DNA from: a virus
IMG/VR virus record: IMGVR_UViG_3300036790_000425
Location: 64,001 to 128,000 of that record
Length of the DNA stretch: 64,000 nt
Reading direction: 5' to 3' (one strand)
Shown here: positions 1 to 64,000 of the stretch, piece by piece
Numbering within the stretch: the first letter of the stretch is position 1
Layout of the letters: the number at the start of each line of letters is the position of its first letter
Translations under genes and position numbers: made by a program
Notes under the pieces: model-generated
Databases searched by the model: none
What the model was told of the DNA's origin: nothing
Seen by the model: the letters and a program-made list of their open reading frames with translations, nothing else

Positions 1-265
1 CCATCATGGTGGACATCCAGCTGATGTAGTCCATCTGGCGGCCGGGCAGCAGCTGCGACCGGGCCAGGTAGAGCCACAGCTCCCGGTGACTCATCAGCGG
101 GTGCGTGCTGGCGTGGAACCAGCCGTCCGGCTCCCGGTTGCCCGAGCGGGTCAGGTGCAGGTTGAACTCGAAGTTCACGGCCGGGTCCTGGAAGAACTGG
201 AGCAGGACCGGCTTGACCAGGCAGCCGGATGCAGCCGACTCGGTGACCTTGCCGAGGACCGGCAT
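1..265 (-). CDS. Truncated phage protein, possibly a PD-(D/E)XK/Cas4-like exonuclease (runs off the window start)
   Basis: Not in the ORF track. ATG at 265 overlaps the upstream TGA (ATGA). Reads MPVLGKVTES...REPDGWFHASTHPLMSHRELWLY with no stop before base 1. Context is a recombination operon. Confidence 0.45.
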   Translation of the reverse strand, partial: MPVLGKVTESAASGCLVKPVLLQFFQDPAVNFEFNLHLTRSGNREPDGWFHASTHPLMSHRELWLYLARSQLLPGRQMDYISWMSTMM

Positions 266-1056
266 CAGCCGACCTCCCGGTCGGGGTAGTCCGGCCACAC
301 CCGGACCCGCAGTATTCCGTCCTGGTACAGGTCGCCACGCTCAACCAGGCGCTCGTTGACGATCAGGCGCGGCCGATTACCGGACCCGATGGACCGCTCA
401 ACCAGGACTGTCTCCACCTCGAACTGGACCAGCTGCCCGTCCGCCAGGTAGCGCATCCCGGCACGGTCCGACTTGCCGCCGGGCCTCAGGGCCACCGTGA
501 CCACGGTCCAGGGCAGCTCCGGGACGTACTGCGGCACCTCGGGGAGGCAGGCCTCACGCCTGTCCTGCGCGGCCCCCGGCAGCTCCGTGGCGGCCTCCAG
601 GGCGGCTCGCAGCTCGTCCCGCTCCTGGCGCAGGCTCTCGATGTGCTCAGCGGAGACCTGCTCGTGCTCCCGGGCGCGCTTCAGCTGCTCACGCAGGCTC
701 GCGGTCTCCCTGGCATCAGCCAGCAGCCCGGTCATGATGTCGTCGGGGACTGCCGACCACTCCTCCAGGACGCTGGTCAGGGTCTCGTTGCCGTACCAGC
801 GCAGGCCCAGCGCCGGCATCCGGGTGCCGGCCTGCTCGCGGGCCTTGGCGATCATGCCCAGGCTGACGGGGATCTGCTTGCTTTTCGTGGACTTGCCGTC
901 CACCCGGAACGGCCAGGGCAGGTCCGCGTGATTCTTGGTGTCCATCGGGTCAGACCACTGGTTCCCGCTGGACTTGGTCTTGGTGGCGGCGAACACCTCG
1001 GCCAGGTGGATCTCGTGCAGCTCGCCCATGCGCTGGCTGGTGGGGGTGGCGGGCAT
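265..1056 (-). CDS. PD-(D/E)XK nuclease, Holliday-junction-resolvase-like, with coiled-coil and C-terminal extension
   Basis: GGAGG RBS before ATG 1056. Motifs HE..LA, SGNQW..PMD, FRVDGKST. Directly downstream of RecA. Confidence 0.6.
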   Translation of the reverse strand: MPATPTSQRMGELHEIHLAEVFAATKTKSSGNQWSDPMDTKNHADLPWPFRVDGKSTKSKQIPVSLGMIAKAREQAGTRMPALGLRWYGNETLTSVLEEWSAVPDDIMTGLLADARETASLREQLKRAREHEQVSAEHIESLRQERDELRAALEAATELPGAAQDRREACLPEVPQYVPELPWTVVTVALRPGGKSDRAGMRYLADGQLVQFEVETVLVERSIGSGNRPRLIVNERLVERGDLYQDGILRVRVWPDYPDREVG

Positions 1057-1058
1057 GC

Positions 1059-2129
1059 TCAGGCCTCCTGTAGCTCGGGGAGGACGGGCTCCGGGGCGGC
1101 GAAGTTGCAGGCCGCCCGGATCTCGTCCAGGGCCCGGAGGTTCTTGGTCAGGTACTGCCGGACGGCGTCCTTGCCATTCAGCCTGGTGCCGTCCGGCATG
1201 GTGTAAGTGCTGCCGCCGCGCTGGACCGCGCCCAGCTTCGGGGCCAGGCTGACTACCTCGGTCACCACGTCGATCCCGGCCGGGCCGAATTCCGGGGTGG
1301 CCTGGTTCATGACGTAGTACTCGGCCGTGCGGCCGGGCGGGAAGTTCTTGCACCGGGTGACCTTCGCCCGCATCTCGACGCCCGCGACCTGGTCATTGCC
1401 GTAGGCCTTGATGACGCGGGTGTGATCAGCGCCGCCCAGGTGCCGGAACTCGATCTTGGCCGTGGTGGCGTGCTGCATGGCCTTCGGGCCGGCCGAGACG
1501 TCGGCCCCCATGCCGCCCAGGTTGGCCCGCGGCTGGTTGATCAGCAGCACCAGGCAGTTCGCGGTCCGGGCCTCGGTAGCCAGGGCCTTGGTCAGCTGGG
1601 TGATCAGCTTGGCGTTGCGGCCCATCGCGTCGGCTGCCTTGTCGGCATCCTTGGCCATCACCCGGGCGCTCTCCAGCGCCCCGACGGAATCCAGGACCAG
1701 GATCGAGTACAGGCCGCTGGACACGTAGTCCCGGGCCATGTCGCTGGCCTCCTCGGTGCTCTGCGGCACCAGCGGCTGCCACCGCCCGGAGGCAAGCGCG
1801 GCCGGGGAGCAGTCCAGGCCGAGCCCGGTGGCCCAGCCCAGGCTGAAAGTGCGCTCCATGTTGACGTAGGCCACGCCCCGGTCCGGGAACATCTGCTGGC
1901 AGACGGCCATCGCCCGGATGCCGACCGTGGACTTGCTGGAGTCCTTCGGTCCCAGCAGCTCGTAGATCCGGCCCAGCTGGTAGCCGCCGACGCCCGTGGC
2001 GAAGTCCAGGCCCAGCGAGCCGGTCGGCACGATGACCGGCGGCGGCTCGTTCGAGATCCGGTCCTGCCCGTGCTTGGTCGTCATCCTGGCCGCGAAATTA
2101 GCCAGCCCCCTCGGGCTTGCTGCTGCCAT
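1059..2129 (-). CDS. recA: RecA-family recombinase
   Basis: PTGSLGLDFATGVGG, GRIYELLG, Walker A GPKDSSKST, Walker B LVLDSV, LLINQ.R, AGPKAMQH. CAGGAGG RBS. Confidence 0.92.
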   Translation of the reverse strand: MAAASPRGLANFAARMTTKHGQDRISNEPPPVIVPTGSLGLDFATGVGGYQLGRIYELLGPKDSSKSTVGIRAMAVCQQMFPDRGVAYVNMERTFSLGWATGLGLDCSPAALASGRWQPLVPQSTEEASDMARDYVSSGLYSILVLDSVGALESARVMAKDADKAADAMGRNAKLITQLTKALATEARTANCLVLLINQPRANLGGMGADVSAGPKAMQHATTAKIEFRHLGGADHTRVIKAYGNDQVAGVEMRAKVTRCKNFPPGRTAEYYVMNQATPEFGPAGIDVVTEVVSLAPKLGAVQRGGSTYTMPDGTRLNGKDAVRQYLTKNLRALDEIRAACNFAAPEPVLPELQEA

Positions 2130-2386
2130 CATTCCTCCTGTCGTCCGCACCCGGTGCACAGCCAGCCGCCGTCTCCGTCGGCACGGATCTGATCGCCCTC
2201 CCGGATCGGGTGCCGGCTGCTGGCCGAGCACCGTCCCGGGTACCTCGCGGTGATCCAGGGGCCCTGTGCGTTAGCTTGTTTCATTGTATCGGATAGCGTC
2301 CGGGAGCCGGTGCGGCAGTGATCGCAGGAGTCCGCGGGCAGATCCGAGATCACGCAGTACTCGACTGGCCTGAGCTGCGGCATCAC
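2129..2386 (-). CDS. Small Cys-rich (Zn-ribbon-like) phage protein
   Basis: CDHC, ARYPGRC..GD.I..WLCTGC. Translationally coupled to both neighbours. Confidence 0.6.
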   Translation of the reverse strand: MMPQLRPVEYCVISDLPADSCDHCRTGSRTLSDTMKQANAQGPWITARYPGRCSASSRHPIREGDQIRADGDGGWLCTGCGRQEE

Positions 2387-5300
2387 AGTCCCCAGATCTC
2401 ATCGAGGCGCCACCCCATCCGGGTCGCGCCGGCCGGCGTGGTGTAGGTCCGCTTGACCAGCTGGGCCCCGACCAGGGTGCCCGCCCGGATGGCCCGCACC
2501 CGGGCGGGCAGGTCCTCGTCCTCGTCGCGCAGCGGGGAGAAGCAGGCCACGTCGAAAATGGTCACCTCGGTCACCAGGGTGACCCACCACATGGTGCTCC
2601 CGCGGCGTGTCCGGCGGGCCCTGCTGCCGGCGTACACCGCGGCCACCGGATAGCTGCCCGGCGGGGCCGCCGCGACCGCCAGGGCCATCTCCCGGGCCTG
2701 GGCCCGCAGGCCCGCCGAGCGGGTCTCCAGGGCCTCGAACACGGCCGGGGTCATCCAGGTGCCGTAGGTATCGGTCTCCATCCGGAACAGCGCGGCGGGC
2801 GGGTACTCGGGCCCGTTCAGGTCCGGCGCGGGCGGCGGGGTGTACCGGCGGCAGGCGGCCGTGCAGCGCCGCGGCGGCGGCCTGGTGATGATCTTCAGCG
2901 CGCGGCCGGACTTGCCGGTCCGGGCCGGCGGCTGCGGCTCGGCCGCCCAGTCGAAGGTGCACGGCAGGCCGCCCGGGCCCTTTGCCCCCGGGTCCTTGTG
3001 CACGCAGGTCACCGAGGAGCCGTCCCGGTCGGCCTCGATCATCCCGACCAGCCCGCGGCGCGAGGGCACCAGGGCATCCAGGGCGCCGGCCTTGGCCAGC
3101 GCGTACAGCACCCCGGCATCGGACCCGCTGCGCTCCCGGAAGTCATCCAGGGTGCGGTAGGGCTGGCCGGCCTGGATCTTGATGATCGCGGCCGGCCCGA
3201 CCTTCGGGATGGCCTTCAGCCCGTACCGGATCGAGATGCCCTCGGCCCCGAAGTCGGACCCGGAGAACCGGGCGTCCGGCGGCAGCACCAGGATGCCCAG
3301 CCGGCGTGCCTCGGTGGCGAAGTCCGCCATCCGGTCCATGTCCTTCAGGGTGGACAGGATGGCCGTGATCATCTCGACCGGGTAGTGCACCTTCATCCAC
3401 GCGGTCCAGTAGCTCAGGGTGGCGTAGCTGTAGCCGTGCGCCCGGTTGAAGGCGTACTTCCCGAACTCAGCCATCGCAGTCCACAGCTCGCGGATCTGCT
3501 CCTCGTCGTGGCCCCTCTCGGTGCACCTCCGGATGAACGTCTCGCCCGCGGCAGCGATCTTGTCGGTCAGTTTCTTGCCCAGGATCTTGCGGACCCCGTC
3601 GGCCTCCAGGTCGCTGTAGCCGCCCAGGATGCGGCAGGCCTGGAGGATGTCCTCCTGGTACAGCAGCAGCCCGTAGGACCGGCTCAGGGCCTCCTCCAGC
3701 AGCGGGTGCGGGTACACGACCTCCTCGGTGCCGGCCCGGCGGCGCAGGTAAGCCTCGGCTGCCCCGGAGTTGCGCGGGCCCGGCCGGATGTAGGTGGTCA
3801 GGTCGGCCAGGTCACTGATCGTGCGAGGGCGCATCCGGCCGCAGTAGTCCTTGCACAGGCTGGTCTCGATCTGGAACATCCCCAGGGTGTTACCAGCCCC
3901 GATCTCGTCGTAGACCTGCGGGTCGGCGTGCTCGGTCTCCCACTCCCGCGGGTCGATCCGCTGGCCGGTGCGGTGCTCGACCAGCTCGATGGCCCGCTGG
4001 AGGGAGTCCAGGTTGCGGATGGTCAGCAGGTCCAGCTTCAGCAGGCCCAGCTCCTCGGCCTCCCGGTAGCCCCACTCGCTCACCAGCAGCCGGCTTCCGG
4101 TGTCCCAGCGCATCGGCATGGTCCCTGTCAGCGGCGCGCCGGGCGAGATGATCAGCCCGGCCGGGTGCTGGCCGTAGGAGTAGATCCGGCCGTGCAGCGC
4201 CGCGGCGATGTCGAACACATTGCGGTACCGGGCGGCGAACTCCGCGATCTGCTTGTCCGAGATGATCTCGTCCCAGGGCAGGCCCAGCCCCGCGGTGCCC
4301 GCCTCGGCCTCGTCGATCATCTTGGCGATCGCCCTGGAGTCAGCCTCGGCCTCCGGCGGCAGCCGGTCCCGCAGGGTGGAGAACAGCTTGTTCAGGATGC
4401 CCTTGGCCCCGAAGCGCATGACCGTGCCGACCCGGACCACGTGGTCCTCGCCGTACAGGTGCGCCGAGCGCTGCTGGAGCGCGTCCCGCTTCGAGCTGGG
4501 GAAGTCCAGGTCGAAGTCCGGCAGCGCAGCGCGGCCCGGGGTCAGGAAGCGCTCGAACAGCAGCCCGGCGCGCAGCGGGTCGGTGGAGGTGATGCCCAGC
4601 AGGTAGCTCATCAGCGACCCGGCGGCCGACCCGCGGCCGGGGCCGACCAGCCAGCCGTGCGAGCGGACCCAGGTGACGATGTCCTCGACGATCAGGTAGC
4701 AGCCGGCCAGCCCCTTGCCCGCCACGACCTCGAACTCCCGGTCGAAGCGGTCCCGGCAGGCACGCTCCCCGGCGGGACTCCCGGCCACCTTGCCCCAGTT
4801 CGCCTCGCACATCTGGCGCAGCTGCCGGGCGTCGTCATCGGCGGTGCCGCCGCGGGTGAACACGGGCGGCTCGAAGTGCCCGCCGATCCGCGCGCTGCAC
4901 CGGTCCGCGATCTCGGTGGTGGCCGCGATCGAGGCCTCGACGACGGCCGGGTCCAGGTAGCCCAGGACCTCCCGGACCTGCTCCTCGGCCAGCATCGCGG
5001 TGTAGTTCCAGTAGTCGTCCTTGCCGCTGCCGGCCTGGCACAGCATCCACAGCTTGTGCATCGCCGCGTCGGACTCGGCCGGGTAGTGCGCATCACAGGC
5101 GGCGGCCAGCGGGATGCCCATCTCGTCCCCGACCTCGGCCAGCATCTTGTTCAGCCGGACCTGGTCGGGCAGCCGGTTGGCCTGGATCTCCAGGTAGAGC
5201 CGGTCCCCGAAGATGTCCTTCAGCCGGCTCAGCTTGCGGAACGCGGTGTCGAACCGCCCGGCCAGCAGGTCCTTCGAGACGATGCCGCCCAGGCACGAGG

Positions 5301-5721
5301 TAGTGGCGATCAGCCGGGAGCCGTACTGCTCCAGGACCTGCCAGTCCATCCGCGGCTTGTAGTAGTAGCCGGTCGCGTGCGCCTCGGTGCCGGCCTTCCA
5401 CAGGTCCCGCAGGCCGTCGTTGTCAGTGGCCAGCAGGATCAGGTGATCACCGTGGGCCAGGGCCTTCTGGGCGGCCTTGTCGCCCGCGGCCGGGCGGATG
5501 ACCCGGTCCTCGCGGAAGTAGGCCTCGGTGCCGAACACGGGCTTGATGCCCGCGGCATCGCAGGCGGCCTGGTGATCCCAGCAGCCGGCGTTGGTGCCGT
5601 GGTCGGTCTGGGCCAGCGCAGGATTTCCGAGCGCCGCCGCACGCTGGGCAGCCTCGGTGGCCGAGGACAGACCGTCAAGCGGCGAGTACTCGGTGTGATT
5701 ATGAATCTGGACGAACGACAT
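2383..5721 (-). CDS. dnaE: DNA polymerase III alpha subunit (DnaE-type, with PHP domain)
   Basis: HNHTEYSPLDG, TDHG, GPGRGSAAGS, LLFERFL, PDFDLD, HPAG, LLKLDLL, GMFQ, IRPGP, YQE, YAFNRAH. Confidence 0.97.
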   Translation of the reverse strand: MSFVQIHNHTEYSPLDGLSSATEAAQRAAALGNPALAQTDHGTNAGCWDHQAACDAAGIKPVFGTEAYFREDRVIRPAAGDKAAQKALAHGDHLILLATDNDGLRDLWKAGTEAHATGYYYKPRMDWQVLEQYGSRLIATTSCLGGIVSKDLLAGRFDTAFRKLSRLKDIFGDRLYLEIQANRLPDQVRLNKMLAEVGDEMGIPLAAACDAHYPAESDAAMHKLWMLCQAGSGKDDYWNYTAMLAEEQVREVLGYLDPAVVEASIAATTEIADRCSARIGGHFEPPVFTRGGTADDDARQLRQMCEANWGKVAGSPAGERACRDRFDREFEVVAGKGLAGCYLIVEDIVTWVRSHGWLVGPGRGSAAGSLMSYLLGITSTDPLRAGLLFERFLTPGRAALPDFDLDFPSSKRDALQQRSAHLYGEDHVVRVGTVMRFGAKGILNKLFSTLRDRLPPEAEADSRAIAKMIDEAEAGTAGLGLPWDEIISDKQIAEFAARYRNVFDIAAALHGRIYSYGQHPAGLIISPGAPLTGTMPMRWDTGSRLLVSEWGYREAEELGLLKLDLLTIRNLDSLQRAIELVEHRTGQRIDPREWETEHADPQVYDEIGAGNTLGMFQIETSLCKDYCGRMRPRTISDLADLTTYIRPGPRNSGAAEAYLRRRAGTEEVVYPHPLLEEALSRSYGLLLYQEDILQACRILGGYSDLEADGVRKILGKKLTDKIAAAGETFIRRCTERGHDEEQIRELWTAMAEFGKYAFNRAHGYSYATLSYWTAWMKVHYPVEMITAILSTLKDMDRMADFATEARRLGILVLPPDARFSGSDFGAEGISIRYGLKAIPKVGPAAIIKIQAGQPYRTLDDFRERSGSDAGVLYALAKAGALDALVPSRRGLVGMIEADRDGSSVTCVHKDPGAKGPGGLPCTFDWAAEPQPPARTGKSGRALKIITRPPPRRCTAACRRYTPPPAPDLNGPEYPPAALFRMETDTYGTWMTPAVFEALETRSAGLRAQAREMALAVAAAPPGSYPVAAVYAGSRARRTRRGSTMWWVTLVTEVTIFDVACFSPLRDEDEDLPARVRAIRAGTLVGAQLVKRTYTTPAGATRMGWRLDEIWGL

Positions 5722-5760
5722 CAGCAGCGCCCCGGGTCAGAATGAGGAGTGGCGGCCGGA

Positions 5761-5789
5761 CCTGCCGGGGGATTCGCACCCCCGGCAGG
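5761..5789 (-). terminator. GC hairpin between the SSB-like gene and dnaE
   Basis: CCTGCCGGGGG-attcgca-CCCCCGGCAGG, perfect 11-bp stem. Confidence 0.6.
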
Positions 5790-5817
5790 CCCGACGTCTT
5801 TGGCGGCCGTGCTGCTG

Positions 5818-6831
5818 CTACTGCGCGGCCGGGGCGGTCTCCGTCGCGGTCCCGCGGTTCTCCAGGCGGGCCCGGAAGCTGGCCTGGAGTGCCGGGTCCA
5901 CGTCGGGAGTGACCGGCGTGGTGGCGGACGCCGCGGCCGTGCCGGCGGCGCTCTCCTGACCGCTGTCCTCGCCGTCCTTACTGTCCTTCCGGCGGCCGTA
6001 GCCGCCCTCGGGGACGACACCGGGGACGAAATACCGGGCGTAGTGGTCCGGGGTAGCGTGGGCCAGCAGGTACTCACCCATGTCGAACCCGATGACCTTC
6101 AGCGAGTCGGCGAAGGTCTGCGCCAGCTTGCCGCTAGCCCACTCCGGGTCGGTCCAGGCCGGGACGATGGTGTAGTCCATGTCCGTGCGCTTGATCGTGA
6201 AGACCTTGTCGCAGACCGTGTCCGGGCCCATGTACGAGGCCGCCTTGACGGCTCCGTAGAAGTTGTCCCAGGCCTGGTTGACCAGGACCAGGGCCGGGAC
6301 CGTCACGGTCTCGCCACTGGAGTCCTTCCACTCCATCAGCTTCTCGCGGAAGCGCACCCCGCGCTCGCCGGGAGCGGCGACGGTGCCGTCCTCCTTGACC
6401 GGCTCGCACTCCGCGAAGATGCCGTAGACGCGCCGCTTCGGCTTGCTCAGGTCCTTGGTGAAGCCCTGAGACACGCCGGCATACTGCGGGGCGGTGTCGA
6501 TGTAGCACTCCCCGTAGCCGGGCTCGAAGGCCGCCGGCTCGATGATCTGGCCGGAGCCGTCACGCAGCCGGAAGGCCTTGTCGCCCTGGCAGATCCCCCA
6601 CATGGTGTCAGCCCACTTGGCCTTCTCGTCCAGCTCCGCCGGGCGGGCCTTGCGGGGGATGAACGAGTGAACCAGGATCGAGACCCAGTCCTTGTGGTCG
6701 GTGACCGGCCGCAGGAAGTAGACCTCGTTGTTCTTGAACTTCATGTCAGGGATGAAGGAGCGGTTCCCGCTGGTCCGGCCCTCGTTGGCCATCTCCTCCG
6801 CGGCGGCGGCTCCGGTTGACAGCTGTGGCAT
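5818..6831 (-). CDS. Probable phage single-stranded DNA-binding protein
   Basis: Lies directly upstream of dnaE. Aromatic-rich beta core (VYFLRPVTD, HSFIP, DKVFTIKR) and a low-complexity C-terminal tail. GAGAGGAAG RBS. Confidence 0.55.
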   Translation of the reverse strand: MPQLSTGAAAAEEMANEGRTSGNRSFIPDMKFKNNEVYFLRPVTDHKDWVSILVHSFIPRKARPAELDEKAKWADTMWGICQGDKAFRLRDGSGQIIEPAAFEPGYGECYIDTAPQYAGVSQGFTKDLSKPKRRVYGIFAECEPVKEDGTVAAPGERGVRFREKLMEWKDSSGETVTVPALVLVNQAWDNFYGAVKAASYMGPDTVCDKVFTIKRTDMDYTIVPAWTDPEWASGKLAQTFADSLKVIGFDMGEYLLAHATPDHYARYFVPGVVPEGGYGRRKDSKDGEDSGQESAAGTAAASATTPVTPDVDPALQASFRARLENRGTATETAPAAQ

Positions 6832-6878
6832 GTGCTTCCTCTCTTGGTACCTGGACGTAAGTGCTTGCTCTGGCGTTC

Positions 6879-7868
6879 CTAGATCCCCAGGTACTCGCGC
6901 ACCAGGCGGTCGGCCTGGGCCCGGTCCGGGAGATCGTCTCCTGTGAAGAAGATACAGGGTTCATTGCTATCTTGCCAACTCACCGGCCGGGTGATCCCGG
7001 GGGCGTAGCCGACCGCGAACCGCACCGTAGCGCCGGCCTCCGACAGTGCCGCGGAGATCAGCTGCTGCCAGGCCTCCAGGAAGCCCCCCAGGGCGTCGGC
7101 CCGCTGGCCGGCCTCCGCGAGCACCCAGAAGCTCCAGGCGCGCTCCCAGGACCCTTCGAGGGTGGAGCCCAGGACCGAGGAGGCCAGCCGCTCACGGGCG
7201 TCCTCAGGGCTGACGCCGCTCTTGTCCAGGCCCCAGCCGCGCAGGATGTCCTCCTGCCTCACCGGCTCCTCCCAGCCGTCCGGGTCGTGCAGGCGGGCCT
7301 CGGCCGTCATCCGGGAGGCCTCCCGGGCAGCCAGCTGCTCCAGCCGCTGCCGGACGCCCCGGTCCCCCAGGAACAGGCCGCCGAGCGGCTGGGCGTCGTA
7401 GGCCCGCCGGATCAGCGGGTCCAGCAGCTGGGTGGCCGCGTAGAACAGCTCCTCGATCTCCTGGCGCGGGTCCAGGGTCAGGTAGCGCTCCCGGATCTGC
7501 TTCGGACCGATACTGCGCCACTCCCGCCAGTCGAAGCACAGGTTCCGGTAGTAGTGACACACGTCCCAGATGACCGCCGGGTAGCGGGCCAGCACCTGAG
7601 TGCTGACGGCGTCGTCCGGGCCGGTGCCCTCGCGCAGCAGGAAGCGGCCGTCTACCATCCGGCCGGCGGGGTCGGGCTCCTGCCAGGCGTACCAGGCGGT
7701 CCCGGCGTCCTCCGGCGGGGCCTCCACGGCCGCCGCCAGCTGCATGGCCCGGAACTGCTCGCTGGACGAGCTGAGGATTCCGGTGTAGTGCTTCACGTAC
7801 CGCTCGCCCAGCAGCTCGTCCAGCCGCAGGTTCCCCTGCTCGTCCCGGTACTGGAAAGGCTCAGTCAT
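6879..7868 (-). CDS. Hypothetical protein
   Basis: High-GC3 ORF. ATG 7868 overlaps the upstream gene end. Confidence 0.6.
   Translation of the reverse strand: MTEPFQYRDEQGNLRLDELLGERYVKHYTGILSSSSEQFRAMQLAAAVEAPPEDAGTAWYAWQEPDPAGRMVDGRFLLREGTGPDDAVSTQVLARYPAVIWDVCHYYRNLCFDWREWRSIGPKQIRERYLTLDPRQEIEELFYAATQLLDPLIRRAYDAQPLGGLFLGDRGVRQRLEQLAAREASRMTAEARLHDPDGWEEPVRQEDILRGWGLDKSGVSPEDARERLASSVLGSTLEGSWERAWSFWVLAEAGQRADALGGFLEAWQQLISAALSEAGATVRFAVGYAPGITRPVSWQDSNEPCIFFTGDDLPDRAQADRLVREYLGI
6949..6978 (-). promoter_or_regulatory. SigA-like promoter with the TAGCAA box, upstream of the SSB/dnaE operon
   Basis: TTGGCA-N18-TATCTT on the minus strand, overlapping TAGCAATGAACCCTGTAT. Confidence 0.55.
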
Positions 7869-8286
7869 CGTCCTGGTCGGGCTCGCCGTCGGCCGCGGTG
7901 TTCTCGGCATCCAGGGCATCCTGGTCCCGGCCGTCCCACTCCTGCCGGGCCGCCTCGCTGGTGATGCCGTCCTGCTCGACCCCGGTCACCTGCCCGGTAG
8001 CCTGGCCCGTCTTCCTGATCGTCATGTCTCCTCCTCGGTTGCCGGCCGGGCCAGCGTAAGACAGCCCGTCCGGCACGGTCTCCATCCAGGCGTATCCGCA
8101 TCCGGCGCAGCGCACGCACAGGTGGTCCTGCACCCGGCGCTGCATCTCCGCGCCCCCGCAGGGCCACTGCGGGGCCTTCCCGAACACGATGAGCACAGGC
8201 GCGGAGTGCCGCTCCGGCTCGCCGCCGGGCTGGAAGCAGGCCGGGCAGAAGTGCTCCTGGTCAAAAGGGAGTACCTGTCCGGGCAT
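7861..8286 (-). CDS. Zn-finger protein (CxxC...CxxCxxC) in frame with an acidic 54-aa peptide that has its own start at 8025
   Basis: GAGGAG RBS before ATG 8286. CPAC, HLCVRCAGC. Second RBS GGAGGAG before ATG 8025. Confidence 0.55.
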   Translation of the reverse strand: MPGQVLPFDQEHFCPACFQPGGEPERHSAPVLIVFGKAPQWPCGGAEMQRRVQDHLCVRCAGCGYAWMETVPDGLSYAGPAGNRGGDMTIRKTGQATGQVTGVEQDGITSEAARQEWDGRDQDALDAENTAADGEPDQDDD

Positions 8287-8338
8287 GCCCGGATTCTCCT
8301 CTCGCGTGCATTCCGGCTCCCGGATCCGGCGATTCCTA

Positions 8339-8437
8339 GTGCACGTAGTGCACACAGACTGGCCAGACCCGGGATCCGAACAAGTGTTCCGCACTTTTTG
8401 TGCACGGCTAGTGCACTTCCGTGCCCTCGCTGTGCAC
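8339..8437. repeat. Cluster of five GTGCAC palindromes, candidate replication origin
   Basis: GTGCAC at 8339, 8348, 8400, 8411 and 8432, three of them as TAGTGCAC, immediately after the primase/helicase stop. Confidence 0.6.
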
Positions 8438-10951
8438 TTATCCGGGCGCCTCGGTGTTCACCTCCCCGAAGGTCGTGCGGACCGCGAGCGTGGGGAAGCC
8501 GTTCCAGCCGCCGCCGCGGTAGGGCTCGTGGCCCTTTTTCTTCAGCCGGGTGCTCAGGCCGCGCTGCGCGGTCGGGGTGTGCCCGTTCTGCTTGCACCAG
8601 GCCACGTAGACCGCGTAGATCTCATGCGCGGCCCGGCCGATGGCGCCGCGCTGCGGGTCATCATCCTTGATCACCAGGCAGTCGTCGATGAACTGGCCGA
8701 CAGTGTCCTCCTCCTCCTGGTACCGGCGCAGGGCATCGAGCACCGGCTGCGGCGGGTTCAGCCCGTCGCGCTGCCAGGCCAGGGCGCCCTCGACGATCCA
8801 GGCCAGGATGCCGTCCGCCTCGTCGCGGATCAGGGTGTCCTGGAGGTAGCCGTCCCGCTGGTCCTCGGGGATGATCACCGGCCAGGTGATCAGCTGGATC
8901 CGCCGCCAGGTGGCGGAGTCGTCGCTCATCCGGGGCAGGTGATTGGTGGTCAGCAGGATCTTGCCGACCGGCCGGAAGTCGAAGTACTCCCCGCGCATGA
9001 ACCGGGCCGAGATCGTGTCCCCGCCGGTCAGCTGCTTCAGCCGCTGCTCGTCCAGGGACTTGCCGGCCTTGGTCTCGCTGGCCTGGAGGAACCGCTTGCC
9101 GGCCATCCGGGCCACGTCGTTGGGGATCCGGCCGTCCACCGAGCTGGCCATCAGGGTCTCGACCGGCATGGTCTGGGCATAGGTGCCCAGGACGTGCGCC
9201 AGGACGCTGATGAACACCGACTTGCCGTTGGCCCCGGTGCCGTGCAGCAGGAACGCTGCCTGCTCCGAGGTCTGGCCGGTGGCGCAGTAGCCCGCCACCC
9301 GCTGGAGGTAGGCCCGCATCGCCGGGTCCGGCTGGACCTGCTTCAGGAACTCCTGCCAGCGGGTAGCCGGCTCGCCCGGGTAGTAGCTCGCAGCGGCCTG
9401 GAGCGTCATCCGCTGCTCCGGGTCGTGCGGGCTCAGCTCGCCCGTGCACAGGTCCACCACGCCGTTCCGGGCGTTGATCACCAGCGGGTTGCCGTCGAAC
9501 GTGGACTGGCTCATCCGCATCAGCGGCAGCCCGGTAGCCAGGTCGGCTGCCACGGATACCGCCTTGCGGGTGTGCTGCTTGGCCACCCAGTCCGTGAACC
9601 GGTCGTAGGGCGAGGGCATCATCTCCCCGTCCAGGGCGACCTCGGGCTCGGTCTCATACGACCTGCCCTCGGTGTCCAGCAGGTTGCGGATCATGATCTG
9701 CGCGGCCCACAGCCCTTCCTGCTTGGTGGCCGGCATCCAGACGCCGCCGAGATAGGTCATCCAGGTGCCCAGCTCCGGGCACCAGCGCATCCGGTCGCCC
9801 CAGTGATCGGCCATCCGGTCGGCCAGGCCGAACTCGGTGCGCGGGCGGCAGGGCCAGCTGGCCTGCATGATGCCCCACTGGACATTCCGCGGGCGGTTCA
9901 TGCCCGCCCGCCAGCCCGAGATGAACGTGCCCCGGATCTCGCCCTCGGTCAGCCCGGCCGCCATCGCCGCGTCCCGCAGGCCGGCGAAGGCCGCGTCCTC
10001 GGACAGGATCCCGGCGCCGCCGAGCTGGCCCAGGCTGAAGGCGCAGTTGTTCAGCGTCTCATTGCGCGAGCCGGACTCGGCCGAGCGCATCGTCAGGCAC
10101 TCGCTCTCCAGGGCGCGCTCGGCATAAGCCCGGGTCTGCCCGTTGGGAGCGACCGGCGGCTCCGCCGACAGAGTCTCGCCGGCCTGCTCCTTGTCGTGGT
10201 TGCGCAGCAGGGCCAGCAGCCAGTCCGGGGCGGGAGCCGGGGTGATGTCGTGCGCCGGGTTCAGGTCGTAGGGGCCGCCCTCGTTAACCGAGGGCGGCAC
10301 CAGGACGAAGCCGTTCTCGCCGCGGACGTCCAGGCCGGTGCCGAGCACCCGCTTGGCTGAGTTGCGCACCTCGAAGCCGGGGTGCTCGAACACGTAGTGC
10401 GTGCCCCCGCGGCCGGTCTGGTGCACCCGGGTGACGGGCATCGGCCCGTGCCGGCGCTCGTAGGCACCCAGGGTCTGGCTGCCGCCGGCGTAGGTGTCCT
10501 CGTCCAGGACGAAAATGCCCGAGCGCCGCCCGGTGACCACCCCGACATTGGAGAACGGGTACCACTGGGTAGCCGGGATCTGCGGCTCCGCGCGCCACCA
10601 GTGGCCGACCACGGCGGGATCGTCGGATGAAACGCCGGGCCAGTCGTCGTGCATCGGGTGCTTGCCCGGGGAAGGGCACTCCGCGCCGCGGTGGCAGGAG
10701 CAGATCCTGTCCTTGTCCAGCCAGCGGACGGGGATCACCTTCATCCCCAGGGCGGCGTACTTCAGTGCTGCGGTCAGCAGCTCCGCCCGGCGCGCGTCAT
10801 CATCAGGCCCCAGAATGGACGGAGCCCGTTGCGCCTGGTCAGCGCCCCCGGTAATCTCAGGAACTGAACGACTCTCGGCAGCGTCGTCCGCATCCAGGCC
10901 CCCCGCATTGTCCTCAGCAGCATTTGCGGGGGGTCCGCCGATATCAGTCAC
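8438..10951 (-). CDS. Bifunctional primase-polymerase fused to a D5/P4-family SF3 helicase
   Basis: CSC..C.SPGKHP, NVGVVTG, VLDED, TGRGGTHYVF, GLDVRGENGFVLVPPS, RN.TLN (PriCT-like), Walker A GTGANGKS, KQLTGGD.ISAR, TNHLP, WRR. Confidence 0.95.
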   Translation of the reverse strand: MTDIGGPPANAAEDNAGGLDADDAAESRSVPEITGGADQAQRAPSILGPDDDARRAELLTAALKYAALGMKVIPVRWLDKDRICSCHRGAECPSPGKHPMHDDWPGVSSDDPAVVGHWWRAEPQIPATQWYPFSNVGVVTGRRSGIFVLDEDTYAGGSQTLGAYERRHGPMPVTRVHQTGRGGTHYVFEHPGFEVRNSAKRVLGTGLDVRGENGFVLVPPSVNEGGPYDLNPAHDITPAPAPDWLLALLRNHDKEQAGETLSAEPPVAPNGQTRAYAERALESECLTMRSAESGSRNETLNNCAFSLGQLGGAGILSEDAAFAGLRDAAMAAGLTEGEIRGTFISGWRAGMNRPRNVQWGIMQASWPCRPRTEFGLADRMADHWGDRMRWCPELGTWMTYLGGVWMPATKQEGLWAAQIMIRNLLDTEGRSYETEPEVALDGEMMPSPYDRFTDWVAKQHTRKAVSVAADLATGLPLMRMSQSTFDGNPLVINARNGVVDLCTGELSPHDPEQRMTLQAAASYYPGEPATRWQEFLKQVQPDPAMRAYLQRVAGYCATGQTSEQAAFLLHGTGANGKSVFISVLAHVLGTYAQTMPVETLMASSVDGRIPNDVARMAGKRFLQASETKAGKSLDEQRLKQLTGGDTISARFMRGEYFDFRPVGKILLTTNHLPRMSDDSATWRRIQLITWPVIIPEDQRDGYLQDTLIRDEADGILAWIVEGALAWQRDGLNPPQPVLDALRRYQEEEDTVGQFIDDCLVIKDDDPQRGAIGRAAHEIYAVYVAWCKQNGHTPTAQRGLSTRLKKKGHEPYRGGGWNGFPTLAVRTTFGEVNTEAPG

Positions 10952-10962
10952 GGTCTGCCCCC

Positions 10963-11271
10963 TTACCTGGTGTTGTTCCCTGATGCCCCCAGCTCCGCCC
11001 GCAGCGGAATAGCGAAGAAGTCATCCTGGGAGTGGTGGAATCGGCGCACCGTCACCGGGGCGCTCATCCAGAAGCCATTGTGAGTGCCGAACACCTGACG
11101 GCAGATATCCATTGCCTGGTCGCCCCACCGGTCTGCGAAGCCGGCCAGGATCAGATCCTGTCCGGGACATGGCAGCTGGGGCCCGCAGCAGCGGGTGATC
11201 TCCGCGAGGACGTAATCGGCCAGCGACGTATCCGTCACCGATGGTGCCGTTAGAGGGGATGCCAAAGTCAC
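10963..11271 (-). CDS. Small hypothetical phage protein
   Basis: 102 aa, F..RWG..A...GFW..APV...RF....D.FFA. First gene of the primase unit. Confidence 0.6.
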   Translation of the reverse strand: MTLASPLTAPSVTDTSLADYVLAEITRCCGPQLPCPGQDLILAGFADRWGDQAMDICRQVFGTHNGFWMSAPVTVRRFHHSQDDFFAIPLRAELGASGNNTR

Positions 11272-11361
11272 GGGCGTCCGCCTTCCGCTTTGAGGAGTGA
11301 AGGGACGTTGACCTGCGATGGGCTGCCATTCGATGGCCCTCAGGCAGCAGCCCGTCCGTTG

Positions 11362-11390
11362 AGGCTAGAACCCGGCGGGTCGCCGGTCAA
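11362..11390 (-). promoter_or_regulatory. SigA-like promoter of the primase unit
   Basis: TTGACC-N17-TAGCCT. Confidence 0.65.
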
Positions 11391-11391
11391 G

Positions 11392-12387
11392 CTATGACCG
11401 GGACCGCCAGAAGCCTCCTCTCTCCACGCGCCGCAGGACGCTGGTCAGCTCGTACTCACGCAGGAAGCCGGCCAGGTGCTCAGTCGGCTCTCCGGCCCAT
11501 ACGCACGAAACGTCAGGCTGGAAGTAGTTCCGCCCGGTAACTTCCTCCGGGGGCCTCGACGGAATGACGAGGTCTATGATGTCTCGCCACAATACCGCCA
11601 TTTCACGATGCTGCGGATCAGTTATCCCGTTCAGCACGTCCCGCCACATCCAGCCCGCGGACCGCAGCATCCGGGCGGCCTTCACCGGCCCGGTGCCCCG
11701 CAGCCCGGGGATGCTGTCGCTCGGGTCCCCGGCCAGGGCGCGCAGCTTCGGCAGCATGATCGGCGGCACGCCCGTGCGCGACTCCACGTCCGCGGCGTCC
11801 TCCAGGCCGTCCCGCGACAGCCCGGCCAGCCGGACGGTGGCGAAGGCGGTCAGCTGCTCCATGTCCGCGTCGTCGGAGGCGATGATGACCCGCCTCCCGG
11901 TCAGGCAGCACGCCGGGTGTGCGCGGCGCGCCAGGGCGGCCATCAGGTCATCCGCCTCGAAGCCGTCCACGCAGAACTGAGGAACCCCGGCCGCGCGGCA
12001 GAAGGCCACCGTCCGGTCCATCAGGGTCTCGCGGTGCGGCGTCAGCACGGGCGCGGGCGCCCGGCCGGACTTGTAGGCGGGGTACCGCTGCCGGCGCCAC
12101 TCCAGGGCCCCGGGGCCGTCCCAGCAGACGGCCAGCCACTCAGGATCGTGCTGGCGGGTCAGCCGGGCCAGTGAGGTGATGAACATCAGCAGGGCCCCGG
12201 TCGGCACCCCGGCCGCCGTGGTCAGGGCACGGTGCTGCGCGGCCCGCTGGCAGCGCACCATCAGGCCCGTGGCGTCCACGACCAGGAACGGCCGCGGGCG
12301 GCCCTCAGCTGGCCCGTGCGGGCACAGCGGGCCCAGGCGGGCCCAGTGCTTCCCGGTCACCTCCCGGGTCGCCACGGCAGCGGTCAC
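11392..12387 (-). CDS. 5'-3' exonuclease/flap endonuclease (PolA 5'-nuclease family)
   Basis: VVDATG, VCWDG, WRR..YPAYKSGR, GFEADD, SDDAD..QL, H3TH motif LAGDPSDSIPGLRGTGP. Confidence 0.92.
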   Translation of the reverse strand: MTAAVATREVTGKHWARLGPLCPHGPAEGRPRPFLVVDATGLMVRCQRAAQHRALTTAAGVPTGALLMFITSLARLTRQHDPEWLAVCWDGPGALEWRRQRYPAYKSGRAPAPVLTPHRETLMDRTVAFCRAAGVPQFCVDGFEADDLMAALARRAHPACCLTGRRVIIASDDADMEQLTAFATVRLAGLSRDGLEDAADVESRTGVPPIMLPKLRALAGDPSDSIPGLRGTGPVKAARMLRSAGWMWRDVLNGITDPQHREMAVLWRDIIDLVIPSRPPEEVTGRNYFQPDVSCVWAGEPTEHLAGFLREYELTSVLRRVERGGFWRSRS

Positions 12388-12393
12388 GGTCCC

Positions 12394-12795
12394 TCAGGCC
12401 TTCTTCGCCGGGGGCTCGTTCTGGATCAGGCCGAACATCTTCGCCTGAACCACGACGAGCTGCATGATCAGGTCCAGCCGCTCGTCGCTGATGTCCCCGA
12501 ACGAGCGCAGGCTGCGGGCCATCGGCTCGAAGTCGGCCAGGGTGAAGACCCGCGCCGAGACCTCGTCCTCCGGGTCGCGCCGCAGGAAGGTCATCGCCTG
12601 GCCGCCCGCGTCCACGAACGAGGTCATCGGCCGCTCGGGCTTGGCCGTCATCTTCAGCCGCAGCCAGGACGGCGACATGCCGAAGACAACCTTGGCCACC
12701 TCGTGCACGCTGTAGAACGGCCCCTGGCGGCGCTCCCACTTCTGATCAAAGATCATCTTCTCGGTGACCAGGGGATGCGGGGTCTTTCGGGTCAT
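12394..12795 (-). CDS. MerR-like HTH DNA-binding protein
   Basis: FYSVHEVAKVVFGMSPSWLR...ARVFTLAD. GAGGAAGG RBS. Confidence 0.65.
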   Translation of the reverse strand: MTRKTPHPLVTEKMIFDQKWERRQGPFYSVHEVAKVVFGMSPSWLRLKMTAKPERPMTSFVDAGGQAMTFLRRDPEDEVSARVFTLADFEPMARSLRSFGDISDERLDLIMQLVVVQAKMFGLIQNEPPAKKA

Positions 12796-12816
12796 GTCGG
12801 GCCTTCCTCGGCTCAT

Positions 12817-12854
12817 GCGCAGGGCCCCGGGCTCCTGTCCCCGGGGCCCTGCGC
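12817..12854 (-). terminator. Hairpin terminator
   Basis: GCGCAGGGCCCCGGG/CCCGGGGCCCTGCGC 15-bp stem just after the stop at 12866. Confidence 0.7.
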
Positions 12855-12865
12855 CGTCTGGGCTG

Positions 12866-13645
12866 CTACTTCGTCGGCGGGTAGAGCGAGGCCCCGGCCC
12901 GGCCGCGGGCGGTGATCGCCTTCAGGATCTGGAGTCCCCGTCCCGGGGCCCTCCGGATCGCGGCGGCGATCTTCTCGTCATCCAGCACCCGGGTCTCCCG
13001 GGTGAAGGACAGGTACTCGGCGCGGGTGACCGTGCCGTCCTGCTCCAGCTGCTCCAGGGCGGACAGGTCCTTGGTGACCTTCCCGGACACGAAGCGCTGC
13101 TGCCAGCTGTGCTCGAAGCCCTCGACCCCGGTCTCGTAGGGAGCCTCGGGACGGGCCAGCAGGTAGTGGCCGGCCGCGATGCCGCTCGGCACCCGCTGGG
13201 TGGCGGGCCTCAGGATGGCGCCCCCGCGCTGCTGCGCGGCGGCCAGTGCGATGCCCCTGCCCTCGGCGTCCACGTCCATGTGCATCCGGATCAGCTCAGC
13301 GATCTCGTCGGCACGCTTGCCCAGGGGCTTGGTGACGGCGCTGATCGCCTCGTGCTCGCGGGTGACGACCTTCAGCTCCTCCTCGGTCAGCACGCGCCGC
13401 TTATCGGCGTGCACGGACCCGAACAGGGCGGGCAGGTCCTTCAGGGCACTGAGGACCTGCGGGGTGTCCTTGACCGGCTTGGGCGGGCTCGGGAACGACT
13501 CGGCCTCCGGGGCCGGGACAGCCGGTCCGGCCAGGGCGTCAGCCAGCGTGGCTACCGTCCAGGCGTGTCCGCCCTCCACCAGTGCCAGATCGCCGGAGGC
13601 TACCTGCGCGAGGGCAGTGCCACGAGCGGTCTCGGTTGCGGTCAT
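12866..13645 (-). CDS. Hypothetical phage protein
   Basis: 259 aa with AAAGGA RBS and its own promoter and terminator. Confidence 0.7.
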   Translation of the reverse strand: MTATETARGTALAQVASGDLALVEGGHAWTVATLADALAGPAVPAPEAESFPSPPKPVKDTPQVLSALKDLPALFGSVHADKRRVLTEEELKVVTREHEAISAVTKPLGKRADEIAELIRMHMDVDAEGRGIALAAAQQRGGAILRPATQRVPSGIAAGHYLLARPEAPYETGVEGFEHSWQQRFVSGKVTKDLSALEQLEQDGTVTRAEYLSFTRETRVLDDEKIAAAIRRAPGRGLQILKAITARGRAGASLYPPTK

Positions 13646-13687
13646 GATCTTCGGTCCTTTCGGTCGCGGTGTGGTGCGTGTGTCTCC

Positions 13688-13717
13688 AGATTAGCAAGAA
13701 AACCTGTATCACGTCAA
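13688..13717 (-). promoter_or_regulatory. SigA-like promoter with the conserved box
   Basis: TTGACG-N18-TAATCT. Plus strand reads TAGCAAGAAAACCTGTAT. Confidence 0.8.
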
Positions 13718-13751
13718 GCAGGGCGGGACACGCGCCGTGTCCCGCCCTGCT
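13717..13751 (-). terminator. Hairpin terminator abutting the next promoter
   Basis: AGCAGGGCGGGACACG-cgc-CGTGTCCCGCCCTGCT, 16-bp stem. Confidence 0.75.
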
Positions 13752-13759
13752 AGCTGTCC

Positions 13760-14134
13760 TCAGCCACTGAACTGGCGGCCCTTCCGGGGCGCGAAGCCGA
13801 GGCGGACCGCGTTGGCGGACTCGGGGATCACGATCATCCGCTCTCCCGAGCCCTCGTTGCCCTTGACGTACAGCTCGCCCTCCAGCATCCGGACGTTGAA
13901 GGTGCTGTCGAACCCCATCCCGCCGAAGCGGACATCGGCGGCCCGGCCGAGCGGCCGGGGGACAGCGCCGTAGGCGTCCGCGAAGGTGTCGCTGTCCGCC
14001 GGGCCGGCAGCCAGGGTGGCCCTAGCGTGCGCCAGGTCCTGCTCCAGACGCTGGATGTAGAAGCGGACCTGCCGGGGCAGCCGCGCGATCGCGTCCTCGC
14101 TGAGAGCGCCCTCGGGGCGCTGGTACTGAGTCAT
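13760..14134 (-). CDS. Hypothetical protein
   Basis: 124 aa with CAGGAGG RBS. Confidence 0.7.
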   Translation of the reverse strand: MTQYQRPEGALSEDAIARLPRQVRFYIQRLEQDLAHARATLAAGPADSDTFADAYGAVPRPLGRAADVRFGGMGFDSTFNVRMLEGELYVKGNEGSGERMIVIPESANAVRLGFAPRKGRQFSG

Positions 14135-14176
14135 GGCCGGCCTCCTGAGCCTGTTTCGTCTTCCCTTGCTCTGCCG

Positions 14177-14205
14177 ACCTTAGCAAGAAAAGCTGTATTG
14201 AGCAA
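14177..14205 (-). promoter_or_regulatory. SigA-like promoter with the conserved box
   Basis: TTGCTC-N17-TAAGGT. Confidence 0.75.
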
Positions 14206-14206
14206 G

Positions 14207-14422
14207 CTACCGGCAGCGCTGCCGGTGCAGCCTCCGGGCTTCCCCGGTCATCCGGATGGCGTTGCCGGAGGCCACGCCCAGGATGATGAGGGAGAACCCG
14301 AGGACGCCCAGCGTGCTGCCGGCCTGGTGCCAGATGATCATGCGCCAGATGATGACACCCGTCCCGGCCAGGGACAGTGCCGCCATGTAAGCCCAGACCA
14401 TCAGGGCTGTCCGGTTGCGCAC
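14207..14422 (-). CDS. Small two-TM membrane protein
   Basis: Two hydrophobic stretches. GGAGG RBS. Confidence 0.55.
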   Translation of the reverse strand: MRNRTALMVWAYMAALSLAGTGVIIWRMIIWHQAGSTLGVLGFSLIILGVASGNAIRMTGEARRLHRQRCR

Positions 14423-14706
14423 GTGACCCCCTCCCTCAGCAGGGCGGCGGCCCGGCAGGCCCGCAGGTACCCGGGGCTGTCACTGTCGTGCATCCGGCGG
14501 ATCGCGATGTCTCCCCACAGGCCCGCCAGCCGCTCGCTCACGCCGGCCTCCCCGGCCTTGTCCTCCAGGTCGGCCTGAGCCTCCTCCAGCTGGCACACGA
14601 CCTCCTCGAACTTCTCCCGGGCCCACTTCGGCAGCCGGGTGAACTTCCGGCGCTCATCAGCGGTCAGGATGGCCAGCACGCTCTCGTCGATGTAGACCTC
14701 AGCCAC
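14401..14706 (-). CDS. Hypothetical protein
   Basis: GTG 14706 after GGAGG, overlapping the upstream stop. Confidence 0.5.
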   Translation of the reverse strand: MAEVYIDESVLAILTADERRKFTRLPKWAREKFEEVVCQLEEAQADLEDKAGEAGVSERLAGLWGDIAIRRMHDSDSPGYLRACRAAALLREGVTCATGQP

Positions 14707-15517
14707 CGGGCTCGTCCTCCCGCAGGCCGTTGTGCCCGGGCTGCTCGCAGTCGGGGTCGCCGCAGGACGGCATCCGCCTGCCGGCGGGCAGGGCGGCCCG
14801 GACGATGGCATCATCCAGGACCGACTCGATGGCAGACTCCGCGCTGACCCGCATGGCCAGCACCCGGTCGCTGGGGGTAGCAGCGGCCGGGTGCTCCGCG
14901 CTCATCGCGTCGTAAAGCGAGTCGTCGTGACGGAGCAGGCGGCCGATGACGGCGTCATCGGAGGCCCGGTGAACGCTGACGACGGCCAGGCCGTCACCGC
15001 CCCAGGACAGCCGGGCCACGACGGTGCCGCCGCGCAGCACCTGGGACCGGCGGATGGTGATGGTCACGGGCTCTCCTCTCGTGGTGTACCGGCCGGCGCT
15101 GTCACGCAGCGCCTCGGCCAGCGGGATGATGCCGCAGCTCGGGCAGCAGCGGCTGGCGCCGCCCATGACCTTGTGGCGGCGCTCCTCGGCCCGGTCGCCG
15201 GGCCAGGTGCGGGCCAGGTGCCAGGTGGCGCCGTGACTGCGGGCGATCCGCAGGAACTTCGCGCCGCCGCTGGTCCGGTGGTCGATCATGCGCTGCTCCA
15301 GCCGGCCCTGTCGGCAGTGCCCGTAGTAGTGCCGCAGGGCCAGGTGACCGCGCAGGTCCTCGCCCGGCCGGGCCAGCCGCACGCGCTGGCCCCTGTCGAA
15401 CAGCAGCGCGCGGTCCAGGTGGATCAGGTAGACGGTGCCGCGCGGGTCCTCCTGGGGCACCAGTGCCGGGTCCAGGCCGCGGAGGCACGGGACGGGGTCC
15501 AGCAGGACGGCGGCCAC
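14699..15517 (-). CDS. GIY-YIG-like nuclease in frame with a second domain (internal start at 15067)
   Basis: GTVYLIH...HYYG...LEQRMIDH...GAKFL...WHLARTW...EERRHK...CPSC. Confidence 0.6.
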   Translation of the reverse strand: MAAVLLDPVPCLRGLDPALVPQEDPRGTVYLIHLDRALLFDRGQRVRLARPGEDLRGHLALRHYYGHCRQGRLEQRMIDHRTSGGAKFLRIARSHGATWHLARTWPGDRAEERRHKVMGGASRCCPSCGIIPLAEALRDSAGRYTTRGEPVTITIRRSQVLRGGTVVARLSWGGDGLAVVSVHRASDDAVIGRLLRHDDSLYDAMSAEHPAAATPSDRVLAMRVSAESAIESVLDDAIVRAALPAGRRMPSCGDPDCEQPGHNGLREDEPGG

Positions 15518-15520
15518 GGC

Positions 15521-15856
15521 TCAGGCCTCCTGGCCCTGCTCGATGCGGGTCCACTCGCCGTCCGCCAGGTGCAGCAGGGGCGCCAGCTCGCGGGTGACGG
15601 TGTGGGCGAAGGGCAGCTTCAGCAGCCGGCCGCAGCTGACGGCCGCGCTCTTGCTGGCCTGCGTCAGGTCCGCGGCCGAGGTGCCGTTCAGCATGCCCGG
15701 CTGCTGGGTCCCGTGAGTCAGGCAGCGGGTGCTCGCCCAGCCGCTCACGTGGTAGGGCAGCAGCTCGATGACGTGGCGCTCGCGGCGGCCGGACCCCTGG
15801 TACTTCACGATCACAGTCTGCTGGTGGTTCTTCCCGTGCATCCCGGCCTTGGTCAT
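15521..15856 (-). CDS. Hypothetical protein, probably leaderless
   Basis: ATG lies 6 nt after the TAAGCT -10 box. Confidence 0.55.
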   Translation of the reverse strand: MTKAGMHGKNHQQTVIVKYQGSGRRERHVIELLPYHVSGWASTRCLTHGTQQPGMLNGTSAADLTQASKSAAVSCGRLLKLPFAHTVTRELAPLLHLADGEWTRIEQGQEA

Positions 15857-15892
15857 AGGGACAGCTTAGCAAGGAAAGCTGTATTAAGCAAG
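15848..15892 (-). promoter_or_regulatory. Promoter and start codon; copy 1 of a 45-bp direct repeat
   Basis: TTGCTT-N17-TAAGCT-N6-ATGACCAAG. 43/45 identical to 16862-16906. Confidence 0.85.
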
Positions 15893-15920
15893 AGGCCCCG
15901 GCAGGATCGCCGGGGCCTCT
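15891..15920 (-). terminator. Hairpin terminator after the ArdC-like gene
   Basis: AGAGGCCCCGGC-aggatc-GCCGGGGCCTCT. Confidence 0.75.
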
Positions 15921-15931
15921 CGGAGAGCTGG

Positions 15932-16870
15932 TCAGGCCGCGGCGTCCTCCGCGATCCCGGCACTGGCCGGGGCGATGCCGGCGGCCTGCGCGGGCATCCC
16001 GTCCACGATCTGGCGGGCGGCCTTCTGGATGCGCGAGCCGGACTCCCTGATCATCTTGCGGGCCTGCCCGGGGTCGCCGCGCATCCAGCTCAGCACGTAG
16101 CCGAAGCTGTAGTCCGAGGTGTCGGCGCCGAGCGCGGCAGCCGCGATGTAGGCAACCGACTCGGCCTCCAGCTCCTTCAGCCCGGCGGGAGCCTCGCTGC
16201 TCTCGTGCAGCAGGACGTGCCCGGCCTCGTGCAGCAGGGTCTTCAGCTGGCCCATCGTGGACCGGCCATCGGTGGCGATCCGGACCCGGCGCAGGCTCCA
16301 GGTCGTGTCGCCGTTCTTGGAACCGGACTCGAAGCGGTCCACGAACTCCACGTCATAGCCGGCCGAGTTAATGAAGGCGACCGCGCGGGCGATCATGCCC
16401 TCGGGCGCCTCGCCCGTCAGCTTGCGGACCGGCCCGGGCAGCGGCTCGCCCTCGGTCTGGCTGATGTCGAATACCGGCACCGGGACGAAGAACGGGATGC
16501 GCCGGGTCTCGCCGGTCTCCTCGTCCTCGACCTTGCGGGAGGACGGGGCCCAGATCCAGATCGCGCGCTGGCGCTGGCCGGTCTCGTCCGGGCCCTTGAC
16601 GTGGCGGCCCAGGAGCAGCCAGCCCGACTTCGGCTTGCCGGTGACCTTGTCGGTCGTGCCGAAGCTGGTGACCCGGGTGGCGTGCGGGCACTGGGCCATG
16701 ATCAGCATCGAGTTGCCGAAGCTGTAGGTGTGGAAGCGGGCCTGCACGTCCAGGTAGGCCTGCCAGGTCGCGGAGGTAGCCAGCGCGTCGATGCCGGCGG
16801 CCAGCTTCTCGGTGATCTCCGCGCGGTGGTCGGTCTTGGCGCGGGCGGGCTTGCGGGTCGTCTTGGTCAT
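15932..16870 (-). CDS. ardC: ArdC-like protein (ssDNA-binding N-domain plus zincin HEXXH domain)
   Basis: FHTYSFGNSMLIMAQCP.AT.V, W...GRHVK, VFDISQT.G, LLHEAGH, ELEAESVAY, SFGYV.SW. Confidence 0.85.
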   Translation of the reverse strand: MTKTTRKPARAKTDHRAEITEKLAAGIDALATSATWQAYLDVQARFHTYSFGNSMLIMAQCPHATRVTSFGTTDKVTGKPKSGWLLLGRHVKGPDETGQRQRAIWIWAPSSRKVEDEETGETRRIPFFVPVPVFDISQTEGEPLPGPVRKLTGEAPEGMIARAVAFINSAGYDVEFVDRFESGSKNGDTTWSLRRVRIATDGRSTMGQLKTLLHEAGHVLLHESSEAPAGLKELEAESVAYIAAAALGADTSDYSFGYVLSWMRGDPGQARKMIRESGSRIQKAARQIVDGMPAQAAGIAPASAGIAEDAAA

Positions 16871-16906
16871 AAGGACAGCTTAGCAAGGAAAGCTGTATTG
16901 AGCAAG
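16862..16906 (-). promoter_or_regulatory. Promoter and start codon; copy 2 of the 45-bp direct repeat
   Basis: TTGCTC-N17-TAAGCT-N6-ATGACCAAG. Confidence 0.85.
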
Positions 16907-16913
16907 TACCTGA

Positions 16914-16948
16914 GAGAGGCCCCCGGCGGCGGCTGCCGGGGGCCTCTC
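16914..16948 (-). terminator. Hairpin terminator
   Basis: GAGAGGCCCCCGGC/GCCGGGGGCCTCTC, 14-bp stem. Confidence 0.75.
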
Positions 16949-16958
16949 CGCGGGACCT

Positions 16959-18866
16959 TTACTGATCGCTGACCGTGTCCCACAGATCCTCGCTGGGCCG
17001 CGGGTTCTCGATCCGTTCGATCTCCTCGGCATGCTCGGAGTTGAACATGGCCCTGATCTCCTCGGCCTGCTGCACGGCCGAGGTGAACAGCCCGGTGAAC
17101 TGCTCCATCGCCTGCTTGGTCCCCGGCCCGATCGGCAGGCCGTCGGCGCTGTCCTTCAGCCCGCTGAAGGCCGCGGCGACCTCAGTCATTGACTCCGGCA
17201 TGCCGTCGAAGATGTCCCGCATCTCGCGGGTCGTGGTCGGCTGGTGGGTGGCAACGGCCGAGCTGAACTGCTCGGCCGCCGAGTGGATGACTCCTGCCAT
17301 GCCTGCTCCTCCTCCTGAGAATGCTGCGGCCGTGCCCGGCCGGCGGCGGCCGGCGAGCGGGATGCTGCCCGGGACCGTGCCCGCGGGCTCCGGCATGCGG
17401 CCGTCCTCCGGGTCCGCCCGGGTAGTCACGGGGCGCTCGGGCGGCCTGGTCCAGTACGTAGGCGGCGCCTGCCTCGCGCGGCTCCGCTTCCTCCAGAATA
17501 GCAAGAAACCTGCCAGGCCCGCGCCTGTCGCGGCGGCGGTGCCCGTCCGGCCGCCCCAGGCGCGCATCCGGGCCCTCAGCGGGGTCCGGCCGCTCCACCG
17601 GCCGGCGATGCGCCGGGCCAGCGGCGGGACGCCGCCCGGGTAGCGCTTCGCCAGCCTCGCCACGCGCCGCGCCCGGAGCCTGCTCGTCTGGGCCCGGGAC
17701 TTCCGCCGGGTCCAGGCATAGCTGTCCCGGGTCTTGATGCACGTGATGGTGCGCCACTTCCGGGCATGCCGCCACCTGCCCCCGGCTGCTGCCCTCCGGG
17801 CGTTATTAGCGGTCTTGCGGCCCTGGGCCGCCGCTACCCGGGCGTCCTTGCGCCGCTGGCGCGAGGCGTGCCTGTAGTCCCTGCGGCCCTGCCGCCCGCC
17901 GCCCTTTCCTGCCTTCCGGTTGTGCCGTGCCAGGCGGGCCGCCTGAGCGCGCTGGCGGCCGGCGGCGGTGGGGTGGCGCAGGAACCGGCCCGCGGCACGG
18001 GTGCGCCGGAGCCTCGGCGCGCCGCCGAGCGCGCCTGGCGCGGCGGCGGCAGCGGCACGGCGCGCGGTCCGGGCGGCGCGGCCCTGCGCCTTCTGGCTGC
18101 GCCGGTACTGGCGCCGCTGGCCCGGGTGGCGCATGCCCGGCCGCCCGCCGGGGAAGCCTGGCGCAGAGGTGCCGCGCCGGCCGAAGACACTGCGCCTGCC
18201 GGTCTTCGCGCCAGCGCCCGTGCCACTGCGCCGGCGGCCGGCCTGGCCCGTGGCGCGCCGTCCCGTGCCGGCTGTCCCGGCACGGCTGCGCCGGCCTCCG
18301 CCGAGCGGGTGGCGCATGGTGCGCTTGCCGCGGGCGCCGGCTCCGCCGGGGACGGAGTGACGGCCGCGCCGGGCGCCTGCCCCGGCGGCGGCGCTGCCCT
18401 TGCGGCCGGAGAACGGGTTGAGCCGGGCCAGGCCCTTCCTGCCCGCGGCGGCGGTCCCGGCGCCCTTCCTGCCGCCGGCCGCGGCGCTCAGGCGGCCCTT
18501 ACGGCCGCCCAGTCCCGCTCCGCCCCGGCCGCTGCCGAGACGGCCGCGCATGGCGCCGCCCAGCCGGCCGCGCTGCCCGCGGGTGATGGTCCGGGTCGTC
18601 CGGGTACGCCGCATCCCCGGCTTGCGCCGGTTGGCGTTGAAGTGCTGCCGGATATGCGGCAGGTAGCGGAGCACCAGGAAGCCGGCGAACAGGGCGGCAG
18701 CCGCGACGATGATGATGATCGCCGTGCCGCCGCCTGCCTTGTGAACCAGGGCGGCGACCCCGGCGACGATGAGCAGCAGGACGGTCCCGCCGCGGCGCCA
18801 CATGTGCGACCGCGGGCGGGATTCCGCCTGCTGGGCGGGGACTGTTTCCTCAGCCAACTGGGACAC
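16959..18866 (-). CDS. Membrane-anchored Arg/Gly-rich protein with a C-terminal helical domain, resembling actinomycete plasmid/AICE transfer-region proteins
   Basis: Two N-terminal TMs, a long basic region, and C-terminus F..EH..EIER..NPRP.E.LWD. Internal RBS GGAGGAGGAG before ATG 17300. Confidence 0.6.
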   Translation of the reverse strand: MSQLAEETVPAQQAESRPRSHMWRRGGTVLLLIVAGVAALVHKAGGGTAIIIIVAAAALFAGFLVLRYLPHIRQHFNANRRKPGMRRTRTTRTITRGQRGRLGGAMRGRLGSGRGGAGLGGRKGRLSAAAGGRKGAGTAAAGRKGLARLNPFSGRKGSAAAGAGARRGRHSVPGGAGARGKRTMRHPLGGGRRSRAGTAGTGRRATGQAGRRRSGTGAGAKTGRRSVFGRRGTSAPGFPGGRPGMRHPGQRRQYRRSQKAQGRAARTARRAAAAAAPGALGGAPRLRRTRAAGRFLRHPTAAGRQRAQAARLARHNRKAGKGGGRQGRRDYRHASRQRRKDARVAAAQGRKTANNARRAAAGGRWRHARKWRTITCIKTRDSYAWTRRKSRAQTSRLRARRVARLAKRYPGGVPPLARRIAGRWSGRTPLRARMRAWGGRTGTAAATGAGLAGFLLFWRKRSRARQAPPTYWTRPPERPVTTRADPEDGRMPEPAGTVPGSIPLAGRRRPGTAAAFSGGGAGMAGVIHSAAEQFSSAVATHQPTTTREMRDIFDGMPESMTEVAAAFSGLKDSADGLPIGPGTKQAMEQFTGLFTSAVQQAEEIRAMFNSEHAEEIERIENPRPSEDLWDTVSDQ

Positions 18867-19989
18867 CTCCGGGGATGAAGGGCTGAGCAGGGGCGATCAG
18901 GTCGCCCTGCCCGTTCGCGTGCCGGGCCGGCGGCAGCGGCCGGAGGCGCTGGGCTCGCTCGGCTCGCTCGGCGTTCAGCAGCCTCGTGCCCCAGCGCCGC
19001 TGATCGGACTCCTCGGGCGGGGCGATCATGCGGGCGACCTGGCGGTAGGTCGTGGCCGCCAGGTCAGTGTCGGACAGGCCGGCCAGCTGATCGGCCACCT
19101 CGCGCCGGCGCTCGGCGCTGACCCCGGCGGGGACCCGGGCATCGGCGCTCAGCTCAGCCGCCGCGCTGTGCACGGCGGGCACCAGGCTCAGGCGGCCTGG
19201 CGCGGCGTCCTCGTGCGCCATCGCTGGCACGTCCTCGTGCGCCATCGCTGGCGCGGCTGGCGCGGCTGGCGCGGCTGGCGCGCTCTCGATCGCTGGCACG
19301 TCCTCGCGCGCCACCACCTCCGGCACGGATGGCGCGGGCAGTGATGGCGCGGGGATGGCGCGGCGCGGCGCGTCCTCCTGGCGCGGGGGCTTGATCACGG
19401 CCGGGCCCTCGGTCATGTAGTCGCTGATGGCACGCTGCGGGCTGGTCTCGCCGTACCAGGTGGCGCGGCGCATCACCCGGAACGAGCCGACCGGGTGCCA
19501 GGCCACGCGGGTGGCTCCGAGCCGGACAGCGTGCTTCTCGATCAGGCCCTGGGCCATCAGCTTGTCGCGGCTGACCCGGCGCGAGTGCACCGACCACAGC
19601 CACGGCGAGATCGAGGACATCAGGCCGAAGATCAGCGCGGCCACGGTCGGCCGCCAGTGACTCGCGAAGTGGCTGTAGTTCATGGCGCCGACGATCAGGG
19701 CCAGCGCGTAGGACGACAGCCGCAGCCGGGCGGTCGAGTCGTTCTTCAGCTGCGCCTCGTGCGCCTGGTAGGCCAGCACGACGGCAATCAGCTCCAGGAT
19801 GACCGCCACCAGGATGACCGACCAGCGCGGCACCGGCAGGTGATCCCGCAGGTAGGCGTACTGACCGATGAAGGCCGCGATGTTCACGCCCACGATCGGG
19901 ACAGCGGTCAGGACAGCGCTCACACCATGCCGGAAGCGGTCACTCCTGATCACTTCCAGGACCTCGGCAGACCCGTCACGCATCGTCAT
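18850..19989 (-). CDS. DUF2637-like multi-TM protein (Spd-like plasmid spreading protein)
   Basis: About 4 TMs, A..LE.IAV, MNYSH, Pro/Ala repeat linker (APA x4, AHEDVPAM), C-terminal HTH-like region. Divergent from traB. Confidence 0.65.
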   Translation of the reverse strand: MTMRDGSAEVLEVIRSDRFRHGVSAVLTAVPIVGVNIAAFIGQYAYLRDHLPVPRWSVILVAVILELIAVVLAYQAHEAQLKNDSTARLRLSSYALALIVGAMNYSHFASHWRPTVAALIFGLMSSISPWLWSVHSRRVSRDKLMAQGLIEKHAVRLGATRVAWHPVGSFRVMRRATWYGETSPQRAISDYMTEGPAVIKPPRQEDAPRRAIPAPSLPAPSVPEVVAREDVPAIESAPAAPAAPAAPAMAHEDVPAMAHEDAAPGRLSLVPAVHSAAAELSADARVPAGVSAERRREVADQLAGLSDTDLAATTYRQVARMIAPPEESDQRRWGTRLLNAERAERAQRLRPLPPARHANGQGDLIAPAQPFIPGGVPVG

Positions 19990-20019
19990 CTCCTCCTCGC
20001 AGTTGTCCTCAGCACATCC

Positions 20020-20048
20020 ACATTATCAAGAAAACCTGTAATCGTCGA
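20020..20048 (-). promoter_or_regulatory. Promoter of the Spd-like operon, with the conserved box
   Basis: TCGACG-N17-TAATGT. Plus strand reads TATCAAGAAAACCTGTAA. Confidence 0.7.
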
Positions 20049-20049
20049 G

Positions 20050-20302
20050 GATCACACCTGCGGAACCCCGGTTTCCGGGGGTCAGGGACCCGCTTCGATC
20101 ACAGTCACAGTTCCTGACCTGCCCGTCCTCGAAACTGTGATCGAGTAGTGATCCGGCAGACCGTGACTGTGACTTAGCGGGGTTCCTTGCCAGGGTCAGG
20201 GGCCCCGGATCACAGCGATCTTTGTTTAGACACGGACACGATCGGTGATCACTAGCAATGAAACTGATATTTTCGACGTTATCCATAACAATGACTGATC
20301 AC
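20050..20302. repeat. Array of GATCAC/GTGATC and GTCAC/GTGAC repeats, candidate clt-like cis site
   Basis: GATCAC or GTGATC at 20050, 20097, 20137, 20148, 20208, 20245 and 20297. Inverted pairs TCGATCACAG/CTGTGATCGA and AGTCACAGT/ACTGTGACT. Confidence 0.6.
20253..20273 (+). promoter_or_regulatory. Conserved box and candidate -10 upstream of traB
   Basis: TAGCAATGAAACTGA-TATTTT, the same geometry as the 6949 and 27379 sites. Confidence 0.5.
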
Positions 20303-20319
20303 TACCGGAGGAGCCGCAG

Positions 20320-22281
20320 GTGAGTGCCCCGACGACCAAGACCTGGGAGCACGTCGCGGAGTGGACAGCGCTGCTCAGCGCTGCCGTGCTCACCGCCGTG
20401 GCTTACCTGCCCGGCATGGGCGCGCCCGCGTGGTGCGTCCCGGTGCTGTCCGCGGTGCTCGGCCTGATCGCGGCGGGCGTGGCCGCTGCCGTGGCCGGCG
20501 GGAGGTTCGCCGCCTGGTGCGCCGCCTACGGCGCATGGTGCGCCGCCTGGAGCTACTGGGCCGGCACGCGCGGCCTGTGGCACCCTGTTGTCGTGATCGC
20601 CTGGATCCTGGGGGCCGTCGCCTTCGTCGCGGCCGGCGCGCTCCTCCTGGCACACCGCCGGCCGGCGCAGCTGGCCATCGAGGCCGCGCCGGACCCCGAG
20701 GAGGCCAGCCGCCTGGAGGTCCTGGCGCAGTGGGACCACCTGTTCGCCTCGGTGGACTGCGAGGGCGTCCGGACGGTCGAGGTCATCGACGACAAGGCCA
20801 CGCCGGGCCGGGTGATCCGGGCCGAGCTGCCGCGCAAGGGGCACCTGACCATCCGCAGCCTGGAGACCCAGGCGCACCGGATGGAGGTCGCGCTGCGGCT
20901 GCGGGAGAACAGCATCACCTTCGCCACCCTGGCGAACGCCGCGGACATCGAGCTGCGGCTGCGGGAGCGGGACCTCATGACCAAGGCCGTCCCGCTGACC
21001 CCGGCGCACTACGCCACCACCATCAACAAGCCGTTCGCCGTCGGCGTGGGCGAGGACGGCAAGATCAAGTCGCTGACCCTGCGCCAGGTCCACATGATGC
21101 TGGTCGGCACGACCGGCGCGGGCAAGTCGAACCTGATCAACGTCCTGACCGGGCAGATGGGCCGGATGGTGGACACCGTCATCTGGTGCATCGACATGAA
21201 GGGCGGCCGGGTCGCCCGGCCGTGGCTCCTGCCGTGGATGAACAACGAGACCGATCAGCCGGTCTTCGACTGGGTGGCTACCAGCCGGAAGGAGGCCGCG
21301 CTGATGATGGACTGCTTCGTGATGGCCATCACCAGCCGGATGAACTCCGGCCGGGGCGGGTCGAAGATCACCCCGAAGGCCAATATCCCGCAGATCATCC
21401 TGCTGGTGGACGAGGCGGCCGACCTGATCGGCCAGGACAAGGGCCCGACCCTGGCCGAGGCCGAGCGGCTCGGCGTGCTGACCAACCGGCAGTTCGCCAA
21501 GCGCTTCGGAGAGATCACCCAGAAGGGGCGGTCCGAGGCTGCCTCCGCAGTGATCGCCACCCAGCGGGGCACCAACAGCATGTCCGGTGACGGCGACATC
21601 AAGGGTCAGTGCAAGACCCGGATCCTGCTGGGCACGGTCAACGAGAATGAGGCCCGCTACGTGCTGAACGACGACCCGCAGGCCTGGCGGCTGGCCACGA
21701 TGGCCTCCGCCATCCCGGGTGCCGGGGTCATCGGCGTCGGCCGGGACACCTCGCTGCTGGTCAAGTTCTTCCTGCTGGACCACCCGGAGGTGCCGGGCAC
21801 CGAAACCGGCGAGACGCTGTGTGATGACGGCTGCGTGCCGGAGTGCGCGGTCCGGATGACCGCGATCGAGACCGGCCGGGTCCGCCCGGCGCTGGACCAG
21901 GAGACCGCCGCCAGCATGGGCGAGACCTACGCCGACCGGTGGGCCCGGGCCCGGGACGCTGGCGTCATCACCCGGGTGCCTGCCCGGCGCCAGGTGGCCG
22001 CGGTCAGCACCGCCGGGTTCGAGCAGATCATGTCCGACTCGGGGATGACCGACCCGGACCAGGACGTGGACCCGCGGCGGCTGCGGATGCGCGAGCTGCT
22101 GGCCTCCCGGGGGCCGGCAGGCGGCACACCCAACTTCCTGTGGACCAAGATGGCGGAGGAGGGCATCACCGTGGCCCGGGAGACCCTGTCCCGGTGGCTG
22201 CGCGCCGACGCCGACCGCGGCCTGTGCCACTCGGCTGATGAGCATGGCCGCTGGCGGATCGGCCAGAAGCCGGCCGCCTAG
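20320..22281 (+). CDS. traB: TraB-type FtsK/SpoIIIE DNA translocase
   Basis: Four N-terminal TMs, Walker A GTTGAGKS, IDMKGG, Walker B LLVDE, IATQR, C-terminal winged-helix (VARETLSRWL). GGAGGAG RBS. Confidence 0.85.
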   Translation: MSAPTTKTWEHVAEWTALLSAAVLTAVAYLPGMGAPAWCVPVLSAVLGLIAAGVAAAVAGGRFAAWCAAYGAWCAAWSYWAGTRGLWHPVVVIAWILGAVAFVAAGALLLAHRRPAQLAIEAAPDPEEASRLEVLAQWDHLFASVDCEGVRTVEVIDDKATPGRVIRAELPRKGHLTIRSLETQAHRMEVALRLRENSITFATLANAADIELRLRERDLMTKAVPLTPAHYATTINKPFAVGVGEDGKIKSLTLRQVHMMLVGTTGAGKSNLINVLTGQMGRMVDTVIWCIDMKGGRVARPWLLPWMNNETDQPVFDWVATSRKEAALMMDCFVMAITSRMNSGRGGSKITPKANIPQIILLVDEAADLIGQDKGPTLAEAERLGVLTNRQFAKRFGEITQKGRSEAASAVIATQRGTNSMSGDGDIKGQCKTRILLGTVNENEARYVLNDDPQAWRLATMASAIPGAGVIGVGRDTSLLVKFFLLDHPEVPGTETGETLCDDGCVPECAVRMTAIETGRVRPALDQETAASMGETYADRWARARDAGVITRVPARRQVAAVSTAGFEQIMSDSGMTDPDQDVDPRRLRMRELLASRGPAGGTPNFLWTKMAEEGITVARETLSRWLRADADRGLCHSADEHGRWRIGQKPAA

Positions 22282-23012
22282 CCTGCCGCGGCGGGGGCCT
22301 CGGCCGGGGCGATCTCGGGCGGGGCCTCCACTGCTGCTACCGAGGGAGTCGCGGGCAGCGGCGGCTGGCCCGCGGCCGAGAGCGTCTGCTCCACGTCCGC
22401 GCCCAGCGTGCCGCGGTCGGCGTCGGCGCTCAGGATCTTCCCGGTGGTGTCGTGGTACTGCTGCATCCGGCGCCGGGCCTCCCCGAGCCGGCCCTCCATG
22501 TCCTGGAGCCGCTGCGCGGCGCCCTCGCTGACCGCCGCGGAGTGCGCGGCGGCCTGGTCGGTCATCCGCTTGGCCTCCGCCCGCGCGCCCTCCAGGGCGA
22601 TCTCGGCCTGCTCCCGTGCCCCGGCCGCGACCTTGTCGGCCTCCTCGCGGGCGTCGGCCAGGAGCTGGCGGGCGGCGTCCTCCGCGTCTGATCTCAGCTG
22701 CGCCGCGGACTGGTCGGCCTCGGCCTTCTGGCCGGCCAGCTCCTCGGCCGCCATCCTCATCAGGTCGGCCACCAGCCTGGTCGCCTGCGGAGACTCGGCC
22801 GCCTTCGCCAGGGTCTGCTCGGCGTCGTGGCCGAAGTGAGCCACCTGCCGCTCGGCGTCGTGCAGGCGTGTCAGGATCCGGGCGATCCAGGAGTCCACCT
22901 GCTTCGGGTGATAGCCGCCGGCCCCCTGGACCTGGTCGAACCGGGGATCCAGGTCGGGGTCGGCAGCCGGGCCGAGGTCGGTCACCGGGTACTGCTGGGT
23001 GTCGCTGGTCAT
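22278..23012 (-). CDS. DivIVA-domain coiled-coil protein
   Basis: RFDQVQGAGGYHPKQVDSWIARI matches the DivIVA F....GY...VD.F/W pattern, followed by a long A/E/R heptad coiled coil. Confidence 0.75.
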   Translation of the reverse strand: MTSDTQQYPVTDLGPAADPDLDPRFDQVQGAGGYHPKQVDSWIARILTRLHDAERQVAHFGHDAEQTLAKAAESPQATRLVADLMRMAAEELAGQKAEADQSAAQLRSDAEDAARQLLADAREEADKVAAGAREQAEIALEGARAEAKRMTDQAAAHSAAVSEGAAQRLQDMEGRLGEARRRMQQYHDTTGKILSADADRGTLGADVEQTLSAAGQPPLPATPSVAAVEAPPEIAPAEAPAAAG

Positions 23013-23034
23013 GAGGAGTCCTCCGCGGGATGAG

Positions 23035-23217
23035 TCAGGTGTCGTAGACCCCGTCAGCCACGGCCGGGACCTGAACCCAGGAGGACGTGGCGATCGGGCC
23101 CGTAACGCCCGTGCCTGGCAGAACGGTACCCGGCGCGACGGTGATGCGCTGGGACATCGCCGTGGCCGCCAGAACCGCCCGGGCCGCCAGGGCCGCGCTC
23201 CCGCTCACCGTGGCCAT
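23035..23217 (-). CDS. Small probable virion protein
   Basis: MATVSGSAALAARAVLAA resembles the repeat unit of the 60704-62728 protein. Coupled to the upstream gene. Confidence 0.5.
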   Translation of the reverse strand: MATVSGSAALAARAVLAATAMSQRITVAPGTVLPGTGVTGPIATSSWVQVPAVADGVYDT

Positions 23218-23495
23218 CAGGCCCCCATCAGGCTCCCGGCCGCGATCTGGGACGCGGTGAGCGTGTAGGTCGTGTCGGTGAAGCCCTGGTCGGTCCCGTC
23301 AGCCAGCTGGCACTCGTACTGGTTGCCCGGGTCCCGGGTGGCGTCAGCCGCGTCCGAGAGCACCACGGCGCCGGTCCCCGGCACCCAGCCCTCCCAGGTA
23401 GCCGGATCCCCGACCACGGTGAAGGCCGAGCCGCCGGTCAGCTGATCAGCTGAGGTCTCCACCGGGTAGGTCAGCGTGGTCACGTCCTCCGCCAT
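23217..23495 (-). CDS. Small acidic beta-rich protein, probably structural
   Basis: 92 aa, tightly packed in the operon. Confidence 0.55.
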   Translation of the reverse strand: MAEDVTTLTYPVETSADQLTGGSAFTVVGDPATWEGWVPGTGAVVLSDAADATRDPGNQYECQLADGTDQGFTDTTYTLTASQIAAGSLMGA

Positions 23496-23496
23496 C

Positions 23497-23889
23497 TCAG
23501 GCCGCCAGCGTGAGCGATCCCGAGGCGATGGTGAAGGTGTCGCCCGAGTTCGTGGTCTTGGCCGCGGTGAGCGCGCCCCACCAGGTGCGGATAGGCGAGC
23601 CGGCCGAGTCCCACAGCTCTACGCCGTTGATCGTGGTCGCCGGCATGTTGGTCACCGTGACCGCGACATTGGAGGCCTTCGAGCCGGCCGAGGCCGCAGC
23701 GAAGGTGACCGTCGGGGCGCCCGTGCCGGAGGTGTACCCGCCGCCGGTCGCCAGCTCGGTGCCGTTGCTGGTATTGCTGCCGTTGGCCGTCATCAGCCGG
23801 CAGGTGATGGGCGTGGTCGGTGAGGTAAGCGTGCCGCCGACGCTGGCGTCCAGCAGCTTGTTCGAGAACGTCTGGTCGAGGCTAGACAC
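23497..23889 (-). CDS. Phage fibre/collar-associated small structural protein
   Basis: NKLLD...GTELATGGGY...VTFAAAS.G...LWDS...WWGAL...KT...GDTFTIASGSL. Confidence 0.65.
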   Translation of the reverse strand: MSSLDQTFSNKLLDASVGGTLTSPTTPITCRLMTANGSNTSNGTELATGGGYTSGTGAPTVTFAAASAGSKASNVAVTVTNMPATTINGVELWDSAGSPIRTWWGALTAAKTTNSGDTFTIASGSLTLAA

Positions 23890-24085
23890 TGGTCGGGCTC
23901 CCGTTCAGGATGGTGAGGCAGCTTCCGTCGGGGCACCCTGCCTGAGCGCAGCACCTGAAGTGGCGGCTGATCATCTCCAGGCCCTGGTCCGCGGGGACCA
24001 CGATCTGGTGGTGACCTTCGGTATCCACCTCATGACAGCCTTCGCACTCGCGCTCCACCCGCGCCGGGGCCTGCGGGTCGCTCAT
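23882..24085 (-). CDS. Small Cys/His-rich protein
   Basis: RECEGC..D...HH...HFRCC...CPDGSC. AGGAGG RBS. Confidence 0.65.
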   Translation of the reverse strand: MSDPQAPARVERECEGCHEVDTEGHHQIVVPADQGLEMISRHFRCCAQAGCPDGSCLTILNGSPTSV

Positions 24086-24114
24086 GGGCACCTCCTGATC
24101 CTTCTGGGGTTGGG

Positions 24115-25104
24115 TTACCAGGTGCGGAACACGGCAGAGGCGCCGACTGCCGCCCGGGTGTCGGTCCGCTTGACGTCCACCGCGGTGACGGCGGACCAGC
24201 CGTGCGCCGGCACGACGTGCACGGCCTTGCCCGTGGTGAGTGCGCGGGCAAGGGTCTGGGGTCCGTGCTTGACGTCGTGCAGCGTGACGTGCACGACCGC
24301 GCCGGTCTGGCCGGCCAGGCCCAGGGAGCAGCTCGCGTAGGCGGCCGGCTCCTTGTACTCGGCCGCGTCGGCCCACACCGGGAAGCTGACCGGGGGCTGT
24401 CCCGGCACCAGCGGAATGATCATTTCGTCTCCCTGGGCAGTCGGCTTCGGCTGGGCGGCGGCCGGGAGGACCCGGGCCGCGAGCTGGGCCTCAGTGCCGT
24501 GGAAGGCAGAGCAGTCCACGGGTCCGGAGATCCCGCTGATCGAGGCCTTGTCGGTGAACTGGAGCAGTACCGGGGTCCGGCCGCCGTAGGGTGCCCACCA
24601 GGACGCCGGGACGTGGCCGTACAGGGCCGCGGGGTCGCCGCCGCCGGACACGTAGGAGCTGGCCCACAGCCAGTCCGCGAAGGTCAGCGACTGGCCGCCC
24701 GTGTACCAGTGCGGGGCGTAGCCGCCGACGGGGTGCCGGGGGTACAGCTTCCGCAGCTCGGCCACGGCGTCGGCGGCCTGGGCGTGCGTCGGGCTGCCGT
24801 CGGGGGCCCGCTCGTAGTCCACGGCGATGCCGAACCGGGACAGGTCCCCGGCGTGCTCGGCGAAGAACGAGGCCTGCGCGGAGCCGCTGCCCTTAGCGTC
24901 CAGGAACAGGTAGGCCAGCGGCACGAACCCGTGCCCGGCGATCCGCAGCATGGCCGTCCTGGAGGCCGCCCAGCGGGGGTTGACGTAGCCCGTGCCCTCG
25001 GTGACCTTCTCCGCGCCGAATCGGCAGCTGGCGCTCACGCGGGCCCAGTCGGGGCTGCCCTGGAAGGACGAGCAGTCCGGCCCGTAGATAACTTTCCCGG
25101 TCAC
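24115..25104 (-). CDS. Endolysin, GH25 muramidase with a C-terminal beta domain
   Basis: GPDCSSFQG, KVTEG, VDYE, LWASSY, LLQFT, GPVDCS. Confidence 0.88.
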   Translation of the reverse strand: MTGKVIYGPDCSSFQGSPDWARVSASCRFGAEKVTEGTGYVNPRWAASRTAMLRIAGHGFVPLAYLFLDAKGSGSAQASFFAEHAGDLSRFGIAVDYERAPDGSPTHAQAADAVAELRKLYPRHPVGGYAPHWYTGGQSLTFADWLWASSYVSGGGDPAALYGHVPASWWAPYGGRTPVLLQFTDKASISGISGPVDCSAFHGTEAQLAARVLPAAAQPKPTAQGDEMIIPLVPGQPPVSFPVWADAAEYKEPAAYASCSLGLAGQTGAVVHVTLHDVKHGPQTLARALTTGKAVHVVPAHGWSAVTAVDVKRTDTRAAVGASAVFRTW

Positions 25105-25184
25105 ACATCTTCCGGGGGCCCGAGGCCATCGTGATACTCTCGGCCACGAGGAGTGAGGACCCGGCCATGCCTGCGTCTCCACAT

Positions 25185-25227
25185 AAAGAGAGCCGCTCCC
25201 GGCGCAGGGGAGCGGCTCTCTTTTTTT
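25185..25227. terminator. Intrinsic terminator, potentially bidirectional, with the longer U-tract on the + strand
   Basis: AAAGAGAGCCGCTCCC-loop-GGGAGCGGCTCTCTTTTTTT. Confidence 0.85.
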
Positions 25228-25241
25228 CTTCCGGGGAAGGC

Positions 25242-27284
25242 TTACCGGAGGATCTTCAGGTAGGCGGCGGCGTCCTGCGGGCTGGCCAGCTCGGCCGCCG
25301 GGGGCAGGGCCTTCATGATCTGCCTGCCGTACTGCTTGCTCCGCAGCCGCGGGTCCAGGATGGCGACCAGGCCGTTGTCATCGGCGTGCCGGATCAGCCG
25401 GCCGAAGGCCTGGGTCAGGACCAGGATCATGGCCGGGATGGTCAGCCGGTCGAAGCCCGCCCACCTGTTGTTGTACTTCTTGATCATCGCGTCCACCCGG
25501 GCCTGGTTCAGCAGGTCAGTGGGGACCGCGAACGGCAGCTTGTCGATGACGACCAGCCGCAGCGCCCTGCCCGGGATGTCGATGCCCTCGAAGAACGTCC
25601 GCAACCCGAACATCACCGCGTGACCGTTCTCGCGGAACTGGCGGACCATCTCGGGCGGCGGGTAGTCGTCCTGCCTCAGGACCAGCAGGCCCTGCGACCG
25701 GAAGTGGGCGGCCAGCGCCTGGTGAGACTCGTTCATGGCGCTGCGCGAGGTGAACAGCAGCAGGGCGCCGCCGCCGGAGGCGTCCACCAGCCCGCGGGTT
25801 GCCGCCTGGGCCGCTGCCCGCCACGACATCTGAGTCGGGCCGGCCGGCTCGGGGAAACCCTTGCCCGGAACGAACAGCCGGGACTGGACACGGAAGTTGA
25901 ACGGCGAGCCGGCGTCGAAGGTCAGCGCCTCGCCGGCGCTCAGGCCCAGGGTCTCGGCCAGGTAGCCGAAGTCCGGGCTGCCGTCGCGGAGCTGGCCGGT
26001 GGTCAGGGTCGCGCTGGACATGATGACCGGGAAGTTGTCCCACATGGCCGCCCGCAGGAACGGGGCCACGCTGACCGGGGCGGAGCGCAGGATCGACCTG
26101 GTGACCTGCCGGCCGCGGGACTCATACGTCATCCGCTCTACCCAGCGGACGGTCTTGCTGGCCTCGTCAGCGCTGAAGGCGAGCAGCCGCTCCATCCAGG
26201 TGTCGGTGCGCCGCATCAGGCGGGACCGGGTGATCTTGACATCGTCCCCCAGCGGGCGGGTGTTCTTGACCTCGGTGCGGGCGTTCTCGATGGCCTGGTA
26301 GACCGCGGCGATGCCGTCGCCCAGCTCGGTGATGATCCGGCTCGGGCTCAGCGGCATCGGGTCAGCCTTGCCGCGCTGCGACTCGATGAAATCGGCGTAA
26401 GCGTCGGTGATCGTGGCCCACAGACCGGTAACGGCTACCTCGATGTCCCGGCCGAAGTCGGTGTCCATGCCGGTCTCCATGCTCAGGTAGCCGTCAATCT
26501 CACGGGCCATCCGGATCAGGGTGCCGTCGGAGATCGTGTCCTCCAGGGCGCTGGTCGCAGCATCAGGCAGGGTGTGCCCCTCGTCCACGGCCAGCGCGCC
26601 GATCTCGCCCAGCAGCGCGACGTTGCCGCCGGACTTCAGCCGCAGCACCAGGTCCTGCATCAGCATGGCGGTGTTGGTGACCACGATGTCCGCGGTCTCG
26701 GCCCTGGCCTTGGCCCGCTCCGCGAAGCACGTCCGGGCGAAGGGGCAGTCCTTCTTGCCAGGGCACTCCGCGGACGACATCGAGAACGGGATCCAGTCCT
26801 GGTTGGACAGGGCAGGGAAGTCCTCGCGGTCGATGACCTCGCCGGCCTTCACGGCCTCGTCGGTGCTCAGCTCGGCCATCCGGGCGAGGACCCCGCGCTG
26901 CACGGCAGTCGGGGTCTTCATGCCGGCGGCCTTGGCCTGGCACGGGTAGTTGGCGCGGCCCTTCAGCGCGGCGAAGGTGAACTGGATGCCCAGGTGCTCG
27001 GCCAGGAACGGCAGGTCCTTGCCGGTGTACTGGTTCTGGAGCGCCTTGGTGGCGGTCGCCACGACCGAGCGCATGCCGGTCTCCCGGGCGCGGATGATCA
27101 GCGGGATCAGGATGGCCAGCGACTTGCCGGTGCCGGTGCCCGCCTGCATCAGGCCGGGGCACTCACCGGACAGGGCCTGCTCGATCTGCTCCGCCAGCGC
27201 AAGCTGGGTGGCGCGGGGCGAGTAGCCCGGAAGGCTTGCCGCGAGGGCATCCTGGGCGTCTGCGAAATTCCTGGGCGTATCCAT
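25242..27284 (-). CDS. dinG: DinG/YoaA-family Fe-S helicase
   Basis: R..Q, AGTGTGKS, ATATKALQ.Q, LKGR.NY.C, CPGKKDCPF..C, VDEGH, SATL, LFTS, FFEGID, KLPF, QAFGRLIR. Confidence 0.92.
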   Translation of the reverse strand: MDTPRNFADAQDALAASLPGYSPRATQLALAEQIEQALSGECPGLMQAGTGTGKSLAILIPLIIRARETGMRSVVATATKALQNQYTGKDLPFLAEHLGIQFTFAALKGRANYPCQAKAAGMKTPTAVQRGVLARMAELSTDEAVKAGEVIDREDFPALSNQDWIPFSMSSAECPGKKDCPFARTCFAERAKARAETADIVVTNTAMLMQDLVLRLKSGGNVALLGEIGALAVDEGHTLPDAATSALEDTISDGTLIRMAREIDGYLSMETGMDTDFGRDIEVAVTGLWATITDAYADFIESQRGKADPMPLSPSRIITELGDGIAAVYQAIENARTEVKNTRPLGDDVKITRSRLMRRTDTWMERLLAFSADEASKTVRWVERMTYESRGRQVTRSILRSAPVSVAPFLRAAMWDNFPVIMSSATLTTGQLRDGSPDFGYLAETLGLSAGEALTFDAGSPFNFRVQSRLFVPGKGFPEPAGPTQMSWRAAAQAATRGLVDASGGGALLLFTSRSAMNESHQALAAHFRSQGLLVLRQDDYPPPEMVRQFRENGHAVMFGLRTFFEGIDIPGRALRLVVIDKLPFAVPTDLLNQARVDAMIKKYNNRWAGFDRLTIPAMILVLTQAFGRLIRHADDNGLVAILDPRLRSKQYGRQIMKALPPAAELASPQDAAAYLKILR

Positions 27285-27337
27285 CAGATGTCCTCCCGAA
27301 GTGTCACTTCCGCCCTTCCGGCCGGAGCGGTAGTCCC

Positions 27338-27399
27338 ATTCTATTGGCAAGGAACCCTATAGCGCAAGCTGAATGAGGTAGCAACCAACCTTGTATCAT
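27338..27399. promoter_or_regulatory. Back-to-back promoters for dinG (-) and the SNF2 gene (+), each with a box variant
   Basis: Minus: TTGCGC-N18-TAGAAT. Plus: TAGCAACCAACCTTG-TATCAT-N6-GTG. Confidence 0.7.
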
Positions 27400-27405
27400 C
27401 AGAGG

Positions 27406-28992
27406 GTGACAGCCGTGGCGGAGGCAGAGACGGGCTGGCCGGACGGGGTGCTGTTCTGGCCCCCGCGCCAGATTCCCTACCAGACCGACTACATCACCCG
27501 CATGTACCTCATGCGCCAGGCCCTGCTCGCGGCCGACCTCGGGACCGGCAAGACCGTGATGTCCCTGGGGGTGGCCGGCCTGGCGATGGAGGACGGCGAC
27601 ATCGACCTGGTGCTGGTCGTCTGCGAGCGCAACAAGCTCAGCGAGTGGAAGGCCGACTTCGGTACCTTCACCCGGATCCCGGCCGAGGTCTACCACGGCC
27701 CCCGCCGCAGGCGGCTGCTGGAGGGCCCGCTCCCGGCCGCGGTGATCACCACCTACGAAACCTGCCGCGACGACGTGGCCGTCTTCCCGCCGAGGAAGTC
27801 CAGGGCCCGGACCCTGTCCCCCGGGCCGCTCATGGACGCGCTGCGGGGCCGCCGGGTGCTGGTCATCTACGACGAGGTGACTAAGCTCGGCAACCGGTCG
27901 AGCAACCTCTACAAGGGGCACTTCTGGATGCTCGGTCAGCTCCGGAAAGAGGACCCGGGCCTGCGGGTCATCGGGATGAGCGCCACGCCGATGGACACCG
28001 GGTTCGAGAACATCTTCAACGAGATGCGGGTGATCGCGCCGCAGGCCATGCCGAAAGTCACCGAGTTCAGCCGGCGCTGCATCCGCAGCCGGCACCCGAA
28101 ATACGGCACCCCGAGCTACAGCGATGAGGGCGTGGCCTGGTTCCGGTCGCTGGCCGAGCCGTGGATCCTGCGCAAGCGCAAGAGCGACCCGGACGTACGC
28201 GAGTTCTTCCCGCCGCTCACCGAGCGGTTCATCCGGCTGGACATGGGACCGCGGCAGCTGGACGCCTACCGGGCGCTGGAGGACCTGTCCTGGGACGAGG
28301 AGGGGAACTTCCGCGACGTGCCGGGGCTGGCCACGGCGCTGCGCCAGCTGGCCGGGGATCCCTGGGCCATCCTGGAGGGCGCCCGGACCGGCAGCTCACC
28401 GCTGACGAAGATGGTGGCTGAGCAGGACGTGATGGGCGCGGAGCTGGAGCGCTGCTCATCCGCCAAGGCCGACGAGCTGGCCCGGCTGTGCGACCTGGTG
28501 ATGTCCTCGGGCGGCAAGCTGCTGGTGTTCACGTTCTTCGGCCAGAGCGTGCTGCCCGCGCTCGCCCGCCGGCTGGGAGACCGGCCGGTCTGGACCTACC
28601 ACGGCGGCCAGTCCACCAGGGAGCAGGACCGGAGCCGGCTGGCCTTCCGCGGGCACCACGGAGGCGGGATCCTGCTCGCCTCTGACGCCGGGGCGCGGGG
28701 CATCAACCTCCCCGAGGCGTCCTACGTCGTCAATTACGACGTGCCCCGCACGCACGCGCTGGCCCAGCAGCGGGCCGGCCGGGGGCACCGGCTGGGGAAG
28801 GAGGACCCGCTGACCGTGATCACCTTCATCCTGGAGCACACGCTGGAAACCCGGTCCTCGATCCCGACCCTGCTGCGGCGCAACCGGCAGCAGGACTACA
28901 TTCTCGGGGACGAGGGTGCCGAGGGCCACGTGAGCGCCGCGGACCGCGCCCTAATGTTCGCCCAGTCCCGCCCCAGGAGGCCCCTCGCATGA
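27406..28992 (+). CDS. SNF2-family helicase
   Basis: YQ, ADLGTGKT, ITTYE, IYDEVT, MSATP, LVFT.F, SDAGARGINL, NYDVP, QRAGR.HR. Confidence 0.9.
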   Translation: MTAVAEAETGWPDGVLFWPPRQIPYQTDYITRMYLMRQALLAADLGTGKTVMSLGVAGLAMEDGDIDLVLVVCERNKLSEWKADFGTFTRIPAEVYHGPRRRRLLEGPLPAAVITTYETCRDDVAVFPPRKSRARTLSPGPLMDALRGRRVLVIYDEVTKLGNRSSNLYKGHFWMLGQLRKEDPGLRVIGMSATPMDTGFENIFNEMRVIAPQAMPKVTEFSRRCIRSRHPKYGTPSYSDEGVAWFRSLAEPWILRKRKSDPDVREFFPPLTERFIRLDMGPRQLDAYRALEDLSWDEEGNFRDVPGLATALRQLAGDPWAILEGARTGSSPLTKMVAEQDVMGAELERCSSAKADELARLCDLVMSSGGKLLVFTFFGQSVLPALARRLGDRPVWTYHGGQSTREQDRSRLAFRGHHGGGILLASDAGARGINLPEASYVVNYDVPRTHALAQQRAGRGHRLGKEDPLTVITFILEHTLETRSSIPTLLRRNRQQDYILGDEGAEGHVSAADRALMFAQSRPRRPLA

Positions 28993-29321
28993 ATCAGCGC
29001 CTGATGGATATCGGTGCCGAGAAGGTCAGGACCGCGATCGAGAACCTGCCGGTCATGCAGGTGGTCCGTGACCAGATCGAGTGGGAGGTCATCCCGCTGG
29101 TCGGCGCGAGCGGCCTGCTGCTGTGCATCCCGATGATCTGCATGCCGATCCCTGGCTCCGAGGACTACGTGCTGCACACCGGGATGCCGGGCTTTGACCC
29201 GCACACCGACCAGGCCGAGGTGGATCACGTCATCCGGACGGTCACCGAGGGCGTGCAGAAGGACTGCGACCAGCGCCGGGCCCGGACCAACGGGTCCGGG
29301 CTGTGGAAGCCGGGCAGCTAG
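28989..29321 (+). CDS. Hypothetical protein
   Basis: ATGA-coupled to the SNF2 gene. Confidence 0.65.
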   Translation: MNQRLMDIGAEKVRTAIENLPVMQVVRDQIEWEVIPLVGASGLLLCIPMICMPIPGSEDYVLHTGMPGFDPHTDQAEVDHVIRTVTEGVQKDCDQRRARTNGSGLWKPGS

Positions 29322-30919
29322 TCCACCAGGTACTGGATGACCTGGCCAGCTGAGCCCGCCGCGCCCGCCGAGCCCGTGCCGTGACCGGAGCCCGCCGCGC
29401 CGGGGGCCACCGTGACCGAGCCGCCGCCGGAGATCACGGCCGTGGTGATCAGCACGGCGACACCGCCGCCGCCCCCTCCGCCGCCCCCGACGTTTCCGGT
29501 GATCGGGGTCGCCCCGCTGCCGCCCTGGGCCGAGATGACGCCGTTGTTCAGCAGGGTCCTGGCCAGGATTACCAGCGCTCCGCCGCCTGATCCCCCGCCG
29601 CCTCCGGAGTTGGTCCCGTCACCCGAGCCGGCCCCGCCGCCCGCGCCGCCACCGAGGAGGGCGAGCTGGCCGGCCCACAGCGCCAGGCCGCTCAGGGCGT
29701 TGTAAGGGATCTGCCACGGCGTGTTCGAGGGCGAGCCCGCCACGGTGCCGCCGGCGCCTCCTGCGCCCTTTGCGGGACTCGATCCGCCGTGGCCGCCGGC
29801 GCCGGCGGCCAGCGAGGCCATTGCCGCTGCCGCCGCCCCGGCATTGACAGTCCCGGACGCAGCCGCTCCGGCCAGGTACATCAGCGAGCCGGCGAGGCTG
29901 CCCGGGCTGGACCCGGACCCGTTCGCGCCGGAGTTGGTGATCGTGCCGTTGTTGACCACCGGCCCGTTCACCTGGAGCGGCAGCCCGGCGGTGTCCAGGG
30001 TGACACCGGAGTTGACCGTCAGGCCGGACGGCGGGTTGGCCAGGAAGGCCGCCGTCAGCGTGTAGGTGCTGCCGGCCAGGGTCATGCCCGAGTGCGTGGT
30101 AGTGCCGTCCAGGGTGATGGCCCCGGCCGAGCCGGACCCGAAGATCCCGTAGAACGAGATGGCGTTCGGGGCGTCCAGCGTGCCCGGGACGACGACGGTA
30201 TCCCCGGGCGTGCCCAGCACCACCGTGCCCGGAGTCGGGGCGCTGGCGCCCGCTCCGACAGCCGTGGAGCCGTCCCCGGAGGCGTTGGCCCCGGCACCGA
30301 GCGCGGTCGAGCTGTCGCCGGCCACCGTGGCGCCGTTGCCGATCGCGGTCGAGCCCGTGCCGTTCGCCTGGGTCGCCGCCCCGAGCGCGGTGCCCTGGGC
30401 GCCCGGCGCGGTCGCCCGCTGGCCGAGTGCGACCCCGCTGGCCCCGGCTGCCTGGGCCGCCTGGCCGACGGCCGTGGCGTTGGCGCTGCTCGCTGACGCT
30501 CCCTGGCCGATCGCGGTGGCCGCTGCCGCGCTCGCGGCCGAGGTGTCCCCGAAGGCCGAGGAGGCCGCGCCCGCGGCGGTCGCCGCGTTGCCGAGCGCGG
30601 TCGAGCTAGTCCCGCTGCCCGGGAAGGTCAGCTGTACCGAGGTAGCACCGGAAACCTGCACGTCGATATCGGAGAAGACCTTCGAGGACTCACCGGACGG
30701 CTGCGCCTGGACGTCCACCCGCTGCGGGGCGTCCAGGTAGAAGTCGATGATGCCGTCCGGGGTGATCCACGGATTGGCCAGCAGGCTCGCGCCCTGGTCA
30801 TCGGAGTAGACGGGCATCCCGATCGGGCTGGTCGTGCCGCTCTCGAACACCGTGACAGTGGTACCCGGCAGCAGGTTCCCCTCGTCGTCCTGGACCGGGG
30901 CCCGGTAGTGCGCAAGCAT
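29318..30919 (-). CDS. Tail fibre-like protein with YadA-head-type 14-aa repeats and a Gly-rich C-terminus
   Basis: N-terminal LANP..T..G.IDFY adaptor-like segment, about 9 repeats of S/A-T-A-[LIV]-G, then poly-Gly tracts. Confidence 0.75.
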   Translation of the reverse strand: MLAHYRAPVQDDEGNLLPGTTVTVFESGTTSPIGMPVYSDDQGASLLANPWITPDGIIDFYLDAPQRVDVQAQPSGESSKVFSDIDVQVSGATSVQLTFPGSGTSSTALGNAATAAGAASSAFGDTSAASAAAATAIGQGASASSANATAVGQAAQAAGASGVALGQRATAPGAQGTALGAATQANGTGSTAIGNGATVAGDSSTALGAGANASGDGSTAVGAGASAPTPGTVVLGTPGDTVVVPGTLDAPNAISFYGIFGSGSAGAITLDGTTTHSGMTLAGSTYTLTAAFLANPPSGLTVNSGVTLDTAGLPLQVNGPVVNNGTITNSGANGSGSSPGSLAGSLMYLAGAAASGTVNAGAAAAAMASLAAGAGGHGGSSPAKGAGGAGGTVAGSPSNTPWQIPYNALSGLALWAGQLALLGGGAGGGAGSGDGTNSGGGGGSGGGALVILARTLLNNGVISAQGGSGATPITGNVGGGGGGGGGVAVLITTAVISGGGSVTVAPGAAGSGHGTGSAGAAGSAGQVIQYLVD

Positions 30920-30942
30920 GTCGCCTCCTACTGCTTCCCCGG

Positions 30943-33900
30943 CTACAGCGCCACGGCGATCTGCTGATAGACCGCGACCAGCCCGCTCGCGCCGGACCCG
31001 CCGCCGGCCTCGATGGACCTCCAGGTCCCGATCGTGGCCGCGTCAGTGAACTGCGAGCTGGGGAGGGGCGGGGTGGTATCCGCGTGCCACCAGTACATCC
31101 ACGCCTCAACCGGGTAGGGAGAGACCGCGCCGCCGCCTGGCGGGAAGGCCGTGGTCAGGTAGGCCGCGTCCAGCTGAAGCCGGGCGTTGCGGGCCGCGTC
31201 TCCCACCGCGTCGGAAATGCCGTACTCGTAGATCCCCAGCGGCCTGACGGTGCCGACCACCGAGGTGCTGGTCACCACCGAGAGCCACGCTGCCCACTCG
31301 CTGTTATTGGCCAGTCCCCTGCTGGTCCAGTTCGATCCCGAGGGGCCGTCCTGACCCTGGTAGATGTCCACGGAGAAGTAATCGACATACGGGCCGAGCC
31401 CGCGCAGGTAGTTCCCGGCCGCCGTGTCCGCCGACCGCCCGGGGCCGTACTTGTAGGCCTCCGCGCACATGGCGATCTTGACGTTGGACCCGGCATGCGC
31501 ACGAATCAGCGTGCTCTGGCTCTTGAACTCGCTGACGAAGACCGAGCCCGAGCTGTAGTCGTTCTCCGGCTCGTGGTGGTAGATCATGACTACCTGGCGG
31601 CCAGCCGGGATCGAGGCGATGTAGCTGGCCACGTTGGTGTTCTGGGTCTTGTAGGAAACCAGGATGACCACGCCGGAGGGCGTGCCGTCCGGGTCGAACG
31701 TGGCCGGCAGGGCACCCGGGTAGTACATCCGGTGCGTCTGACCCGGGCCGATCGCGCTGTTCGCTGCCGTCCAGCCGCCCTTAGGCACGTCAAACCCGAT
31801 GAGCTGGGCGGCCCGGGCCCCCTGGGTAGCCCCGATCAGCGAGTAGCCGCCCGTGCCCAGGTAGATCAGGTCCGTGACGGCCTTGCGCGCTGCCCGGCGG
31901 GCAGCGAAGAACTGGAGGACATAGCTCAGGAACGCCTGGCCCTGCGCGGCGGTGTACTTCGAGCGGTCCACCCCGAAACCCGCCAGGCCCAGCGGCTTCC
32001 CGTGCGCGTCCGCGAAGTTGCTGACCACGGCGAGCGTGTCGCCGCCGGACCCCGGCGCCGGGCCGGTGCACCAGAAGTACGGCATGATCACGTCCGCCAG
32101 GCCGTCGCCCGGGTACCAGGCGGCCAGGGCGCCGGCCGTGATCGAGGCGTTGTCGATCGTGAAGACGTGCTCATAGCCGGCCTGACGGATGGCGGTGACG
32201 TAGTCCGGCAGGATCGCGAGGTAGGCCGCCGGGCTGGTGAAGGACTTGTCAGGCCCGGCCCAGATCGAGACTGAGCACTCCAGCTCGCCGTCCTGGCAGG
32301 AGTTGAGGAACGCGGTCAGCTTCTGCGGGGTAGTCGTGGCGTCCGGCCGGAAGTCAATCAGCACCCGGCGGCCGGCGGCGGCATCGGCGGCGAACGGGGA
32401 CGCGGCCAGGCTGGCCGGGACCTGGTTGCCCAGGGCGTAGCGCCGGGCCGGCACCGGCTCGCCGGTCGCTGCCGCCCAGGCGGCGATCGAGGGGTCACTG
32501 CCGGGCACCGGGCCGAGGTCCACGCCGAGAGCCGGGGCCGGGGCGGCGATAGTGAGCCCCGCCGCGGTGAGACCGAAGCCCGCTGTAAGCGCCGCGGCGC
32601 CCGAGAACGTGGTGCCGGTCGCGGCCGGGTAGTCATCGCCGTAGGTGTCGCAGTAGGTGTCGGTGTAGATGTCGCCGCCGTCGGCCAGGGCGTAGGTCTC
32701 GGTGTAGATGTCGGTGTAGATGTCGGTCCAGGTCTGCGGGCCGGGCAGCGCCGGGGCCGGAGGATGCCAGACCAGGGCGCTGCCCAGGGTGGCGTCCGGC
32801 GGGGGCAGCGGGGGCCCGGGGAAGTCGCCGGCCGGGTTCTGGATGCCGATGGCCTGGCGCACGCGGAAGAACCAGGTCTCCGGGACCGGGGAGCCGGACA
32901 TCTGCCAGCGGGGGTCGCCCTCTACCACGGTGTAGTGGTCCTGGGGCGCGATGTTCGGGCCGTGGCCGATCCCGGACGGCCGCGGGATGATGCCGTGCGG
33001 CCAGGTGACGTACCACGGCCGGATGGCCAGCGCGCCGACGGATACGCCCGGCCGGTAGGCCGACACCCGCCAGCACAGCTGGGTGCCCTGCCCGGGATCA
33101 GGCGGCGGGAAGGTGATCGCGCCGCGGGGGTTGTTGCGGATGTCGTAGGCCGCCTGCCAGTCCTGCCCGCCGTCGTTGGAGAACTCCCACACCAGCGCGT
33201 CCTCGAAGACGCTGATGTTGTCCACGTCCCAGGTGTCGGATGTCGAGTCCTTCTGGATCAGCCGGACGCTCACGGTCGAGCCCAGCGGGATCACTGAGGT
33301 GTCCATCTCGTCCCACGTCGGCGCCGCCGCGGCGATCGCCGCCCAGGTGGCGTAGGCGGTCTCCTCGTCCGCCCAGGTGTTGGCGGACAGCTCGCCCGTG
33401 CCCAGCGTGAAGCCGGCGAACCACTCGGTGACCGTGCCGCCGGCCACCATCTGCTCCTCTTCCGCGATGACCGCGCCGGTCGCGCCGTCCAGGAGCTGGA
33501 GGTACAGCGGGGCGGTCAGCGCGACCGGCGAGAATACCCGGGCCGCGACGTAGAGCCGGCCGGCGGCGGTGGTAGGCACCGGGTCCCCGGCGTAGGCGAT
33601 GCCGCCCATCGCGGAGGTAACCGGCGGCAGCCCGAAGTCATACCAGGACGGGAACTGGGCCTCGACGTCGGCCCAGCTGGCGTAGGTGCTCTCCAGCCAC
33701 GCCCAGCTGGCTGGCTGGAAGACGGTGTCCTGGCTGGGCGAGCCCTGGCCGCGGGAGACGGCGACCATGCTGCCGAGCTGCGAGCTGACCTGGCTCGGCG
33801 CGAGCGGCAGCGCGTCCCCGACCGGGATCCACCCGGCGAAGCCGCCCTGGCTGAAGTCCGGGTCGCTCAGCAGCTGCACCGGGTCGGACTGAACGGTGGC

Positions 33901-36282
33901 GAACTGCACCCCCGTCACGCCGTGCAGCGAGTTGAGCACCTGCGACTGGACCCGGGCCACGCCAGCCAGGTTGCTGGGCACGGTCAGTCCGGAGCCGGGC
34001 ACCAGCTCCCAGCCGCCCGGGGTCAGCGTGCTGCCGTCGATGAAGGCCGCGTCAGCGAAGGTCTCCAGGTACATCTCGGTGTCGTCGCTGGCGGTGTAGT
34101 CGATCCGGTACATCTCCAGCCCGGCGATCGCCACGAAGTAGGCGACCCGGCTGGACATCCTGACCTCAGCCGACCGGTAGGCGTGCGTGCCCGCGACGGG
34201 CTGCTTCGCCGCGGCGGCCGGGACCTGCCACGGCTGGAAGTTCAGCAGCGCCCCGCCCTGGCTGGCCAGTACCCCGACGCCCTCCGGCAGGGTGGCGAAC
34301 AGCGCCTCCGTGGCCGGGATCTGGTCCGGGTCCGGGGCCGGAGACTGCGCCGGCGCATCACTGAAGTTCACTGAGGGGGCGACGTTCTGGTTGACTGCCA
34401 GGCCGGCATCGAGCACGGCCGGGGTAGACGGGTTCGCCTGCTGAGCGGTCGGCTGAGCGGCCGACGGCATGAAGGCCGCGGTGACTCCCTGCACCCTCGC
34501 GTACTCATACGGCTCGGCCTGGAGGCTGGTGAACTCGAACTTCCAGGCCGAGGCCAGCACCGGGTCGAACTCCACATAGCCGCGGGCCAGCCGGTAGTCG
34601 CGCTGCACCGGGATCCAGGAGCAGGCCGCGTAGGCCTGGCCCAGGCCGCCGACGAACCCCCACGGGCAGGTGCCGCCCAGCAGGTACTGCGGGCTGAACC
34701 GGATCACCGCGTTGTCGGTGGTGGCGCTCTCGGCGGCCAGCGGGGGGTACACGTAGCCGGTGGCGTCCGCGGCGAAGGCCGCGAAGTCGTCCGGGATCTG
34801 CGCCGGGGTACCGGTGGTCGCGGAGATGACCTGCTGCTTCAGCACGAAGGCGGTCAGCGTGTAATTGCCCGCCAGGACCTGGCCGGCAGGGTCCTGGCCC
34901 AGCAGGCCGCCGAAGCGGAACTCCGGCGCCGGGGGCACCTCGCCCTGTGCCGGGGCCAGGTACATGGTGGCCTGCGGGGACCAGGCGAAGAAGCTGGCGC
35001 CGTCATAGCCGGCCACGAACTGGATCCGGTCCCCGGCCGCGAAATCGAACGCCCAGCTGCCCAGCACCGCGCCGGACGGGGCGTTCGAGGGGCCGCCGGC
35101 GGGATCGGCGGCCGGGATGGTGACCTGCCAGGTGCCGGACACGTAGGCGAGCTGGAGTACCCCGGCGTCGGCCACCACGTAAGTGCCGTCATCACCGGAT
35201 CCGAAGCCGGGCATGATCTCGATGCCGGCCCACCACGGCTCGCCCGCGGAGGTGCCCGCGCTCTGGTTGGCCAGGGTCAGCCAGCCGGGCTGGTCGGTGA
35301 AGACGATGCCCGAGGCGCTGATCGCGGGGAACGTAGTGCCGTCGGCCACGATCAGCTCGGGCAGCAGCGGGTCATCCAGGCCGGCGAAGGACGCCCCGGC
35401 GGGCGGCGGCAGCGGAGCGTAGTAGAGGCTGAACCGGACGCCGCTGGTCACCGGGTTGACGTAGAACCGGTCGATCAGCTGAGCGTTCCCGGCCGGATCC
35501 CGGCCGTCCAGGTAGAGATTCACCACGGCATCGGTGTGGGGCTGCGGGGCGCACCGCCAGACCTCGCCCCGCAGCAGGTCGCAGGCCCGGTTCTCGCGCA
35601 GCGCCACCTGGACGGGACTGCCGTTGATGTCCACCGTGGTGGTGAAGGGCTGGCGCTGGCTGAGGGTGACGGGGTCGCGCGGGGTAGCCGGGACGTCGGA
35701 GGACGACAGCATCCGCGAGCCGAAGTCCAGGTTGCGGACCCCCAGCGGGTACGGGGTGAACTTCTTCTGCGGGCTGACCGGGAACTTCTGGCTGCCGGTG
35801 GTCCGGGCCAGCCGCTTCAGCCGCAGCAGCAGCCGGGTGGTGGTGACCGGGACCACGGACTCATCATGATGCGCCCAGTGGCCGGCGCCATAGTGCCACG
35901 GATTGAGCCCGACCGAGCGGGCGGCCGGGTTGTCCACCACCGACGGGACCGATCCGGTGGTGATCACCCGGAAGGGCGTGCCCGGGTTGGCCATCAGCGG
36001 CGACCAGGCAGCGCCGGTCCACCAGTAGGCCTGGAGGGTGTGCGGGAAGTGCGCCACGTCGAAGGAGATGTAGTTGATCAGCCGGGCCTGGCCGAGGGTG
36101 ACCGTCAGCTGCTCGGCATGCGGGTCCCCGGCCTCCCGGGCGGGGGAGGACCAGAAGTCCGAGGCGCTGATCTTGGGAATCGGCGTCGGGATGATCTTCT
36201 CGGCGGGAATGCCGTCCACGTAGAGCGGGGCCACCGAGGGGATGGCAAAGGCACCCGGGAGCCGGACGGCCGGGGTGGTCAT
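30943..36282 (-). CDS. Large baseplate/tail protein with C-terminal tandem GH26-like barrels
   Basis: Follows the baseplate genes. Beta-rich body, TW repeats, WYPGD motif, HHEPE and PLGIYEYG. Confidence 0.75.
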   Translation of the reverse strand: MTTPAVRLPGAFAIPSVAPLYVDGIPAEKIIPTPIPKISASDFWSSPAREAGDPHAEQLTVTLGQARLINYISFDVAHFPHTLQAYWWTGAAWSPLMANPGTPFRVITTGSVPSVVDNPAARSVGLNPWHYGAGHWAHHDESVVPVTTTRLLLRLKRLARTTGSQKFPVSPQKKFTPYPLGVRNLDFGSRMLSSSDVPATPRDPVTLSQRQPFTTTVDINGSPVQVALRENRACDLLRGEVWRCAPQPHTDAVVNLYLDGRDPAGNAQLIDRFYVNPVTSGVRFSLYYAPLPPPAGASFAGLDDPLLPELIVADGTTFPAISASGIVFTDQPGWLTLANQSAGTSAGEPWWAGIEIMPGFGSGDDGTYVVADAGVLQLAYVSGTWQVTIPAADPAGGPSNAPSGAVLGSWAFDFAAGDRIQFVAGYDGASFFAWSPQATMYLAPAQGEVPPAPEFRFGGLLGQDPAGQVLAGNYTLTAFVLKQQVISATTGTPAQIPDDFAAFAADATGYVYPPLAAESATTDNAVIRFSPQYLLGGTCPWGFVGGLGQAYAACSWIPVQRDYRLARGYVEFDPVLASAWKFEFTSLQAEPYEYARVQGVTAAFMPSAAQPTAQQANPSTPAVLDAGLAVNQNVAPSVNFSDAPAQSPAPDPDQIPATEALFATLPEGVGVLASQGGALLNFQPWQVPAAAAKQPVAGTHAYRSAEVRMSSRVAYFVAIAGLEMYRIDYTASDDTEMYLETFADAAFIDGSTLTPGGWELVPGSGLTVPSNLAGVARVQSQVLNSLHGVTGVQFATVQSDPVQLLSDPDFSQGGFAGWIPVGDALPLAPSQVSSQLGSMVAVSRGQGSPSQDTVFQPASWAWLESTYASWADVEAQFPSWYDFGLPPVTSAMGGIAYAGDPVPTTAAGRLYVAARVFSPVALTAPLYLQLLDGATGAVIAEEEQMVAGGTVTEWFAGFTLGTGELSANTWADEETAYATWAAIAAAAPTWDEMDTSVIPLGSTVSVRLIQKDSTSDTWDVDNISVFEDALVWEFSNDGGQDWQAAYDIRNNPRGAITFPPPDPGQGTQLCWRVSAYRPGVSVGALAIRPWYVTWPHGIIPRPSGIGHGPNIAPQDHYTVVEGDPRWQMSGSPVPETWFFRVRQAIGIQNPAGDFPGPPLPPPDATLGSALVWHPPAPALPGPQTWTDIYTDIYTETYALADGGDIYTDTYCDTYGDDYPAATGTTFSGAAALTAGFGLTAAGLTIAAPAPALGVDLGPVPGSDPSIAAWAAATGEPVPARRYALGNQVPASLAASPFAADAAAGRRVLIDFRPDATTTPQKLTAFLNSCQDGELECSVSIWAGPDKSFTSPAAYLAILPDYVTAIRQAGYEHVFTIDNASITAGALAAWYPGDGLADVIMPYFWCTGPAPGSGGDTLAVVSNFADAHGKPLGLAGFGVDRSKYTAAQGQAFLSYVLQFFAARRAARKAVTDLIYLGTGGYSLIGATQGARAAQLIGFDVPKGGWTAANSAIGPGQTHRMYYPGALPATFDPDGTPSGVVILVSYKTQNTNVASYIASIPAGRQVVMIYHHEPENDYSSGSVFVSEFKSQSTLIRAHAGSNVKIAMCAEAYKYGPGRSADTAAGNYLRGLGPYVDYFSVDIYQGQDGPSGSNWTSRGLANNSEWAAWLSVVTSTSVVGTVRPLGIYEYGISDAVGDAARNARLQLDAAYLTTAFPPGGGAVSPYPVEAWMYWWHADTTPPLPSSQFTDAATIGTWRSIEAGGGSGASGLVAVYQQIAVAL

Positions 36283-37649
36283 GATGCCCTCATGATCGGG
36301 ACGCGCGGGCCGGAGTACGGCGCGGACTTAACCGTGACCGGCGAGCTGGTGCGGGCCGAGGCGGCCTGCGGGGGCGGCATGATCGCCTGCGGCGGCAGGT
36401 AGGTGACCTTCCGGCCGACCGGGAAGACCACCGTCTGCCAGTCGGTGCCGTCGGTCACGACGGCGGTGTTGGGATCATCCCCGGTGACCGCCCGGGCCGT
36501 CACCGTGGTCACGTTGCCCGAGTAGCTGTACTGGCTGCCCTGGCTGCGGCTGAGCGGCGGCACGGGAGTCTGGATGGTGGGCCCCGGGGTCCGGCCGCGG
36601 CGCTGGTAGGCCGCCAGGGCCATGTCGTAGGCTGCGTCGTCCGAGGGCGGGGTGACCAGCTGGGTCAGCTCCCAGTACTCGCTGTCGGACCAGGCCGCCG
36701 AGACCGGCACCGGGATCACGATTCCGGGCCCCGTCATGTCCACCGAGATGATCGAGGCGGCGGGCTTCAGCACCTCGACGACGGACAGGATGCCGTACAT
36801 GTCCGAGCCCAGCTGAGCCTGGTCGGCGGCCGAGCCGGAGTAGGTCTTCCTCGGCCGGATGACCACCTCGTTCATCGCCCCGTTACCCAGCAGCCCGGAG
36901 TAAGTCACCACGCCCTCGATGCCCTGCCATGTCTCGGTAGCCGGGATCGAGTCCCAGTTGGCGTAGGTGCTCATCACCTCCGCCCAGGTGTTGAAGCCCG
37001 GCGCCGGGCTCAGCGGGTCGGTGACCAGCCGCCACATCTCATACACCTGGCAGGGCACCCCGGTGATCGCCTCCGCCAGGGCCTGCATGCCCGGCGCGGT
37101 CGCGCCCAGGGTGATCGCCCGGGCCAGGGCGATCACCCGCTCCCGGAAGACCGCGTCAATGGTCTCGATCTCGTCCCAGCCGTCGGGGCTGGCCAGCTCG
37201 GTATACGGGTTGACCGGGTTGCCGGTGGACGGGTTGACCGGCAGCGAGCCGGCCGGCCCGCGGGTTGCGCCGAACAGTGCTCCGTAGAAGCTGTCCAGGT
37301 CGTAGAAGTGCGTGCTGGTGACGTCCTGCTGGAGCCGGGCGATCAGCTGCCGGTTCCGCAGCTGCCCGGTGCCGGCAGCCCCCAGCAGGGCCTGCATGAA
37401 GTGCACCAGCACCGAGGTCGGCGCCAGGTCGTAGACCGTGGGCGGGAAGTTCCTCAGCTGGTCGGTGACCGACAGCGGCGGGTTGAGCAGGTTGACGGCC
37501 GTGCTCGTGCCGGGCGGCAGCGGCGCGGTCGGGTCAGTCTGGAGACTGATGATCGAGGCTGCCTGGGTGCTCGGGTAGGCGAACAGGTCGATGCCGCCGT
37601 TGAGGATGATCCCCGAGGTCTGGCCGGGGTCAGCGAGTACCTGGGGCAT
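36279..37649 (-). CDS. Baseplate wedge protein
   Basis: Directly after baseplate J. THFYDLD.FYG, D..FRER, GAT..G...LAEA.TG. Confidence 0.7.
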   Translation of the reverse strand: MPQVLADPGQTSGIILNGGIDLFAYPSTQAASIISLQTDPTAPLPPGTSTAVNLLNPPLSVTDQLRNFPPTVYDLAPTSVLVHFMQALLGAAGTGQLRNRQLIARLQQDVTSTHFYDLDSFYGALFGATRGPAGSLPVNPSTGNPVNPYTELASPDGWDEIETIDAVFRERVIALARAITLGATAPGMQALAEAITGVPCQVYEMWRLVTDPLSPAPGFNTWAEVMSTYANWDSIPATETWQGIEGVVTYSGLLGNGAMNEVVIRPRKTYSGSAADQAQLGSDMYGILSVVEVLKPAASIISVDMTGPGIVIPVPVSAAWSDSEYWELTQLVTPPSDDAAYDMALAAYQRRGRTPGPTIQTPVPPLSRSQGSQYSYSGNVTTVTARAVTGDDPNTAVVTDGTDWQTVVFPVGRKVTYLPPQAIMPPPQAASARTSSPVTVKSAPYSGPRVPIMRAS

Positions 37650-37668
37650 CAGGCCACCTCCTCGGTGA

Positions 37669-39489
37669 TCATGCGAATGAGCCCATCGTGTTCCCGGCCT
37701 TGGCGATGATGTTGGTGTCCCCGAAGACCGGGATGGTCATGGCGCCGAACTCGATGTCCACCGGATTGCCGGCGGAGTCCACGTAGGATGTCGTGGCCAC
37801 GCCATCAAAGGTCTGCTGGATGCCCACCCCGAAGTCGCTGGCGGCGGCCGGGTTGTAGCCGGGCCAGTCGCTGCCGACCAGGAACCGGGAGGCGATCACG
37901 CCCGGTGTGTTCTCCACTACCTGGAGCACGCTGGAGGGGTACAGCCGCGAGCTGAAGCCGAGCTGACTGAGGTAGGTGGCCAGCGCCGTGTTGATCGCCT
38001 GCTGGGTCACCTGCGGCGAGATCGTCGGGTCATACATCACGGCCAGGTTGAATCGCAGGTCCGCGGCTACGCCCTGGTGGGCCTGCACGTCAGTGCCGGC
38101 CAGCCGCCAGGACTCCAGGCTGCCCTGGATGGCGTAGGGCACGTCGTTGTAGGTGTAGTCCTCGCTGATCACCAGCGGGCTGCCCGCACCCGGGCCGAAA
38201 GCCATGTCCCACTCCAGGCCGAAGTCGGAGTAGGGGCTCCAGCCGAAGGCGCCGGTCCGGTGCACGATCTGGTAGGCGTAGGTGACCCCGCCGGTCACGG
38301 TGCCCATCGGGTTGGTCAGGCTGGCCAGCCCGTAGGTGGTGCCGCCGGCCACCAGGGTCGGGGGCACCGTGATGATCGGCCCGTAGGGCAGCGCGATGAA
38401 GGCATTGCCGGTGGCCGGGGAGCTGCCGTCGGGCCGGACGAAGTCGCCCGCGTACCAGCTCGACCCCGGGCTGGCCTGGAACAGCACCGCGTCACTGAAC
38501 TTCACCGTGGCCGCCGCGTTGACCGCCCGGGTGCCCTGGCACCAGACGTCCACCCGGGCGTAAATGCCCTGGGCCGGGTTGTTCCGGCTGGCCGTGTCAA
38601 GGTACAGGAAGCTCACGTCGATGAGCTGGCCCTCGGGGAAGTAGGTCGCGTCGATGACCTGCACCTCAGGCGGATTGGCCGCGGAGTCCCAGGTGTACTG
38701 GATGCCCGGCGCCGCCACGTCGCCGTCGTCGATGTTGTTGCCGACCACCTGGCCCGAGGGGTAGGTGTACTGGGCATCGGAGACCGTGCTCGCGGCCGAG
38801 CCCGAGCTGATCTGGAGCTGCTCGCGCCGCCGGGTAGCCGAGTCCACCACGTTGGCCGAGGTGCAGTCCGGGTCGTTCAGCGCGATGCCCAGGAACATCT
38901 GGCTGGTCCCGGCCATGTTCTTGAAGACCGTGGCCTTCCAGCGGGCCTGGAGCTGGGTGTCGGTCTCCTGGTTGGCCCCGCCGCTCAGGGGGCTGACGTT
39001 GGTCACCCCGGTCACCTCGCTGACCGGGGTCATCAGCAGGGTGAGCTGGCCGCTGGCCAGGTCGCCGTCCGGTCCGGCCACCACGGCCTGGACCGGGACG
39101 GTTACCGAGAGAGCCCCGGCGTCCATGATCCCGGTGGTCACCGTCTGCACTACGACAGTCCCGTCAGCGGAGGCGACCTGGGAGTTGACCGGGATGGTCA
39201 CGGTATCGCTGGCGGCCGAGCGGGTGAAGGTGACCGTGCCGCCCGCGCGGGTGGCCGGGTAGCGGGTCATCCCGAACAGCTGCACGAAGGCATCCAGGGC
39301 GGCGCCCTGCATCGAGTTGATGTCGTACTGGTAGGCCAGCATCTGGCTGTCCAGGCTGGCGGCCGAGATGCTGGCCGCTACCGCGTCGATGATCTTGCGG
39401 GTAACCGAGCCGGTGGTGGTATCCAGGTCGGGCTCGCTGGCCGCCAGCGCCGCCACGATCTGGCTGGAGATGTCGCTCTGGCTGGCCAC
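37669..39489 (-). CDS. Baseplate J-like protein
   Basis: GSVTRKIIDA, LD.F...FG.TR..AT.A.G.VTF, VPVQA...G..G, GG.NQETD..L.AR. Confidence 0.92.
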   Translation of the reverse strand: MASQSDISSQIVAALAASEPDLDTTTGSVTRKIIDAVAASISAASLDSQMLAYQYDINSMQGAALDAFVQLFGMTRYPATRAGGTVTFTRSAASDTVTIPVNSQVASADGTVVVQTVTTGIMDAGALSVTVPVQAVVAGPDGDLASGQLTLLMTPVSEVTGVTNVSPLSGGANQETDTQLQARWKATVFKNMAGTSQMFLGIALNDPDCTSANVVDSATRRREQLQISSGSAASTVSDAQYTYPSGQVVGNNIDDGDVAAPGIQYTWDSAANPPEVQVIDATYFPEGQLIDVSFLYLDTASRNNPAQGIYARVDVWCQGTRAVNAAATVKFSDAVLFQASPGSSWYAGDFVRPDGSSPATGNAFIALPYGPIITVPPTLVAGGTTYGLASLTNPMGTVTGGVTYAYQIVHRTGAFGWSPYSDFGLEWDMAFGPGAGSPLVISEDYTYNDVPYAIQGSLESWRLAGTDVQAHQGVAADLRFNLAVMYDPTISPQVTQQAINTALATYLSQLGFSSRLYPSSVLQVVENTPGVIASRFLVGSDWPGYNPAAASDFGVGIQQTFDGVATTSYVDSAGNPVDIEFGAMTIPVFGDTNIIAKAGNTMGSFA

Positions 39490-39490
39490 G

Positions 39491-39928
39491 TCAGCTGCTC
39501 ACCGTCCGGGTCACCGCGACCTGCTGGCCGCCCTGCGTGGTCAGGATGACCGACACCTGGACGGTGTCCGGGCGCTGGCTCACCGCGGCGCTGACCGAGT
39601 CCACCGAGCCGATCACGTCATCAGTGCCGAGCTGGCTGCGGGTGCCCGCCAGGGCCGCCGCGGTGATCTGCTGCTGCTGGGCTGCCACCAGCTGGGCCAG
39701 CACGCGCGAGACCTCCGAGCTGATCAGGGCCGGGGTCGAGTCGGCGCTCACCGGCATGCCGAGATAGCTCAGCAGTGCCGACCCCCAGTCCGGGTGATAG
39801 GGGTCGAAGCCGTAGGGCTCGGCCAGCACAGTCGCCACGCGCTGCCGGATGTAGTCGGTCCCGGTGACGGTGGCGAATCCGCGGCCGGCCGGGAGGAGAT
39901 CTCCCCCGGTCAGCTGCAAGTCCTTCAT
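39491..39928 (-). CDS. gp25/GpW-like baseplate wedge protein
   Basis: MKDLQL..GDL, EP.G.DPYHP.WGS.L. GGAGG RBS. Confidence 0.85.
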   Translation of the reverse strand: MKDLQLTGGDLLPAGRGFATVTGTDYIRQRVATVLAEPYGFDPYHPDWGSALLSYLGMPVSADSTPALISSEVSRVLAQLVAAQQQQITAAALAGTRSQLGTDDVIGSVDSVSAAVSQRPDTVQVSVILTTQGGQQVAVTRTVSS

Positions 39929-39960
39929 CGGCCCTCCTCCCTTCTTCCGGGGCGGCCGAC

Positions 39961-42900
39961 TCAGGGCGTCGTGTAGTTGATCGTGAGGTAGGGCCCCTGG
40001 CCGCTGCCGGTGCCTGCGAACGAGCACTGCGCCGATCCGGGCTCGCCCTCGCCGCCGATCACCAGGGCGACGGCCGCCCCCGACTGGAAGGCCGTGGCCA
40101 CCGAGTTGGGCAGCGTGATCGTCTTGGTCTGCCCGGCGCCGATCGTGAAGGTGCCGACGTGGGTGACCCCGCTGGTCGATGAGGCCTTTTTGGCGCTCGC
40201 GCTGTAGCCGACGTACAGGGTGGCGCCGGAGCTGAACGCCCCGCCGAAGGCCGAGACGGTGAGCTTGATCGAGTTGATCGTGGCCCCGGCCAGCACCGTG
40301 GCCAGGCTGGAGTTGGTGAAATCCAGGTAGCTGTAGCAGTTGCCCGGCGTGCCGGTCTGGACGCCGCTGCCGACCGGGACCGGGCCCTCATAGAAGACGT
40401 TGTTGTGCCGTCGCAGCGAGTTGGGGGCCGCGGCCGTGGCCTGGGCTCCGTAGTAGCTCCAGGTCGCATCCGCGAAAGTCTTGTCGGTAATGGTCTGGCC
40501 GCCGCCGGTACCCGAGGTGCCGGACCCGATGTAGACGCCAGTGTTGGGCACTGTGTCGCCCAGGTCGTAAACGATGATCGCGTCCTGCTGGGTGAAGAAA
40601 TCGCCCGTGTCAGCCGTGCCGTTGATCTGAGCAGTCGTGCTGGTGGTGGTCCCGTTGATCGTGCCGCTGACCGGCTGGAGGGTGAGCAGCATCCGCAGGG
40701 TGACCGGCGATGAGCCGGTCTGGAAGGCCCGCACGCCGCTGGGCGTGATGCTGAGGTGATTCGAGAACGCGGTATCCGTGTAGAACACCATGAAATTGTC
40801 AGAGGACGTCGTCGGAGTCGAGCCGTCGTCAGTGGCGCGAATCCGGAGCTGCGCGCGGCCGGGATTCGACAGCACGACCAGGAAGCTCGACAGCATGATC
40901 ATGTAGCAGCGGTCGGGCAGGAGGTCTACGTCCAGTTCCAGGATCGCCGTCTCGGTCCCGGCCGTGATTGGCGTGGCCGGGGCAGGCAGGTGACCGTCCA
41001 GCGACCCGATCGCGATGATGCCCTGGGCCAGTCCGGGCAGGATCTCGTCCTCGAAGGACTGCCCGGCGATCAGGATGTCCTCTGCCGCCGCGATCACCTG
41101 GCCGGCGACGTTGCCGCTGGAGTCGATGGTGGCCAGGGCCTGCCCGTAGGGCGAGATGACCTGGAAGATGTTCTCCTGGAGCGGCAGCCCGATGAAGCTC
41201 GTGCCCGGCGTGTAGATGTTCCCGAACTCATCCATCCCGCCGGCGGCGGAGTTGGAGTAGACCAGGCCGCCCGGGGCGACCACGGTGTCCGCGTTCATGA
41301 TCAGGCCGGACGTGGTCGTGGTGCTGGAGACCACCACGGCGGCCTGGGTGGCGCCGACCGGGGCGATCGCGCCGGTCACGGTGAAGATCTGCTCTGCCCC
41401 GGCGGCGATCGCCGTGGCGCCCTGGTCGCAGACCGTGGAGGACAGCAGCGTGCCGGATGAGTTGTACCAGGCCAGCGCGATCTGCGCGGTCAGCGCCGAC
41501 GGGGCCTGGACGGTAGCCGACATGGTCAGCGGGGACCCGGCGGTGACCGGGAACTTGGGCGAGGTGGTGCCCCACGGCTGGGTCGTGTTCGAGTGCGTCA
41601 CGCCCAGGCTGAAGCTGCCGGTGGAGGACCAGGACGCGGTACCCATCAGGGTGGCGTTCTGCGCCGTCCAGGCGGGCACCCCGACCCCGGGGCCCGTGAA
41701 GCCGATCATCACCGCTGACCAGGTGCAGGACGCCCCGAATGCCCCCGATCCGGTCAGCGAGGCCAGCGCCTGCGCCGAGCCGATCAGCACCGAGGTGTAC
41801 TGGTTACTGCCGCTGTGCACCTGGCTCAGCAGCTCCCACTGAGCCGGGAACACCGGCACCCCGCCGGCCAGCCCGTTGGCCACGATCAGCACGATCAGGT
41901 CGTTGATGTTCGAGGGCACCGCGCTGACCGAGGCGGCGGCCGAGCTGCCGGAAGCCGGGATGGCGAAGTCCGTGCCGGTGATGCCGGGCATGACCAGGTG
42001 GACGATGTTCTTGCACTGGGCGTTGGTGGCCGCGAAGCCGACGGTGATGGTGTCGGTGCCGAGCACGGTCAGCGCCGTGGTGGTGGCCGCGCAGACCCAG
42101 ACCTGGACTTCCTCGCCGGAGGTCTCCTGCGTCAGCAGGCTGTAGAGATTGCCCTTCGAGTCGGTGCAGGAGTTAGCGACCGTGGAGCCGGAGGCGTTGG
42201 CGATCACCTGGACGTAGGAGCCGGCCGGGACGTCCTGGGTAACCGCTGCGGCGTAGCTCGCCGCGCTGGTCGTGGAATTGACCGGGGCGGCGATCAGCTG
42301 CGGGATGCCGGGCGGCTCGAAGTCCCAGGACTGGGGGCCCTGCGGGGACTGGTAGACCAGGAAGTCGCCTGCCGGGGTGATCGCGGCCTGGAGCTGGCCG
42401 GTTGAGGAGAACCAGCTCGTGGTGCCATCCGGGCCGACCTTGAAGATCACCGTGCCGCCGGAGTCGGTGATCGTGATCGAGCCGTCCGGGTGGATGGCGG
42501 TGCGCGGGTCGGTGGTCGAGTTCTGGAGGGTGGCGCCGGTCACCACGGTGCCGTCGATGATCCCGGCCACGACGAGCCCGGCGGCCAGCTGGGCCACCGT
42601 GATAGTGCCGGAGGCGATCTGCGTGGCAGTGATCGTCCCGGCCGCGATCTGGGCTGCCGCGATGGTGCCGGCCTCGATGATCCCGCCGTCCATCGGGCTT
42701 AGCACGAGCACGGCCTGGGCCAGCAGGGTGGTGGTCGGCGGCGGGGTGCCGGACAGGCCGGCCCGGGGGATGCCGAAAGCCGCCCCCGCGGGCGCGGTCT
42801 GGATGGTGGACGTCACCGACCAGGTAGCCGGGGTGACCGTCTGGGACGGGGCCGAGGTGGACAGGTATGACCCGGCCGAGTTGTACCAGTCGAAGCCGAG

Positions 42901-44532
42901 CGTGACGGCGCCCGCCGGGGTGTTGACGATGGCCGAGACCAGGTAGGGCTGGCCGGGGATGACTGGCACCCAGCCGCTGCCGCTGGTGCCCTCGATCGCC
43001 GGGGTTGAGCCGGTCCCTGACGGCGTCAGCTGGGCTGCCCAGGGGTAGGGCGCCCCGCTGGGCTGGACTGCTGCCAGCGTGCCCTGGAAGGCCGTCCAGC
43101 CGGTCAGGGCGCCGCCGGCGAAGTACGGGTTCAGGTTCGCGTTGCCGCCGATGGCGAGGTTCTTCGCCGTGATCGTCCCGGCGGCGATCTGGGAGGCGGT
43201 GATGGTCCCGGCAGCGATCTGCGCGGCCGTGATCGTGTTGGCAGCGATCAGCGCGGCCGTGATCGTGTTGGCAGCGATCTGGGTGGCCGTGATCGTCCCG
43301 GCGGCGATCTGCCCGGCCGTGATGGTGGCCGAGGCGATCTGGGTGGCGGTGATGGTGCCCGCGGCGATCTGGCTGGCAGTGATGGTGTTGGCCGCGATCA
43401 GCGCGGCGGTGACCGAGCCCGCCGCGATCGCCCCGGTGCCGTACTGGTAGGGATTCCAGGCCGCGCCGTCGAACTGGTTGAGCAGGAAGCCGTTGCTGGC
43501 GTCGTACCAGAGGTCCCCGGCCACCGGGGAGGCCGGCTGGACCGGTCCCACGGTGGTGGTGATGCCACCGATGTCGCGGGCGGTGAAGTCCACGTTCGAG
43601 GTGCCGATCGAGTCCGGTGCGATCGCCTGGCCGCCGAACTGGAAGGGGGCCCAGGCTGAGCCGGTCCACTGCTTCAGCTCGTACTCGCTGGTCCCGTCGA
43701 ACCACAGGTCCCCGATGACCGGGTCCGCCGGCGGGGTATCGGAGATCGAGACGCCGACCGCGCCGATGTCGCTGGCGGTGAAGTTCACCTGGGTCGAGCC
43801 GATGGTGGGCGCGTCGGAGAGCTGGGCGCCTGTCAGGCTGCCCGGCTGGATGGCCCCGGCCCCGAACTGGTACGGCACCCAGGCGTTGCCGTTCCAGATG
43901 GACATCATGTTCCCGGCGTCCGGGTCGAACCAGATGTCCCCGAAGTCCGGGTCACGCGGCTGGGTCGTGCCGGTGGTGACCTTGACCCCGCCGATGTCGG
44001 TCACGCTGAAGGCGACCTGCTGAGCGGTGATCCCGGCGTGCGCGGCAAGCTGGGCCGAGGTGATCGAGCCCGGCAGGATCTTGGGTGCGGTGACGGCCGA
44101 GTCCGCCAGCGCCGTGGTGCCCCACTGGGTACCGATCCAGGACGATCCGCCCCACCTGAACAGCTCGTTGCCCGCGGCCGAGTTGATCCACAGCTGCCCC
44201 GGCACGGGGCTAGCCGGGGGAGCCGGGGCGACGATGATCTCGGCCGGCCCGGAGGCTCCCGCGGAGCCGCCGACGAACTGGTCATCGCTGCTGGCGCTGA
44301 TGGCGGCGAACGTCCAGGCTCCCAGCGCCTGGTCGATCAGCCAGGACTCGCCCACCTGCGGCAGCGGCCCCTTCGAGCGCTGCACCAGCATCGGGACCCG
44401 GGTCTCGGTGTTCATCCGGTCGGTGGTGAGCGCGGTCTGGCCGTCCTCGGTGATGGAGCTGACAGTGACCAGCTTGGCCAGGAACCCGACCGAGTTGGTG
44501 GCCTTGTTGACGGCCTGCTTGGCGGCGGCCAC
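39961..44532 (-). CDS. Tail spike/fibre protein
   Basis: N-terminal gpV-like LPQVGESW, four P..P..G[DQ][LI]W modules, 10-aa ITA.QIAAGT repeats, carbohydrate-binding-like sandwiches. Confidence 0.8.
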   Translation of the reverse strand: MAAAKQAVNKATNSVGFLAKLVTVSSITEDGQTALTTDRMNTETRVPMLVQRSKGPLPQVGESWLIDQALGAWTFAAISASSDDQFVGGSAGASGPAEIIVAPAPPASPVPGQLWINSAAGNELFRWGGSSWIGTQWGTTALADSAVTAPKILPGSITSAQLAAHAGITAQQVAFSVTDIGGVKVTTGTTQPRDPDFGDIWFDPDAGNMMSIWNGNAWVPYQFGAGAIQPGSLTGAQLSDAPTIGSTQVNFTASDIGAVGVSISDTPPADPVIGDLWFDGTSEYELKQWTGSAWAPFQFGGQAIAPDSIGTSNVDFTARDIGGITTTVGPVQPASPVAGDLWYDASNGFLLNQFDGAAWNPYQYGTGAIAAGSVTAALIAANTITASQIAAGTITATQIASATITAGQIAAGTITATQIAANTITAALIAANTITAAQIAAGTITASQIAAGTITAKNLAIGGNANLNPYFAGGALTGWTAFQGTLAAVQPSGAPYPWAAQLTPSGTGSTPAIEGTSGSGWVPVIPGQPYLVSAIVNTPAGAVTLGFDWYNSAGSYLSTSAPSQTVTPATWSVTSTIQTAPAGAAFGIPRAGLSGTPPPTTTLLAQAVLVLSPMDGGIIEAGTIAAAQIAAGTITATQIASGTITVAQLAAGLVVAGIIDGTVVTGATLQNSTTDPRTAIHPDGSITITDSGGTVIFKVGPDGTTSWFSSTGQLQAAITPAGDFLVYQSPQGPQSWDFEPPGIPQLIAAPVNSTTSAASYAAAVTQDVPAGSYVQVIANASGSTVANSCTDSKGNLYSLLTQETSGEEVQVWVCAATTTALTVLGTDTITVGFAATNAQCKNIVHLVMPGITGTDFAIPASGSSAAASVSAVPSNINDLIVLIVANGLAGGVPVFPAQWELLSQVHSGSNQYTSVLIGSAQALASLTGSGAFGASCTWSAVMIGFTGPGVGVPAWTAQNATLMGTASWSSTGSFSLGVTHSNTTQPWGTTSPKFPVTAGSPLTMSATVQAPSALTAQIALAWYNSSGTLLSSTVCDQGATAIAAGAEQIFTVTGAIAPVGATQAAVVVSSTTTTSGLIMNADTVVAPGGLVYSNSAAGGMDEFGNIYTPGTSFIGLPLQENIFQVISPYGQALATIDSSGNVAGQVIAAAEDILIAGQSFEDEILPGLAQGIIAIGSLDGHLPAPATPITAGTETAILELDVDLLPDRCYMIMLSSFLVVLSNPGRAQLRIRATDDGSTPTTSSDNFMVFYTDTAFSNHLSITPSGVRAFQTGSSPVTLRMLLTLQPVSGTINGTTTSTTAQINGTADTGDFFTQQDAIIVYDLGDTVPNTGVYIGSGTSGTGGGQTITDKTFADATWSYYGAQATAAAPNSLRRHNNVFYEGPVPVGSGVQTGTPGNCYSYLDFTNSSLATVLAGATINSIKLTVSAFGGAFSSGATLYVGYSASAKKASSTSGVTHVGTFTIGAGQTKTITLPNSVATAFQSGAAVALVIGGEGEPGSAQCSFAGTGSGQGPYLTINYTTP
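43165..43415 (-). repeat. Tandem 30-bp coding repeats (ITAxQIAA[GNT]T), about 8 copies
   Basis: Imperfect repeats of gccgtgatcgtNNNggcNgcgatc. Confidence 0.8.
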
Positions 44533-47117
44533 TACGACCCCCCGGTGCCCAGGCCGGGAATCGGCAGGTTAGTCCCGCTAGTCAGTCCTCCTGCTATGGG
44601 AAGGCCGATCAGCTGGCCGCCGGACTTGTTGCCCTTGCCCGGCAGCCGGGCCGGGGCCGCGATGTTGATGCTCGTGCTGAAGAAGCCGCCCGGCCCCATC
44701 TTGAAGCTGTGCGTGACCGTGGTGACGTAGGCCTGGAAGCCGAAGGCCGGGATCTGGGCCAGCATCCCGGGCCACAGCTCGGGCATGAAGGTGATCGGGA
44801 TGTCCGCCGAGTACTGGTAGGCCCAGGACCGCATGAACAGGAACAGCGCGCTGAAGAACTCGCCCTGCGGGCCGATCACGCCGGGCAGCTGCTGGAGATC
44901 CGGGCGGGCGCCGAACCGGTTGTAGATGTAGCTGATGAACTTCTGTGCCTGGGCCTTGGTCGGCTCCAGGCCGAATAGCGCGTACATGATCGCCGGGATG
45001 TCGATGCTGGCAATCCCGTCGGTGGTCATGGCGAAGATCACGTCGATCGGCAGCGTCTGGCCGGTGCCGGGGATCGAGATGCCGGAGGTCTGCCCGGTGC
45101 CCAGGTCGATCTGCTGGGCCGGCGGCGCCACGGTGTACTGATGGGTAACCAGGTTGGTGTCGTCCCAGTAGACGGTGAAGTCCTGTAGCTCGATCGGCTC
45201 GATCCGCATGATCGCGGCGGTGCCCCAGATCCCGTAGTAGTCCGGGAACCAGGCGATCAGGTCCCCGTTGGGCGCCGAGGAGTAGCTCCGCATGGTCGAG
45301 CCGAACAGGTTCTTCAGGTACGGCAGCAGCGGCTGGTCGTTGAGCAGGGCGCGCGGGCCGGTGAAGACGGCCGAGATCTGCGCGGCCTCCTCGTCGAAGA
45401 TCGGGAACCAGGGGTTGTTCCCGAATAGCTTGTCGAACGGGTCATGCGGGTTGAACCAGGGCTCCTGGCTGGCCGTGGACAGCTGGAGGCCGCTGGCCGC
45501 GCCGCCCCCGCCGCCCGATGTCAGGGTGCCGCCGCCCGGCACCTTCTTGAACGGCGGGGAGTCGCCGTTGTAGCCGGAGTAGTCCACGCCCGGTACCAGG
45601 CCCGCGCAGTTCCAGTAGCTCGCGGTGTTGTCCACCACGCCGGCGAAGGTGCCGGAGTGATGCGCGCCGACGGTCTGCTTCCCCGTGCCGCAGGAGATCT
45701 CCACGTGCGGCGCGGCTCCCGGCGGTCCCATGAACATCAGGGCGCCGGGGATGTTCATGCCCTTCTCGGCGGACACGATCCGGCCGCTGCCCTGGCACCA
45801 GGCGCTCTGCTCCTGGCTGGTCCGCGGGCAGCCGTTCAGCGAGCCCGTAGCGTGGTAGACGGACCACTGCACGAAGCTGGAGCAGTCCAGCAGCTTCGGG
45901 TGCGAGCTGTCGGGCGCGGAGTCGCCGCCCTCCTGGTAGGGGATCTTGAACGACTCGGTGACGCCGAGCGCGGTGCCCAGCAGGTCATTGGCCGTGGCCT
46001 TGCCGGACTTCCCGGCGGCGGCGGTCTGGCTGAAGCCAGCCGAGTTGGAGACCGAGCTGGCCCCCTGGCCGTTAGCCAGGATGTTGACGATCTGCGTGGC
46101 GAAGGTGTCGAACCTCTGGTAGTTCGAGCCGTCGGAGGTGGCGCTGCGCTGGACGGTCTGAGCCTCCATGCCCAGGGTCATCGAGTTGCGGTTCTTAATC
46201 GCCAGCAGCCGGCTGTAGAACTCCCTGAAAGCGTGCGTCGGGTTCATGATCTGGGCCAGCGTGCCCCAGCCCATCCCGGTCTCCTGCTGGAGCACGCCGT
46301 GGCTGGTGCCGGTGCCGCCCGCCAGGTTGCGCAGGCCGGACTCGTCATAGCCGGCCATGATGCCGACCACCGCGTCCCGGGCGGTGCCGCCCATCTGCAT
46401 CACGATGTTGTAGGCCAGCACCGCCATGTTGGCCTGGCTCTGGTCGATCGCGAAGCCGGCGTAGGTCCCGGACTTCAGCGCGCCCGTCGGCACCGTGGTG
46501 CCGCCGCCCGTGGTGCCGCCGACAGTGCCCCCGGCACCGAGCGTGGCGTAGAACTGCTGGGCCAGCTGGTCGGCCTTGGCCGTGTCAGCCTCGACTGCCT
46601 TGGCGATCTTGTAGGCCCAGGTCATCCAGGACTGCGGGATGCCGGCGATGTGCACCTTGCTTGCCGGCCAGCCCACCACGTTCTGGAGGATGGTCAGCAC
46701 CGCGTTGGTGACCCCGCCGTCGTCGGGGTTCTTCACCGCCGCCATCGCCTGGGCCACCAGGTTCTGGGAGGCGGCCAGGCCGGGGTCCCAGTACCACATC
46801 TGGAGCCGCTTCAGCGAGCACGAGGCGTTCAGCTTGACCGTGGATGGCCAGGCCGTGACCAGCGGCACCTGGTTCAGGTAGCCGGTGAAGCAGCGCAGCC
46901 AGCTGACCCGCTTCAGCATCACGATGATGCGGTCATTGGGGGTGAAGATCCCGTCGTACTTGCGGCGCGGGTTCATCAGGGAGAAGTTGAAAGTCGAGAT
47001 CCCGTCCGAGCGCCGGACCATGTTGCCCTCGGTCAGGTCATCGGAGATGTCGATGATCCCGTTGGACTGGGTCGAAATGTACACTTTTATGCCTGGGCTA
47101 TAGAGAAACACCGCCAC
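44532..47117 (-). CDS. Baseplate hub with lysozyme-like and NlpC/P60 domains
   Basis: Hub-like termini. DESGLRNL...SHGVLQQ...WG...VQRS, then DCSSFV...PRTS..Q...PG...HVEI. Confidence 0.85.
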   Translation of the reverse strand: MAVFLYSPGIKVYISTQSNGIIDISDDLTEGNMVRRSDGISTFNFSLMNPRRKYDGIFTPNDRIIVMLKRVSWLRCFTGYLNQVPLVTAWPSTVKLNASCSLKRLQMWYWDPGLAASQNLVAQAMAAVKNPDDGGVTNAVLTILQNVVGWPASKVHIAGIPQSWMTWAYKIAKAVEADTAKADQLAQQFYATLGAGGTVGGTTGGGTTVPTGALKSGTYAGFAIDQSQANMAVLAYNIVMQMGGTARDAVVGIMAGYDESGLRNLAGGTGTSHGVLQQETGMGWGTLAQIMNPTHAFREFYSRLLAIKNRNSMTLGMEAQTVQRSATSDGSNYQRFDTFATQIVNILANGQGASSVSNSAGFSQTAAAGKSGKATANDLLGTALGVTESFKIPYQEGGDSAPDSSHPKLLDCSSFVQWSVYHATGSLNGCPRTSQEQSAWCQGSGRIVSAEKGMNIPGALMFMGPPGAAPHVEISCGTGKQTVGAHHSGTFAGVVDNTASYWNCAGLVPGVDYSGYNGDSPPFKKVPGGGTLTSGGGGGAASGLQLSTASQEPWFNPHDPFDKLFGNNPWFPIFDEEAAQISAVFTGPRALLNDQPLLPYLKNLFGSTMRSYSSAPNGDLIAWFPDYYGIWGTAAIMRIEPIELQDFTVYWDDTNLVTHQYTVAPPAQQIDLGTGQTSGISIPGTGQTLPIDVIFAMTTDGIASIDIPAIMYALFGLEPTKAQAQKFISYIYNRFGARPDLQQLPGVIGPQGEFFSALFLFMRSWAYQYSADIPITFMPELWPGMLAQIPAFGFQAYVTTVTHSFKMGPGGFFSTSINIAAPARLPGKGNKSGGQLIGLPIAGGLTSGTNLPIPGLGTGGS

Positions 47118-47779
47118 TAGAACTCACCCGCCCCGGGCGGGACCGGGCCGCCGCCGCGCAGCGGCGGGGGCGGGGTGGGCACCACCGGGGTGCCGGGGTC
47201 CGGGACCGAGCCCGCCGGCGGGATGACATGCGTGTAGCTCTGCGGCACCCTGGTGCCCTGGAGCTGGGTGCCGAACGGGTAGAAGTACTGGATCGCCTTG
47301 TCCGACCTGAACGCCGTCCACTTGTTGATCACCGTGCTGACCGGCGGAGTCGGGTCCTGCTGGCTCGGCCCGAAGGCGGCCTCAAACAGGAACACCGGGC
47401 TGAACATCATCATCCCGGTGTGGGCGCCCCACTCGTACCCCTGAAGCGGCACCCCGCGCTGGTAGAAGTCCCGCCGCGGCACGCTGACGGTCAGGTACGG
47501 GTACTGGGTACGGACGATGTTCGGATCCAGGGCCCACTGCGCGTAGTCGCTCAGCCAGTTGGTGAGGTGCGCCCGCTCGGTCCAGTCCTTCAGCAGGATC
47601 TGCACGCTGAACTGCTGGTTCGCGGTCTTGTGCGGGTAGTAGGACCGGTGGATCCGGGCCACGTCCTCCGCGGCCACCATCTGGGTGCCGAAGGACAGGT
47701 CCCCGGCGCGGACCTTGTAGGTGTGCCGGGTGCCGCCGCGGGCGTAGCCCAGCGTGCAGTTAAGACCGGCCCGGGTCAT
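47117..47779 (-). CDS. Tail/baseplate protein
   Basis: Position in the operon, coupled to the hub gene. Confidence 0.65.
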   Translation of the reverse strand: MTRAGLNCTLGYARGGTRHTYKVRAGDLSFGTQMVAAEDVARIHRSYYPHKTANQQFSVQILLKDWTERAHLTNWLSDYAQWALDPNIVRTQYPYLTVSVPRRDFYQRGVPLQGYEWGAHTGMMMFSPVFLFEAAFGPSQQDPTPPVSTVINKWTAFRSDKAIQYFYPFGTQLQGTRVPQSYTHVIPPAGSVPDPGTPVVPTPPPPLRGGGPVPPGAGEF

Positions 47780-48020
47780 CGGTGCTCACCTGCCCGGCGT
47801 CCAGGTCGGAGTCGTCGGCCACGCTGTCTGCCGGGGCGGCCTCGGGGGCGTAGACGGGCACGCCCAGGGTCTCCAGCTCAGTCGCGGTCACGTCGTGCAC
47901 GAGCCGGTACTGAGTCATGCCGAAGCCCATCATCGGCACCATCACGGCCTCGGGGGCCGCGACCGGCATCGAGATCGGCACGTCTGAGCCCCAGACGGGG
48001 CGGTCGGTGATCGCCATCAC
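47760..48020 (-). CDS. Small hypothetical tail-region protein
   Basis: Preceded by the CCCCGGAAG motif. Confidence 0.55.
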   Translation of the reverse strand: MMAITDRPVWGSDVPISMPVAAPEAVMVPMMGFGMTQYRLVHDVTATELETLGVPVYAPEAAPADSVADDSDLDAGQVSTDDPGRS

Positions 48021-48032
48021 TGCTTCCGGGGC

Positions 48033-48698
48033 CTACGCATGCGGGGAGAAGTTGCCGGGCGGCGAACCCTTCACGGGATGACCGCCGCCGGTCTTCTTCT
48101 TCGGCAGCGTGCCGGTGGCCTGGCCGTTATAAGCCGTGAAGTGCCAGCCGACGCCGGCCGAGATCCGGGCCATGTACGCGCTGATCGCGTCATAGGCCTT
48201 CTGGCTGAACACGCCGTTGGAGCTGCCCGCCTTGACCAGCGCGGTGCTGGCGTCCTGGACGATGAACAGGGTCAGCGTGTAGCGCTGGTTGAGCTTGCCC
48301 GGGGTCATGATCACCGAGTTGCCGCCGTCGGGGTCGGTGAGCGCCTTGACATAGACCTGGAAGCGCCAGTTCTTCGGCGGGTAGCTGAAGATCGCAGGCC
48401 GGTGCATGACGGCCTGGGCAGTGGCATCCCGGCTCTGGAACTCCATGATCCGGGTGACCACGTCCAGGAACTGGCTAGCCTGCTGCCAGCTCTCGCCGTG
48501 CTTCGCGTCCTGGTGGTCCTGGCCGAGGCTGCCGGTTACGGTCAGGTCATCGAGATAGGCGCCGATGACCTGGATCACCCGGCCGCCGATGGTCTCGACG
48601 ACGTTGGTGATCACCTGCCAGTTCCAGCTGATGTTCTCGGGATCAAGCCGGAAGGCCACCGCGGGGCCGCCGGGGTAACCGAGAGTTGCCGTGCCCAA
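48033..48698 (-). CDS. Tail tube initiator/baseplate-like protein
   Basis: TTG start after GAGGAGG. FRLDP.NI.W...T.GGRVIQV.G...DLTV.G. Confidence 0.7.
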   Translation of the reverse strand: MGTATLGYPGGPAVAFRLDPENISWNWQVITNVVETIGGRVIQVIGAYLDDLTVTGSLGQDHQDAKHGESWQQASQFLDVVTRIMEFQSRDATAQAVMHRPAIFSYPPKNWRFQVYVKALTDPDGGNSVIMTPGKLNQRYTLTLFIVQDASTALVKAGSSNGVFSQKAYDAISAYMARISAGVGWHFTAYNGQATGTLPKKKTGGGHPVKGSPPGNFSPHA

Positions 48699-48744
48699 CC
48701 TGCCTCCTCGCCTCACGCCTTCCGGGGCCGGGACAGGTAGCACG

Positions 48745-48773
48745 TTAGTAAGAAACCCTGTTATGATGAGGTC
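48745..48773 (+). promoter_or_regulatory. Promoter with the conserved box and a leaderless start
   Basis: TAGTAAGAAACCCTGT-TATGAT-N6-ATG. Confidence 0.7.
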
Positions 48774-49187
48774 ATGAGCAGACGAGGCACCCACCGCAGC
48801 GGTCACGAGAAGGACCTGAAGGCACTCGCCGGCGTCACCTCGTTCTGCCTGGGGGTGCCCCTGCTGATCTCCAGCGTCACCGAGCTGCTGCGGTACTCCC
48901 CCTACGAGGACCCGGGCGCCGGGACCGCCGGCCTGTGGCTGGGCATCGCCGCGGTGCTGGCCATCTGCATCCCGGTGCTCGCGCTGGTCATCCTGATCGT
49001 CCGGCTGGCCGCGGCGGACTACCTGGCCTGGAGGCGGTCGCTGTCTCCCGTGCAGCGGGCCCTGGTCGGCTGGGGCGAGTTCGCTGCCCTGCTGGGCGCG
49101 CACCTGCTCATCCGGCACCACCACCGCGAGACCAGCGCGCGGCTGACCGCCAGCGTCATGGGCGACACGCCCGAGGTGCCCTCTTGA
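48774..49187 (+). CDS. Membrane protein (about 3 TM)
   Basis: Three hydrophobic segments. Confidence 0.65.
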   Translation: MSRRGTHRSGHEKDLKALAGVTSFCLGVPLLISSVTELLRYSPYEDPGAGTAGLWLGIAAVLAICIPVLALVILIVRLAAADYLAWRRSLSPVQRALVGWGEFAALLGAHLLIRHHHRETSARLTASVMGDTPEVPS

Positions 49188-49696
49188 CCAGCATGCGGGT
49201 CCTGGTCTTCGGCTCGCCCGGCTACGACGATGAGCTGTCGCTGCGGGCTGCGCTGGACGAGCTGTTCGACAAGGCGCCGATGAACGGGGACCTGGTCGTG
49301 CTGGCCGGGCGTGAGGGGTGCGAGGGACCTGAGGCGATCGCCAGGTCCTGGGCTCAGGAGATGATCGCGGACAAGATGCCGGTACTCCTGGAGGACCGCC
49401 CGGAGATCCCGGAGGCGACCTTCGCGGAGGGCTGCCTGGTGGCAATCCGGACCGGGGACCCGATGCTGGACCCGGCCTCCCGGCGCGAGCTGACCGAGCT
49501 GGCCCGGATCCTGATGGCCCGGGGCCTCCGGGTGCGGGTCGTGGTCCAGGGACACGCCCAGGGGCTGCCGGAGGACCTGGCCGGCGGACCGGGCGGGCGC
49601 GTCCTGGGTACCGTTACCCGGCGCAGCGGGATGAACCGCGGAAACGATGCCAGTCCCGGCCGTCCCGGCTCAAAGCCACCGCATCACGGGCGCTAG
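49184..49696 (+). CDS. SLOG/DUF2493-like protein
   Basis: MRVLVFGS.GY.D...L..AL..L...LVV..G...G.E.IA..WA. Confidence 0.6.
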   Translation: MTSMRVLVFGSPGYDDELSLRAALDELFDKAPMNGDLVVLAGREGCEGPEAIARSWAQEMIADKMPVLLEDRPEIPEATFAEGCLVAIRTGDPMLDPASRRELTELARILMARGLRVRVVVQGHAQGLPEDLAGGPGGRVLGTVTRRSGMNRGNDASPGRPGSKPPHHGR

Positions 49697-50111
49697 CCGA
49701 CGGGCTGCCGCTGATCAGGATCTGAGTGCCGCCGATCGTCCTCCCGTCGTCGGCCGCCGGGATCCGCCACAGCCCGCGGGCCGGCACGTCCCGCGACTCA
49801 TACCACGCGATGCACTCGGCGGTCGCCTGTGCCGCGGCGGATCCCCCGGCAGCGATCCACAGGGCGCCGATCTGAGCGGCGCTGAGAGGCACGGAGAGAG
49901 CCGGGATACCCGGCAGTGCCAGCGGAGCACGGTCATGGCCGTGGCGCGCCGGGGAGAGCGCCACGGAGGCACTCAGGGCGGGCAGCGCTGCTGCTGCCGC
50001 GGACGGGCGGGCAGCTGGCGGGGAGCCCGGGACGATGACCAGGATGGCGGACGCGATGGCGAGGAAGGCCAGGACGGCCGCCTTCCTGCGCCAGGTGACC
50101 TGAGGGAGCAT
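49614..50111 (-). CDS. Secreted SLT/Rpf-like lysozyme-fold protein, possibly degenerate
   Basis: Signal peptide. LW.AAGG....A.CIA..ES....GLWRI...P..SA..AV..S.DG.DW. Confidence 0.6.
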   Translation of the reverse strand: MLPQVTWRRKAAVLAFLAIASAILVIVPGSPPAARPSAAAAALPALSASVALSPARHGHDRAPLALPGIPALSVPLSAAQIGALWIAAGGSAAAQATAECIAWYESRDVPARGLWRIPAADDGRTIGGTQILISGSPSASARDAVALSRDGRDWHRFRGSSRCAG

Positions 50112-50222
50112 GAGTCTCCAGAGCTGGCAGGAGCGCCCTCGGGCAGTACGTACAGGCCTGTGCCTAGGCGCCTGGCATCCCGGAAAGTAACACGATGGTC
50201 ACGCCGGGAAGTGCGATTCACA

Positions 50223-52595
50223 TCACCTCGAAGCCTGGGCCGGGTAGGGGTTGGCCGGGGCCGAGCTGGTCGCCGCAGCCTCGTCGTTGTAGTCCGGCAG
50301 CAGCTTCAGCAGCTTCTGGGCCTCGCTGTTCAGGCCGATCGTGACGGACTTGCCGCCGCCCGCCGGGGTCGTGACCGCGCCGGGGTGCGACTTCTGGAAC
50401 TGCTGGAGTGAGGTGCCGAGCTGGCCGGGGGCCTTGCGCTTCTTCTCGGCCGCGGTCTGCGCGCCGGAGTTGATCAGGCCGTGCGTGATGGCGGAGGTGT
50501 CCCCGATCGCGGTGCCCTTGGAGTTGTAGAACTCGACCTGGCCGGCCTCCAGCTCGTTCGGGTAGTAGCGCATCGCGTCGGCCAGCGACATCACCCGCGA
50601 GCCGTTGCTGGTGGACACCTTCACCGAGTCGGCCTGGCCGGTGTTCTGGAGCAGGGCCTCCAGCACGGGGCTGCGCTGGCCGGCCGTCTTCTCGTTGCGC
50701 AGGTAAGCCGAGGCCGCCGTGCCGCCGGAGGACATCAGGTTCTGCTGCCAGGTCCGGCCCGGGGTCATCATCCCGGTGTGAACTCCCTGACCCGAGGAGG
50801 TCGGCCCGGTCGGCAGCGCCAGGCCGTACCGCCCGGTCGGGGCGCCGCCCTGGCCGGGACGGACGTTCGCCCCGGACGGGGTGCCCAGCGCGGAGTTGTG
50901 GCTGGCCTCGTTCACGCCCGCGGACTGGCTGACGATCCACTGGAACGCCTGGTCCGGGTTCATGCTGACGCCGGTCAGCCCGGAAATCTCCTGGGCCCAC
51001 AGCTGCTCGTTGATGTTGCCCTTCAGCTGCCACTGGTTCAGGAACTGCTGGGCCACCTGGTCGCGGATGGTCGGGTTCGACATGATCGCCTTGCCGCCGC
51101 CGACGCCGGAGATCATCTGGTTCAGCGAGGACTGCATCTGCTGGGTCATCAGCCCGCCGGCGGACAGGAACTGCATGTTCTGGCCGGCCAGCAGCTGGTT
51201 GTAGGCCTTCGGGTTGTTCCGGGCGGTGTACTGGAGCTGGGACGGGTTGATCCCGCTCATCCCGCTCAGCAGGTACTGGCGGGCGCTGGACAGCTCGCCG
51301 CTGAAGTTGACCCCGGAGAACTCCTTACCCATCGAGGCCTGCATCGAGGCGACCCCGCCGGCGATCGCGGGAGACCCGCCCCCGGCGCCCATCTGCTGGG
51401 CCCCGGCGAAGTACTGGATGAAGTTCTGCCGGGCGGCGTTGGCGTTGGTGCCCGCCTGGCCGGCCGTGTCAGACACCGACTTGAGCGCGTCAGACACGTT
51501 ATTCAGGTTGGTCACCGCGTTCTGGCTGGCCACCTGGAGTGCCTGCGCCGACTGGTTCACGTCCATGCCCGTGGAGGTGTAGTTGTGGTAGATGAAGTCC
51601 AGGGCGCTCTGCCGGTTCTGCATCTGCCCGGACTCACCCACGGCCGCCTGGTTGTAGCCCATCGAGGTGACCGCCCCGAAGGCAGCCGAGGCAGCCCCCT
51701 CGGGCATCCGGCCGAACATGGACAGCCCGTAGGCCGCCGCATGCAGCCGCTCGGTCTGGGCGCCCAGGTTCGAGCCGCCCTCGATCTCCTGGTAGGTCCG
51801 CCCGGCCTCGCGCTGGTTCAGGTAGAAGTTGGCGATCCCGCTGCCAGCGTCGGCCGCCAGGCCGATCACCGGGAGCTGGCGCAGCTGGCTGCCCAGCCCG
51901 CTGAGGCCGCCGGACATGGCAACCCGGGCGCCGACCTGCTGGAGCACCGCGGCACTCTGGAGTCCGCCGCGGCCGGGCGTGGCATGGCGGCCGGTACCGG
52001 AGATGAGCCCGGCCAGTCCGGTCCGGCCGGCGATCGGGTTGACGGGGGCGTTCGCGGCCGGGGCCCCGGCGGAGGCCGAGCCCGCGGCGGCGGCAGCGGC
52101 AGCACCCGAGCCAGCCGGTGCCGAGGCTGACGACGGCGTGCCAGCGGGGGTGCCGCCGGGCGGCTGCGCGGGGGTGGCCCCGGCCGAGGAGGGAGTTCCG
52201 GCCGGGGTCCCGCCGCCCCCGGAGCCGCCGCCGGGAGTCTCGTAGAGCGGCATGCCGGCTACCCACTGGCCGAGCTTCTGGGCGCCGTATGCCTGGAGGT
52301 TCTGCATGCTCGACAGCGCGCCCATCGGGGACACCTGGGTCTGCCGGGTGCCGTGCAGGCTGCCGCCCGCCCCGGCGACCTGCTGGAGCACGTCCTGGCG
52401 CAGCTGCGGCTGGCCCGCCATCTGGTAGCGCGAGTCAGCGCTGATGATGCGCTCCTGCATCGCGGTCTGGGCCTGGATGACCCGCTCCAGGCTGGCGATC
52501 GAGCGCGCCATGACCTGGAAGCCCTGAGTCATCTGCACGCCGGGATCCTGCCGGACCGACTGGTCCGGCTGGCCGTCGGGGAACGGGATCGTCAT
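50223..52595 (-). CDS. Tape measure protein
   Basis: 790 aa, A/G/Q/S-rich and helical, downstream of the frameshifted chaperones. Confidence 0.75.
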   Translation of the reverse strand: MTIPFPDGQPDQSVRQDPGVQMTQGFQVMARSIASLERVIQAQTAMQERIISADSRYQMAGQPQLRQDVLQQVAGAGGSLHGTRQTQVSPMGALSSMQNLQAYGAQKLGQWVAGMPLYETPGGGSGGGGTPAGTPSSAGATPAQPPGGTPAGTPSSASAPAGSGAAAAAAAGSASAGAPAANAPVNPIAGRTGLAGLISGTGRHATPGRGGLQSAAVLQQVGARVAMSGGLSGLGSQLRQLPVIGLAADAGSGIANFYLNQREAGRTYQEIEGGSNLGAQTERLHAAAYGLSMFGRMPEGAASAAFGAVTSMGYNQAAVGESGQMQNRQSALDFIYHNYTSTGMDVNQSAQALQVASQNAVTNLNNVSDALKSVSDTAGQAGTNANAARQNFIQYFAGAQQMGAGGGSPAIAGGVASMQASMGKEFSGVNFSGELSSARQYLLSGMSGINPSQLQYTARNNPKAYNQLLAGQNMQFLSAGGLMTQQMQSSLNQMISGVGGGKAIMSNPTIRDQVAQQFLNQWQLKGNINEQLWAQEISGLTGVSMNPDQAFQWIVSQSAGVNEASHNSALGTPSGANVRPGQGGAPTGRYGLALPTGPTSSGQGVHTGMMTPGRTWQQNLMSSGGTAASAYLRNEKTAGQRSPVLEALLQNTGQADSVKVSTSNGSRVMSLADAMRYYPNELEAGQVEFYNSKGTAIGDTSAITHGLINSGAQTAAEKKRKAPGQLGTSLQQFQKSHPGAVTTPAGGGKSVTIGLNSEAQKLLKLLPDYNDEAAATSSAPANPYPAQASR

Positions 52596-52768
52596 GGTGC
52601 CTCCGCATCTTCCGGGGGCCAGCCGTCGGAGTTATCAGTGGCCAGGTCAGCCAGCGGGTCGGCGCCCTGGTCCCGGTCGCTGCGGTAGCCGAGCCGCTGG
52701 CGCAGCCACCAGGCGTCCCGGCACGAGTTATAGCCCTGGCAGCGCAGGTGATCGCAGTCCGTGTTCAC
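52592..52768 (-). CDS. Small 58-aa Cys-containing protein (below the ORF-track cutoff)
   Basis: MNTDCDHLRCQGYNSCRDAWWLR... GGGAG RBS. The stop overlaps the tape measure ATG (ATGA). Confidence 0.45.
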   Translation of the reverse strand: MNTDCDHLRCQGYNSCRDAWWLRQRLGYRSDRDQGADPLADLATDNSDGWPPEDAEAP

Positions 52769-52860
52769 TGGTCCGGGACTCCCGTCCGCGAGGGGTTCTG
52801 TTAATCCCTCATATGCGAAGAGAGTCCGGTTACCCCACGCGGCGTGAGGCCACGGTCTGG

Positions 52861-53304
52861 TTACGTCCAGTTCACGTCGGGCAGGTCCCGGTCCATGCCG
52901 GGCGGCGGCTCGGGGTCAGGCTCCTCGCGGACACTGACCCGGGCGTACGCGGCGGCCATCGCCTCCATGTCCGCCTCGAAGGAGGACGCGGTCGCCTCCT
53001 CCAGCCGGAAGCCGCTCATGTCCGCGCCGGCTGAGGGGAAGGCCGGGTCGCCCTCGTCACCGATCGCGAAGTACTCCGGCCAGGCGTCCGCCGGAGTCTG
53101 CCAGCCGGCGGCGACAGCAGCAGCCCGGGCGGCATCGCGGCGCCGGGCGCGCTGCGCCTGGCCGTCCAGGAAGTACAGGATCTCCAGGCCCGCCTGCGCG
53201 GGCGCCGACAGTGACGGGCCGGTCAGGAGTCCCCTGCGCTCGGCAAGCCGGAGCTGGCGCTCCACCCAGGGATCGCAGGTCCCCCCGGGCCCGAGGCTTT
53301 TCCC
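52861..53304 (-). CDS. Tail assembly chaperone, -1 frameshift extension (gpGT-like)
   Basis: Open -1 frame GKSLGPGGTCDPWVERQLRLAERRGLL... entered at G GGA AAA. Confidence 0.75.
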   Translation of the reverse strand, partial: GKSLGPGGTCDPWVERQLRLAERRGLLTGPSLSAPAQAGLEILYFLDGQAQRARRRDAARAAAVAAGWQTPADAWPEYFAIGDEGDPAFPSAGADMSGFRLEEATASSFEADMEAMAAAYARVSVREEPDPEPPPGMDRDLPDVNWT

Positions 53305-53795
53305 AGGCCGTCCATGACAGCCCGCTGCCGGACCTCCAGCTGGAAGTAGGCGTCCATGATCGCGTCGATGGTGGGCGGGTACCAGCGCTGGGCGTAGTTG
53401 AACCGCTCCAGGGCCCACTTCCACGGCCGGGCCGGGTCCTCCCCGAGCGGGACGGGCATCGGCTGGCCGTCGATGCCGGTAACAGCCAGCGCCGCAGTCG
53501 CCGTGGCATAGGCCTTCATGCCTCCCATCGAGCCCTCGTACTCCTTGATCAGGGCGGCGACCAGCAGCTCCTCATTGGTGCGCAGGGTCCTCAGCGCGAC
53601 CCGGTGGCCGCACCAGCTGAACGAGGCATGCAGCTCACCGAGTTTCAGCAGGCCGATGAAGTCATCCCGCCAGGGGCCGGTGTCGGGATCCTCGATATCG
53701 AGATCAACGCTCTCCCGGCTGCCCTGGAGCGTGCTGGCAGCCGGGACAGCCTCGTCCGGGAACGGGGCCGGGGTCTCCTGTTCCGCGGTAGTCAC
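53223..53795 (-). CDS. Tail assembly chaperone (gpG-like)
   Basis: Lies between the tail tube and tape measure genes and has a slippery GGGAAAA near its 3' end. Confidence 0.8.
   Translation of the reverse strand: MTTAEQETPAPFPDEAVPAASTLQGSRESVDLDIEDPDTGPWRDDFIGLLKLGELHASFSWCGHRVALRTLRTNEELLVAALIKEYEGSMGGMKAYATATAALAVTGIDGQPMPVPLGEDPARPWKWALERFNYAQRWYPPTIDAIMDAYFQLEVRQRAVMDGLGKASGPGGPAIPGWSASSGLPSAGDS
53298..53304 (-). other. Programmed -1 frameshift site G GGA AAA
   Basis: X XXY YYZ heptamer in the correct register (CTG GGA AAA = L G K). Confidence 0.8.
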
Positions 53796-53968
53796 TTCTC
53801 GGGGATCTCCTCGCGCTGGCCGTCGGCGGCCTCCTCCATCACCTCGGTGATCACGTCATGACCGGTGAAGATGACGACGGCATGCTGGCCGTTGCAGCGG
53901 ATCTTGCACTCAACATGGCCCCGCTGAGTGCGCCTCGCCTCAACCCTGACATTGATCTGACCGCTCAT
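53792..53968 (-). CDS. Small 58-aa protein (below the ORF-track cutoff)
   Basis: MSGQINVRVEARRTQRGHVECKIRC... CAGGAGG RBS. ATGA and GTGA overlaps at its two ends. Confidence 0.65.
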   Translation of the reverse strand: MSGQINVRVEARRTQRGHVECKIRCNGQHAVVIFTGHDVITEVMEEAADGQREEIPEK

Positions 53969-54159
53969 CGGGTCCTCCTGCGTGCCTGCGCTCGCTGCCG
54001 GGCACGCCGGGCGGCCAGGTCAGGTCCGGCCGCCGGAGCGGGGGCAGGAGCTGCCGCGAGGGCAGCCTGCTGCTCAGGCGGGTCGTTGACGATAACGGAC
54101 ACGGAGCCGGTCAGCACCTGACCCGGCCCCGTGACCGTCACGTCGATCTGAAGGATCAC
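53965..54159 (-). CDS. Small hypothetical protein
   Basis: Coupled on both sides. Confidence 0.5.
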   Translation of the reverse strand: MILQIDVTVTGPGQVLTGSVSVIVNDPPEQQAALAAAPAPAPAAGPDLAARRARQRAQARRRTR

Positions 54160-54467
54160 GCGCCCGGCGGGGTCCCGACCGTGCCGGTGAACACGGCGGT
54201 GCCGGGCTCGCTGCTGGACTGGGTGTACTGGTCACCCAGGCCGTCGGTCACCGCGACATTGAGCGGCGCAGCCGGGGTGCCGCCGACTGTCACGTCCACC
54301 GTGCCCTCGGCGGTTGAGCCGTCGGGGTTGGTGACCACGGCGGTCACGGTCAGGGTGGTCCCCGGGTTGTCGGGGTCCTGGTACTCCACCGTGACCGTGA
54401 TCGGGTCGCCGGGGTTGTAGTTGCTCTTGTCGGTCGTGACTACGACCGGCGGAGTGGGGCTGCTCAA
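54156..54467 (-). CDS. Ig-like beta-sandwich protein, probably virion decoration
   Basis: TDKS.Y.PGD.ITVTV, T/V-rich. GGGAGG RBS. Confidence 0.65.
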   Translation of the reverse strand: MSSPTPPVVVTTDKSNYNPGDPITVTVEYQDPDNPGTTLTVTAVVTNPDGSTAEGTVDVTVGGTPAAPLNVAVTDGLGDQYTQSSSEPGTAVFTGTVGTPPGA

Positions 54468-54524
54468 GGCGGTTCCTCCCGGAAGTCAGAGTGGTCCTCT
54501 CACCTTCCGGGGGCCGCCGGGCGG

Positions 54525-54890
54525 TCAGGCAGCGAGGCCGGGCTTGCCAGCCTTCTCCCAGTCCTCCAGCGCCTGCTCCGGGATGCGGCCCCGGTCCTTG
54601 ACCCGGTAGCCCTGGCTCCGGGCCCAGGCCCGGGCGGCGGCGCGCTCCTCGCGCTGCGCCTGCGGGCGCTTCCTGGCCTTCCCGGTGCGCGTGGCGGGGA
54701 TGCGCCGGGCAACCTCGCTGAAGGGCTCCAGGGCACCCCGCATGAGGTCCAGGTGCTGCTGGCTCAGGTCGATCTCGTACTCCTGGCCGTCCAGGGCGAA
54801 GGAGACGGTGGCCACGGCCCCGGTCTCCCGGGGCGGGGTGAGGCCAAGATCCAGGTCATCGAGCATCTGAATTTCCACGTGCCGGGCCAT
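54525..54890 (-). CDS. lsr2: Lsr2-family nucleoid-associated protein
   Basis: MARHVEIQMLDDLD, TV.FALDG..YEIDLS, R.WAR..G..V..RGRIP (AT-hook). Confidence 0.93.
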   Translation of the reverse strand: MARHVEIQMLDDLDLGLTPPRETGAVATVSFALDGQEYEIDLSQQHLDLMRGALEPFSEVARRIPATRTGKARKRPQAQREERAAARAWARSQGYRVKDRGRIPEQALEDWEKAGKPGLAA

Positions 54891-54954
54891 TATCGGTCCT
54901 TCTGATCCGGGGATTGGACGAAAGGAACGATAACATGCTCAGTCGTTTATTGGA

Positions 54955-55476
54955 TCACTTGCTGGCCTTGTTGCTGTTCAGCGGAACGTAGTGCGTATAG
55001 GCGAAGGTAATGCCCTTGGTGACGGCCAGGGCGCCCACGGTCACGGTCTCGCCGTCGTTGATGTCCACCACGGTGACGTTCTGGTAGGCCTTCCCGCGCC
55101 ACTTCGAGGGGGTGCTCTCGGTGCCCGGCGGCTTGATCACCATGCTGGCCGTGACGTAGTTCGGGTCAGCGGCCAGGGCCTTGAAGATGTCCACCATGTT
55201 CCAGGTGCCGGTCAGCCCGGCCAGCTGCCACCACACCGGCTGGTTCCACAGCTCCCGGATGGTGATCATCACGGTGCCGCCGCTGATCACGCGCGAGGTG
55301 GCGATCTCGGCCGGCCGGGTCCAGCCGATCGGCTGGATGAACTGGTACGGCTGGCCGATATCGGAGAACGCCCGCTGGCCGCTGTCCTCCCAGCCCTCGC
55401 AGTAGGCGATGGGCTTCTTGTTATAGCTCAGGACGGTATAACCCGAGCCAACTACCCTGGCCTTGGTGGCCGCCAT
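54955..55476 (-). CDS. Tail tube protein
   Basis: Follows the sheath gene. RVVGSG, IQPIG...P.EI.T.R...GT......ELW..PVW..L.G. Confidence 0.8.
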   Translation of the reverse strand: MAATKARVVGSGYTVLSYNKKPIAYCEGWEDSGQRAFSDIGQPYQFIQPIGWTRPAEIATSRVISGGTVMITIRELWNQPVWWQLAGLTGTWNMVDIFKALAADPNYVTASMVIKPPGTESTPSKWRGKAYQNVTVVDINDGETVTVGALAVTKGITFAYTHYVPLNSNKASK

Positions 55477-55493
55477 GATCATTTACCTCTCGG

Positions 55494-57029
55494 TCAGGTC
55501 CCGGTCGCAGAAGCGTTCTGCTGCGACTGAGCGGCCACCAGGCCGGTGGACAGGTCCACCGACATCTGCACGGTGATGTAGTTCAGCGGCGCCGCCGGCA
55601 GGTACTGGAAGGTGACGGAGATCACCGTCGGGTTGCCAGTCGGGTAGGTCTGCTGGATCACGGACAGATTCGTGTAATCCACGATCACGTCATTGCTGAT
55701 CGCGGCCTCCAGGATGCCGAGCACGGCCTCCTGAACGGTGGTGACGGTATTGGCGGTGATCGGCTGGCCGATGAGCCCGGACCCCTGGAGGCCCTGCTTC
55801 ACCGCGACCAGGAGCGTGTCCGACTGGCGGACCAGGGAGATCTCCTGGAAATTCAGCGCGCTCATATCGGTCGTGAGTCCCTGCCGGCAGGCCAGGGCCC
55901 CGGCGAAGTTGATGTAGCAGATGCTCACGCCCGAGGACGCCAGGCTGTTCATGAAGGCGTTGGTCATCCGGGCGATGTCAGCCTGGGCCAGCCCGGGGAA
56001 GCCCGACAGCGGCTGGTTGGTCAGGCCGGTGTTGACCGGCAGCGAGGTCAGGATGGCGCCCAGGGCGACAGCCAGGTAACAGCCGGCCGCCTGGAAGGTC
56101 TGGCCGGTGACCGAGTTGAACATCGGCACGACCTCGGGGAAGGCCAGGATCGTGCGCCGGCTGGCCAGCCCGGCCGCGAACGTCGGGACCGACTCGTCAG
56201 TCTCGGAGTAGTTCCGGGGGAAGCCGAAGAAGCCCTGCCGGGGGAAGCCGTCGCTGTAGGCGCTCCACATGGCCGCGTCCAGGCCGGCCGCCAGGCTCGA
56301 TGCCAGCGCGGCCACGGTGCCGGAATTGACGGTCAGGTCGTCAGTGAAGACCGGGACCACCACGGTGGCAGCGCCCTGGGTGGCAACCCGGCTATAGGCC
56401 GCGCTGAACTGCTCAGGCAGGCCCCCGTCAGCCGGGTTGAGCGCCACGCAGATCAGGGTGGTCGCCCCGTTGGTGAAAGCCACCAGCGCGGCAGCCGTCA
56501 GCGGGTTGTCGATCTGGGAGGCGTTCGCCGCGCCCGGCGCCGTGGCCAGGAAGGCCTGGCCGTAGGCGGTCACCACCGACTGGTAGTCAGTGAAGACCTG
56601 CGGCTGGTAGTAGCCCGAGTCAGCGTAGTTGTAGGTGACCGTGACCTGCTGGCCGTCGGAGACCGCCGTGGAGTCGCTGACCCGCACGATGCTCGTGGTG
56701 GCCAGGCCGGGATCGCCTGAGGGATCAGTGACCGTGGTCAGGCTGTAGTCCGTGCCGGGAGTCAGCACCGTGCCGTCCAGCAGGGTCACCACCGGGGCCG
56801 TGATCAGCGGCGGGCCGGATACCTCGGTGGTGAACACGCCCATGTAGGTCAGCGGCACCGAGGACGCGGCCGAGATCAGCAGGCCCTGCACGGCGGTCCG
56901 GAAGCCCAGGGCCGGGCCCACCAGGGTGAGCACCTGGGATGGCACCAGGGTCGGCACCACGATAGGCGTGCTGACGTCCTCCACAAAGACGCCCGGAGGC
57001 TGGTATGTGCTGAAAGACGGGATGGTCAC
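55494..57029 (-). CDS. Contractile tail sheath protein
   Basis: Y.PPGVFVE at the N-terminus. RQGLTT, EIS.VR..D, V.F.Y.P..PLNYI.V at the C-terminus. Confidence 0.92.
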   Translation of the reverse strand: MTIPSFSTYQPPGVFVEDVSTPIVVPTLVPSQVLTLVGPALGFRTAVQGLLISAASSVPLTYMGVFTTEVSGPPLITAPVVTLLDGTVLTPGTDYSLTTVTDPSGDPGLATTSIVRVSDSTAVSDGQQVTVTYNYADSGYYQPQVFTDYQSVVTAYGQAFLATAPGAANASQIDNPLTAAALVAFTNGATTLICVALNPADGGLPEQFSAAYSRVATQGAATVVVPVFTDDLTVNSGTVAALASSLAAGLDAAMWSAYSDGFPRQGFFGFPRNYSETDESVPTFAAGLASRRTILAFPEVVPMFNSVTGQTFQAAGCYLAVALGAILTSLPVNTGLTNQPLSGFPGLAQADIARMTNAFMNSLASSGVSICYINFAGALACRQGLTTDMSALNFQEISLVRQSDTLLVAVKQGLQGSGLIGQPITANTVTTVQEAVLGILEAAISNDVIVDYTNLSVIQQTYPTGNPTVISVTFQYLPAAPLNYITVQMSVDLSTGLVAAQSQQNASATGT

Positions 57030-57059
57030 GCTGGCTCCTCTGCCTCGTTTCTTCCGGGG

Positions 57060-57686
57060 CTAGCTGGTGATGTCGATGACCGAGGTCTCATCCGGGGCGC
57101 CGCCGTTGGTGGCGACCACCTGGATCTCGGTCAGGTTGACCAGCTCGGTGCTGTTCGGGTCGGACACGAACTCCCCGATGACCTGGATGGCGAAGCCGCG
57201 CTCGTAGATCACGTCCATCGTGGCCCAGGGCGTCCCCGGGGCGGCGGCGGACGGCCGGTCTTCCACGGTGTCAAAGGACCAGACGCTGGCGATCAGCGGC
57301 GCAGCCTCGACCACCTGGCGGAACTTCGAGGGGAACTCCGACTGGGCCGCGTAGGCCGTCATCGCGATCAGCTGGTCATAGATCAGGTCGCGCTCGTTCG
57401 AGCTGAGCGCCACCACGGTGAAGGTCACGTGCCCGGCGAACCGCCAGCGCGCGTAGGCGTTGCCGTCGGCGTCCATCTCGGTGTAGGCGATGCCGACCGT
57501 GCGCAGCTCGCTGCCCTCGTAATCCACCCAGACGGCCGGGTAGCTGGCCTCCTCGACCGGGTACTCGATCGAGACGTAGACGGGCTTCTGGCCGCCGTCA
57601 GCATCAGGCGCGGGGTAGCGGGCCAGGAACGACTGCTGGATGGCATCGACAGCCGTCGTCTTGATCGTCCGGAGAAACCCGCTCAC
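57060..57686 (-). CDS. Tail terminator/completion protein
   Basis: Upstream of the sheath gene. SIEYP....YP..WV, VALSS.ERD..YD. Confidence 0.7.
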   Translation of the reverse strand: MSGFLRTIKTTAVDAIQQSFLARYPAPDADGGQKPVYVSIEYPVEEASYPAVWVDYEGSELRTVGIAYTEMDADGNAYARWRFAGHVTFTVVALSSNERDLIYDQLIAMTAYAAQSEFPSKFRQVVEAAPLIASVWSFDTVEDRPSAAAPGTPWATMDVIYERGFAIQVIGEFVSDPNSTELVNLTEIQVVATNGGAPDETSVIDITS

Positions 57687-57885
57687 ACTACTTCCGGGCC
57701 GGGCATGCAGAAGGGCCCTCGGCAGGCAGTGTCCGGATACACACCGGGCATGCAGGAGGCCCGGCACTCGCGCACCGGGCCGTCCCGTCACTGGCGGAGC
57801 AACGGCATGTGACTCCGCTGATCAGGGTAACCCGGGAGAGCGCGGCTGAGTAGTCTGTGCGATTGCGGCAGCAGAAGGGTGACTC

Positions 57886-59301
57886 TTGAGCCAGCGTTCC
57901 CGCGCGCCAGTGCACAGAGACCGCTCGGGCCCCGCTGCCTGGTGGCGGGCCCGCACGTCGGCCATCGACCTGTCTCTCCTGGAGCGCGTCCTAGGCGGCC
58001 TGCGGCGGATCCCGGAGGACCCGCCCCCGGCACAGTCCAACGGTCATGTCCCGCTGCCCCGGAGGCAGCTGTCCAGGGCAGCGCCGCGAGGGGAGCACGC
58101 CCGGCTGCCCGTGAGCACCCCGGAGCCGCCGCTCCCGCCGGAGCCCGGGCCCGCGGACCCGGCTATCGTCGCGGTGCGCGCCTCGTTCGACGCCCTGGGC
58201 GATAACGAGGACAAGGCGACCAACTACTTCTACAGCTGCCTGTTCGTCGCCCACCCCGAGCTGCGGCAGATGTTCCCGCCCGCGATGGATGAGCAGCGGG
58301 ACCGGCTGTTCCGGGCCATCCGCAAGATCGTGGACACGATGAGCACGCCCGCCGAGCTGGCGGACTACCTGGCGCAGCTCGGCCGCGATCACCGCAAGTA
58401 CGGGGTCACCCCGCAGATGTACGGCGCCCTGGGCGAGGCATTCAACCAGGCGCTGCGCAGGTACGCCGGGGCAGTGTTCACCCCGGCCGCGGAGGAGGCC
58501 TGGACGCAGGCTTACCTGGCGGCCTCCTCGATCATGATCCGGGCAGCCGAGTCCGATCCGGGGCCGGCATCCGTGACCGGGTACGTGATCGAGCACAGCT
58601 ACCGGGGCAACGGGATCGCGACCATGACCGTGGCCCCGGCCGGGCCGCTGCCCTACCTGGCCGGCCAGCACGTCACGATTGAGCACCCGCGCTGGCCGCG
58701 GGTGTGGCGGCCGTACTCGATCGCCAACCGGCCGCGCGACGACGGGATGCTGACCTTCCACGTCAGGGCGGTGTCCGGCGGCTGGGTCAGCAGCTCCCTG
58801 GTGCACTACACCAGCCCCGGCATGCAGCTGACCCTCGGGCCGGCGCTCGGCGGCATGACCCTGGGCCGGGCCGCCAGCCGGGATCTGGTGTGCATCGCCG
58901 GCGGCACCGGGCTGAGCCCGGTGAAGGCCATCGTGGAGCAAGCCGTCCGGGACTCCCTGAGCCGCGGGGAGGCCCGCTCGGTGCACCTGTACTGCGGTGC
59001 CCGGCACCGCGAGGAGCTGTACGACCTGGAGGGGCTGTGGAAGATCTCCGACGCCTATCCGGGCCTGATCGTCACCCCTGTCACCTCCGACGACGTGCTG
59101 TTCGAGGGCATGCAGGGCAACGTCGGCCGGGTGGCAGCCCGGTACCTGCCGCACGGTGACTGCGAGGTCTACGTGGCCGGCCCGGAGAAGATGGTCCGGG
59201 AGACGATCATCCTGCTGGCTGCTGCGGGAGTGCCGCCGGACCGGGTGCACTACGATGACGCGCTGCTGGCCGGGCGCGAGCGCGTCGGCTCAGGTACCTG
59301 A
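57886..59301 (+). CDS. Flavohemoglobin-like protein (globin + FAD-binding + NAD-binding domains); the true start may be GTG 58111
   Basis: FY..LF..HPELR.MFP, MDEQR..L, LGRDHRKYGV, RPYSIAN, GG.VS..L, IAGGTGLSP, YVAGP..M. Confidence 0.9.
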   Translation: MSQRSRAPVHRDRSGPAAWWRARTSAIDLSLLERVLGGLRRIPEDPPPAQSNGHVPLPRRQLSRAAPRGEHARLPVSTPEPPLPPEPGPADPAIVAVRASFDALGDNEDKATNYFYSCLFVAHPELRQMFPPAMDEQRDRLFRAIRKIVDTMSTPAELADYLAQLGRDHRKYGVTPQMYGALGEAFNQALRRYAGAVFTPAAEEAWTQAYLAASSIMIRAAESDPGPASVTGYVIEHSYRGNGIATMTVAPAGPLPYLAGQHVTIEHPRWPRVWRPYSIANRPRDDGMLTFHVRAVSGGWVSSSLVHYTSPGMQLTLGPALGGMTLGRAASRDLVCIAGGTGLSPVKAIVEQAVRDSLSRGEARSVHLYCGARHREELYDLEGLWKISDAYPGLIVTPVTSDDVLFEGMQGNVGRVAARYLPHGDCEVYVAGPEKMVRETIILLAAAGVPPDRVHYDDALLAGRERVGSGT

Positions 59302-59952
59302 CACCCCGAAGAAGTCGCCGCCCTTGTGCCGGGGATTGTCGGTGCCCCAGTGCCGGACGCGAGGCCCGGGGACCAGCTTGGGGATGTGCTTGGAGCAGTG
59401 CACGTAGGCCTCCTCGACGCGCACCGCCACCCAGTGCTCGGCCCGCCGGCCGGGGCTCGTCTCATCCGGCACGCCCGGGTCCAGGAGCTGCATCTCCTGG
59501 CGGGTCAGGATGCGGGCCTCGCCGTTCACGTGCAGGCCGATCAGGTCCCGGGTGAAGTCCACCAGGAAGATTCCGATATGCGGGTTCTCCGCGATGTTCC
59601 CGAGGCTGGCCAGGACTCCGTTGCCCCGGTACTCGGGGTAGGCCAGCGTGCTGGTGCCGAGCACCCGGATGAAGCCTGGCGCTCCTGCCCGCATGCTGGA
59701 GTCGCACTCGCCCCGGGAGTCGGAGGTGGCGATGAAGGCCAGCTCCATCCGGCTGATGAACTCGATCATCCGCGGAGTCAGCGCGGTGGCGAACTGGGTC
59801 CGGTAGAAGCGCTCGGCCCGGTCCCGGGTATCGTCCCGGTCCTGGATCAGGTGCTCCCCGGCGGACCCGGGGCGGGTGTCCTGAGGCGATGCCGCGGGCG
59901 CGGCCAGGTGCTTAGGGGCACGGGTCCGCCGGAACGGGGAGAGCAGAGACAC
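59290..59952 (-). CDS. Pyridoxamine 5'-phosphate oxidase-family FMN-binding protein
   Basis: GEH..Q, M.EFI, FIATSD..G.CD.S.R.G.PGF, YPEYRGNG..ASLGNI.ENP, VEEAY.HC.KHIP. Confidence 0.88.
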   Translation of the reverse strand: MSLLSPFRRTRAPKHLAAPAASPQDTRPGSAGEHLIQDRDDTRDRAERFYRTQFATALTPRMIEFISRMELAFIATSDSRGECDSSMRAGAPGFIRVLGTSTLAYPEYRGNGVLASLGNIAENPHIGIFLVDFTRDLIGLHVNGEARILTRQEMQLLDPGVPDETSPGRRAEHWVAVRVEEAYVHCSKHIPKLVPGPRVRHWGTDNPRHKGGDFFGVSGT

Positions 59953-59998
59953 GGGGATACCTTCCGCTTCCGGGCAATCCGGTCAGCGTAGCCCAGTA

Positions 59999-60700
59999 TC
60001 AGAAGCGGGCTCTCCAGCTGCGGTCGGCAGCGTAGATCCGCAGCGGGATGATCCCGGCCCGCTGGGCAGCCAGGGACATGGCATGATTCAGGAACAGCCG
60101 GGGGGCCAGCCCGGGGTGCCGCCAGCGGACCCCGATATTGCCTCTCGCCACTGCCCCGCCTGAGCGACCCGGGGTGGTGCCCGGGCGGCCGGCCTCACGG
60201 CGCCCGACCCGGCCGGGGGCACCGGGGTAGCTCGCCGGGACGGTGTACTCCTGGTAGGTCCCGTCCGCCACCTTGCGCCGCACCGTCCGGCGGGTGCCTG
60301 GCATCGCGGCCCGCCGGAAGATCAGGATCTGGGTCTTGCCCGAGAGGGTGAGCCGGGTCCGGGCCCTCGGGTTCTTCTGGCGCTCCTCGCCGGTCGGGTC
60401 GTCGATCCACATCGGGATCGTCTTGCCGGCCAGGGCGAACATCGTGAACGGCCGGATGCCCTGCTCCTGGAACCACACGTACGAATCCTGGAACCCGACC
60501 CCGAAGAAGCCGGTGCCGTACAGCGGGAACAGCCGGGAGGCGGCCGTGCCGGACAGTTTCGGCATCACCCGCCGGGCCTCCCGGACGGCCTCGTTGGCCA
60601 TCATCCGGGCCCGCTTCCCGGACAGTCCCGGGACTTTCATGATCAGCCGGTCAGGGTGCGGGCTGATCATCATCTCCTGGGTCTCCAGGAGCCCGGGCAC
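59999..60700 (-). CDS. Neck/virion morphogenesis protein
   Basis: Basic protein. YVWFQE.G..PFTM..L.GK.IP, W.HPGL.PR.FL. Lies between the head-tail gene and the terminator. Confidence 0.65.
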   Translation of the reverse strand: MPGLLETQEMMISPHPDRLIMKVPGLSGKRARMMANEAVREARRVMPKLSGTAASRLFPLYGTGFFGVGFQDSYVWFQEQGIRPFTMFALAGKTIPMWIDDPTGEERQKNPRARTRLTLSGKTQILIFRRAAMPGTRRTVRRKVADGTYQEYTVPASYPGAPGRVGRREAGRPGTTPGRSGGAVARGNIGVRWRHPGLAPRLFLNHAMSLAAQRAGIIPLRIYAADRSWRARF

Positions 60701-60703
60701 GAG

Positions 60704-62728
60704 TCAGCTCCCGGGCGGCAGGGAAGCCGGCGGCTGGTAGCTGCCCGATGCCGCCGGGGGCGGGCTCTCCTGCGGGATCAGCGGCCCGTTCAGCTGCTCG
60801 ATCCAGGCATAGCTCACCGGTACCCGGGTGTAAGTGCCGAGCGCGACGGCCAGCAGCTCTCCCGGCGGCGGGATGACGTAGGCCACCGAGGCGCGCGGAT
60901 CCTCCAGGCTGGCGTTCATCAGGTTGTAGGCGATGGCCGCCGTCTGCTGCCACGGCGTGGCGAAGCCGGTCCGCAGGGTGACCCGGCCGGGCACCGCGAG
61001 CTGGTAGCGGCGGCCGTCGGAGCGGAACATGTAGTCCAGTGTGTGAGCCCGGAAGTCCGGGGTGGCCTGGATGGAGACCGTGCCGGGATTGACCACGCCC
61101 TTGCGGCTGCGCTGGAGGTTCTGCTCGGTGTCGGTCAGGATGGCCGGCCGGATGATCAGCGCCCGCACGCCGGGAACCTGGACCGTGGCCGCCGCGATGA
61201 TCTGGGTGCCGAAGCACAGCGTGCACCGGTACTGGTTACCCTGCCCGTAGGCGGCAGCGATCGCTGCCTCCGGGCCGGTACCGTAATCGGGCTGGGCCGG
61301 GCTCAGCGGGATGACCCGGCCCGGCTCGAAGCACCTGGTGCAGCGCTGCGCGATGCCCGCGGCCAGGTCCTCGGGCCGCCACAGCAGGCAGAACATGACC
61401 AGCTCCCCGTACTGCCACAGGGCCTGGGCGTGCCGCTGCCGCTCCTGCTCGATCGTGAAGTGCTGGACGTCGCGCTGCCAGGCCGGCTGCTCGCGCGGCG
61501 GCGGCGCGGACCAGGGGGTGATCCGGGTCTCCGCGACCGTGGTCATCGAGGCGCTGGCGGCCATCACGGCCTGAGTGACGACAGTATTAAGCGGCACGGC
61601 GCTGAGAGCCGCCGCAGCGCTCAGCGGGGCACGGGCCAGGGCATCACCCGTGGCCGTCGCCCGCAGCGTCATGGCGGCCCGCAGGGACGCGCGGGCGGCC
61701 CTTGAGACGCCGGCCGCGGCGGCGAGGTGCGGGCTGGCGGCCAGGTGCGCCGCCGGGTGCACCAGCGGGATGGCCTGGAGGACCGGGGAGGCACTCAGGT
61801 GGGCGGCCGTGACAGCGGTCCGGCGTGCTGCCGCCTGGACGGCCGCAGCTGCGCTCAGGTGGGCCGCGGCGGGGATGACGCGGCCTCCGGTGACGGTCAG
61901 CCGGGGCTGGGCGCTCAGGCCCGCTGAGGCCCGCTGGGACCGGAAGCCGTCAGCTGTCAGCAGGGCGTGCGCCGTGAGCGCGGCAGCGGCCCGCCCGGTG
62001 ACCGAGGCAGCGCCCGCGAGGTGAGCCGAGGCGGCCAGGGCAGCGCGGGCCGCCCGGAGCGCGATCGCCGGGGCAGTCAGGACCGGGATGGCGGCCAGGT
62101 GCACCGCAGACTGGGAGGTCGCGGCCGTCAGGACAGGGACCGCGGCCAGGTGAGCCGAGACCCGGACGGTCAGCAGCGGGACGGCACCGAGGGCGGGCGC
62201 GGCGGCCAGCGGGATGACTGCGAAGTGGCTCACCAGCGCGCCGGCTTGCAGTACCGGGCTGGCGGCGAGCGCGGCGGCCCCGGCGCGGGCCGTGCTGGCC
62301 GAGGCGGTCAGCTGGCTGCCGGCTGCGAGCACCGCGCCGGCGGACTGGCCGGGGACCAGCAGGACAGGATCAGCGGCCAGGTGCACGCTGACGGCCGACA
62401 CCGATGCGGTCAGGACCGGCAGGGCATGCAGCGCGGCGGCGGCCTGCGCGGTGACCAGGGCCCCGGCGGTGAGCTGCGGGTCGGCTGACAGCGTCGGGAC
62501 GAAGGCGCTGGCGGTCAGCACCGGGCTGGCGGCCAGGGCGGCCCGGGCGTTCTTGATGACCCGGGCCTGGGCGGTCAGTCTCGGGGCGGCGGCCAGCGCG
62601 GTCGCGGTGCCGCCGACACCCAGGGTGAAGGCGGCGGCCAGCGGGGCCGCGCCGCGCTGGGTGAAGGACCCGGCGGCAGCCAGCCGGAATCCGGCGGAGA
62701 GCGCCGCGGCAGCGTTCACGGTGGCCAC
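60704..62728 (-). CDS. Head-tail adaptor/closure-like domain fused to a long N-terminal Ala-rich repeat region
   Basis: Roughly 17-18 copies of A.L.A.P.L.A, then a domain with RCTRC and CTLCFGT. Confidence 0.7.
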   Translation of the reverse strand: MATVNAAAALSAGFRLAAAGSFTQRGAAPLAAAFTLGVGGTATALAAAPRLTAQARVIKNARAALAASPVLTASAFVPTLSADPQLTAGALVTAQAAAALHALPVLTASVSAVSVHLAADPVLLVPGQSAGAVLAAGSQLTASASTARAGAAALAASPVLQAGALVSHFAVIPLAAAPALGAVPLLTVRVSAHLAAVPVLTAATSQSAVHLAAIPVLTAPAIALRAARAALAASAHLAGAASVTGRAAAALTAHALLTADGFRSQRASAGLSAQPRLTVTGGRVIPAAAHLSAAAAVQAAARRTAVTAAHLSASPVLQAIPLVHPAAHLAASPHLAAAAGVSRAARASLRAAMTLRATATGDALARAPLSAAAALSAVPLNTVVTQAVMAASASMTTVAETRITPWSAPPPREQPAWQRDVQHFTIEQERQRHAQALWQYGELVMFCLLWRPEDLAAGIAQRCTRCFEPGRVIPLSPAQPDYGTGPEAAIAAAYGQGNQYRCTLCFGTQIIAAATVQVPGVRALIIRPAILTDTEQNLQRSRKGVVNPGTVSIQATPDFRAHTLDYMFRSDGRRYQLAVPGRVTLRTGFATPWQQTAAIAYNLMNASLEDPRASVAYVIPPPGELLAVALGTYTRVPVSYAWIEQLNGPLIPQESPPPAASGSYQPPASLPPGS

Positions 62729-62731
62729 TGG

Positions 62732-62986
62732 CTACTCCCCCGCTGGCGCGTGCTCGTGCTCCCGGCCGGTGGTCTCCCGGTACAGGTCGGCCGCGATCTT
62801 GCGGGCCAGGCGGGCCTCCAGGAGCGCATCCTGGGCCGCCTTGCTGCTCTCCCGCCGCATCCAGCTGACGGCGCGCGACAAGGGCCTGCGGGCCAGGTAG
62901 GCGGCGACCACGGTGATCAGGGCCTCCAGGGGCATCGCGCCGATGTTGCCGCCAACCCAGGTCCAGTAGCGACCGAACACCGGCAC
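62732..62986 (-). CDS. Small membrane protein
   Basis: One hydrophobic segment followed by a charged C-terminus. Confidence 0.55.
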   Translation of the reverse strand: MPVFGRYWTWVGGNIGAMPLEALITVVAAYLARRPLSRAVSWMRRESSKAAQDALLEARLARKIAADLYRETTGREHEHAPAGE

Positions 62987-63020
62987 CTCCCGGGCTGCTC
63001 ACATCTTCTGTGGGCAACGG

Positions 63021-63117
63021 CAGAGCCCCTGGCGCCGGGGGCGAGTCCAGGGGCTCTGATGCAGGAACACGGGGGCAGAACCTGCTGTGGCGGGAGGCCG
63101 GGGGTTGCATTCCCGCC
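63021..63117 (-). ncRNA. Candidate 6C-like sRNA with three hairpins, each with a CCCCCG loop
   Basis: TAATCT -10 box (63125-63130) 7 nt upstream. Stems GGCGGGA/TCCCGCC, GCAGG/CCTGC and CAGAGCCCCTGG/CCAGGGGCTCTG. Confidence 0.65.
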
Positions 63118-63187
63118 GGGGTCAAGATTACCCCCGGGCGGACTGTTTACTCGGACCTGGCGATCCAGGCGATTCCGCCTGCAACCT

Positions 63188-63409
63188 CTAGCCCGTGAGC
63201 GGCCCCAGCACCAGGGGAGCCGGGTGGCGCACCTGCATGCCGAGCATCTCATCAAGAAGCAGCTGCCGGCGGAACCGGCTCAGGTCCTCCTGCTCGGTGA
63301 AGTAGACCATCAGCTCGCGCCGCAGGACACGGCCCTGGCGACTCCGCCGGCTCCGGGCAGCGCGATCGGGGCTGCGGAGGGAATGCCGGAGACGCTGATG
63401 CCGGCTCAT
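63188..63409 (-). CDS. Small basic hypothetical protein
   Basis: ATGA-coupled to the upstream gene. Confidence 0.45.
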   Translation of the reverse strand: MSRHQRLRHSLRSPDRAARSRRSRQGRVLRRELMVYFTEQEDLSRFRRQLLLDEMLGMQVRHPAPLVLGPLTG

Positions 63410-63747
63410 CCCGGCAGGAACTCCAGCATCAGCTTCCCGTCGGTGATCCTGGCGCGATACCGGCCCGTCTGATCATCTGGCGGCCCCGGCAGGGCATGGA
63501 CCAGCAGGTGCACCGGGCAGGAGAACAGGTCACCCAGCCGGTCGCGCAGCGGGTGCCGGACGGTGTAGCTGTCGGCTCCGAAGACCACGACGTGCTCGGT
63601 CTCCCGGTCGGACAGGATCTTCTGGGCTGCGCCCTGGTCAGGGCAGTCCGGGCCCAGGCAGGAGATCATCCCGCCGGCCATCAGGTGCAGGGTCTCTCCG
63701 CAGCCCATCGGGCAGCAGGCGCCGGCAATATCACGGATCGGTGGCAT
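63406..63747 (-). CDS. Cys-rich hypothetical protein, probably leaderless
   Basis: CPMGCG.TL, C....CP, H.L..RL..L..C..H. TAGGAT-N6-ATG. Confidence 0.7.
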   Translation of the reverse strand: MPPIRDIAGACCPMGCGETLHLMAGGMISCLGPDCPDQGAAQKILSDRETEHVVVFGADSYTVRHPLRDRLGDLFSCPVHLLVHALPGPPDDQTGRYRARITDGKLMLEFLPG

Positions 63748-63766
63748 GCGGGAATCCTAGCTAAGG

Positions 63767-63964
63767 CTAGATGTTGTTGTCCCAGCCGTGATTGATCTGG
63801 TCCGCCGGGCGCGGGGTCCCGGCGGCGAGAACATCCCACAGCATGCCGGGGTCCTCGCTGTTCTTCAGGGTCACCCTGTCACCGATCCTTACCCGCGCCT
63901 CAATCCAGCAGGTCCGGACGGTGGTGCCCGAGCGCAGGAACGCCTGGGTCAGCAGCTTCGCCAT
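63767..63964 (-). CDS. Small hypothetical protein, probably leaderless
   Basis: TAGTAT-N6-ATG, 65 aa. Confidence 0.6.
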   Translation of the reverse strand: MAKLLTQAFLRSGTTVRTCWIEARVRIGDRVTLKNSEDPGMLWDVLAAGTPRPADQINHGWDNNI

Positions 63965-64000
63965 GCGCCGATACTAGCTGGGCGTTCTCTCCCGGCTCGA

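Follow-up and report, generated by a model that had tools for sequence, protein, structure and literature searches.

TraB and Spd proteins distribute plasmid dsDNA inside the mycelium, and Spd homologues carried by actinophages have already been proposed to spread phage DNA (PMC4447253). In pSVH1, pIJ101 and the SCP2-type plasmids, these systems feature a membrane FtsK-like pump with a clt-recognising C-terminal winged helix together with small membrane proteins, and they move dsDNA across septa (PMC4447253). Among plasmid-phages, pZL12 and pFP4 have been published as conjugative (PMC3583192, PMC4170104). According to the statement in PMC3583192 that cites Zhong 2010, transfer of pZL12 requires tra and two adjacent genes. 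A further relative is the Streptomyces siphovirus Hiyaa, for which published information on gp98, gp101 and gp102 is limited to annotation.

The locus described here was found in a 64,000-nucleotide stretch of viral DNA (the window, to which all positions refer). The original prediction presented it as a TraB/Spd/DivIVA conjugation module on a tailed phage. The novelty claimed for this arrangement was overstated, as pZL12, pFP4 and the Spd-on-phage proposal pre-date it (PMC3583192, PMC4170104, PMC4447253). Since plasmid-phages and the FtsK-like genes of Hiyaa-type phages are published, as is the proposal of Spd-mediated phage spreading, the novelty is moderate.

The module and the phage that carries it

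Gene calling from GC3 gave four genes in 16959-23012, with the content and coordinates that had been predicted (Table 1). The block is carried by a 162-kb myovirus genome with a CheckV completeness of 100%, in which the first 25-mer of the contig is seen again 133 bp from its end. The genome encodes 33 tRNAs, and genes for a tail sheath, baseplate J and a GH25 endolysin confirm that the element is a tailed phage. The absence of an integrase, noted earlier for the block, extends to the entire 162-kb genome, where no resolvase or ParB was found either. The phage therefore looks obligately lytic. The named matches of its flavohaemoglobin gene are Streptosporangiaceae MAGs, as are the chromosomal relatives of the ATPase P0002, and because of these two sets of matches the host clade is likely to be one of actinomycetes with a presumably mycelial habit.

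Table 1. Positions of the module genes, their domains and neighbouring features in the window
Feature	Position	Strand	Basis
ArdC-like gene (N-terminal ArdC-N-like and HExxH metalloprotease-like domain)	15932..16870	-	Pfam, PHROG, motif
P0001, membrane-anchored Arg-rich protein, 635 aa	16959..18866	-	GC3 0.90; TM segments, composition
Partner domain, P0001 aa ~522-635	16962..17303	-	BLAST and profile matches
P0003, DUF2637-type integral membrane protein, 379 aa	18850..19989	-	Pfam DUF2637
Divergent intergenic region, 330 bp, 54% GC	19990..20319	.	Clustered RTCACAG/GATCAC repeats
Copy of phage-wide 18-nt promoter-associated element TACAGGTTTTCTTGATAA, 1 mismatch	20023..20040	-	34 nt upstream of P0003 start codon
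P0002, TraB-like FtsK-family dsDNA translocase (predicted), 653 aa	20320..22281	+	NCBIfam, PHROG, AF2, Foldseek, tree
P0002 TM helices, aa 5-112	20332-20655	+	4 TM helices, AF2 model
P0002 RecA-type motor, aa 239-483	21034-21768	+	AF2 model
P0002 winged helix, aa 585-647	22072-22260	+	AF2 model
P0004, DivIVA-domain coiled-coil protein, 244 aa	22278..23012	-	Pfam DivIVA

The same gene order is found in 8 independently assembled viral contigs of ~160 kb from different samples, with ATPase identities of 37-59%. More divergent viral contigs carry the triad of membrane protein, partner protein and ATPase genes co-directionally and in that order. The plasmid-like gene content is the one point in favor of an assembly chimera or of a recently inserted AICE or plasmid segment. 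Against such an origin stand the synteny in 8 independent contigs, a genome that lacks integrase and resolvase, flanks in which no att-like direct repeats were found, a GC content that is continuous between block and flanks, the phage-wide promoter-associated element that precedes the leftward operon, and an identity of only 22-31% between the module proteins and their plasmid homologues. This explanation is effectively refuted, and the block is a native phage module, as had been supposed. Its homology, architecture, conservation and regulatory embedding are matters of direct observation. We read the block as a module long resident in a family of ~160-kb actinobacterial myoviruses, where it encodes a membrane machinery for DNA translocation whose homologue is the tra locus of Streptomyces theta-type plasmids and plasmid-phages; with the mechanism set out below, this reading has about an even chance of being right.

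The ATPase, the partner domain and the membrane protein

P0002 features the N-terminal membrane anchor and the single Walker A/B motor of TraB-type translocases, with Walker A (GTTGAGKS) at 263 and Walker B (IILLVDE) at 359 of an FtsK-like motor. The AF2 model (pLDDT 86.8) consists of 4 TM helices, a RecA-type motor and a C-terminal H-H-H-beta-beta winged helix. The winged helix is formed by helices 585-596, 604-613 and 620-632 and two beta strands, modelled at a pLDDT of ~90, and the C-terminus is accordingly modelled as a predicted DNA-recognition domain of the kind found in TraB proteins. The top NCBIfam match is plasmid_TraB (NF041214, residues 10-452, E 1.6e-9), although its 36.9 bits do not reach the 800-bit equivalog cut-off. 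This model is narrow, giving 850 bits to pCQ3 TraB and just 20.2 to the transfer (tra) gene product of pZL12. P0002 also matches phrog_31069 (1.7e-28), and Foldseek ranks FtsK motor domains and the coupling protein TcpA highest (E 1e-15 to 1e-17), with EccC at 1e-11.

With a motor-domain HMM, TraB-like proteins reach 1e-34 to 1e-48, against 1e-9 to 1e-11 for FtsK and 1e-6 to 1e-9 for EccC, which places FtsK and EccC 25-40 orders of magnitude below the TraB-like proteins. A FastTree phylogeny was built from 346 motor-domain columns of an alignment anchored on the phage profile, without SffA and without the TraB proteins of pSVH1 and pIJ101. In this tree the phage proteins form a clade (support 0.95) whose sister group, with weak or no SH-like support for that relationship, comprises the translocases of pZL12, pNBC, pMMBL and Hiyaa; FtsK and EccC fall outside. 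The best NCBIfam match, the HMM scores and the tree agree with the earlier assignment of the ATPase as TraB-like and as neither FtsK nor EccC, and the phylogeny groups it with plasmid and plasmid-phage proteins, as had been expected.

The nearest cellular relatives of P0002 belong to chromosomal cassettes of two genes around which no mobile element can be recognised, and this ATPase subfamily is therefore not bound to conjugation. These cassettes are also consistent with a pump that moves phage DNA over sporulation septa and traps it in prespores as a carrier state, with no vegetative spread. Large myoviruses of sporulating Bacillus carry an FtsK/SpoIIIE-like gene with an adjoining membrane-protein gene (Bcp1_208, Bcp1_210), Streptomyces FtsK and SffA act at sporulation septa (PMC4255298), and the ATPase gene described here is adjoined by a DivIVA-domain gene. 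However, Bcp1 has no partner domain, the nearest characterised relatives of the ATPase are plasmid transfer genes and not sporulation genes, and SffA is not part of the tree. Loading of spores is an unlikely role for the module, although it deserves more weight than the other alternatives discussed below.

P0001 has a TM hairpin at aa 29-66 (two N-terminal TM helices), which is followed by an Arg/Gly/Ala-rich low-complexity region at aa 80-430 (Arg 25%, Gly 19%). Over aa 146-635 it shares 50% identity with its ortholog in contig L015 (E 3e-96). The C-terminal partner domain is a previously unannotated domain of ~110 aa that is new here and has no Pfam family. It is modelled as a three-helix bundle (AF2 pLDDT 81) and has a conserved C-terminal tail, RIENPRPxEExWD. 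BLAST and profile matches include 114-aa chromosomal proteins, Hiyaa gp101 (5e-14), pZL12.72c (7.5e-16), and pNBC1178_687, pMMBL_534 and pNBC1333_680 from three Streptomyces plasmids; the A2 profile of the domain detects the P0001 orthologs at 1e-20 to 1e-43. The domain is present in 1013 representative clusters of the library and is always encoded beside ATPases of this TraB-like subfamily, whether in pZL12, Hiyaa, Streptomyces plasmids, divergent phages or the two-gene chromosomal cassettes. The partner-domain protein adjoins the ATPase here, as it does in the pZL12-type tra triad.

Another possibility is that the pump and its partners block or expel incoming DNA from competing phages or plasmids. 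PADLOC gave weak matches to mad8 (E 3.5e-8, 31 bits) and HerA, and an ArdC-like anti-restriction gene adjoins the block. The PADLOC matches span the P-loop core only, however, and P0001, P0003 and the partner protein matched no defence family. Additionally, the module is kept like core genes across the phage family, whereas accessory defence genes vary. A role in superinfection exclusion or defence is thus highly improbable.

P0003 is encoded by the first gene of the leftward operon, which overlaps that of P0001 by 17 nt. Its TM segments lie within aa 23-131, and its C-terminal half is Pro/Ala-rich with tandem repeats. The Pfam DUF2637 assignment is marginal at 25.5 bits (cut-off 22.8, E 1.4e-5), and the orthologs are below detection. 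P0003 is 26% identical to Hiyaa gp98 (E 8e-15) and resembles the C-terminus of pMMBL_582 (E 4e-6). Its relatives are linked to the ATPase in the syntenic contigs, in the rearranged viral contigs L020, L021, L023 and L024, in Hiyaa and in the plasmids pMMBL and pNBC1178. P0003 is therefore a polytopic membrane protein encoded beside and co-inherited with a TraB-like gene, as Spd-type proteins are. Comparison with membrane proteins from the spd regions of pZL12 (pZL12.73c) and pNBC1333 detected no similarity to P0003. PF10935 was also absent from pCQ3, pNBC1333, ZL12 and phiC31, the last of which reportedly carries an SpdB2 homologue. The original prediction of a DUF2637-type membrane protein beside the TraB-like gene is upheld, but its identification as Spd is not.

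The intergenic region and the flanking genes

The repeat array predicted between the divergent genes is real. Clustered RTCACAG/GATCAC repeats lie at 20098+, 20104+, 20135-, 20167- and 20209+. Of the 19 RTCACAG sites in the genome (whole-genome expectation 21), 5 are in this region as their sole cluster, and GATCAC occurs there 8 times. Related GATCACA/GTCACA repeats are present in the orthologous intergenic regions of contigs L007, L009, L010, L013, L014 and L017, and that of L015 features seven GATCAC sites. In TraB systems, clt is a cis-acting site of short repeats, about 8 bp each, to which the winged helix binds. TraB recognition sequences are typically plasmid-specific, and the conservation of the repeats across phages therefore counts against reading them as clt. 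Since they lie between divergent promoters, an operator fits equally well, and the cluster is a candidate clt-like site or, equally possibly, an operator.

A TAGCAA box had been proposed at both divergent promoters. The leftward operon is preceded at 20017-20040 by a copy of an 18-24-nt phage-wide element that reads TATCAA, one mismatch from TAGCAA; the element has 23 genomic copies at ≤3 mismatches, mostly immediately upstream of genes. For the ATPase promoter the claim is not supported, as the exact TAGCAA at 20253 also points leftward.

P0004 matches Pfam DivIVA (PF05103) above the gathering score (31.4 bits, cut-off 28, residues 31-130) and NCBIfam DivIVA_Wag31 at E 1e-6. Its gene is convergent with the ATPase gene, which it overlaps by 4 nt. 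Contig L017 breaks off within the ATPase gene; in the other 7 close relatives, whose loci continue beyond that gene, the DivIVA gene adjoins it. No DivIVA gene was detected in the divergent contigs. On the other side, the ArdC-like gene matches phrog_7245 anti-restriction protein (7e-6) and Peptidase_M78 (E 3e-3) and is found in only 4 of the 8 close relatives. It lies where the ArdC flank was predicted and has an HExxH motif (LLHEAGHVLLH), but the ArdcN match is weak (E 3.6e-4, 21.2 bits), just below the cut-off of 22.6. Its membership of the module is doubtful. The adjacency of both genes stands, but a functional link to the module was overstated, having synteny within one closely related family as its sole basis.

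The similarity of the DivIVA domain to the host polar-growth determinant Wag31 fits a module directed at the host, in which the membrane ATPase, the membrane proteins and the DivIVA-like protein target polar growth, septation, chromosome segregation or the export or degradation of host DNA and optimise the compartment. Related proteins fall in the PHROG class "moron, auxiliary metabolic gene and host takeover", and the promoter-associated element before the leftward operon also precedes genes of the replication region. A specific substrate within the phage's own DNA is instead suggested by the winged helix, the localised repeats and the conserved triad common to transfer loci, and host takeover is a decidedly unlikely explanation.

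Proposed function and relation to known systems

We infer the substrate, direction and biological role of the pump from its relatives, and the module most likely moves phage dsDNA across septa or from cell to cell. The core would be a triad of the TraB-like pump, a partner-domain adaptor and a DUF2637-type polytopic membrane protein. The pump would be a hexameric FtsK-family motor held by the 4 TM helices and ending in the winged helix, and the ~350-residue Arg-rich tract of the P0001 adaptor would keep DNA at the membrane. Once phage DNA has been replicated in a hyphal compartment, the pump could be loaded by its winged helix onto the RTCACAG cluster, or onto DNA generally. The pump would then push unpackaged phage dsDNA via septal cross-walls to neighboring compartments, possibly prespores or touching hyphae, and the DivIVA-domain protein may steer the apparatus to curved membranes, septa and tips. 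The outcome would be a larger infected territory gained with neither virions nor receptors. As the phage looks obligately lytic, classical donor-to-recipient conjugation would hand the recipient a lethal genome; spreading of the infection fits, and plasmid-like transfer less so.

In its fullest form the proposal is tentative: a whole family of virulent ~160-kb myoviruses infecting mycelial actinomycetes may move naked genomes through cross-walls, and perhaps between touching hyphae, by means of a TraB-like pump, an Arg-rich adaptor and a DUF2637 protein, and the partner domain may be a universal coupling factor of such pumps in phages, plasmids and chromosomes. If true, this would represent a second infection route, independent of virions and receptors.

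P0002 has a RecA-type FtsK-fold motor in common with FtsK/SpoIIIE and the T7SS proteins EccC/EssC (Foldseek FtsK 1e-15, EccC 1e-11), but it has a single motor domain and lacks the gamma/KOPS logic of FtsK, and the phage repeats form one cluster and are neither genome-wide nor polar. With the TraB/Spd plasmids it shares plasmid_TraB as the best-matching NCBIfam family, at a score well short of the equivalog cut-off. Unlike these plasmids, the phage has no TraR or Kor regulator, and the partner domain is absent from the SCP2-type locus of pCQ3. Hiyaa has homologues of all three components, gp98, gp101 and gp102 (the last an "FtsK-like DNA translocase", 24% identity, 5e-22); however, it is an 83-kb siphovirus in which the partner protein is free-standing and 122 aa long. 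pZL12, like this phage, is a tailed-phage genome with a TraB-like translocase (22.5% identity, E 7e-13), and in both the neighbor of the translocase carries the partner domain and is preceded by a polytopic membrane-protein gene. pZL12 differs in being a temperate plasmid-prophage that encodes ParAB and a GntR TraR-like regulator and whose spd-like operon is co-directional, whereas genes for partition, integration or a GntR protein are absent from this phage, which features divergent operons, an Arg-rich tract in the adaptor, a membrane protein with no detectable similarity to pZL12.73c, and an adjacent DivIVA gene.

Gene content of the block and of its phage

The block at 16959-23012 of the window is located on a single contig of 162,435 bp with 70% GC, of which the window covers bases 64001-128000. 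The first 25-mer of this contig occurs again 133 bp before its end, and CheckV assigned the virus record a completeness of 100%. Genes for a tail sheath, baseplate J, a GH25 endolysin, and virion proteins are present. The sheath shares only ~28% identity with its counterparts in Mycobacterium cluster-C-type, Rhodococcus E3, and Gordonia myoviruses. Among actinobacterial myoviruses the phage is large and distinct. Searches of the whole genome for a tyrosine integrase, a serine recombinase, and ParB found none of them, therefore the phage looks virulent. The organism-named relatives of two of its genes, encoding a flavohaemoglobin and the ATPase P0002, are Streptosporangiaceae MAGs, from which the host would be judged to be mycelial. 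The flavohaemoglobin gene lies on the opposite strand within the structural/tail gene block and is probably a host-derived moron, with these MAGs as its only organism-named source of relatives; the database gene call of 375 aa is shorter than the longest ORF. The tRNA genes form one block in a region poor in protein-coding genes. Next to the block, the longest ORF of a conserved gene shares 225 nt with the 3' end of the endolysin gene.

Features of the phage genome and of the compared loci (window positions unless another record is named)
Feature	Position	Strand	Description
P0001, Arg-rich membrane protein	16959-18866	-	635 aa; TM hairpin aa 29-66; acidic helical C-terminal region
Partner domain, C-terminal part of P0001	16962-17303	-	alignment A2
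P0003, DUF2637-type membrane protein	18850-19989	-	379 aa; Pfam DUF2637 25.5 bits vs gathering score 22.8
Tandem repeats, C-terminal Pro/Ala-rich half of P0003	19206-19282		perfect, in frame; 2 x 24 nt, then 4 x 9 nt
P0002, TraB-like FtsK-family ATPase	20320-22281	+	653 aa; phrog_31069 'FtsK/SpoIIIE-like' 1.7e-28
P0004, DivIVA-domain protein	22278-23012	-	244 aa; above Pfam DivIVA threshold
18-nt element TACAGGTTTTCTTGCTAA	13691, 14180, 15866, 16880, 20023 (-)		about 18 more sites genome-wide
Conserved gene	23510-24340	+	60-80% identity in relatives across first ~130-200 residues
GH25 endolysin gene	24115-25182	-
Flavohaemoglobin gene	57886-59301	+	globin, FAD, and NAD domains
tRNA genes	genome 133296-141405 (L005 5296-13405)	one strand	33 genes
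Chromosomal cassettes (examples)	L038:7213-9509; L052:7128-8846		bacterial MAG loci
FtsK/SpoIIIE-like gene and membrane-protein gene	L093 (Bacillus phage Bcp1) 138558-142274
Streptomyces 'plasmid' locus	L012 (NZ_CP108377.1) 62337-81506

GC3-based gene calling together with translation resulted in four genes, which bears out the gene content given in the original prediction. The reading frame of P0001, in which aa 80-430 consist of 25% Arg, 19% Gly, and 18% Ala, is real because an ortholog in the viral contig L015 shows 50% identity along aa 146-635. The DUF2637 match of the P0003 orthologs in three relatives falls short of E 0.01, tblastn with P0003 against plasmids and phages gave no match, and a PF10935 search of phiC31, pCQ3, pNBC1333, ZL12, and Hiyaa matched only Hiyaa gp98 (20.4 bits). 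The tandem repeats of P0003 encode recurring AMAHEDVP and PAA units and may form a length-variable linker. The Pfam matches of P0002 are at the P-loop level only, as they are for the bona fide TraB of pCQ3, and in an NCBIfam search plasmid_TraB ranks best, over residues 10-452. The AF2 model of P0002, built with 31 homologues (pLDDT 86.8), features four TM helices, a small beta domain, a RecA-type motor, a disordered linker, and a winged helix (helix-helix-helix-beta-beta). Foldseek placed TcpA, a clostridial conjugation coupling protein, and FtsK motor domains at the top, with EccC next. The ArdC-like gene adjoining the block is a borderline match, and synteny within one family is what would tie it and the DivIVA gene to the module.

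The 18-nt element TACAGGTTTTCTTGCTAA has 23 genome copies at <=3 mismatches. One copy, with a single mismatch, precedes the P0003 start codon by 34 nt, and others lie upstream of neighbouring phage genes, the ArdC-like gene among them. The element includes TTGCTA, a -35-like hexamer, and seems to be a promoter or regulator site particular to the phage. A TAGCAA box had been proposed for both divergent promoters. The leftward (P0003) side has a copy with one mismatch, and the proposal is only half right because the exact TAGCAA at 20253 also points leftward, as the P0003-side copy does. A scan of the intergenic region for sigma-70 consensus promoters found nothing. This region is 330 bp long with 54% GC and contains 8 GATCAC sites as well as 5 of the 19 RTCACAG sites of the genome, in both orientations (21 are expected genome-wide). 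Related GATCACA or GTCACA repeats are found in most orthologous intergenic regions. As a lone localised repeat cluster it would fit either a clt site, the short-repeat cis site for TraB, or an operator between the divergent promoters.

Conservation of the block and its partner domain

A large protein collection contained 33 homologues of P0002, several of them on ~160 kb contigs, and gene context was examined for three contigs with P0002 homologues and for fifteen IMG/VR contigs. In eight independent viral contigs the gene order is the same. On one side a primase-helicase is followed by a 5'-3' exonuclease, (an ArdC-like gene), the Arg-rich protein, and the DUF2637 protein; on the other side of the divergent junction are the ATPase, the DivIVA protein, small genes, the GH25 endolysin, and SNF2 and DEAD helicases. 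The synteny is kept with ATPase identities of 37-59% and the DivIVA gene in seven of the eight (contig L017 stops within the ATPase gene). Blastn of the block against a phage collection gave no match. A chimeric join or a recent insertion is all but ruled out by the eight-contig synteny, by the absence of att-like direct repeats around the block, by a GC content that runs on unbroken into the flanks, and by the copy of the phage-wide 18-nt element ahead of the leftward operon; the chance that the block is an artefact or newcomer is negligible.

The window proteins were compared by tblastn with 32 bacterial loci encoding relatives of the ATPase. Nearly all of these loci carry a small co-directional ORF immediately upstream of the ATPase that is homologous to P0001 aa ~520-635. 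These free partner proteins are 114 aa long, acidic, and helical, and end in RIENPRPxEExWD. The same domain is present in Hiyaa gp101, just upstream of the FtsK-like translocase gp102; in pZL12 (72c) and three Streptomyces plasmids, the gene directly preceding the TraB-like one contains it in one or two copies. A profile built on 19 sequences matched pZL12.72c (7.5e-16), pNBC1178 (1.9e-27), pMMBL (7.5e-19), pNBC1333 (7.7e-14), and Hiyaa gp101 (5.1e-14); the profile search found no partner domain in pCQ3 (SCP2 type), Bacillus phage Bcp1, or phiC31. All close viral contigs, and most divergent ones, have the domain at the end of the ORF adjoining the ATPase. A search of 1.84 billion representative proteins recovered the domain from 1013 clusters at E<=1e-3; it is either a free protein of ~114 aa or forms the C-terminus, in one or two copies, of proteins of 350-825 aa. 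It has no Pfam family. Its predicted fold is a three-helix bundle, for which the Foldseek rows from the PDB were generic helical bundles, WXG100 among them, and none was significant. A reading as a T7SS-substrate-like protein was set aside, given the winged helix of the ATPase and the membrane tether of the phage partner domain.

In pNBC1178 a gene annotated as DUF2637 is the second one upstream of the translocase, and in the divergent viral contigs the genes of the triad (membrane protein, partner-domain protein, and TraB-like ATPase) are co-directional, in the plasmid order. Because the linkage persists through rearrangement, it argues for the triad acting as a functional unit.

The ATPase family and chromosomal cassettes

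A profile of the motor domain of the phage ATPase family scored TraB-like/AICE-type proteins from actinomycete genomes at E 1e-34 to 1e-48, chromosomal FtsK at 1e-9 to 1e-11, and EccC at 1e-6 to 1e-9. A FastTree phylogeny (LG+gamma, 346 columns) was calculated from an alignment anchored on the phage profile and excluding SffA and the TraB of pSVH1/pIJ101. FtsK and EccC fall outside the TraB-like clades, so that the phylogeny agrees with the profile scores in the affinity originally proposed. The ATPases of the phage, the viral contigs, and the chromosomal cassettes form one clade (support 0.95), within which the cassette proteins are nested. The sister group of this clade comprises the translocases of pZL12, pNBC1333, pMMBL, pNBC1178, and Hiyaa, a relationship with weak or no SH-like support.

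The chromosomal cassette consists of two genes, one encoding the acidic partner protein (114 aa) and the other a TraB-like membrane ATPase, and was found in at least 27 Actinomycetota/Streptosporangiaceae MAG loci (L031-L059). A search with P0002 of 201 sampled Actinomycetes genomes gave only 4 matches. The cassette neighbourhoods vary and look non-mobile, with subtilase, GGDEF-EAL, and epimerase genes among them, therefore the ATPase subfamily is not confined to conjugative elements. An identity of the cassettes with SmeA-SffA was rejected: SmeA is a small membrane protein whereas the partner protein is soluble and acidic, and the known range of the pair, which is confined to Streptomycetaceae and Catenulispora (PMC4255298), also speaks against it.

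Candidate function and related systems

The observation behind the original prediction is confirmed, and its interpretation as a conjugation module is supported in part. The best-supported proposal, which we regard as evenly balanced, is that the module is a membrane apparatus moving phage dsDNA across septa or cell envelopes; for a lytic genome, spreading within the mycelium would be the role that fits most naturally. A role in the loading of spores is unlikely, and there is a rather slim chance that the module acts on the host instead. Exclusion or defence is improbable, as the PADLOC matches are weak and reflect the P-loop only. If DNA movement by the module is correct, lytic phages of filamentous bacteria would gain a second, virion-free route of spread within a multicellular host, which would revise the view of plaque formation, containment of infection by hyphal compartments, and receptor-based resistance in antibiotic-producing actinomycetes. 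The partner domain and the cassettes are useful apart from the phage, as concrete entry points for testing the FtsK-like dsDNA conjugation machinery of actinomycetes, which is poorly understood.

Large Bacillus myoviruses such as Bcp1 pair an FtsK/SpoIIIE-like gene with an adjoining gene for a polytopic membrane protein. Unlike the phage module, this pair is without the partner domain; for another sporulating host it may amount to a parallel solution. A ~90-kb Streptomyces 'plasmid' (NZ_CP108377.1), typed as non-mobilizable, carries a GntR gene, a spd-like operon, genes for a partner-domain protein and a TraB-like protein, and kilB, right beside a terminase gene. From this gene set it looks like a pZL12-like conjugative phage-plasmid, and several similar records of ~86-99 kb were also matched.

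As an idea, a phage equipped with TraB-type transfer genes is already known, because there are published precedents, including the annotated FtsK-like translocase of Hiyaa-type phages. Homologues of all parts of the module are present in cultivable Hiyaa-type phages and in pZL12, therefore the question is directly testable. New relative to these systems are the module as a conserved core of a virulent-looking 160-kb myovirus family, the recognition of the three-part homology with the partner domain included, the adaptor in an Arg-rich, membrane-tethered form, and the chromosomal cassettes.

Follow-up and report, generated by a model that had tools for sequence, protein, structure and literature searches.

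The window analysed here, a stretch of 64,000 nucleotides, covers bases 64001-128000 of a 162,435-bp IMG/VR virus record. The record is 100% complete by CheckV and comes from an uncultured soil phage, probably of filamentous actinobacteria. Phage genes within the window include those for Baseplate_J, a GH25 lysin, the Pol III alpha subunit, a primase-helicase and RecA. A minus-strand gene, P0001, had been described from the sequence alone as encoding a DivIVA-domain protein. Translation starts at an ATG (23012-23010), and GC content by codon position is 0.77/0.59/0.89, a pattern typical of coding DNA in a genome of 70% GC. The ribosome-binding site, the GC3 of 0.89 and a Pfam DivIVA match of 31.4 bits (cut-off 28) bear out the reading frame. 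The preliminary description had placed the gene at the end of a minus-strand block that begins with an endolysin, and P0001 is indeed the last gene of a block that opens with the GH25 lysin. It had also reported that the stop codon overlaps that of a convergent gene. Both stops were found in the same CTAG: TAG at 22279-22281 ends the TraB-like gene and TAG at 22280-22278 ends P0001. The features of the locus are listed in Table 1.

Table 1. Features in and around the DivIVA-like gene, in window coordinates.
Feature	Position	Strand	Evidence
TraB/FtsK-like translocase gene, 653 aa; N-terminal membrane spans, Walker A GTTGAGKS	20320..22281	+	PHROG FtsK/SpoIIIE-like, 1.7e-28
CTAG common to both convergent stops	22278..22281	.	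read in sequence
DivIVA-domain protein gene P0001, 244 aa + stop	22278..23012	-	ORF/translation, RBS, Pfam, ~35 homologous sequence clusters
C-terminal R200-G201 motif, short helix 203-213, disordered Ala/Pro-rich tail	22281..22412	-	alignment, model
Rod, residues 75-200, single predicted 125-residue helix	22413..22790	-	AF2 pLDDT >90
DivIVA/GpsB-type N-terminal domain, residues 23-71	22800..22946	-	family profile, motif table, models
Ribosome-binding site GGAGGA, 6 nt 5' of P0001 ATG	23019..23024	-	read in sequence
Conserved 60-61-aa ORF directly 5' of P0001, 22-nt gap	23035..23217	-	alignment
92-aa ORF, conserved C-terminus ...AGSLMGA	23217..23495	-	
Gp80-like 130-aa protein, virion fibre/head-protein-like	23497..23889	-	Pfam PF23140, 4e-13; PHROG 240 'head protein'
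Cys/His-rich 67-aa ORF	23882..24085	-	
GH25 lysin A-like gene, opens block	24115..25104	-	Pfam Glyco_hydro_25; PHROG endolysin, 1.8e-30
16-bp-stem hairpin between upstream helicase gene and lysin block	25185..25223	.	

The genes run in the order GH25 lysin, Cys-rich 67-aa protein, Gp80-like protein, a variable gene, 61-aa protein, DivIVA-like protein and convergent TraB/FtsK-like gene. This order is kept in every family member with enough DNA to judge (14 loci/contigs). The lysin is 39% identical to lysin A of Mycobacterium, Rhodococcus and Gordonia phages, and the tblastn match of the Gp80-like protein is annotated 'head protein'. The 92-aa ORF has a counterpart of 208-212 aa in some relatives. 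Every locus checked carries the 60-aa ORF on the 5' side of the DivIVA-like gene, and alignment of 8 sequences gave 16 invariant columns. In one relative, P0033, this gene reads through the spacer into the DivIVA-like frame; the stop codon is lost on a 1.4-kb contig, the internal start context is kept, and the apparent fusion was counted as weak evidence.

The ORFs within 22278-24115 were scanned for membrane spans and none was found. The lysin block thus contains no membrane-span protein and hence no holin, and a classical endolysin-holin cassette was rejected on this ground. Nor does P0001 resemble a classical lysis accessory (holin, spanin or LysB), proteins marked by membrane spans, a signal sequence or an esterase domain: its maximum 19-residue hydropathy is 0.64, and it matches no PHROG family. 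The candidate holins are small ORFs with hydrophobic segments outside the block, at 14207-14422 (-) and 48774-49187 (+).

The convergent gene had been named traB. Its product is TraB-like, but it does not belong to the TraB equivalog, since it scores 36.9 bits (1.6e-9) on NCBIfam plasmid_TraB against a cut-off of 800. Relatives of this gene occur in filamentous actinomycetes, e.g. Kribbella, Actinoallomurus and Nonomuraea. The 4-base overlap recurs in relatives L001, L007/L008 and L011 and in the contigs of P0002 and P0038, while in L003 and L006 a gap of ~90-100 bp takes its place.

The N-terminal DivIVA signature and the long coiled coil of the earlier account were both examined. HMM searches confirmed the first, by Pfam and by family-profile matches to solved N-domains. 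Pfam DivIVA (PF05103) aligns residues 31-130 with profile positions 15-114, and in a six-frame search of the genome the P0001 gene scored 26.3 bits. The family straddles the Pfam threshold, because relative P0010 scores 32.5 bits but P0031 only 19.6. The N-domain of P0001 has the motif P-x-F-x(5-7)-G-Y-H-x-x-Q-V-D-x-W-I, a predicted hairpin followed by a helix, and contains the signature F-x(4-7)-G-[YF]-x3-[QE]-V-x-x-[FWY]-[ILV] in register with solved N-domains. A single-sequence phmmer search of P0001 against PDB returned nothing useful; DivIVA structures were reached by the family profile only. The profile of 36 sequences matched at least 10 DivIVA/GpsB/Wag31 N-domains in register. The best match was 7O39 (E 2.2e-4, zero composition bias), followed by 4UG3, 2WUK, 6GPZ, 6GP7, 2WUJ, 4UG1, 8E2B and 6LFA, all at profile positions 17-66. 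The feature neighbours of P0001 in the ESM Atlas are Actinomycetota DivIVA-domain clusters (score 0.93).

Membrane binding by B. subtilis DivIVA is mediated by F17/R18, a hydrophobic and a basic residue exposed at the tip of a loop. The equivalent loop in P0001 is Q-G-A-G. These positions vary across the 36 relatives, only ~2/3 of which have one basic residue there; P0014 and P0028 are examples of relatives with a basic loop. Because of this substitution and variability, binding to membranes or to curvature is without sequence support.

The AF2 monomer model of P0001 (mean pLDDT 86) has helices at 36-71, 75-200 and 203-213, and in the N-domain of the monomer models a beta bridge or hairpin precedes the helix. 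Conserved alanines in the rod lie at 88, 99, 110, 121, 132, 143, 154 and 165, an 11-residue (hendecad) repeat; alanine autocorrelation is 0.58 at lag 11 and 0.06 at lag 7. The predicted helix and the spacing of its alanines agree with the coiled coil proposed to follow the N-domain. Beyond the rod, G201 is invariant and R200 nearly so in the 36 sequences. Foldseek and VIA gave no significant structural match with either the full model or an N-domain-only model. GpsB/Wag31 N-domains occupied Foldseek ranks 1-7, 9 and 10 at non-significant E values of 2.6-8, and in VIA, using monomer models, they had Z scores of 3.4-3.8 with rmsd 4.4-5.9 over 52-59 residues.

The family consists of ~35 sequence clusters of 200-275 aa. 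Outside it, a search of 185,579 species genomes with P0001 revealed no close relative. Positions 14000-30000 of the window had no megablast match among GenBank phages and PLSDB plasmids, and tblastn of P0001 and of a cellular paralog (P0039) found no relative of the phage family or of its cellular kin in GenBank phages. A search of the same kind with a Streptomyces DivIVA brought up two gut contigs labelled 'Bacteriophage sp.' that carry no annotation, two short fragments from Listeria, and nothing else. P0001 is 30% identical to a cellular DivIVA-domain paralog over residues 33-244 (BLAST E 2e-20). The phage-family HMM scored an Actinoallomurus paralog at 142 bits, compared with 43-52 bits for canonical DivIVA. 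Judged from these sequence comparisons, the nearest cellular kin are uncharacterised actinobacterial DivIVA-domain paralogs, a family with >1700 relatives, and not DivIVA/Wag31 itself.

In a phylogenetic tree a single branch with SH-aLRT 99 divides the short forms from the cellular ones; the phage and cellular labels were verified by gene context for 9 phage and 2 cellular sequences and assigned to the others by length and score. The family probably originated in one capture of an actinobacterial DivIVA-domain paralog. The compact 200-275-aa form would since have been retained in one clade, soil phages of ~100-165 kb that infect filamentous Actinomycetota. Clearly, P0001 is a genuine conserved gene, a phage-borne relative of DivIVA in trimmed form.

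What does such a protein do? The preliminary description suggested that it recruits TraB or lysis proteins to hyphal tips, or co-polymerises with host DivIVA and so alters branching or weakens tips. Pfam, the family profile, the AF2 model and end-to-end homology to cellular paralogs support the underlying identification of P0001 as a DivIVA-domain protein that is encoded by a phage and has a long coiled coil. Targeting of lysis or DNA transfer to tips is possible. Co-polymerisation with host DivIVA is not favoured, because the Wag31/DivIVA equivalog model (NF050102; cut-off 260) gives P0001 28.8 bits, and its identity to a Streptomyces DivIVA is ~27% and confined to part of the rod.

The explanation we prefer, with a probability of about one half, is that P0001 is a cytoplasmic, oligomerising scaffold of the DivIVA superfamily produced with the lysin block. 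Like DivIVA, it would assemble from parallel dimers into higher oligomers, and its expression would go along with that of the lysin block, probably late. The scaffold may then gather at, or act on, the polar or septal growth machinery of the host. There it could concentrate wall breakdown or TraB/Spd-like DNA-transfer proteins at growth sites; alternatively, it could disturb wall synthesis at the tip so that hyphae fail more easily. Since the loop of P0001 does not have the membrane residues of B. subtilis DivIVA, recruitment through a partner protein would be expected rather than direct lipid binding. Polar anchoring of DNA with ParA/ParB was also considered and rejected, as the 162-kb record has no match to ParB_N, AAA_31, tyrosine integrase or serine recombinase.

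A phage-own landmark at poles or septa, which would place the late machinery (the lysin block and/or TraB/Spd-like proteins) at tips or cross-walls, seems to us improbable. If it were true, lysis or the cell-to-cell spread of phage genomes in the mycelium would be spatially targeted.

Equally doubtful is a host-takeover factor that mixes or competes with the host DivIVA-domain paralog or with the polarisome, and thereby stops tip growth and branching or weakens tips. Mycobacteriophage proteins that act on Wag31, such as Fruitloop gp52, provide a precedent for it, and P0001 is ~30% identical over its full length, rod and C-terminal motif included, to a large cellular paralog family. Excess DivIVA is also harmful to Streptomyces walls: overproduction makes the tips swell and the hyphae branch excessively, and it kills under hypo-osmotic conditions (PMC13432765). 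However, 30% identity is low for specific co-assembly of coiled coils, likeness to DivIVA proper is very weak, and the cellular paralog is itself uncharacterised.

Somewhat less likely again is that P0001 is an adaptor for a TraB/Spd-like module, marking tips or cross-walls and recruiting the translocase so that phage DNA crosses mycelial compartments. TraB works at hyphal tips in a complex with Spd proteins (PMC4447253). The TraB-like gene converges on the DivIVA-like gene in every relative whose DNA extends that far, and adjoining it are a DUF2637 membrane protein and an Arg/Gly-rich membrane protein. Against this, the DivIVA-like and TraB-like genes occupy opposite strands and therefore do not share a transcript or an operon. 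Because synteny covers the region as a whole, their adjacency is not specific and says little about shared function. In addition, no DivIVA-like gene was found near 37 TraB-like loci in actinomycete genomes or near the 27-31% identical TraB-like genes of 5 more distant viral records, and characterised plasmid TraB systems need no DivIVA-like protein.

The least probable of these readings assigns P0001 to the virion or its assembly, either as a fibrous coiled coil or as a chaperone of the Gp80-like, 92-aa and 60-aa proteins, and makes the DivIVA ancestry of P0001 irrelevant to poles. In its favour, the three upstream genes resemble those of small beta-rich proteins of the virion (Pfam Gp80, PHROG 'head protein'). 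The 60-aa gene invariably comes immediately before the DivIVA-like gene, and in one short contig it runs into the DivIVA-like frame. The family profile weakly matches a tape-measure protein (E 0.048), and long helical rods are common among phage fibres. Against it, to our knowledge every DivIVA-domain protein characterised so far is a cytoplasmic scaffold, no PHROG matches the family, and the apparent fusion is a stop codon lost from a 1.4-kb metagenome contig that keeps the internal start context.

DivIVA-type scaffolds direct polar growth, branching and division in Actinobacteria. A literature search found no published description of a phage encoding one. The present family appears to be a conserved, phage-only branch of the DivIVA family, situated in a lysin block beside a conjugation-type translocase. 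For mycelial, tip-growing hosts it offers hypotheses on where lysis starts, whether phage DNA spreads between compartments and whether polar growth is reprogrammed. The likely source of the phage gene is a large family of cellular paralogs that has not been studied.

Comparison with named systems places P0001 more precisely. DivIVA/Wag31 (2WUJ/2WUK, 6LFA, Streptomyces DivIVA) has the same type of N-domain and the same plan of a cap followed by a coiled-coil rod. Unlike DivIVA proper, P0001 does not retain the membrane-binding loop residues and has no PQG-rich linker, and its gene lies in a phage lysin block rather than in a cell-division gene cluster. GpsB (4UG3, 6GP7, 6GPZ, 8E2B) supplies profile matches and also the top structural neighbours of the N-domain model, though no structural match is significant. 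It ends in a short trimerising C-domain, whereas P0001 has the predicted 125-residue rod, and the acidic residue that lines the PBP-binding groove in GpsB aligns with Ala44. Scy, ATP synthase b, V-ATPase E/G and FliH resemble P0001 in the 11-residue periodicity of an Ala/Glu/Arg-rich rod, and this common repeat type accounts for weak NCBIfam and PDB matches to Scy and stalk proteins. Scy itself (NF041483; ~1300 aa, 51-residue repeats) was rejected, as the 244-aa P0001 scores 23.4 bits compared with 1040. All scores against these proteins lie far below the cut-offs, and the likeness is one of repeat type, not of family membership.

The closest comparison is with the cellular paralogs of ~320-500 aa, such as P0160 in GCA_009772855.1 and a 441-aa frame (L080) in Actinoallomurus sp. 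CA-150999. These are encoded in chromosomal contexts, lie across the 99%-supported branch from the phage forms, and are longer by 80-250 aa, having additional repeats in the rod and an extended tail of low complexity. With the phage protein they have in common the F...(R)GY..QVD.F motif, a hendecad-type Ala-rich rod and the C-terminal block ...RRL...H.E...RL...RG.L..EV.

P0001, the 244-residue product of the gene under study, was matched by Pfam model PF05103 at 31.4 bits (cut-off 28) over residues 31–130. A profile of 36 family members was compared with all PDB sequences. The best DivIVA match was 7O39 (E 2.2e-4, zero bias), and the N-terminal domains of DivIVA (2WUK, 2WUJ), Wag31 (6LFA) and GpsB (4UG3, 6GPZ, 6GP7, 4UG1, 8E2B) were also matched, all on profile positions 17–66. 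The family motif is P-x-F-x-x-[VT]-x-x-G-[YF]-[HD]-x-x-[QE]-V-[DE]-x-[FWY]-[ILV], in which several members carry R-G-Y-D, identical to DivIVA. ESM Atlas feature neighbours of P0001 are Actinomycetota DivIVA-domain clusters (score 0.93). The preliminary description had reported a DivIVA N-terminal signature and proposed an HMM check; these matches bear the signature out, and at the sequence level P0001 is confirmed as a member of the DivIVA-domain superfamily.

AlphaFold2 modeling with the family alignment gave a mean pLDDT of 86. The predicted N-terminal part consists of a beta bridge (27/34) and a helix (36–71) that breaks at a conserved S-P-Q (72–74), followed by a single helix (75–200), a short helix (203–213) and a disordered tail. 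Foldseek placed GpsB or Wag31 N-domains at ranks 1–7, 9 and 10 with E-values of 4–8, and VIA-align against these domains gave Z 3.4–3.8 with rmsd 4.4–5.9 over 52–59 residues. A model of the N-domain alone gave the same picture. The structural evidence is consistent with a DivIVA domain, not decisive.

Conserved alanines in the rod lie at residues 88, 99, 110, 121, 132, 143, 154 and 165, a spacing of exactly 11, and the autocorrelation of alanine frequency is 0.58 at lag 11 vs 0.06 at lag 7. Thus the long coiled coil noted earlier can be specified, from its sequence, as a hendecad repeat. Because the rod is of this type, weak matches to ATP synthase b, V-ATPase E, FliH and Scy were obtained. 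The rod, with its eight alanine repeats, is encoded at 22413–22790 (residues 75–200); cellular paralogs have the same 11-residue repeat type as judged by eye. We regard P0001 as a self-associating DivIVA-type scaffold, with a probability of about 0.85. No paper on phage-encoded DivIVA homologues was found in the literature, and among GenBank phages a query with a Streptomyces DivIVA matched no cultured Streptomyces phage.

Among 5.8 billion proteins, word-indexed searching returned only seven relatives. Across 1.84 billion representatives, an exhaustive search by profile returned about 35 clusters of full-length proteins of 200–275 aa (E 1e-95 to 1e-28), followed by longer proteins of 320–510 aa, each matching in two stretches. 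Wherever the short forms have DNA context (P0002, P0005, P0006, P0010, P0031, P0038), gene order is identical: GH25, a Cys-rich protein of ~66 aa, a Gp80-like protein of 130 aa, a variable gene, a 61-aa gene and the DivIVA-like gene, with a convergent TraB/FtsK-like gene (654–687 aa) 3' of the latter and stops that usually overlap by 4 bases. Five more IMG/VR contigs of 99–166 kb (L013–L017) keep this order. In a 1.4-kb metagenome contig (L011:366-1196, encoding P0033) the 61-aa gene lacks a stop codon, and its frame continues across the spacer into that of the DivIVA-like gene; the first 60 residues are 51% identical to window ORF 23035–23217 (E 4e-11). Either a genuine fusion or a sequencing error could account for this.

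The longer forms are chromosomal genes, one (P0160) beside PhoU/Pit and ABC-transporter genes and another (P0050) on a 1.8-Mb contig. P0001 is 30% identical to them from residue 33 to its end (E 2e-20). A maximum-likelihood tree split 35 short from 34 long forms by one branch (SH-aLRT 99), genomic context having been checked for 9 short and 2 long sequences. The phage-family HMM gave 142 bits for one paralog in Actinoallomurus sp. CA-150999 and 43–52 bits for canonical DivIVA from the same genome and a Streptomyces MAG. The cellular paralog family has >1700 relatives at E below 1e-20, named "DivIVA domain-containing protein" by automatic annotation only. P0001 belongs to a compact, phage-only branch of the superfamily, whose source is probably an uncharacterised cellular paralog. 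Host takeover by co-assembly of P0001 with a host paralog is unlikely, if the least so of the alternatives.

The IMG/VR virus record is 162,435 bp long and 100% complete by CheckV; the window (GC ~70%) spans its bases 64001–128000. Clear phage proteins encoded in the window are Baseplate_J, a number of very large proteins of the tail or baseplate, Pol III alpha subunit, primase-polymerase/D5 helicase, RecA, 5'-3' exonuclease, a GH25 lysin, a Gp80-like protein and helicases of the DinG-like and SNF2 types. Searches of the complete record for tyrosine integrase, serine recombinase, ParA and ParB were all negative, suggesting that the phage is of a large virulent type. GenBank phages and PLSDB plasmids include no close relative. 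A 472-aa flavohaemoglobin-like ORF (NO-dioxygenase type; Globin, FAD_binding_6 and NAD_binding_1 domains) at 57883–59301(+), on the strand opposite to neighbouring phage genes, may be an auxiliary metabolic or stress gene.

The product of the TraB-like gene is a translocase of the FtsK family that has membrane spans in its N-terminal part and a Walker A motif and is a distant relative of plasmid TraB. Its relatives in sequenced genomes occur in filamentous actinomycetes (Kribbella, Actinoallomurus, Nonomuraea, Longispora, Frankia, Micromonospora, Pseudonocardia), which supports a mycelial host. The TraB-like proteins of the window, L001, L003, L006 and L008 (the last four being relatives' loci) share an N-terminal T-W-E-H motif ahead of the first membrane span and a C-terminal G-R-W-x-I-G-P motif, and end in A-A. 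Beyond the gene lie a DUF2637 membrane protein (18850–19989, −), a 635-aa protein (16959–18866, −) whose N-terminus holds a membrane span and whose middle is very rich in Arg/Gly, and an ArdC-like gene (15932–16870); together these resemble an actinomycete plasmid transfer/spread module within the phage.

As described earlier, the two stops overlap: plus-strand 22278–22281 is CTAG, a 4-base overlap. That P0001 serves as a TraB adaptor is improbable. The genes are convergent and therefore not co-transcribed, and since these phages keep synteny over the entire region, the adjacency of the two genes says little specific. A DivIVA-like gene was present within 5 kb of the TraB-like gene at 0/37 actinomycete genome loci, and in 0/5 viral records, themselves incomplete, with 27–31% identical TraB-like genes.

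Genes of the lysin block and the convergent TraB-like gene (window coordinates)
Feature	Position	Strand	Remarks
TraB-like gene, 653 aa	20320–22281	+	convergent with P0001 gene
P0001 gene	22278–23012	−	244 residues, start ATG, stop TAG
60-aa ORF	23035–23217	−	upstream of P0001 gene
92-aa ORF	23217–23495	−	upstream of P0001 gene
Gp80-like protein, 130 aa	23497–23889	−	upstream of P0001 gene
Cys/His-rich ORF, 67 aa	23882–24085	−	upstream of P0001 gene
GH25 lysin	24115 to about 25104	−	upstream of P0001 gene

The P0001 gene has GGAGGA six bases 5' of its ATG, and its codon-position GC (0.77/0.59/0.89) matches this genome's coding pattern. A hairpin with a 16-bp stem (25185–25223) parts the block from the DinG-like helicase gene, so calling P0001 the last gene of a run beginning with the endolysin is fair. 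The 66–67-aa protein always found between the lysin and Gp80-like genes has the pattern C-x2-C-H ... H-H ... C-C ... C ... C and is without a family match. Lysin A of Mycobacterium, Rhodococcus and Gordonia phages is the closest match to the GH25 domain. No membrane-spanning protein is encoded in the window's lysin block. L003 has an extra 58-aa ORF (9333–9509) with a strongly hydrophobic holin-like segment between its Gp80-like and 92-aa genes, without counterpart in the window; two small GC3-supported ORFs, 14207–14422(−) and 48774–49187(+), with two and three hydrophobic segments respectively, are possible holins away from the lysin gene.

Since the nearest matches of the Gp80-like protein carry head or fibre annotations, the block mixes a lysin with likely virion parts; that P0001 is itself a virion or assembly protein is the least probable alternative. 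The odds that P0001 acts at, or on, the host polar or septal apparatus in late infection are roughly even. In Streptomyces, an excess of DivIVA produces swollen tips and hyperbranching and is lethal when osmolarity is low (PMC13432765), so a wall-weakening role is conceivable.

P0001 is not a DivIVA/Wag31 orthologue, as the equivalog model gives 28.8 bits vs a cut-off of 260. Identity to a Streptomyces DivIVA is ~27%, over part of the rod only. In B. subtilis DivIVA the loop bears a membrane-inserting Phe-Arg pair; the aligned loop is Q-G-A-G in P0001 and variable across the family.

Follow-up and report, generated by a model that had tools for sequence, protein, structure and literature searches.

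A conserved array of C-rich-loop hairpins ahead of a late gene in an uncultured soil phage is probably a regulatory RNA element

Among the riboregulators known to work without a chaperone in high-GC bacteria, small RNAs with C-rich loops are the main kind. We know of none inside a phage structural operon, and to our knowledge the regulatory RNAs of actinobacteriophages are almost unexplored. Promoter-proximal leader RNAs that end at a terminator before phage late genes include the lambda PR'-tR' 6S RNA and StxS, and RNA antitermination sites include boxB/nut and HK022 put. C-rich loops are typical of actinobacterial sRNAs (PMC2764107, PMC6486639, PMC3765725); beyond 6C they are found in other M. 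tuberculosis and Streptomyces sRNAs and in S. aureus RNAIII (cited in PMC2764107, PMC3765725). B11/6C is 93 nt long, starts from a SigA-type promoter, carries C-rich loops, and ends at a poly-U terminator (PMC2764107, PMC6486639), and pairing of the 6C loops with G-rich ribosome-binding regions needs no chaperone (PMC2764107, PMC6486639, PMC3765725). Cluster K mycobacteriophages carry SAS and extended SAS elements with a 13-bp consensus that contains a Shine-Dalgarno core; some SAS copies have an inverted repeat ahead of them (PMC3203893).

The locus described here lies on a 162,435-bp virus record of 70% G+C, from which a stretch of 64,000 nt (bases 64001-128000; hereafter the window, whose numbering is used unless genome positions are named) was analyzed. 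The virus is an uncultured soil phage of high-GC bacteria. We infer an actinobacterial host because the product of a DUF6085 gene near the array matches phages of Mycobacterium, Rhodococcus, and Streptomyces; this neighbor was the only query to match isolated phages, neither the DNA query nor the p674 protein having any match among isolated phage genomes. No relative of a conserved 299-aa neighbor was found in bacterial genomes, which thus gave neither a prophage nor a clue to the host. The genes near the array all lie on the minus strand, in the order DUF6085 gene, p73, a 201-nt gap, p84, and p674 (Table 1), and the array itself occupies the non-coding 201-nt gap, in a block of neck and tail genes.

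The p84 gene, which always comes after the C-loop module in the relatives compared, encodes a small protein with a single hydrophobic stretch that appears to span the membrane; Pfam, PHROGs, and the protein atlas returned no match for it. The start chosen by the open reading frame rule, a GTG at 62986, overlaps the Shine-Dalgarno sequence, and p84 probably begins instead with the GTG at 62980, making a protein of 82 aa, because there the 5-nt Shine-Dalgarno spacing fits and the codon aligns with the ATG of the closest relative. On the other side of the gap, the first 33 residues of p73 (63310-63409, minus strand) are very Arg-rich (11 R) and resemble an arginine-rich RNA-binding motif. When p73 is compared by eye, unaligned, with small proteins of the relatives, only the C-terminal part appears to be common; the Arg-rich N-terminus, absent by eye from the relatives' proteins, may be an effect of GC composition or of a wrong start.

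Table 1. Positions of the array, its neighboring genes, and recurring motifs, in window coordinates
Feature	Position	Strand	Remarks
DUF6085 gene	63406-63747	minus	
p73	63188-63409	minus	gene upstream of the array; 73 aa; stop codon 63190-63188
G-run CCGGGGG	63131-63137	minus	directly 5′ of the hexamer; kept in the closest relative; complementary to the C-loops
TAATCT	63130-63125	minus	-10-like TANNNT hexamer; 7-nt spacer to HP1
HP1	63117-63089	minus	7-bp stem; 15-nt loop; C5 at 63104-63100
HP2	63085-63061	minus	5-bp stem; loop contains UGCCCCCGU, the clade loop consensus
HP3	63058-63021	minus	12-bp GC stem; C5 loop
Degenerate leader-motif copy CCACAGAAG..GTGAG	62998-63013	minus	copy of CCCCRGAAGnnGTGAG
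p84 Shine-Dalgarno sequence GGGAGG	62986-62991	minus	predicted to be paired
p84	62732-62986	minus	gene downstream of the array; 84 aa by the open reading frame rule
p674		minus	next gene after p84; 674 aa
Tail sheath gene	55494-57029	minus	farther downstream of p674
Leader-motif copies	13781, 24101, 25109, 25228, 39944, 48023, 48719, 52609, 54504, 57051	minus	
Strong promoter-like class	13693, 14182, 15868, 16882, 17500	minus	
Strong promoter-like class	6968	plus	

An earlier note on this DNA had described, on the minus strand, a hexamer, a short spacer, and three hairpins with CCCCCG in their loops, and these proved exact to the base in both position and sequence, with one CCCCCG copy in each loop (63104-63099, 63075-63070, and 63041-63036). 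RNAfold returned the three predicted hairpins for the 111-nt stretch at -55.0 kcal/mol, against -40.2 +/- 3.5 for shuffled sequences (z = -4.2), and 0 of 200 shuffles were as stable. For an isolated RNA of 109 nt, the predicted mean pair probability of each helix is 0.99-1.0 and the three C-runs are predicted to be unpaired at 0.99, 0.88, and 0.61; in the HP3 loop, internal pairing is predicted to leave about three C free. CCCCCG is rarer in the window than expected (80 sites vs 196 +/- 14), so that its occurrence three times on one strand in a span of 70 nt is a true cluster. Among the 526 other intergenic hairpins of this genome, in a tally that counts HP2, only 8 have loops with C4 or more, and just 2 have G4-containing loops that might serve as a partner. 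The scarcity of CCCCCG agrees with the depletion of G-runs in mycobacterial genomes (PMC6486639).

The earlier note had been concerned that an alternative fold might dominate. The isolated RNA keeps its three hairpins, but longer transcripts behave differently: in read-through contexts HP1 is out-competed in two of three cases (pair probability 0.02-0.38), HP2 stands at 0.98 in two and at 0.0 in the longest (371 nt), and HP3 remains at 1.0 in all three, the global folds varying with the transcript context chosen. Because only the longer transcripts lose HP1 or HP2, the alternative fold is of consequence only where transcription begins upstream of 63118; the G-run directly 5′ of the hexamer, for its part, could mask a loop only in transcripts that start farther upstream. 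As a universal pseudoknot partner this G-run was rejected, since it is found in some lineages only.

Relatives of the locus were fetched from viral and metagenomic contigs with p674 and the highly conserved 299-aa neighbor, and the sequence ahead of the p84 homolog could be read in 12 distinct versions. All 12 have two or three hairpins at the same place, with C-runs in their loops and stems that are unrelated even between close pairs, a count that, like the other counts of conservation here, overstates independence since the 12 versions are phylogenetically related. The loops are thus kept in homologous loci, against the loss that the earlier note had named as grounds for refutation. The loop UGCCCCCGU, or a near variant, is found in at least 7 of the 12 versions, and the fold z-scores range from -1.9 to -6.7. 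Three further lines bear on what was selected: i) C4 or longer runs lie in 19 of 31 predicted hairpin loops, against 4.2 +/- 1.9 in dinucleotide shuffles (maximum 10; none of 200 reaching 19); ii) the strands are asymmetric, with a C:G ratio of 554:387 and 21 runs of C5 or more against a single run of G5 or more; and iii) codon periodicity is absent, third-position GC being 0.63-0.89 in no consistent frame as against 0.85-0.96 in the flanking genes. Because C-loops exceed the shuffles, the strands are skewed, and gene-like third-position GC is missing, the element is on sequence evidence non-coding, strand-specific, and selected for its loops, in agreement with the earlier description of a non-coding, sense-strand RNA feature. 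We conclude that this is a real, uncatalogued RNA element, and that its role is probably regulatory.

HP2 and HP3 are homologous to the two hairpins of the closest relative, and HP2 to the first hairpin of relative L009; the HP3 stem, read by eye against the closest relative, has changed on both arms in matching pairs. The 33-nt insertion that contains HP1 is unique to this phage and absent from the closest relative, and by comparison of the two sequences HP1 is a newly gained, lineage-specific hairpin, once more with a C-run. The C-loop array was never found apart from the p84 leader in the relatives compared, and the module accompanies p84 rather than the variable upstream genes. In one relative (L004:2104-2520) the place of the array is taken by one hairpin, a promoter-like site (TAGAAT), and a gene whose product by eye looks PadR-like, an arrangement that suggests a cassette insertion at this junction.

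From 5′ to 3′, the conserved module consists of TANNNT, a spacer of 5-9 nt, the C-loop hairpins, a terminator-type hairpin, a CCCCRGAAG leader, and the ribosome-binding site. In 11 of the 12 relatives TANNNT precedes the first hairpin by 5-9 nt (background 0.13% per position). Its distance to the upstream stop codon ranges from -5 to +58 nt, which ties the hexamer to the hairpins rather than to the gene ahead of them. This phage shows no -35 element near the hexamer, none is conserved among the relatives, a simple promoter and terminator scan made no call at the locus, an intergenic scan based on the hexamer showed no clear promoter class, and TAATCT falls outside the phage's own strong promoter class.

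At the other end of the array, the last hairpin of the relatives is a 13-bp helix with four compensatory pairs, and in 10 of the 12 it is followed at once by a U-tract of three or four U, the combination of GC-rich hairpin and U-tract that characterizes an intrinsic terminator. HP3 holds the position of this hairpin and has a similar stem sequence, and is followed by just two U in the next 8 nt, so that the combination is missing here. Because neither this phage nor its closest relative has the U-tract, a discrete 3′ end in this phage is doubtful. Directly behind the terminator-type hairpin, the relatives have a leader that hardly varies, CCCCGGAAGnnGTGAG, followed by a G-rich Shine-Dalgarno sequence, and in their consensus fold the C-run of the leader pairs with the G-run of the ribosome-binding site. 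The covariation for which the earlier note had called is thus present in the helix of the last hairpin but weak for this leader pairing, because most of the bases involved are invariant. In the phage itself, the p84 ribosome-binding site (62992-62985) finds its complement in HP1, in a segment that covers part of the loop and of the 3′ arm (63098-63091), and the p84 Shine-Dalgarno sequence is predicted to be unpaired with a probability of only 0.0-0.16 in all read-through contexts.

Likeness to 6C, the central comparison of the earlier note, held in part. As in 6C/B11 (RF01066), the module has adjacent hairpins with C-run loops, more C than G, a length of about 100 nt, a putative -10 element at its 5′ side (the hexamer, in 11 of 12), a 3′ terminator-type hairpin with U-tract in most relatives, and an action that would consist of pairing with G-rich sequence resembling a ribosome-binding site. 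Unlike 6C/B11, it is not scored by the 6C model, is phage-borne, has two or three loops on freely varying stems, and in every case is joined to a single late gene's leader; U-tract and -35 element are both missing in this phage. The proposed covariance-model check failed to place the locus in the 6C family: at gathering thresholds nothing in Rfam matched the locus in a search of the whole window, a 1-kb region searched at E <= 10 gave nothing at the locus and did not list 6C, and seven relatives searched at E <= 5 gave no match at the gap. The best match of the 6C model in the whole phage scored 12.8 bits and lay elsewhere, against a gathering cut-off of 47 bits, in a weakly controlled comparison in which no control genome reached that cut-off. 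A separate sub-threshold match, to YrlA (Y RNA-like), was seen in one relative (L011:8651-8756; 39 bits, E = 5e-5, cut-off 69), where it adjoins a weak tRNA match.

Like C-rich-loop sRNAs generally, the module would have single-stranded C-rich loops as its presumed seed and need no Hfq; unlike it, those sRNAs, RNAIII for example, are cellular genes. It shares with lambda 6S RNA and StxS the order of promoter (here a candidate), short structured RNA, and terminator-type hairpin directly ahead of late genes, and with boxB/nut and HK022 put the conservation of hairpin loops rather than stems, but it has no sequence or protein homology to any of these, it is located midway along the structural region, and for it antitermination is only a candidate role. 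A literature search found no phage element comparable to the C-loop array. The principle is known from 6C-type RNAs; what is new is the phage setting, the array of several loops, and the fusion to a late-gene leader. The locus thus offers a phage element with what would be a 6C-type working surface, shared by a clade and linked to the switch to neck and tail genes: a small (about 100 nt), easily mutated object for studying the timing of late expression in such phages, and one that allows us to ask whether phages borrow the C-loop/G-rich pairing code of their hosts.

The fold and its conservation are shown, as are the terminator helix, the hexamer, the skew between strands, and the complementarity. 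We propose that the module is a promoter-proximal leader or attenuator RNA whose C-rich segments pair with a G-rich ribosome-binding site and so control the flow into p84 and the neck and tail genes, a tentative reading to which we assign a probability of about 40%. Transcription would start a few bases past TANNNT, at the foot of the first hairpin, and the RNA would fold into two or three hairpins presenting single-stranded C-runs. In most relatives transcription would end at the terminator-type hairpin and its U-tract, freeing a short RNA some 75-125 nt long, while read-through past this hairpin would yield the leader of the p84 mRNA. The C-runs would be the working surface, pairing with G-rich, Shine-Dalgarno-like sequence; the p84 ribosome-binding site may be masked by CCCCGG of the leader motif in the relatives and by the HP1 loop and 3′ arm here. 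In this way the module could set the amount of both transcription and translation entering p84 and the neck and tail genes. The short terminated form would be an sRNA-like molecule and could act in trans too. A leader or attenuator is preferred because the module shares the layout of B11/6C yet never separates from the p84 leader, and the comparison favors a role in cis at least as much as the free, host-directed mimic of the earlier note.

That mimic would be a free-standing, trans-acting sRNA, a functional analog of 6C whose C-loops shut off host mRNAs, or other phage mRNAs, with G-rich ribosome-binding sites. The order of candidate promoter, C-loops, and terminator-type hairpin is indeed that of B11/6C (PMC2764107), the C-runs are exposed in the predicted fold of the isolated RNA, and 6C works through C-rich loops without a chaperone and inhibits mycobacterial growth when overexpressed (PMC6486639, PMC2764107). 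CGGGGG also occurs in the ribosome-binding site of a few phage genes, p674 among them. Yet a search of the phage's ribosome-binding sites for complementarity to the loops gave only scattered sites of partial complementarity, forming no gene class and showing no conservation, and the p674 site is not kept in relatives; the 6C model is unmatched, the array is always joined to the p84 leader, and this phage has no U-tract, so that we regard a free sRNA as doubtful. It is likewise unlikely that the array is the passive end of the upstream transcription unit, a terminator or insulator with 3′ hairpins that protect against exonucleases, after which the late-gene motif restarts or marks the next unit and the C-runs have no partner. 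The array does stand between two gene blocks, its last hairpin with U-tract resembles an intrinsic terminator, and other junctions in this genome have a strong hairpin with a promoter directly behind; but the phage's other strong intergenic hairpins carry ordinary loops, the module goes with p84 and not with the variable upstream genes, and neither termination nor stability would need a loop motif kept on unrelated stems or the gain of an extra C-loop hairpin.

Loops conserved on stems that are free to vary, as in boxB, directly upstream of a terminator, could instead be binding sites for a protein, either loading an antitermination complex in the manner of nut/boxB or acting as a CsrB/CsrA-style decoy that mimics the first 7-8 bases of the leader motif, CCCCCGG being common to two of the three loops and to motif copies of the form GCCCCCGGAAG. 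Arnvig and Young raised a C-rich-binding chaperone as a possibility (PMC2764107). On the other side, the GAAG half of the motif is missing from the loops, no neighboring RNA-binding protein is conserved, the upstream genes differing among relatives, and the Arg-rich N-terminus of p73 is by eye apparently unconserved; protein binding is accordingly quite unlikely in our judgment. Least credible by far is a chance product of GC-rich sequence or the coding of a proline-rich peptide: GC-rich DNA folds readily, and two of the loops would read as Pro-Pro in a frame that is open from TTG 63125, but the shuffle tests and the conservation in 12 relatives oppose chance, third-position GC differs from that of the flanking genes and in no consistent frame, and indels between close relatives do not preserve a frame throughout. 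A coding or leader-peptide reading was rejected, codon periodicity being absent, and a Rho rut site is unlikely in a region that is not poor in G (30%) and is heavily paired.

A broader and speculative scenario, which we think improbable, is that this clade of large soil actinophages expresses a multivalent C-loop RNA early, from a host-type promoter, to mimic host 6C-type sRNAs or to act as decoy for a factor that recognizes the late-leader motif. If true, a single small RNA would at once control passage into the neck and tail genes and reprogram ribosome-binding sites rich in G, and multivalent C-loop RNA would be a class of phage riboregulator undescribed so far in Actinobacteria.

The leader motif itself is not confined to p84. 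The window has 10 copies of CCCCRGAAG, which is often extended to ..nnGTGAG, where 2.1 +/- 1.5 would be expected. Every copy is on the gene strand, and the motif sits 5-45 nt ahead of many late or structural gene starts; relatives have copies too. Like the SAS of Cluster K, it is short, asymmetric, in one orientation, and just upstream of many starts. Unlike SAS, it differs from the 13-bp consensus, lies upstream of the Shine-Dalgarno sequence instead of containing it, and is found in the late structural region, with 5-45 nt between it and the start; nothing in SAS corresponds to the C-loop array. A late promoter, a translational signal, and a processing site are all candidate roles for the motif. 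A second C5-loop hairpin, with a 14-bp stem, lies outside the window at genome 147131-147095 on the minus strand (about 83131-83095 in window numbering), 12 nt upstream of a leader-motif copy, and is the second such pairing.

Together with a strong promoter-like class seen in the same genome, the late-leader motif could aid the annotation of transcription units in these uncultured genomes. That class has a TTGCTC-type -35 element, a TACAG..TTTCTTGC block, and then TAAnnT, in about 21 copies; besides those in Table 1 there are about 15 more genome sites, and no copy of the class lies within the long structural block at about 82-133 kb. Its members are probably early or middle promoters.
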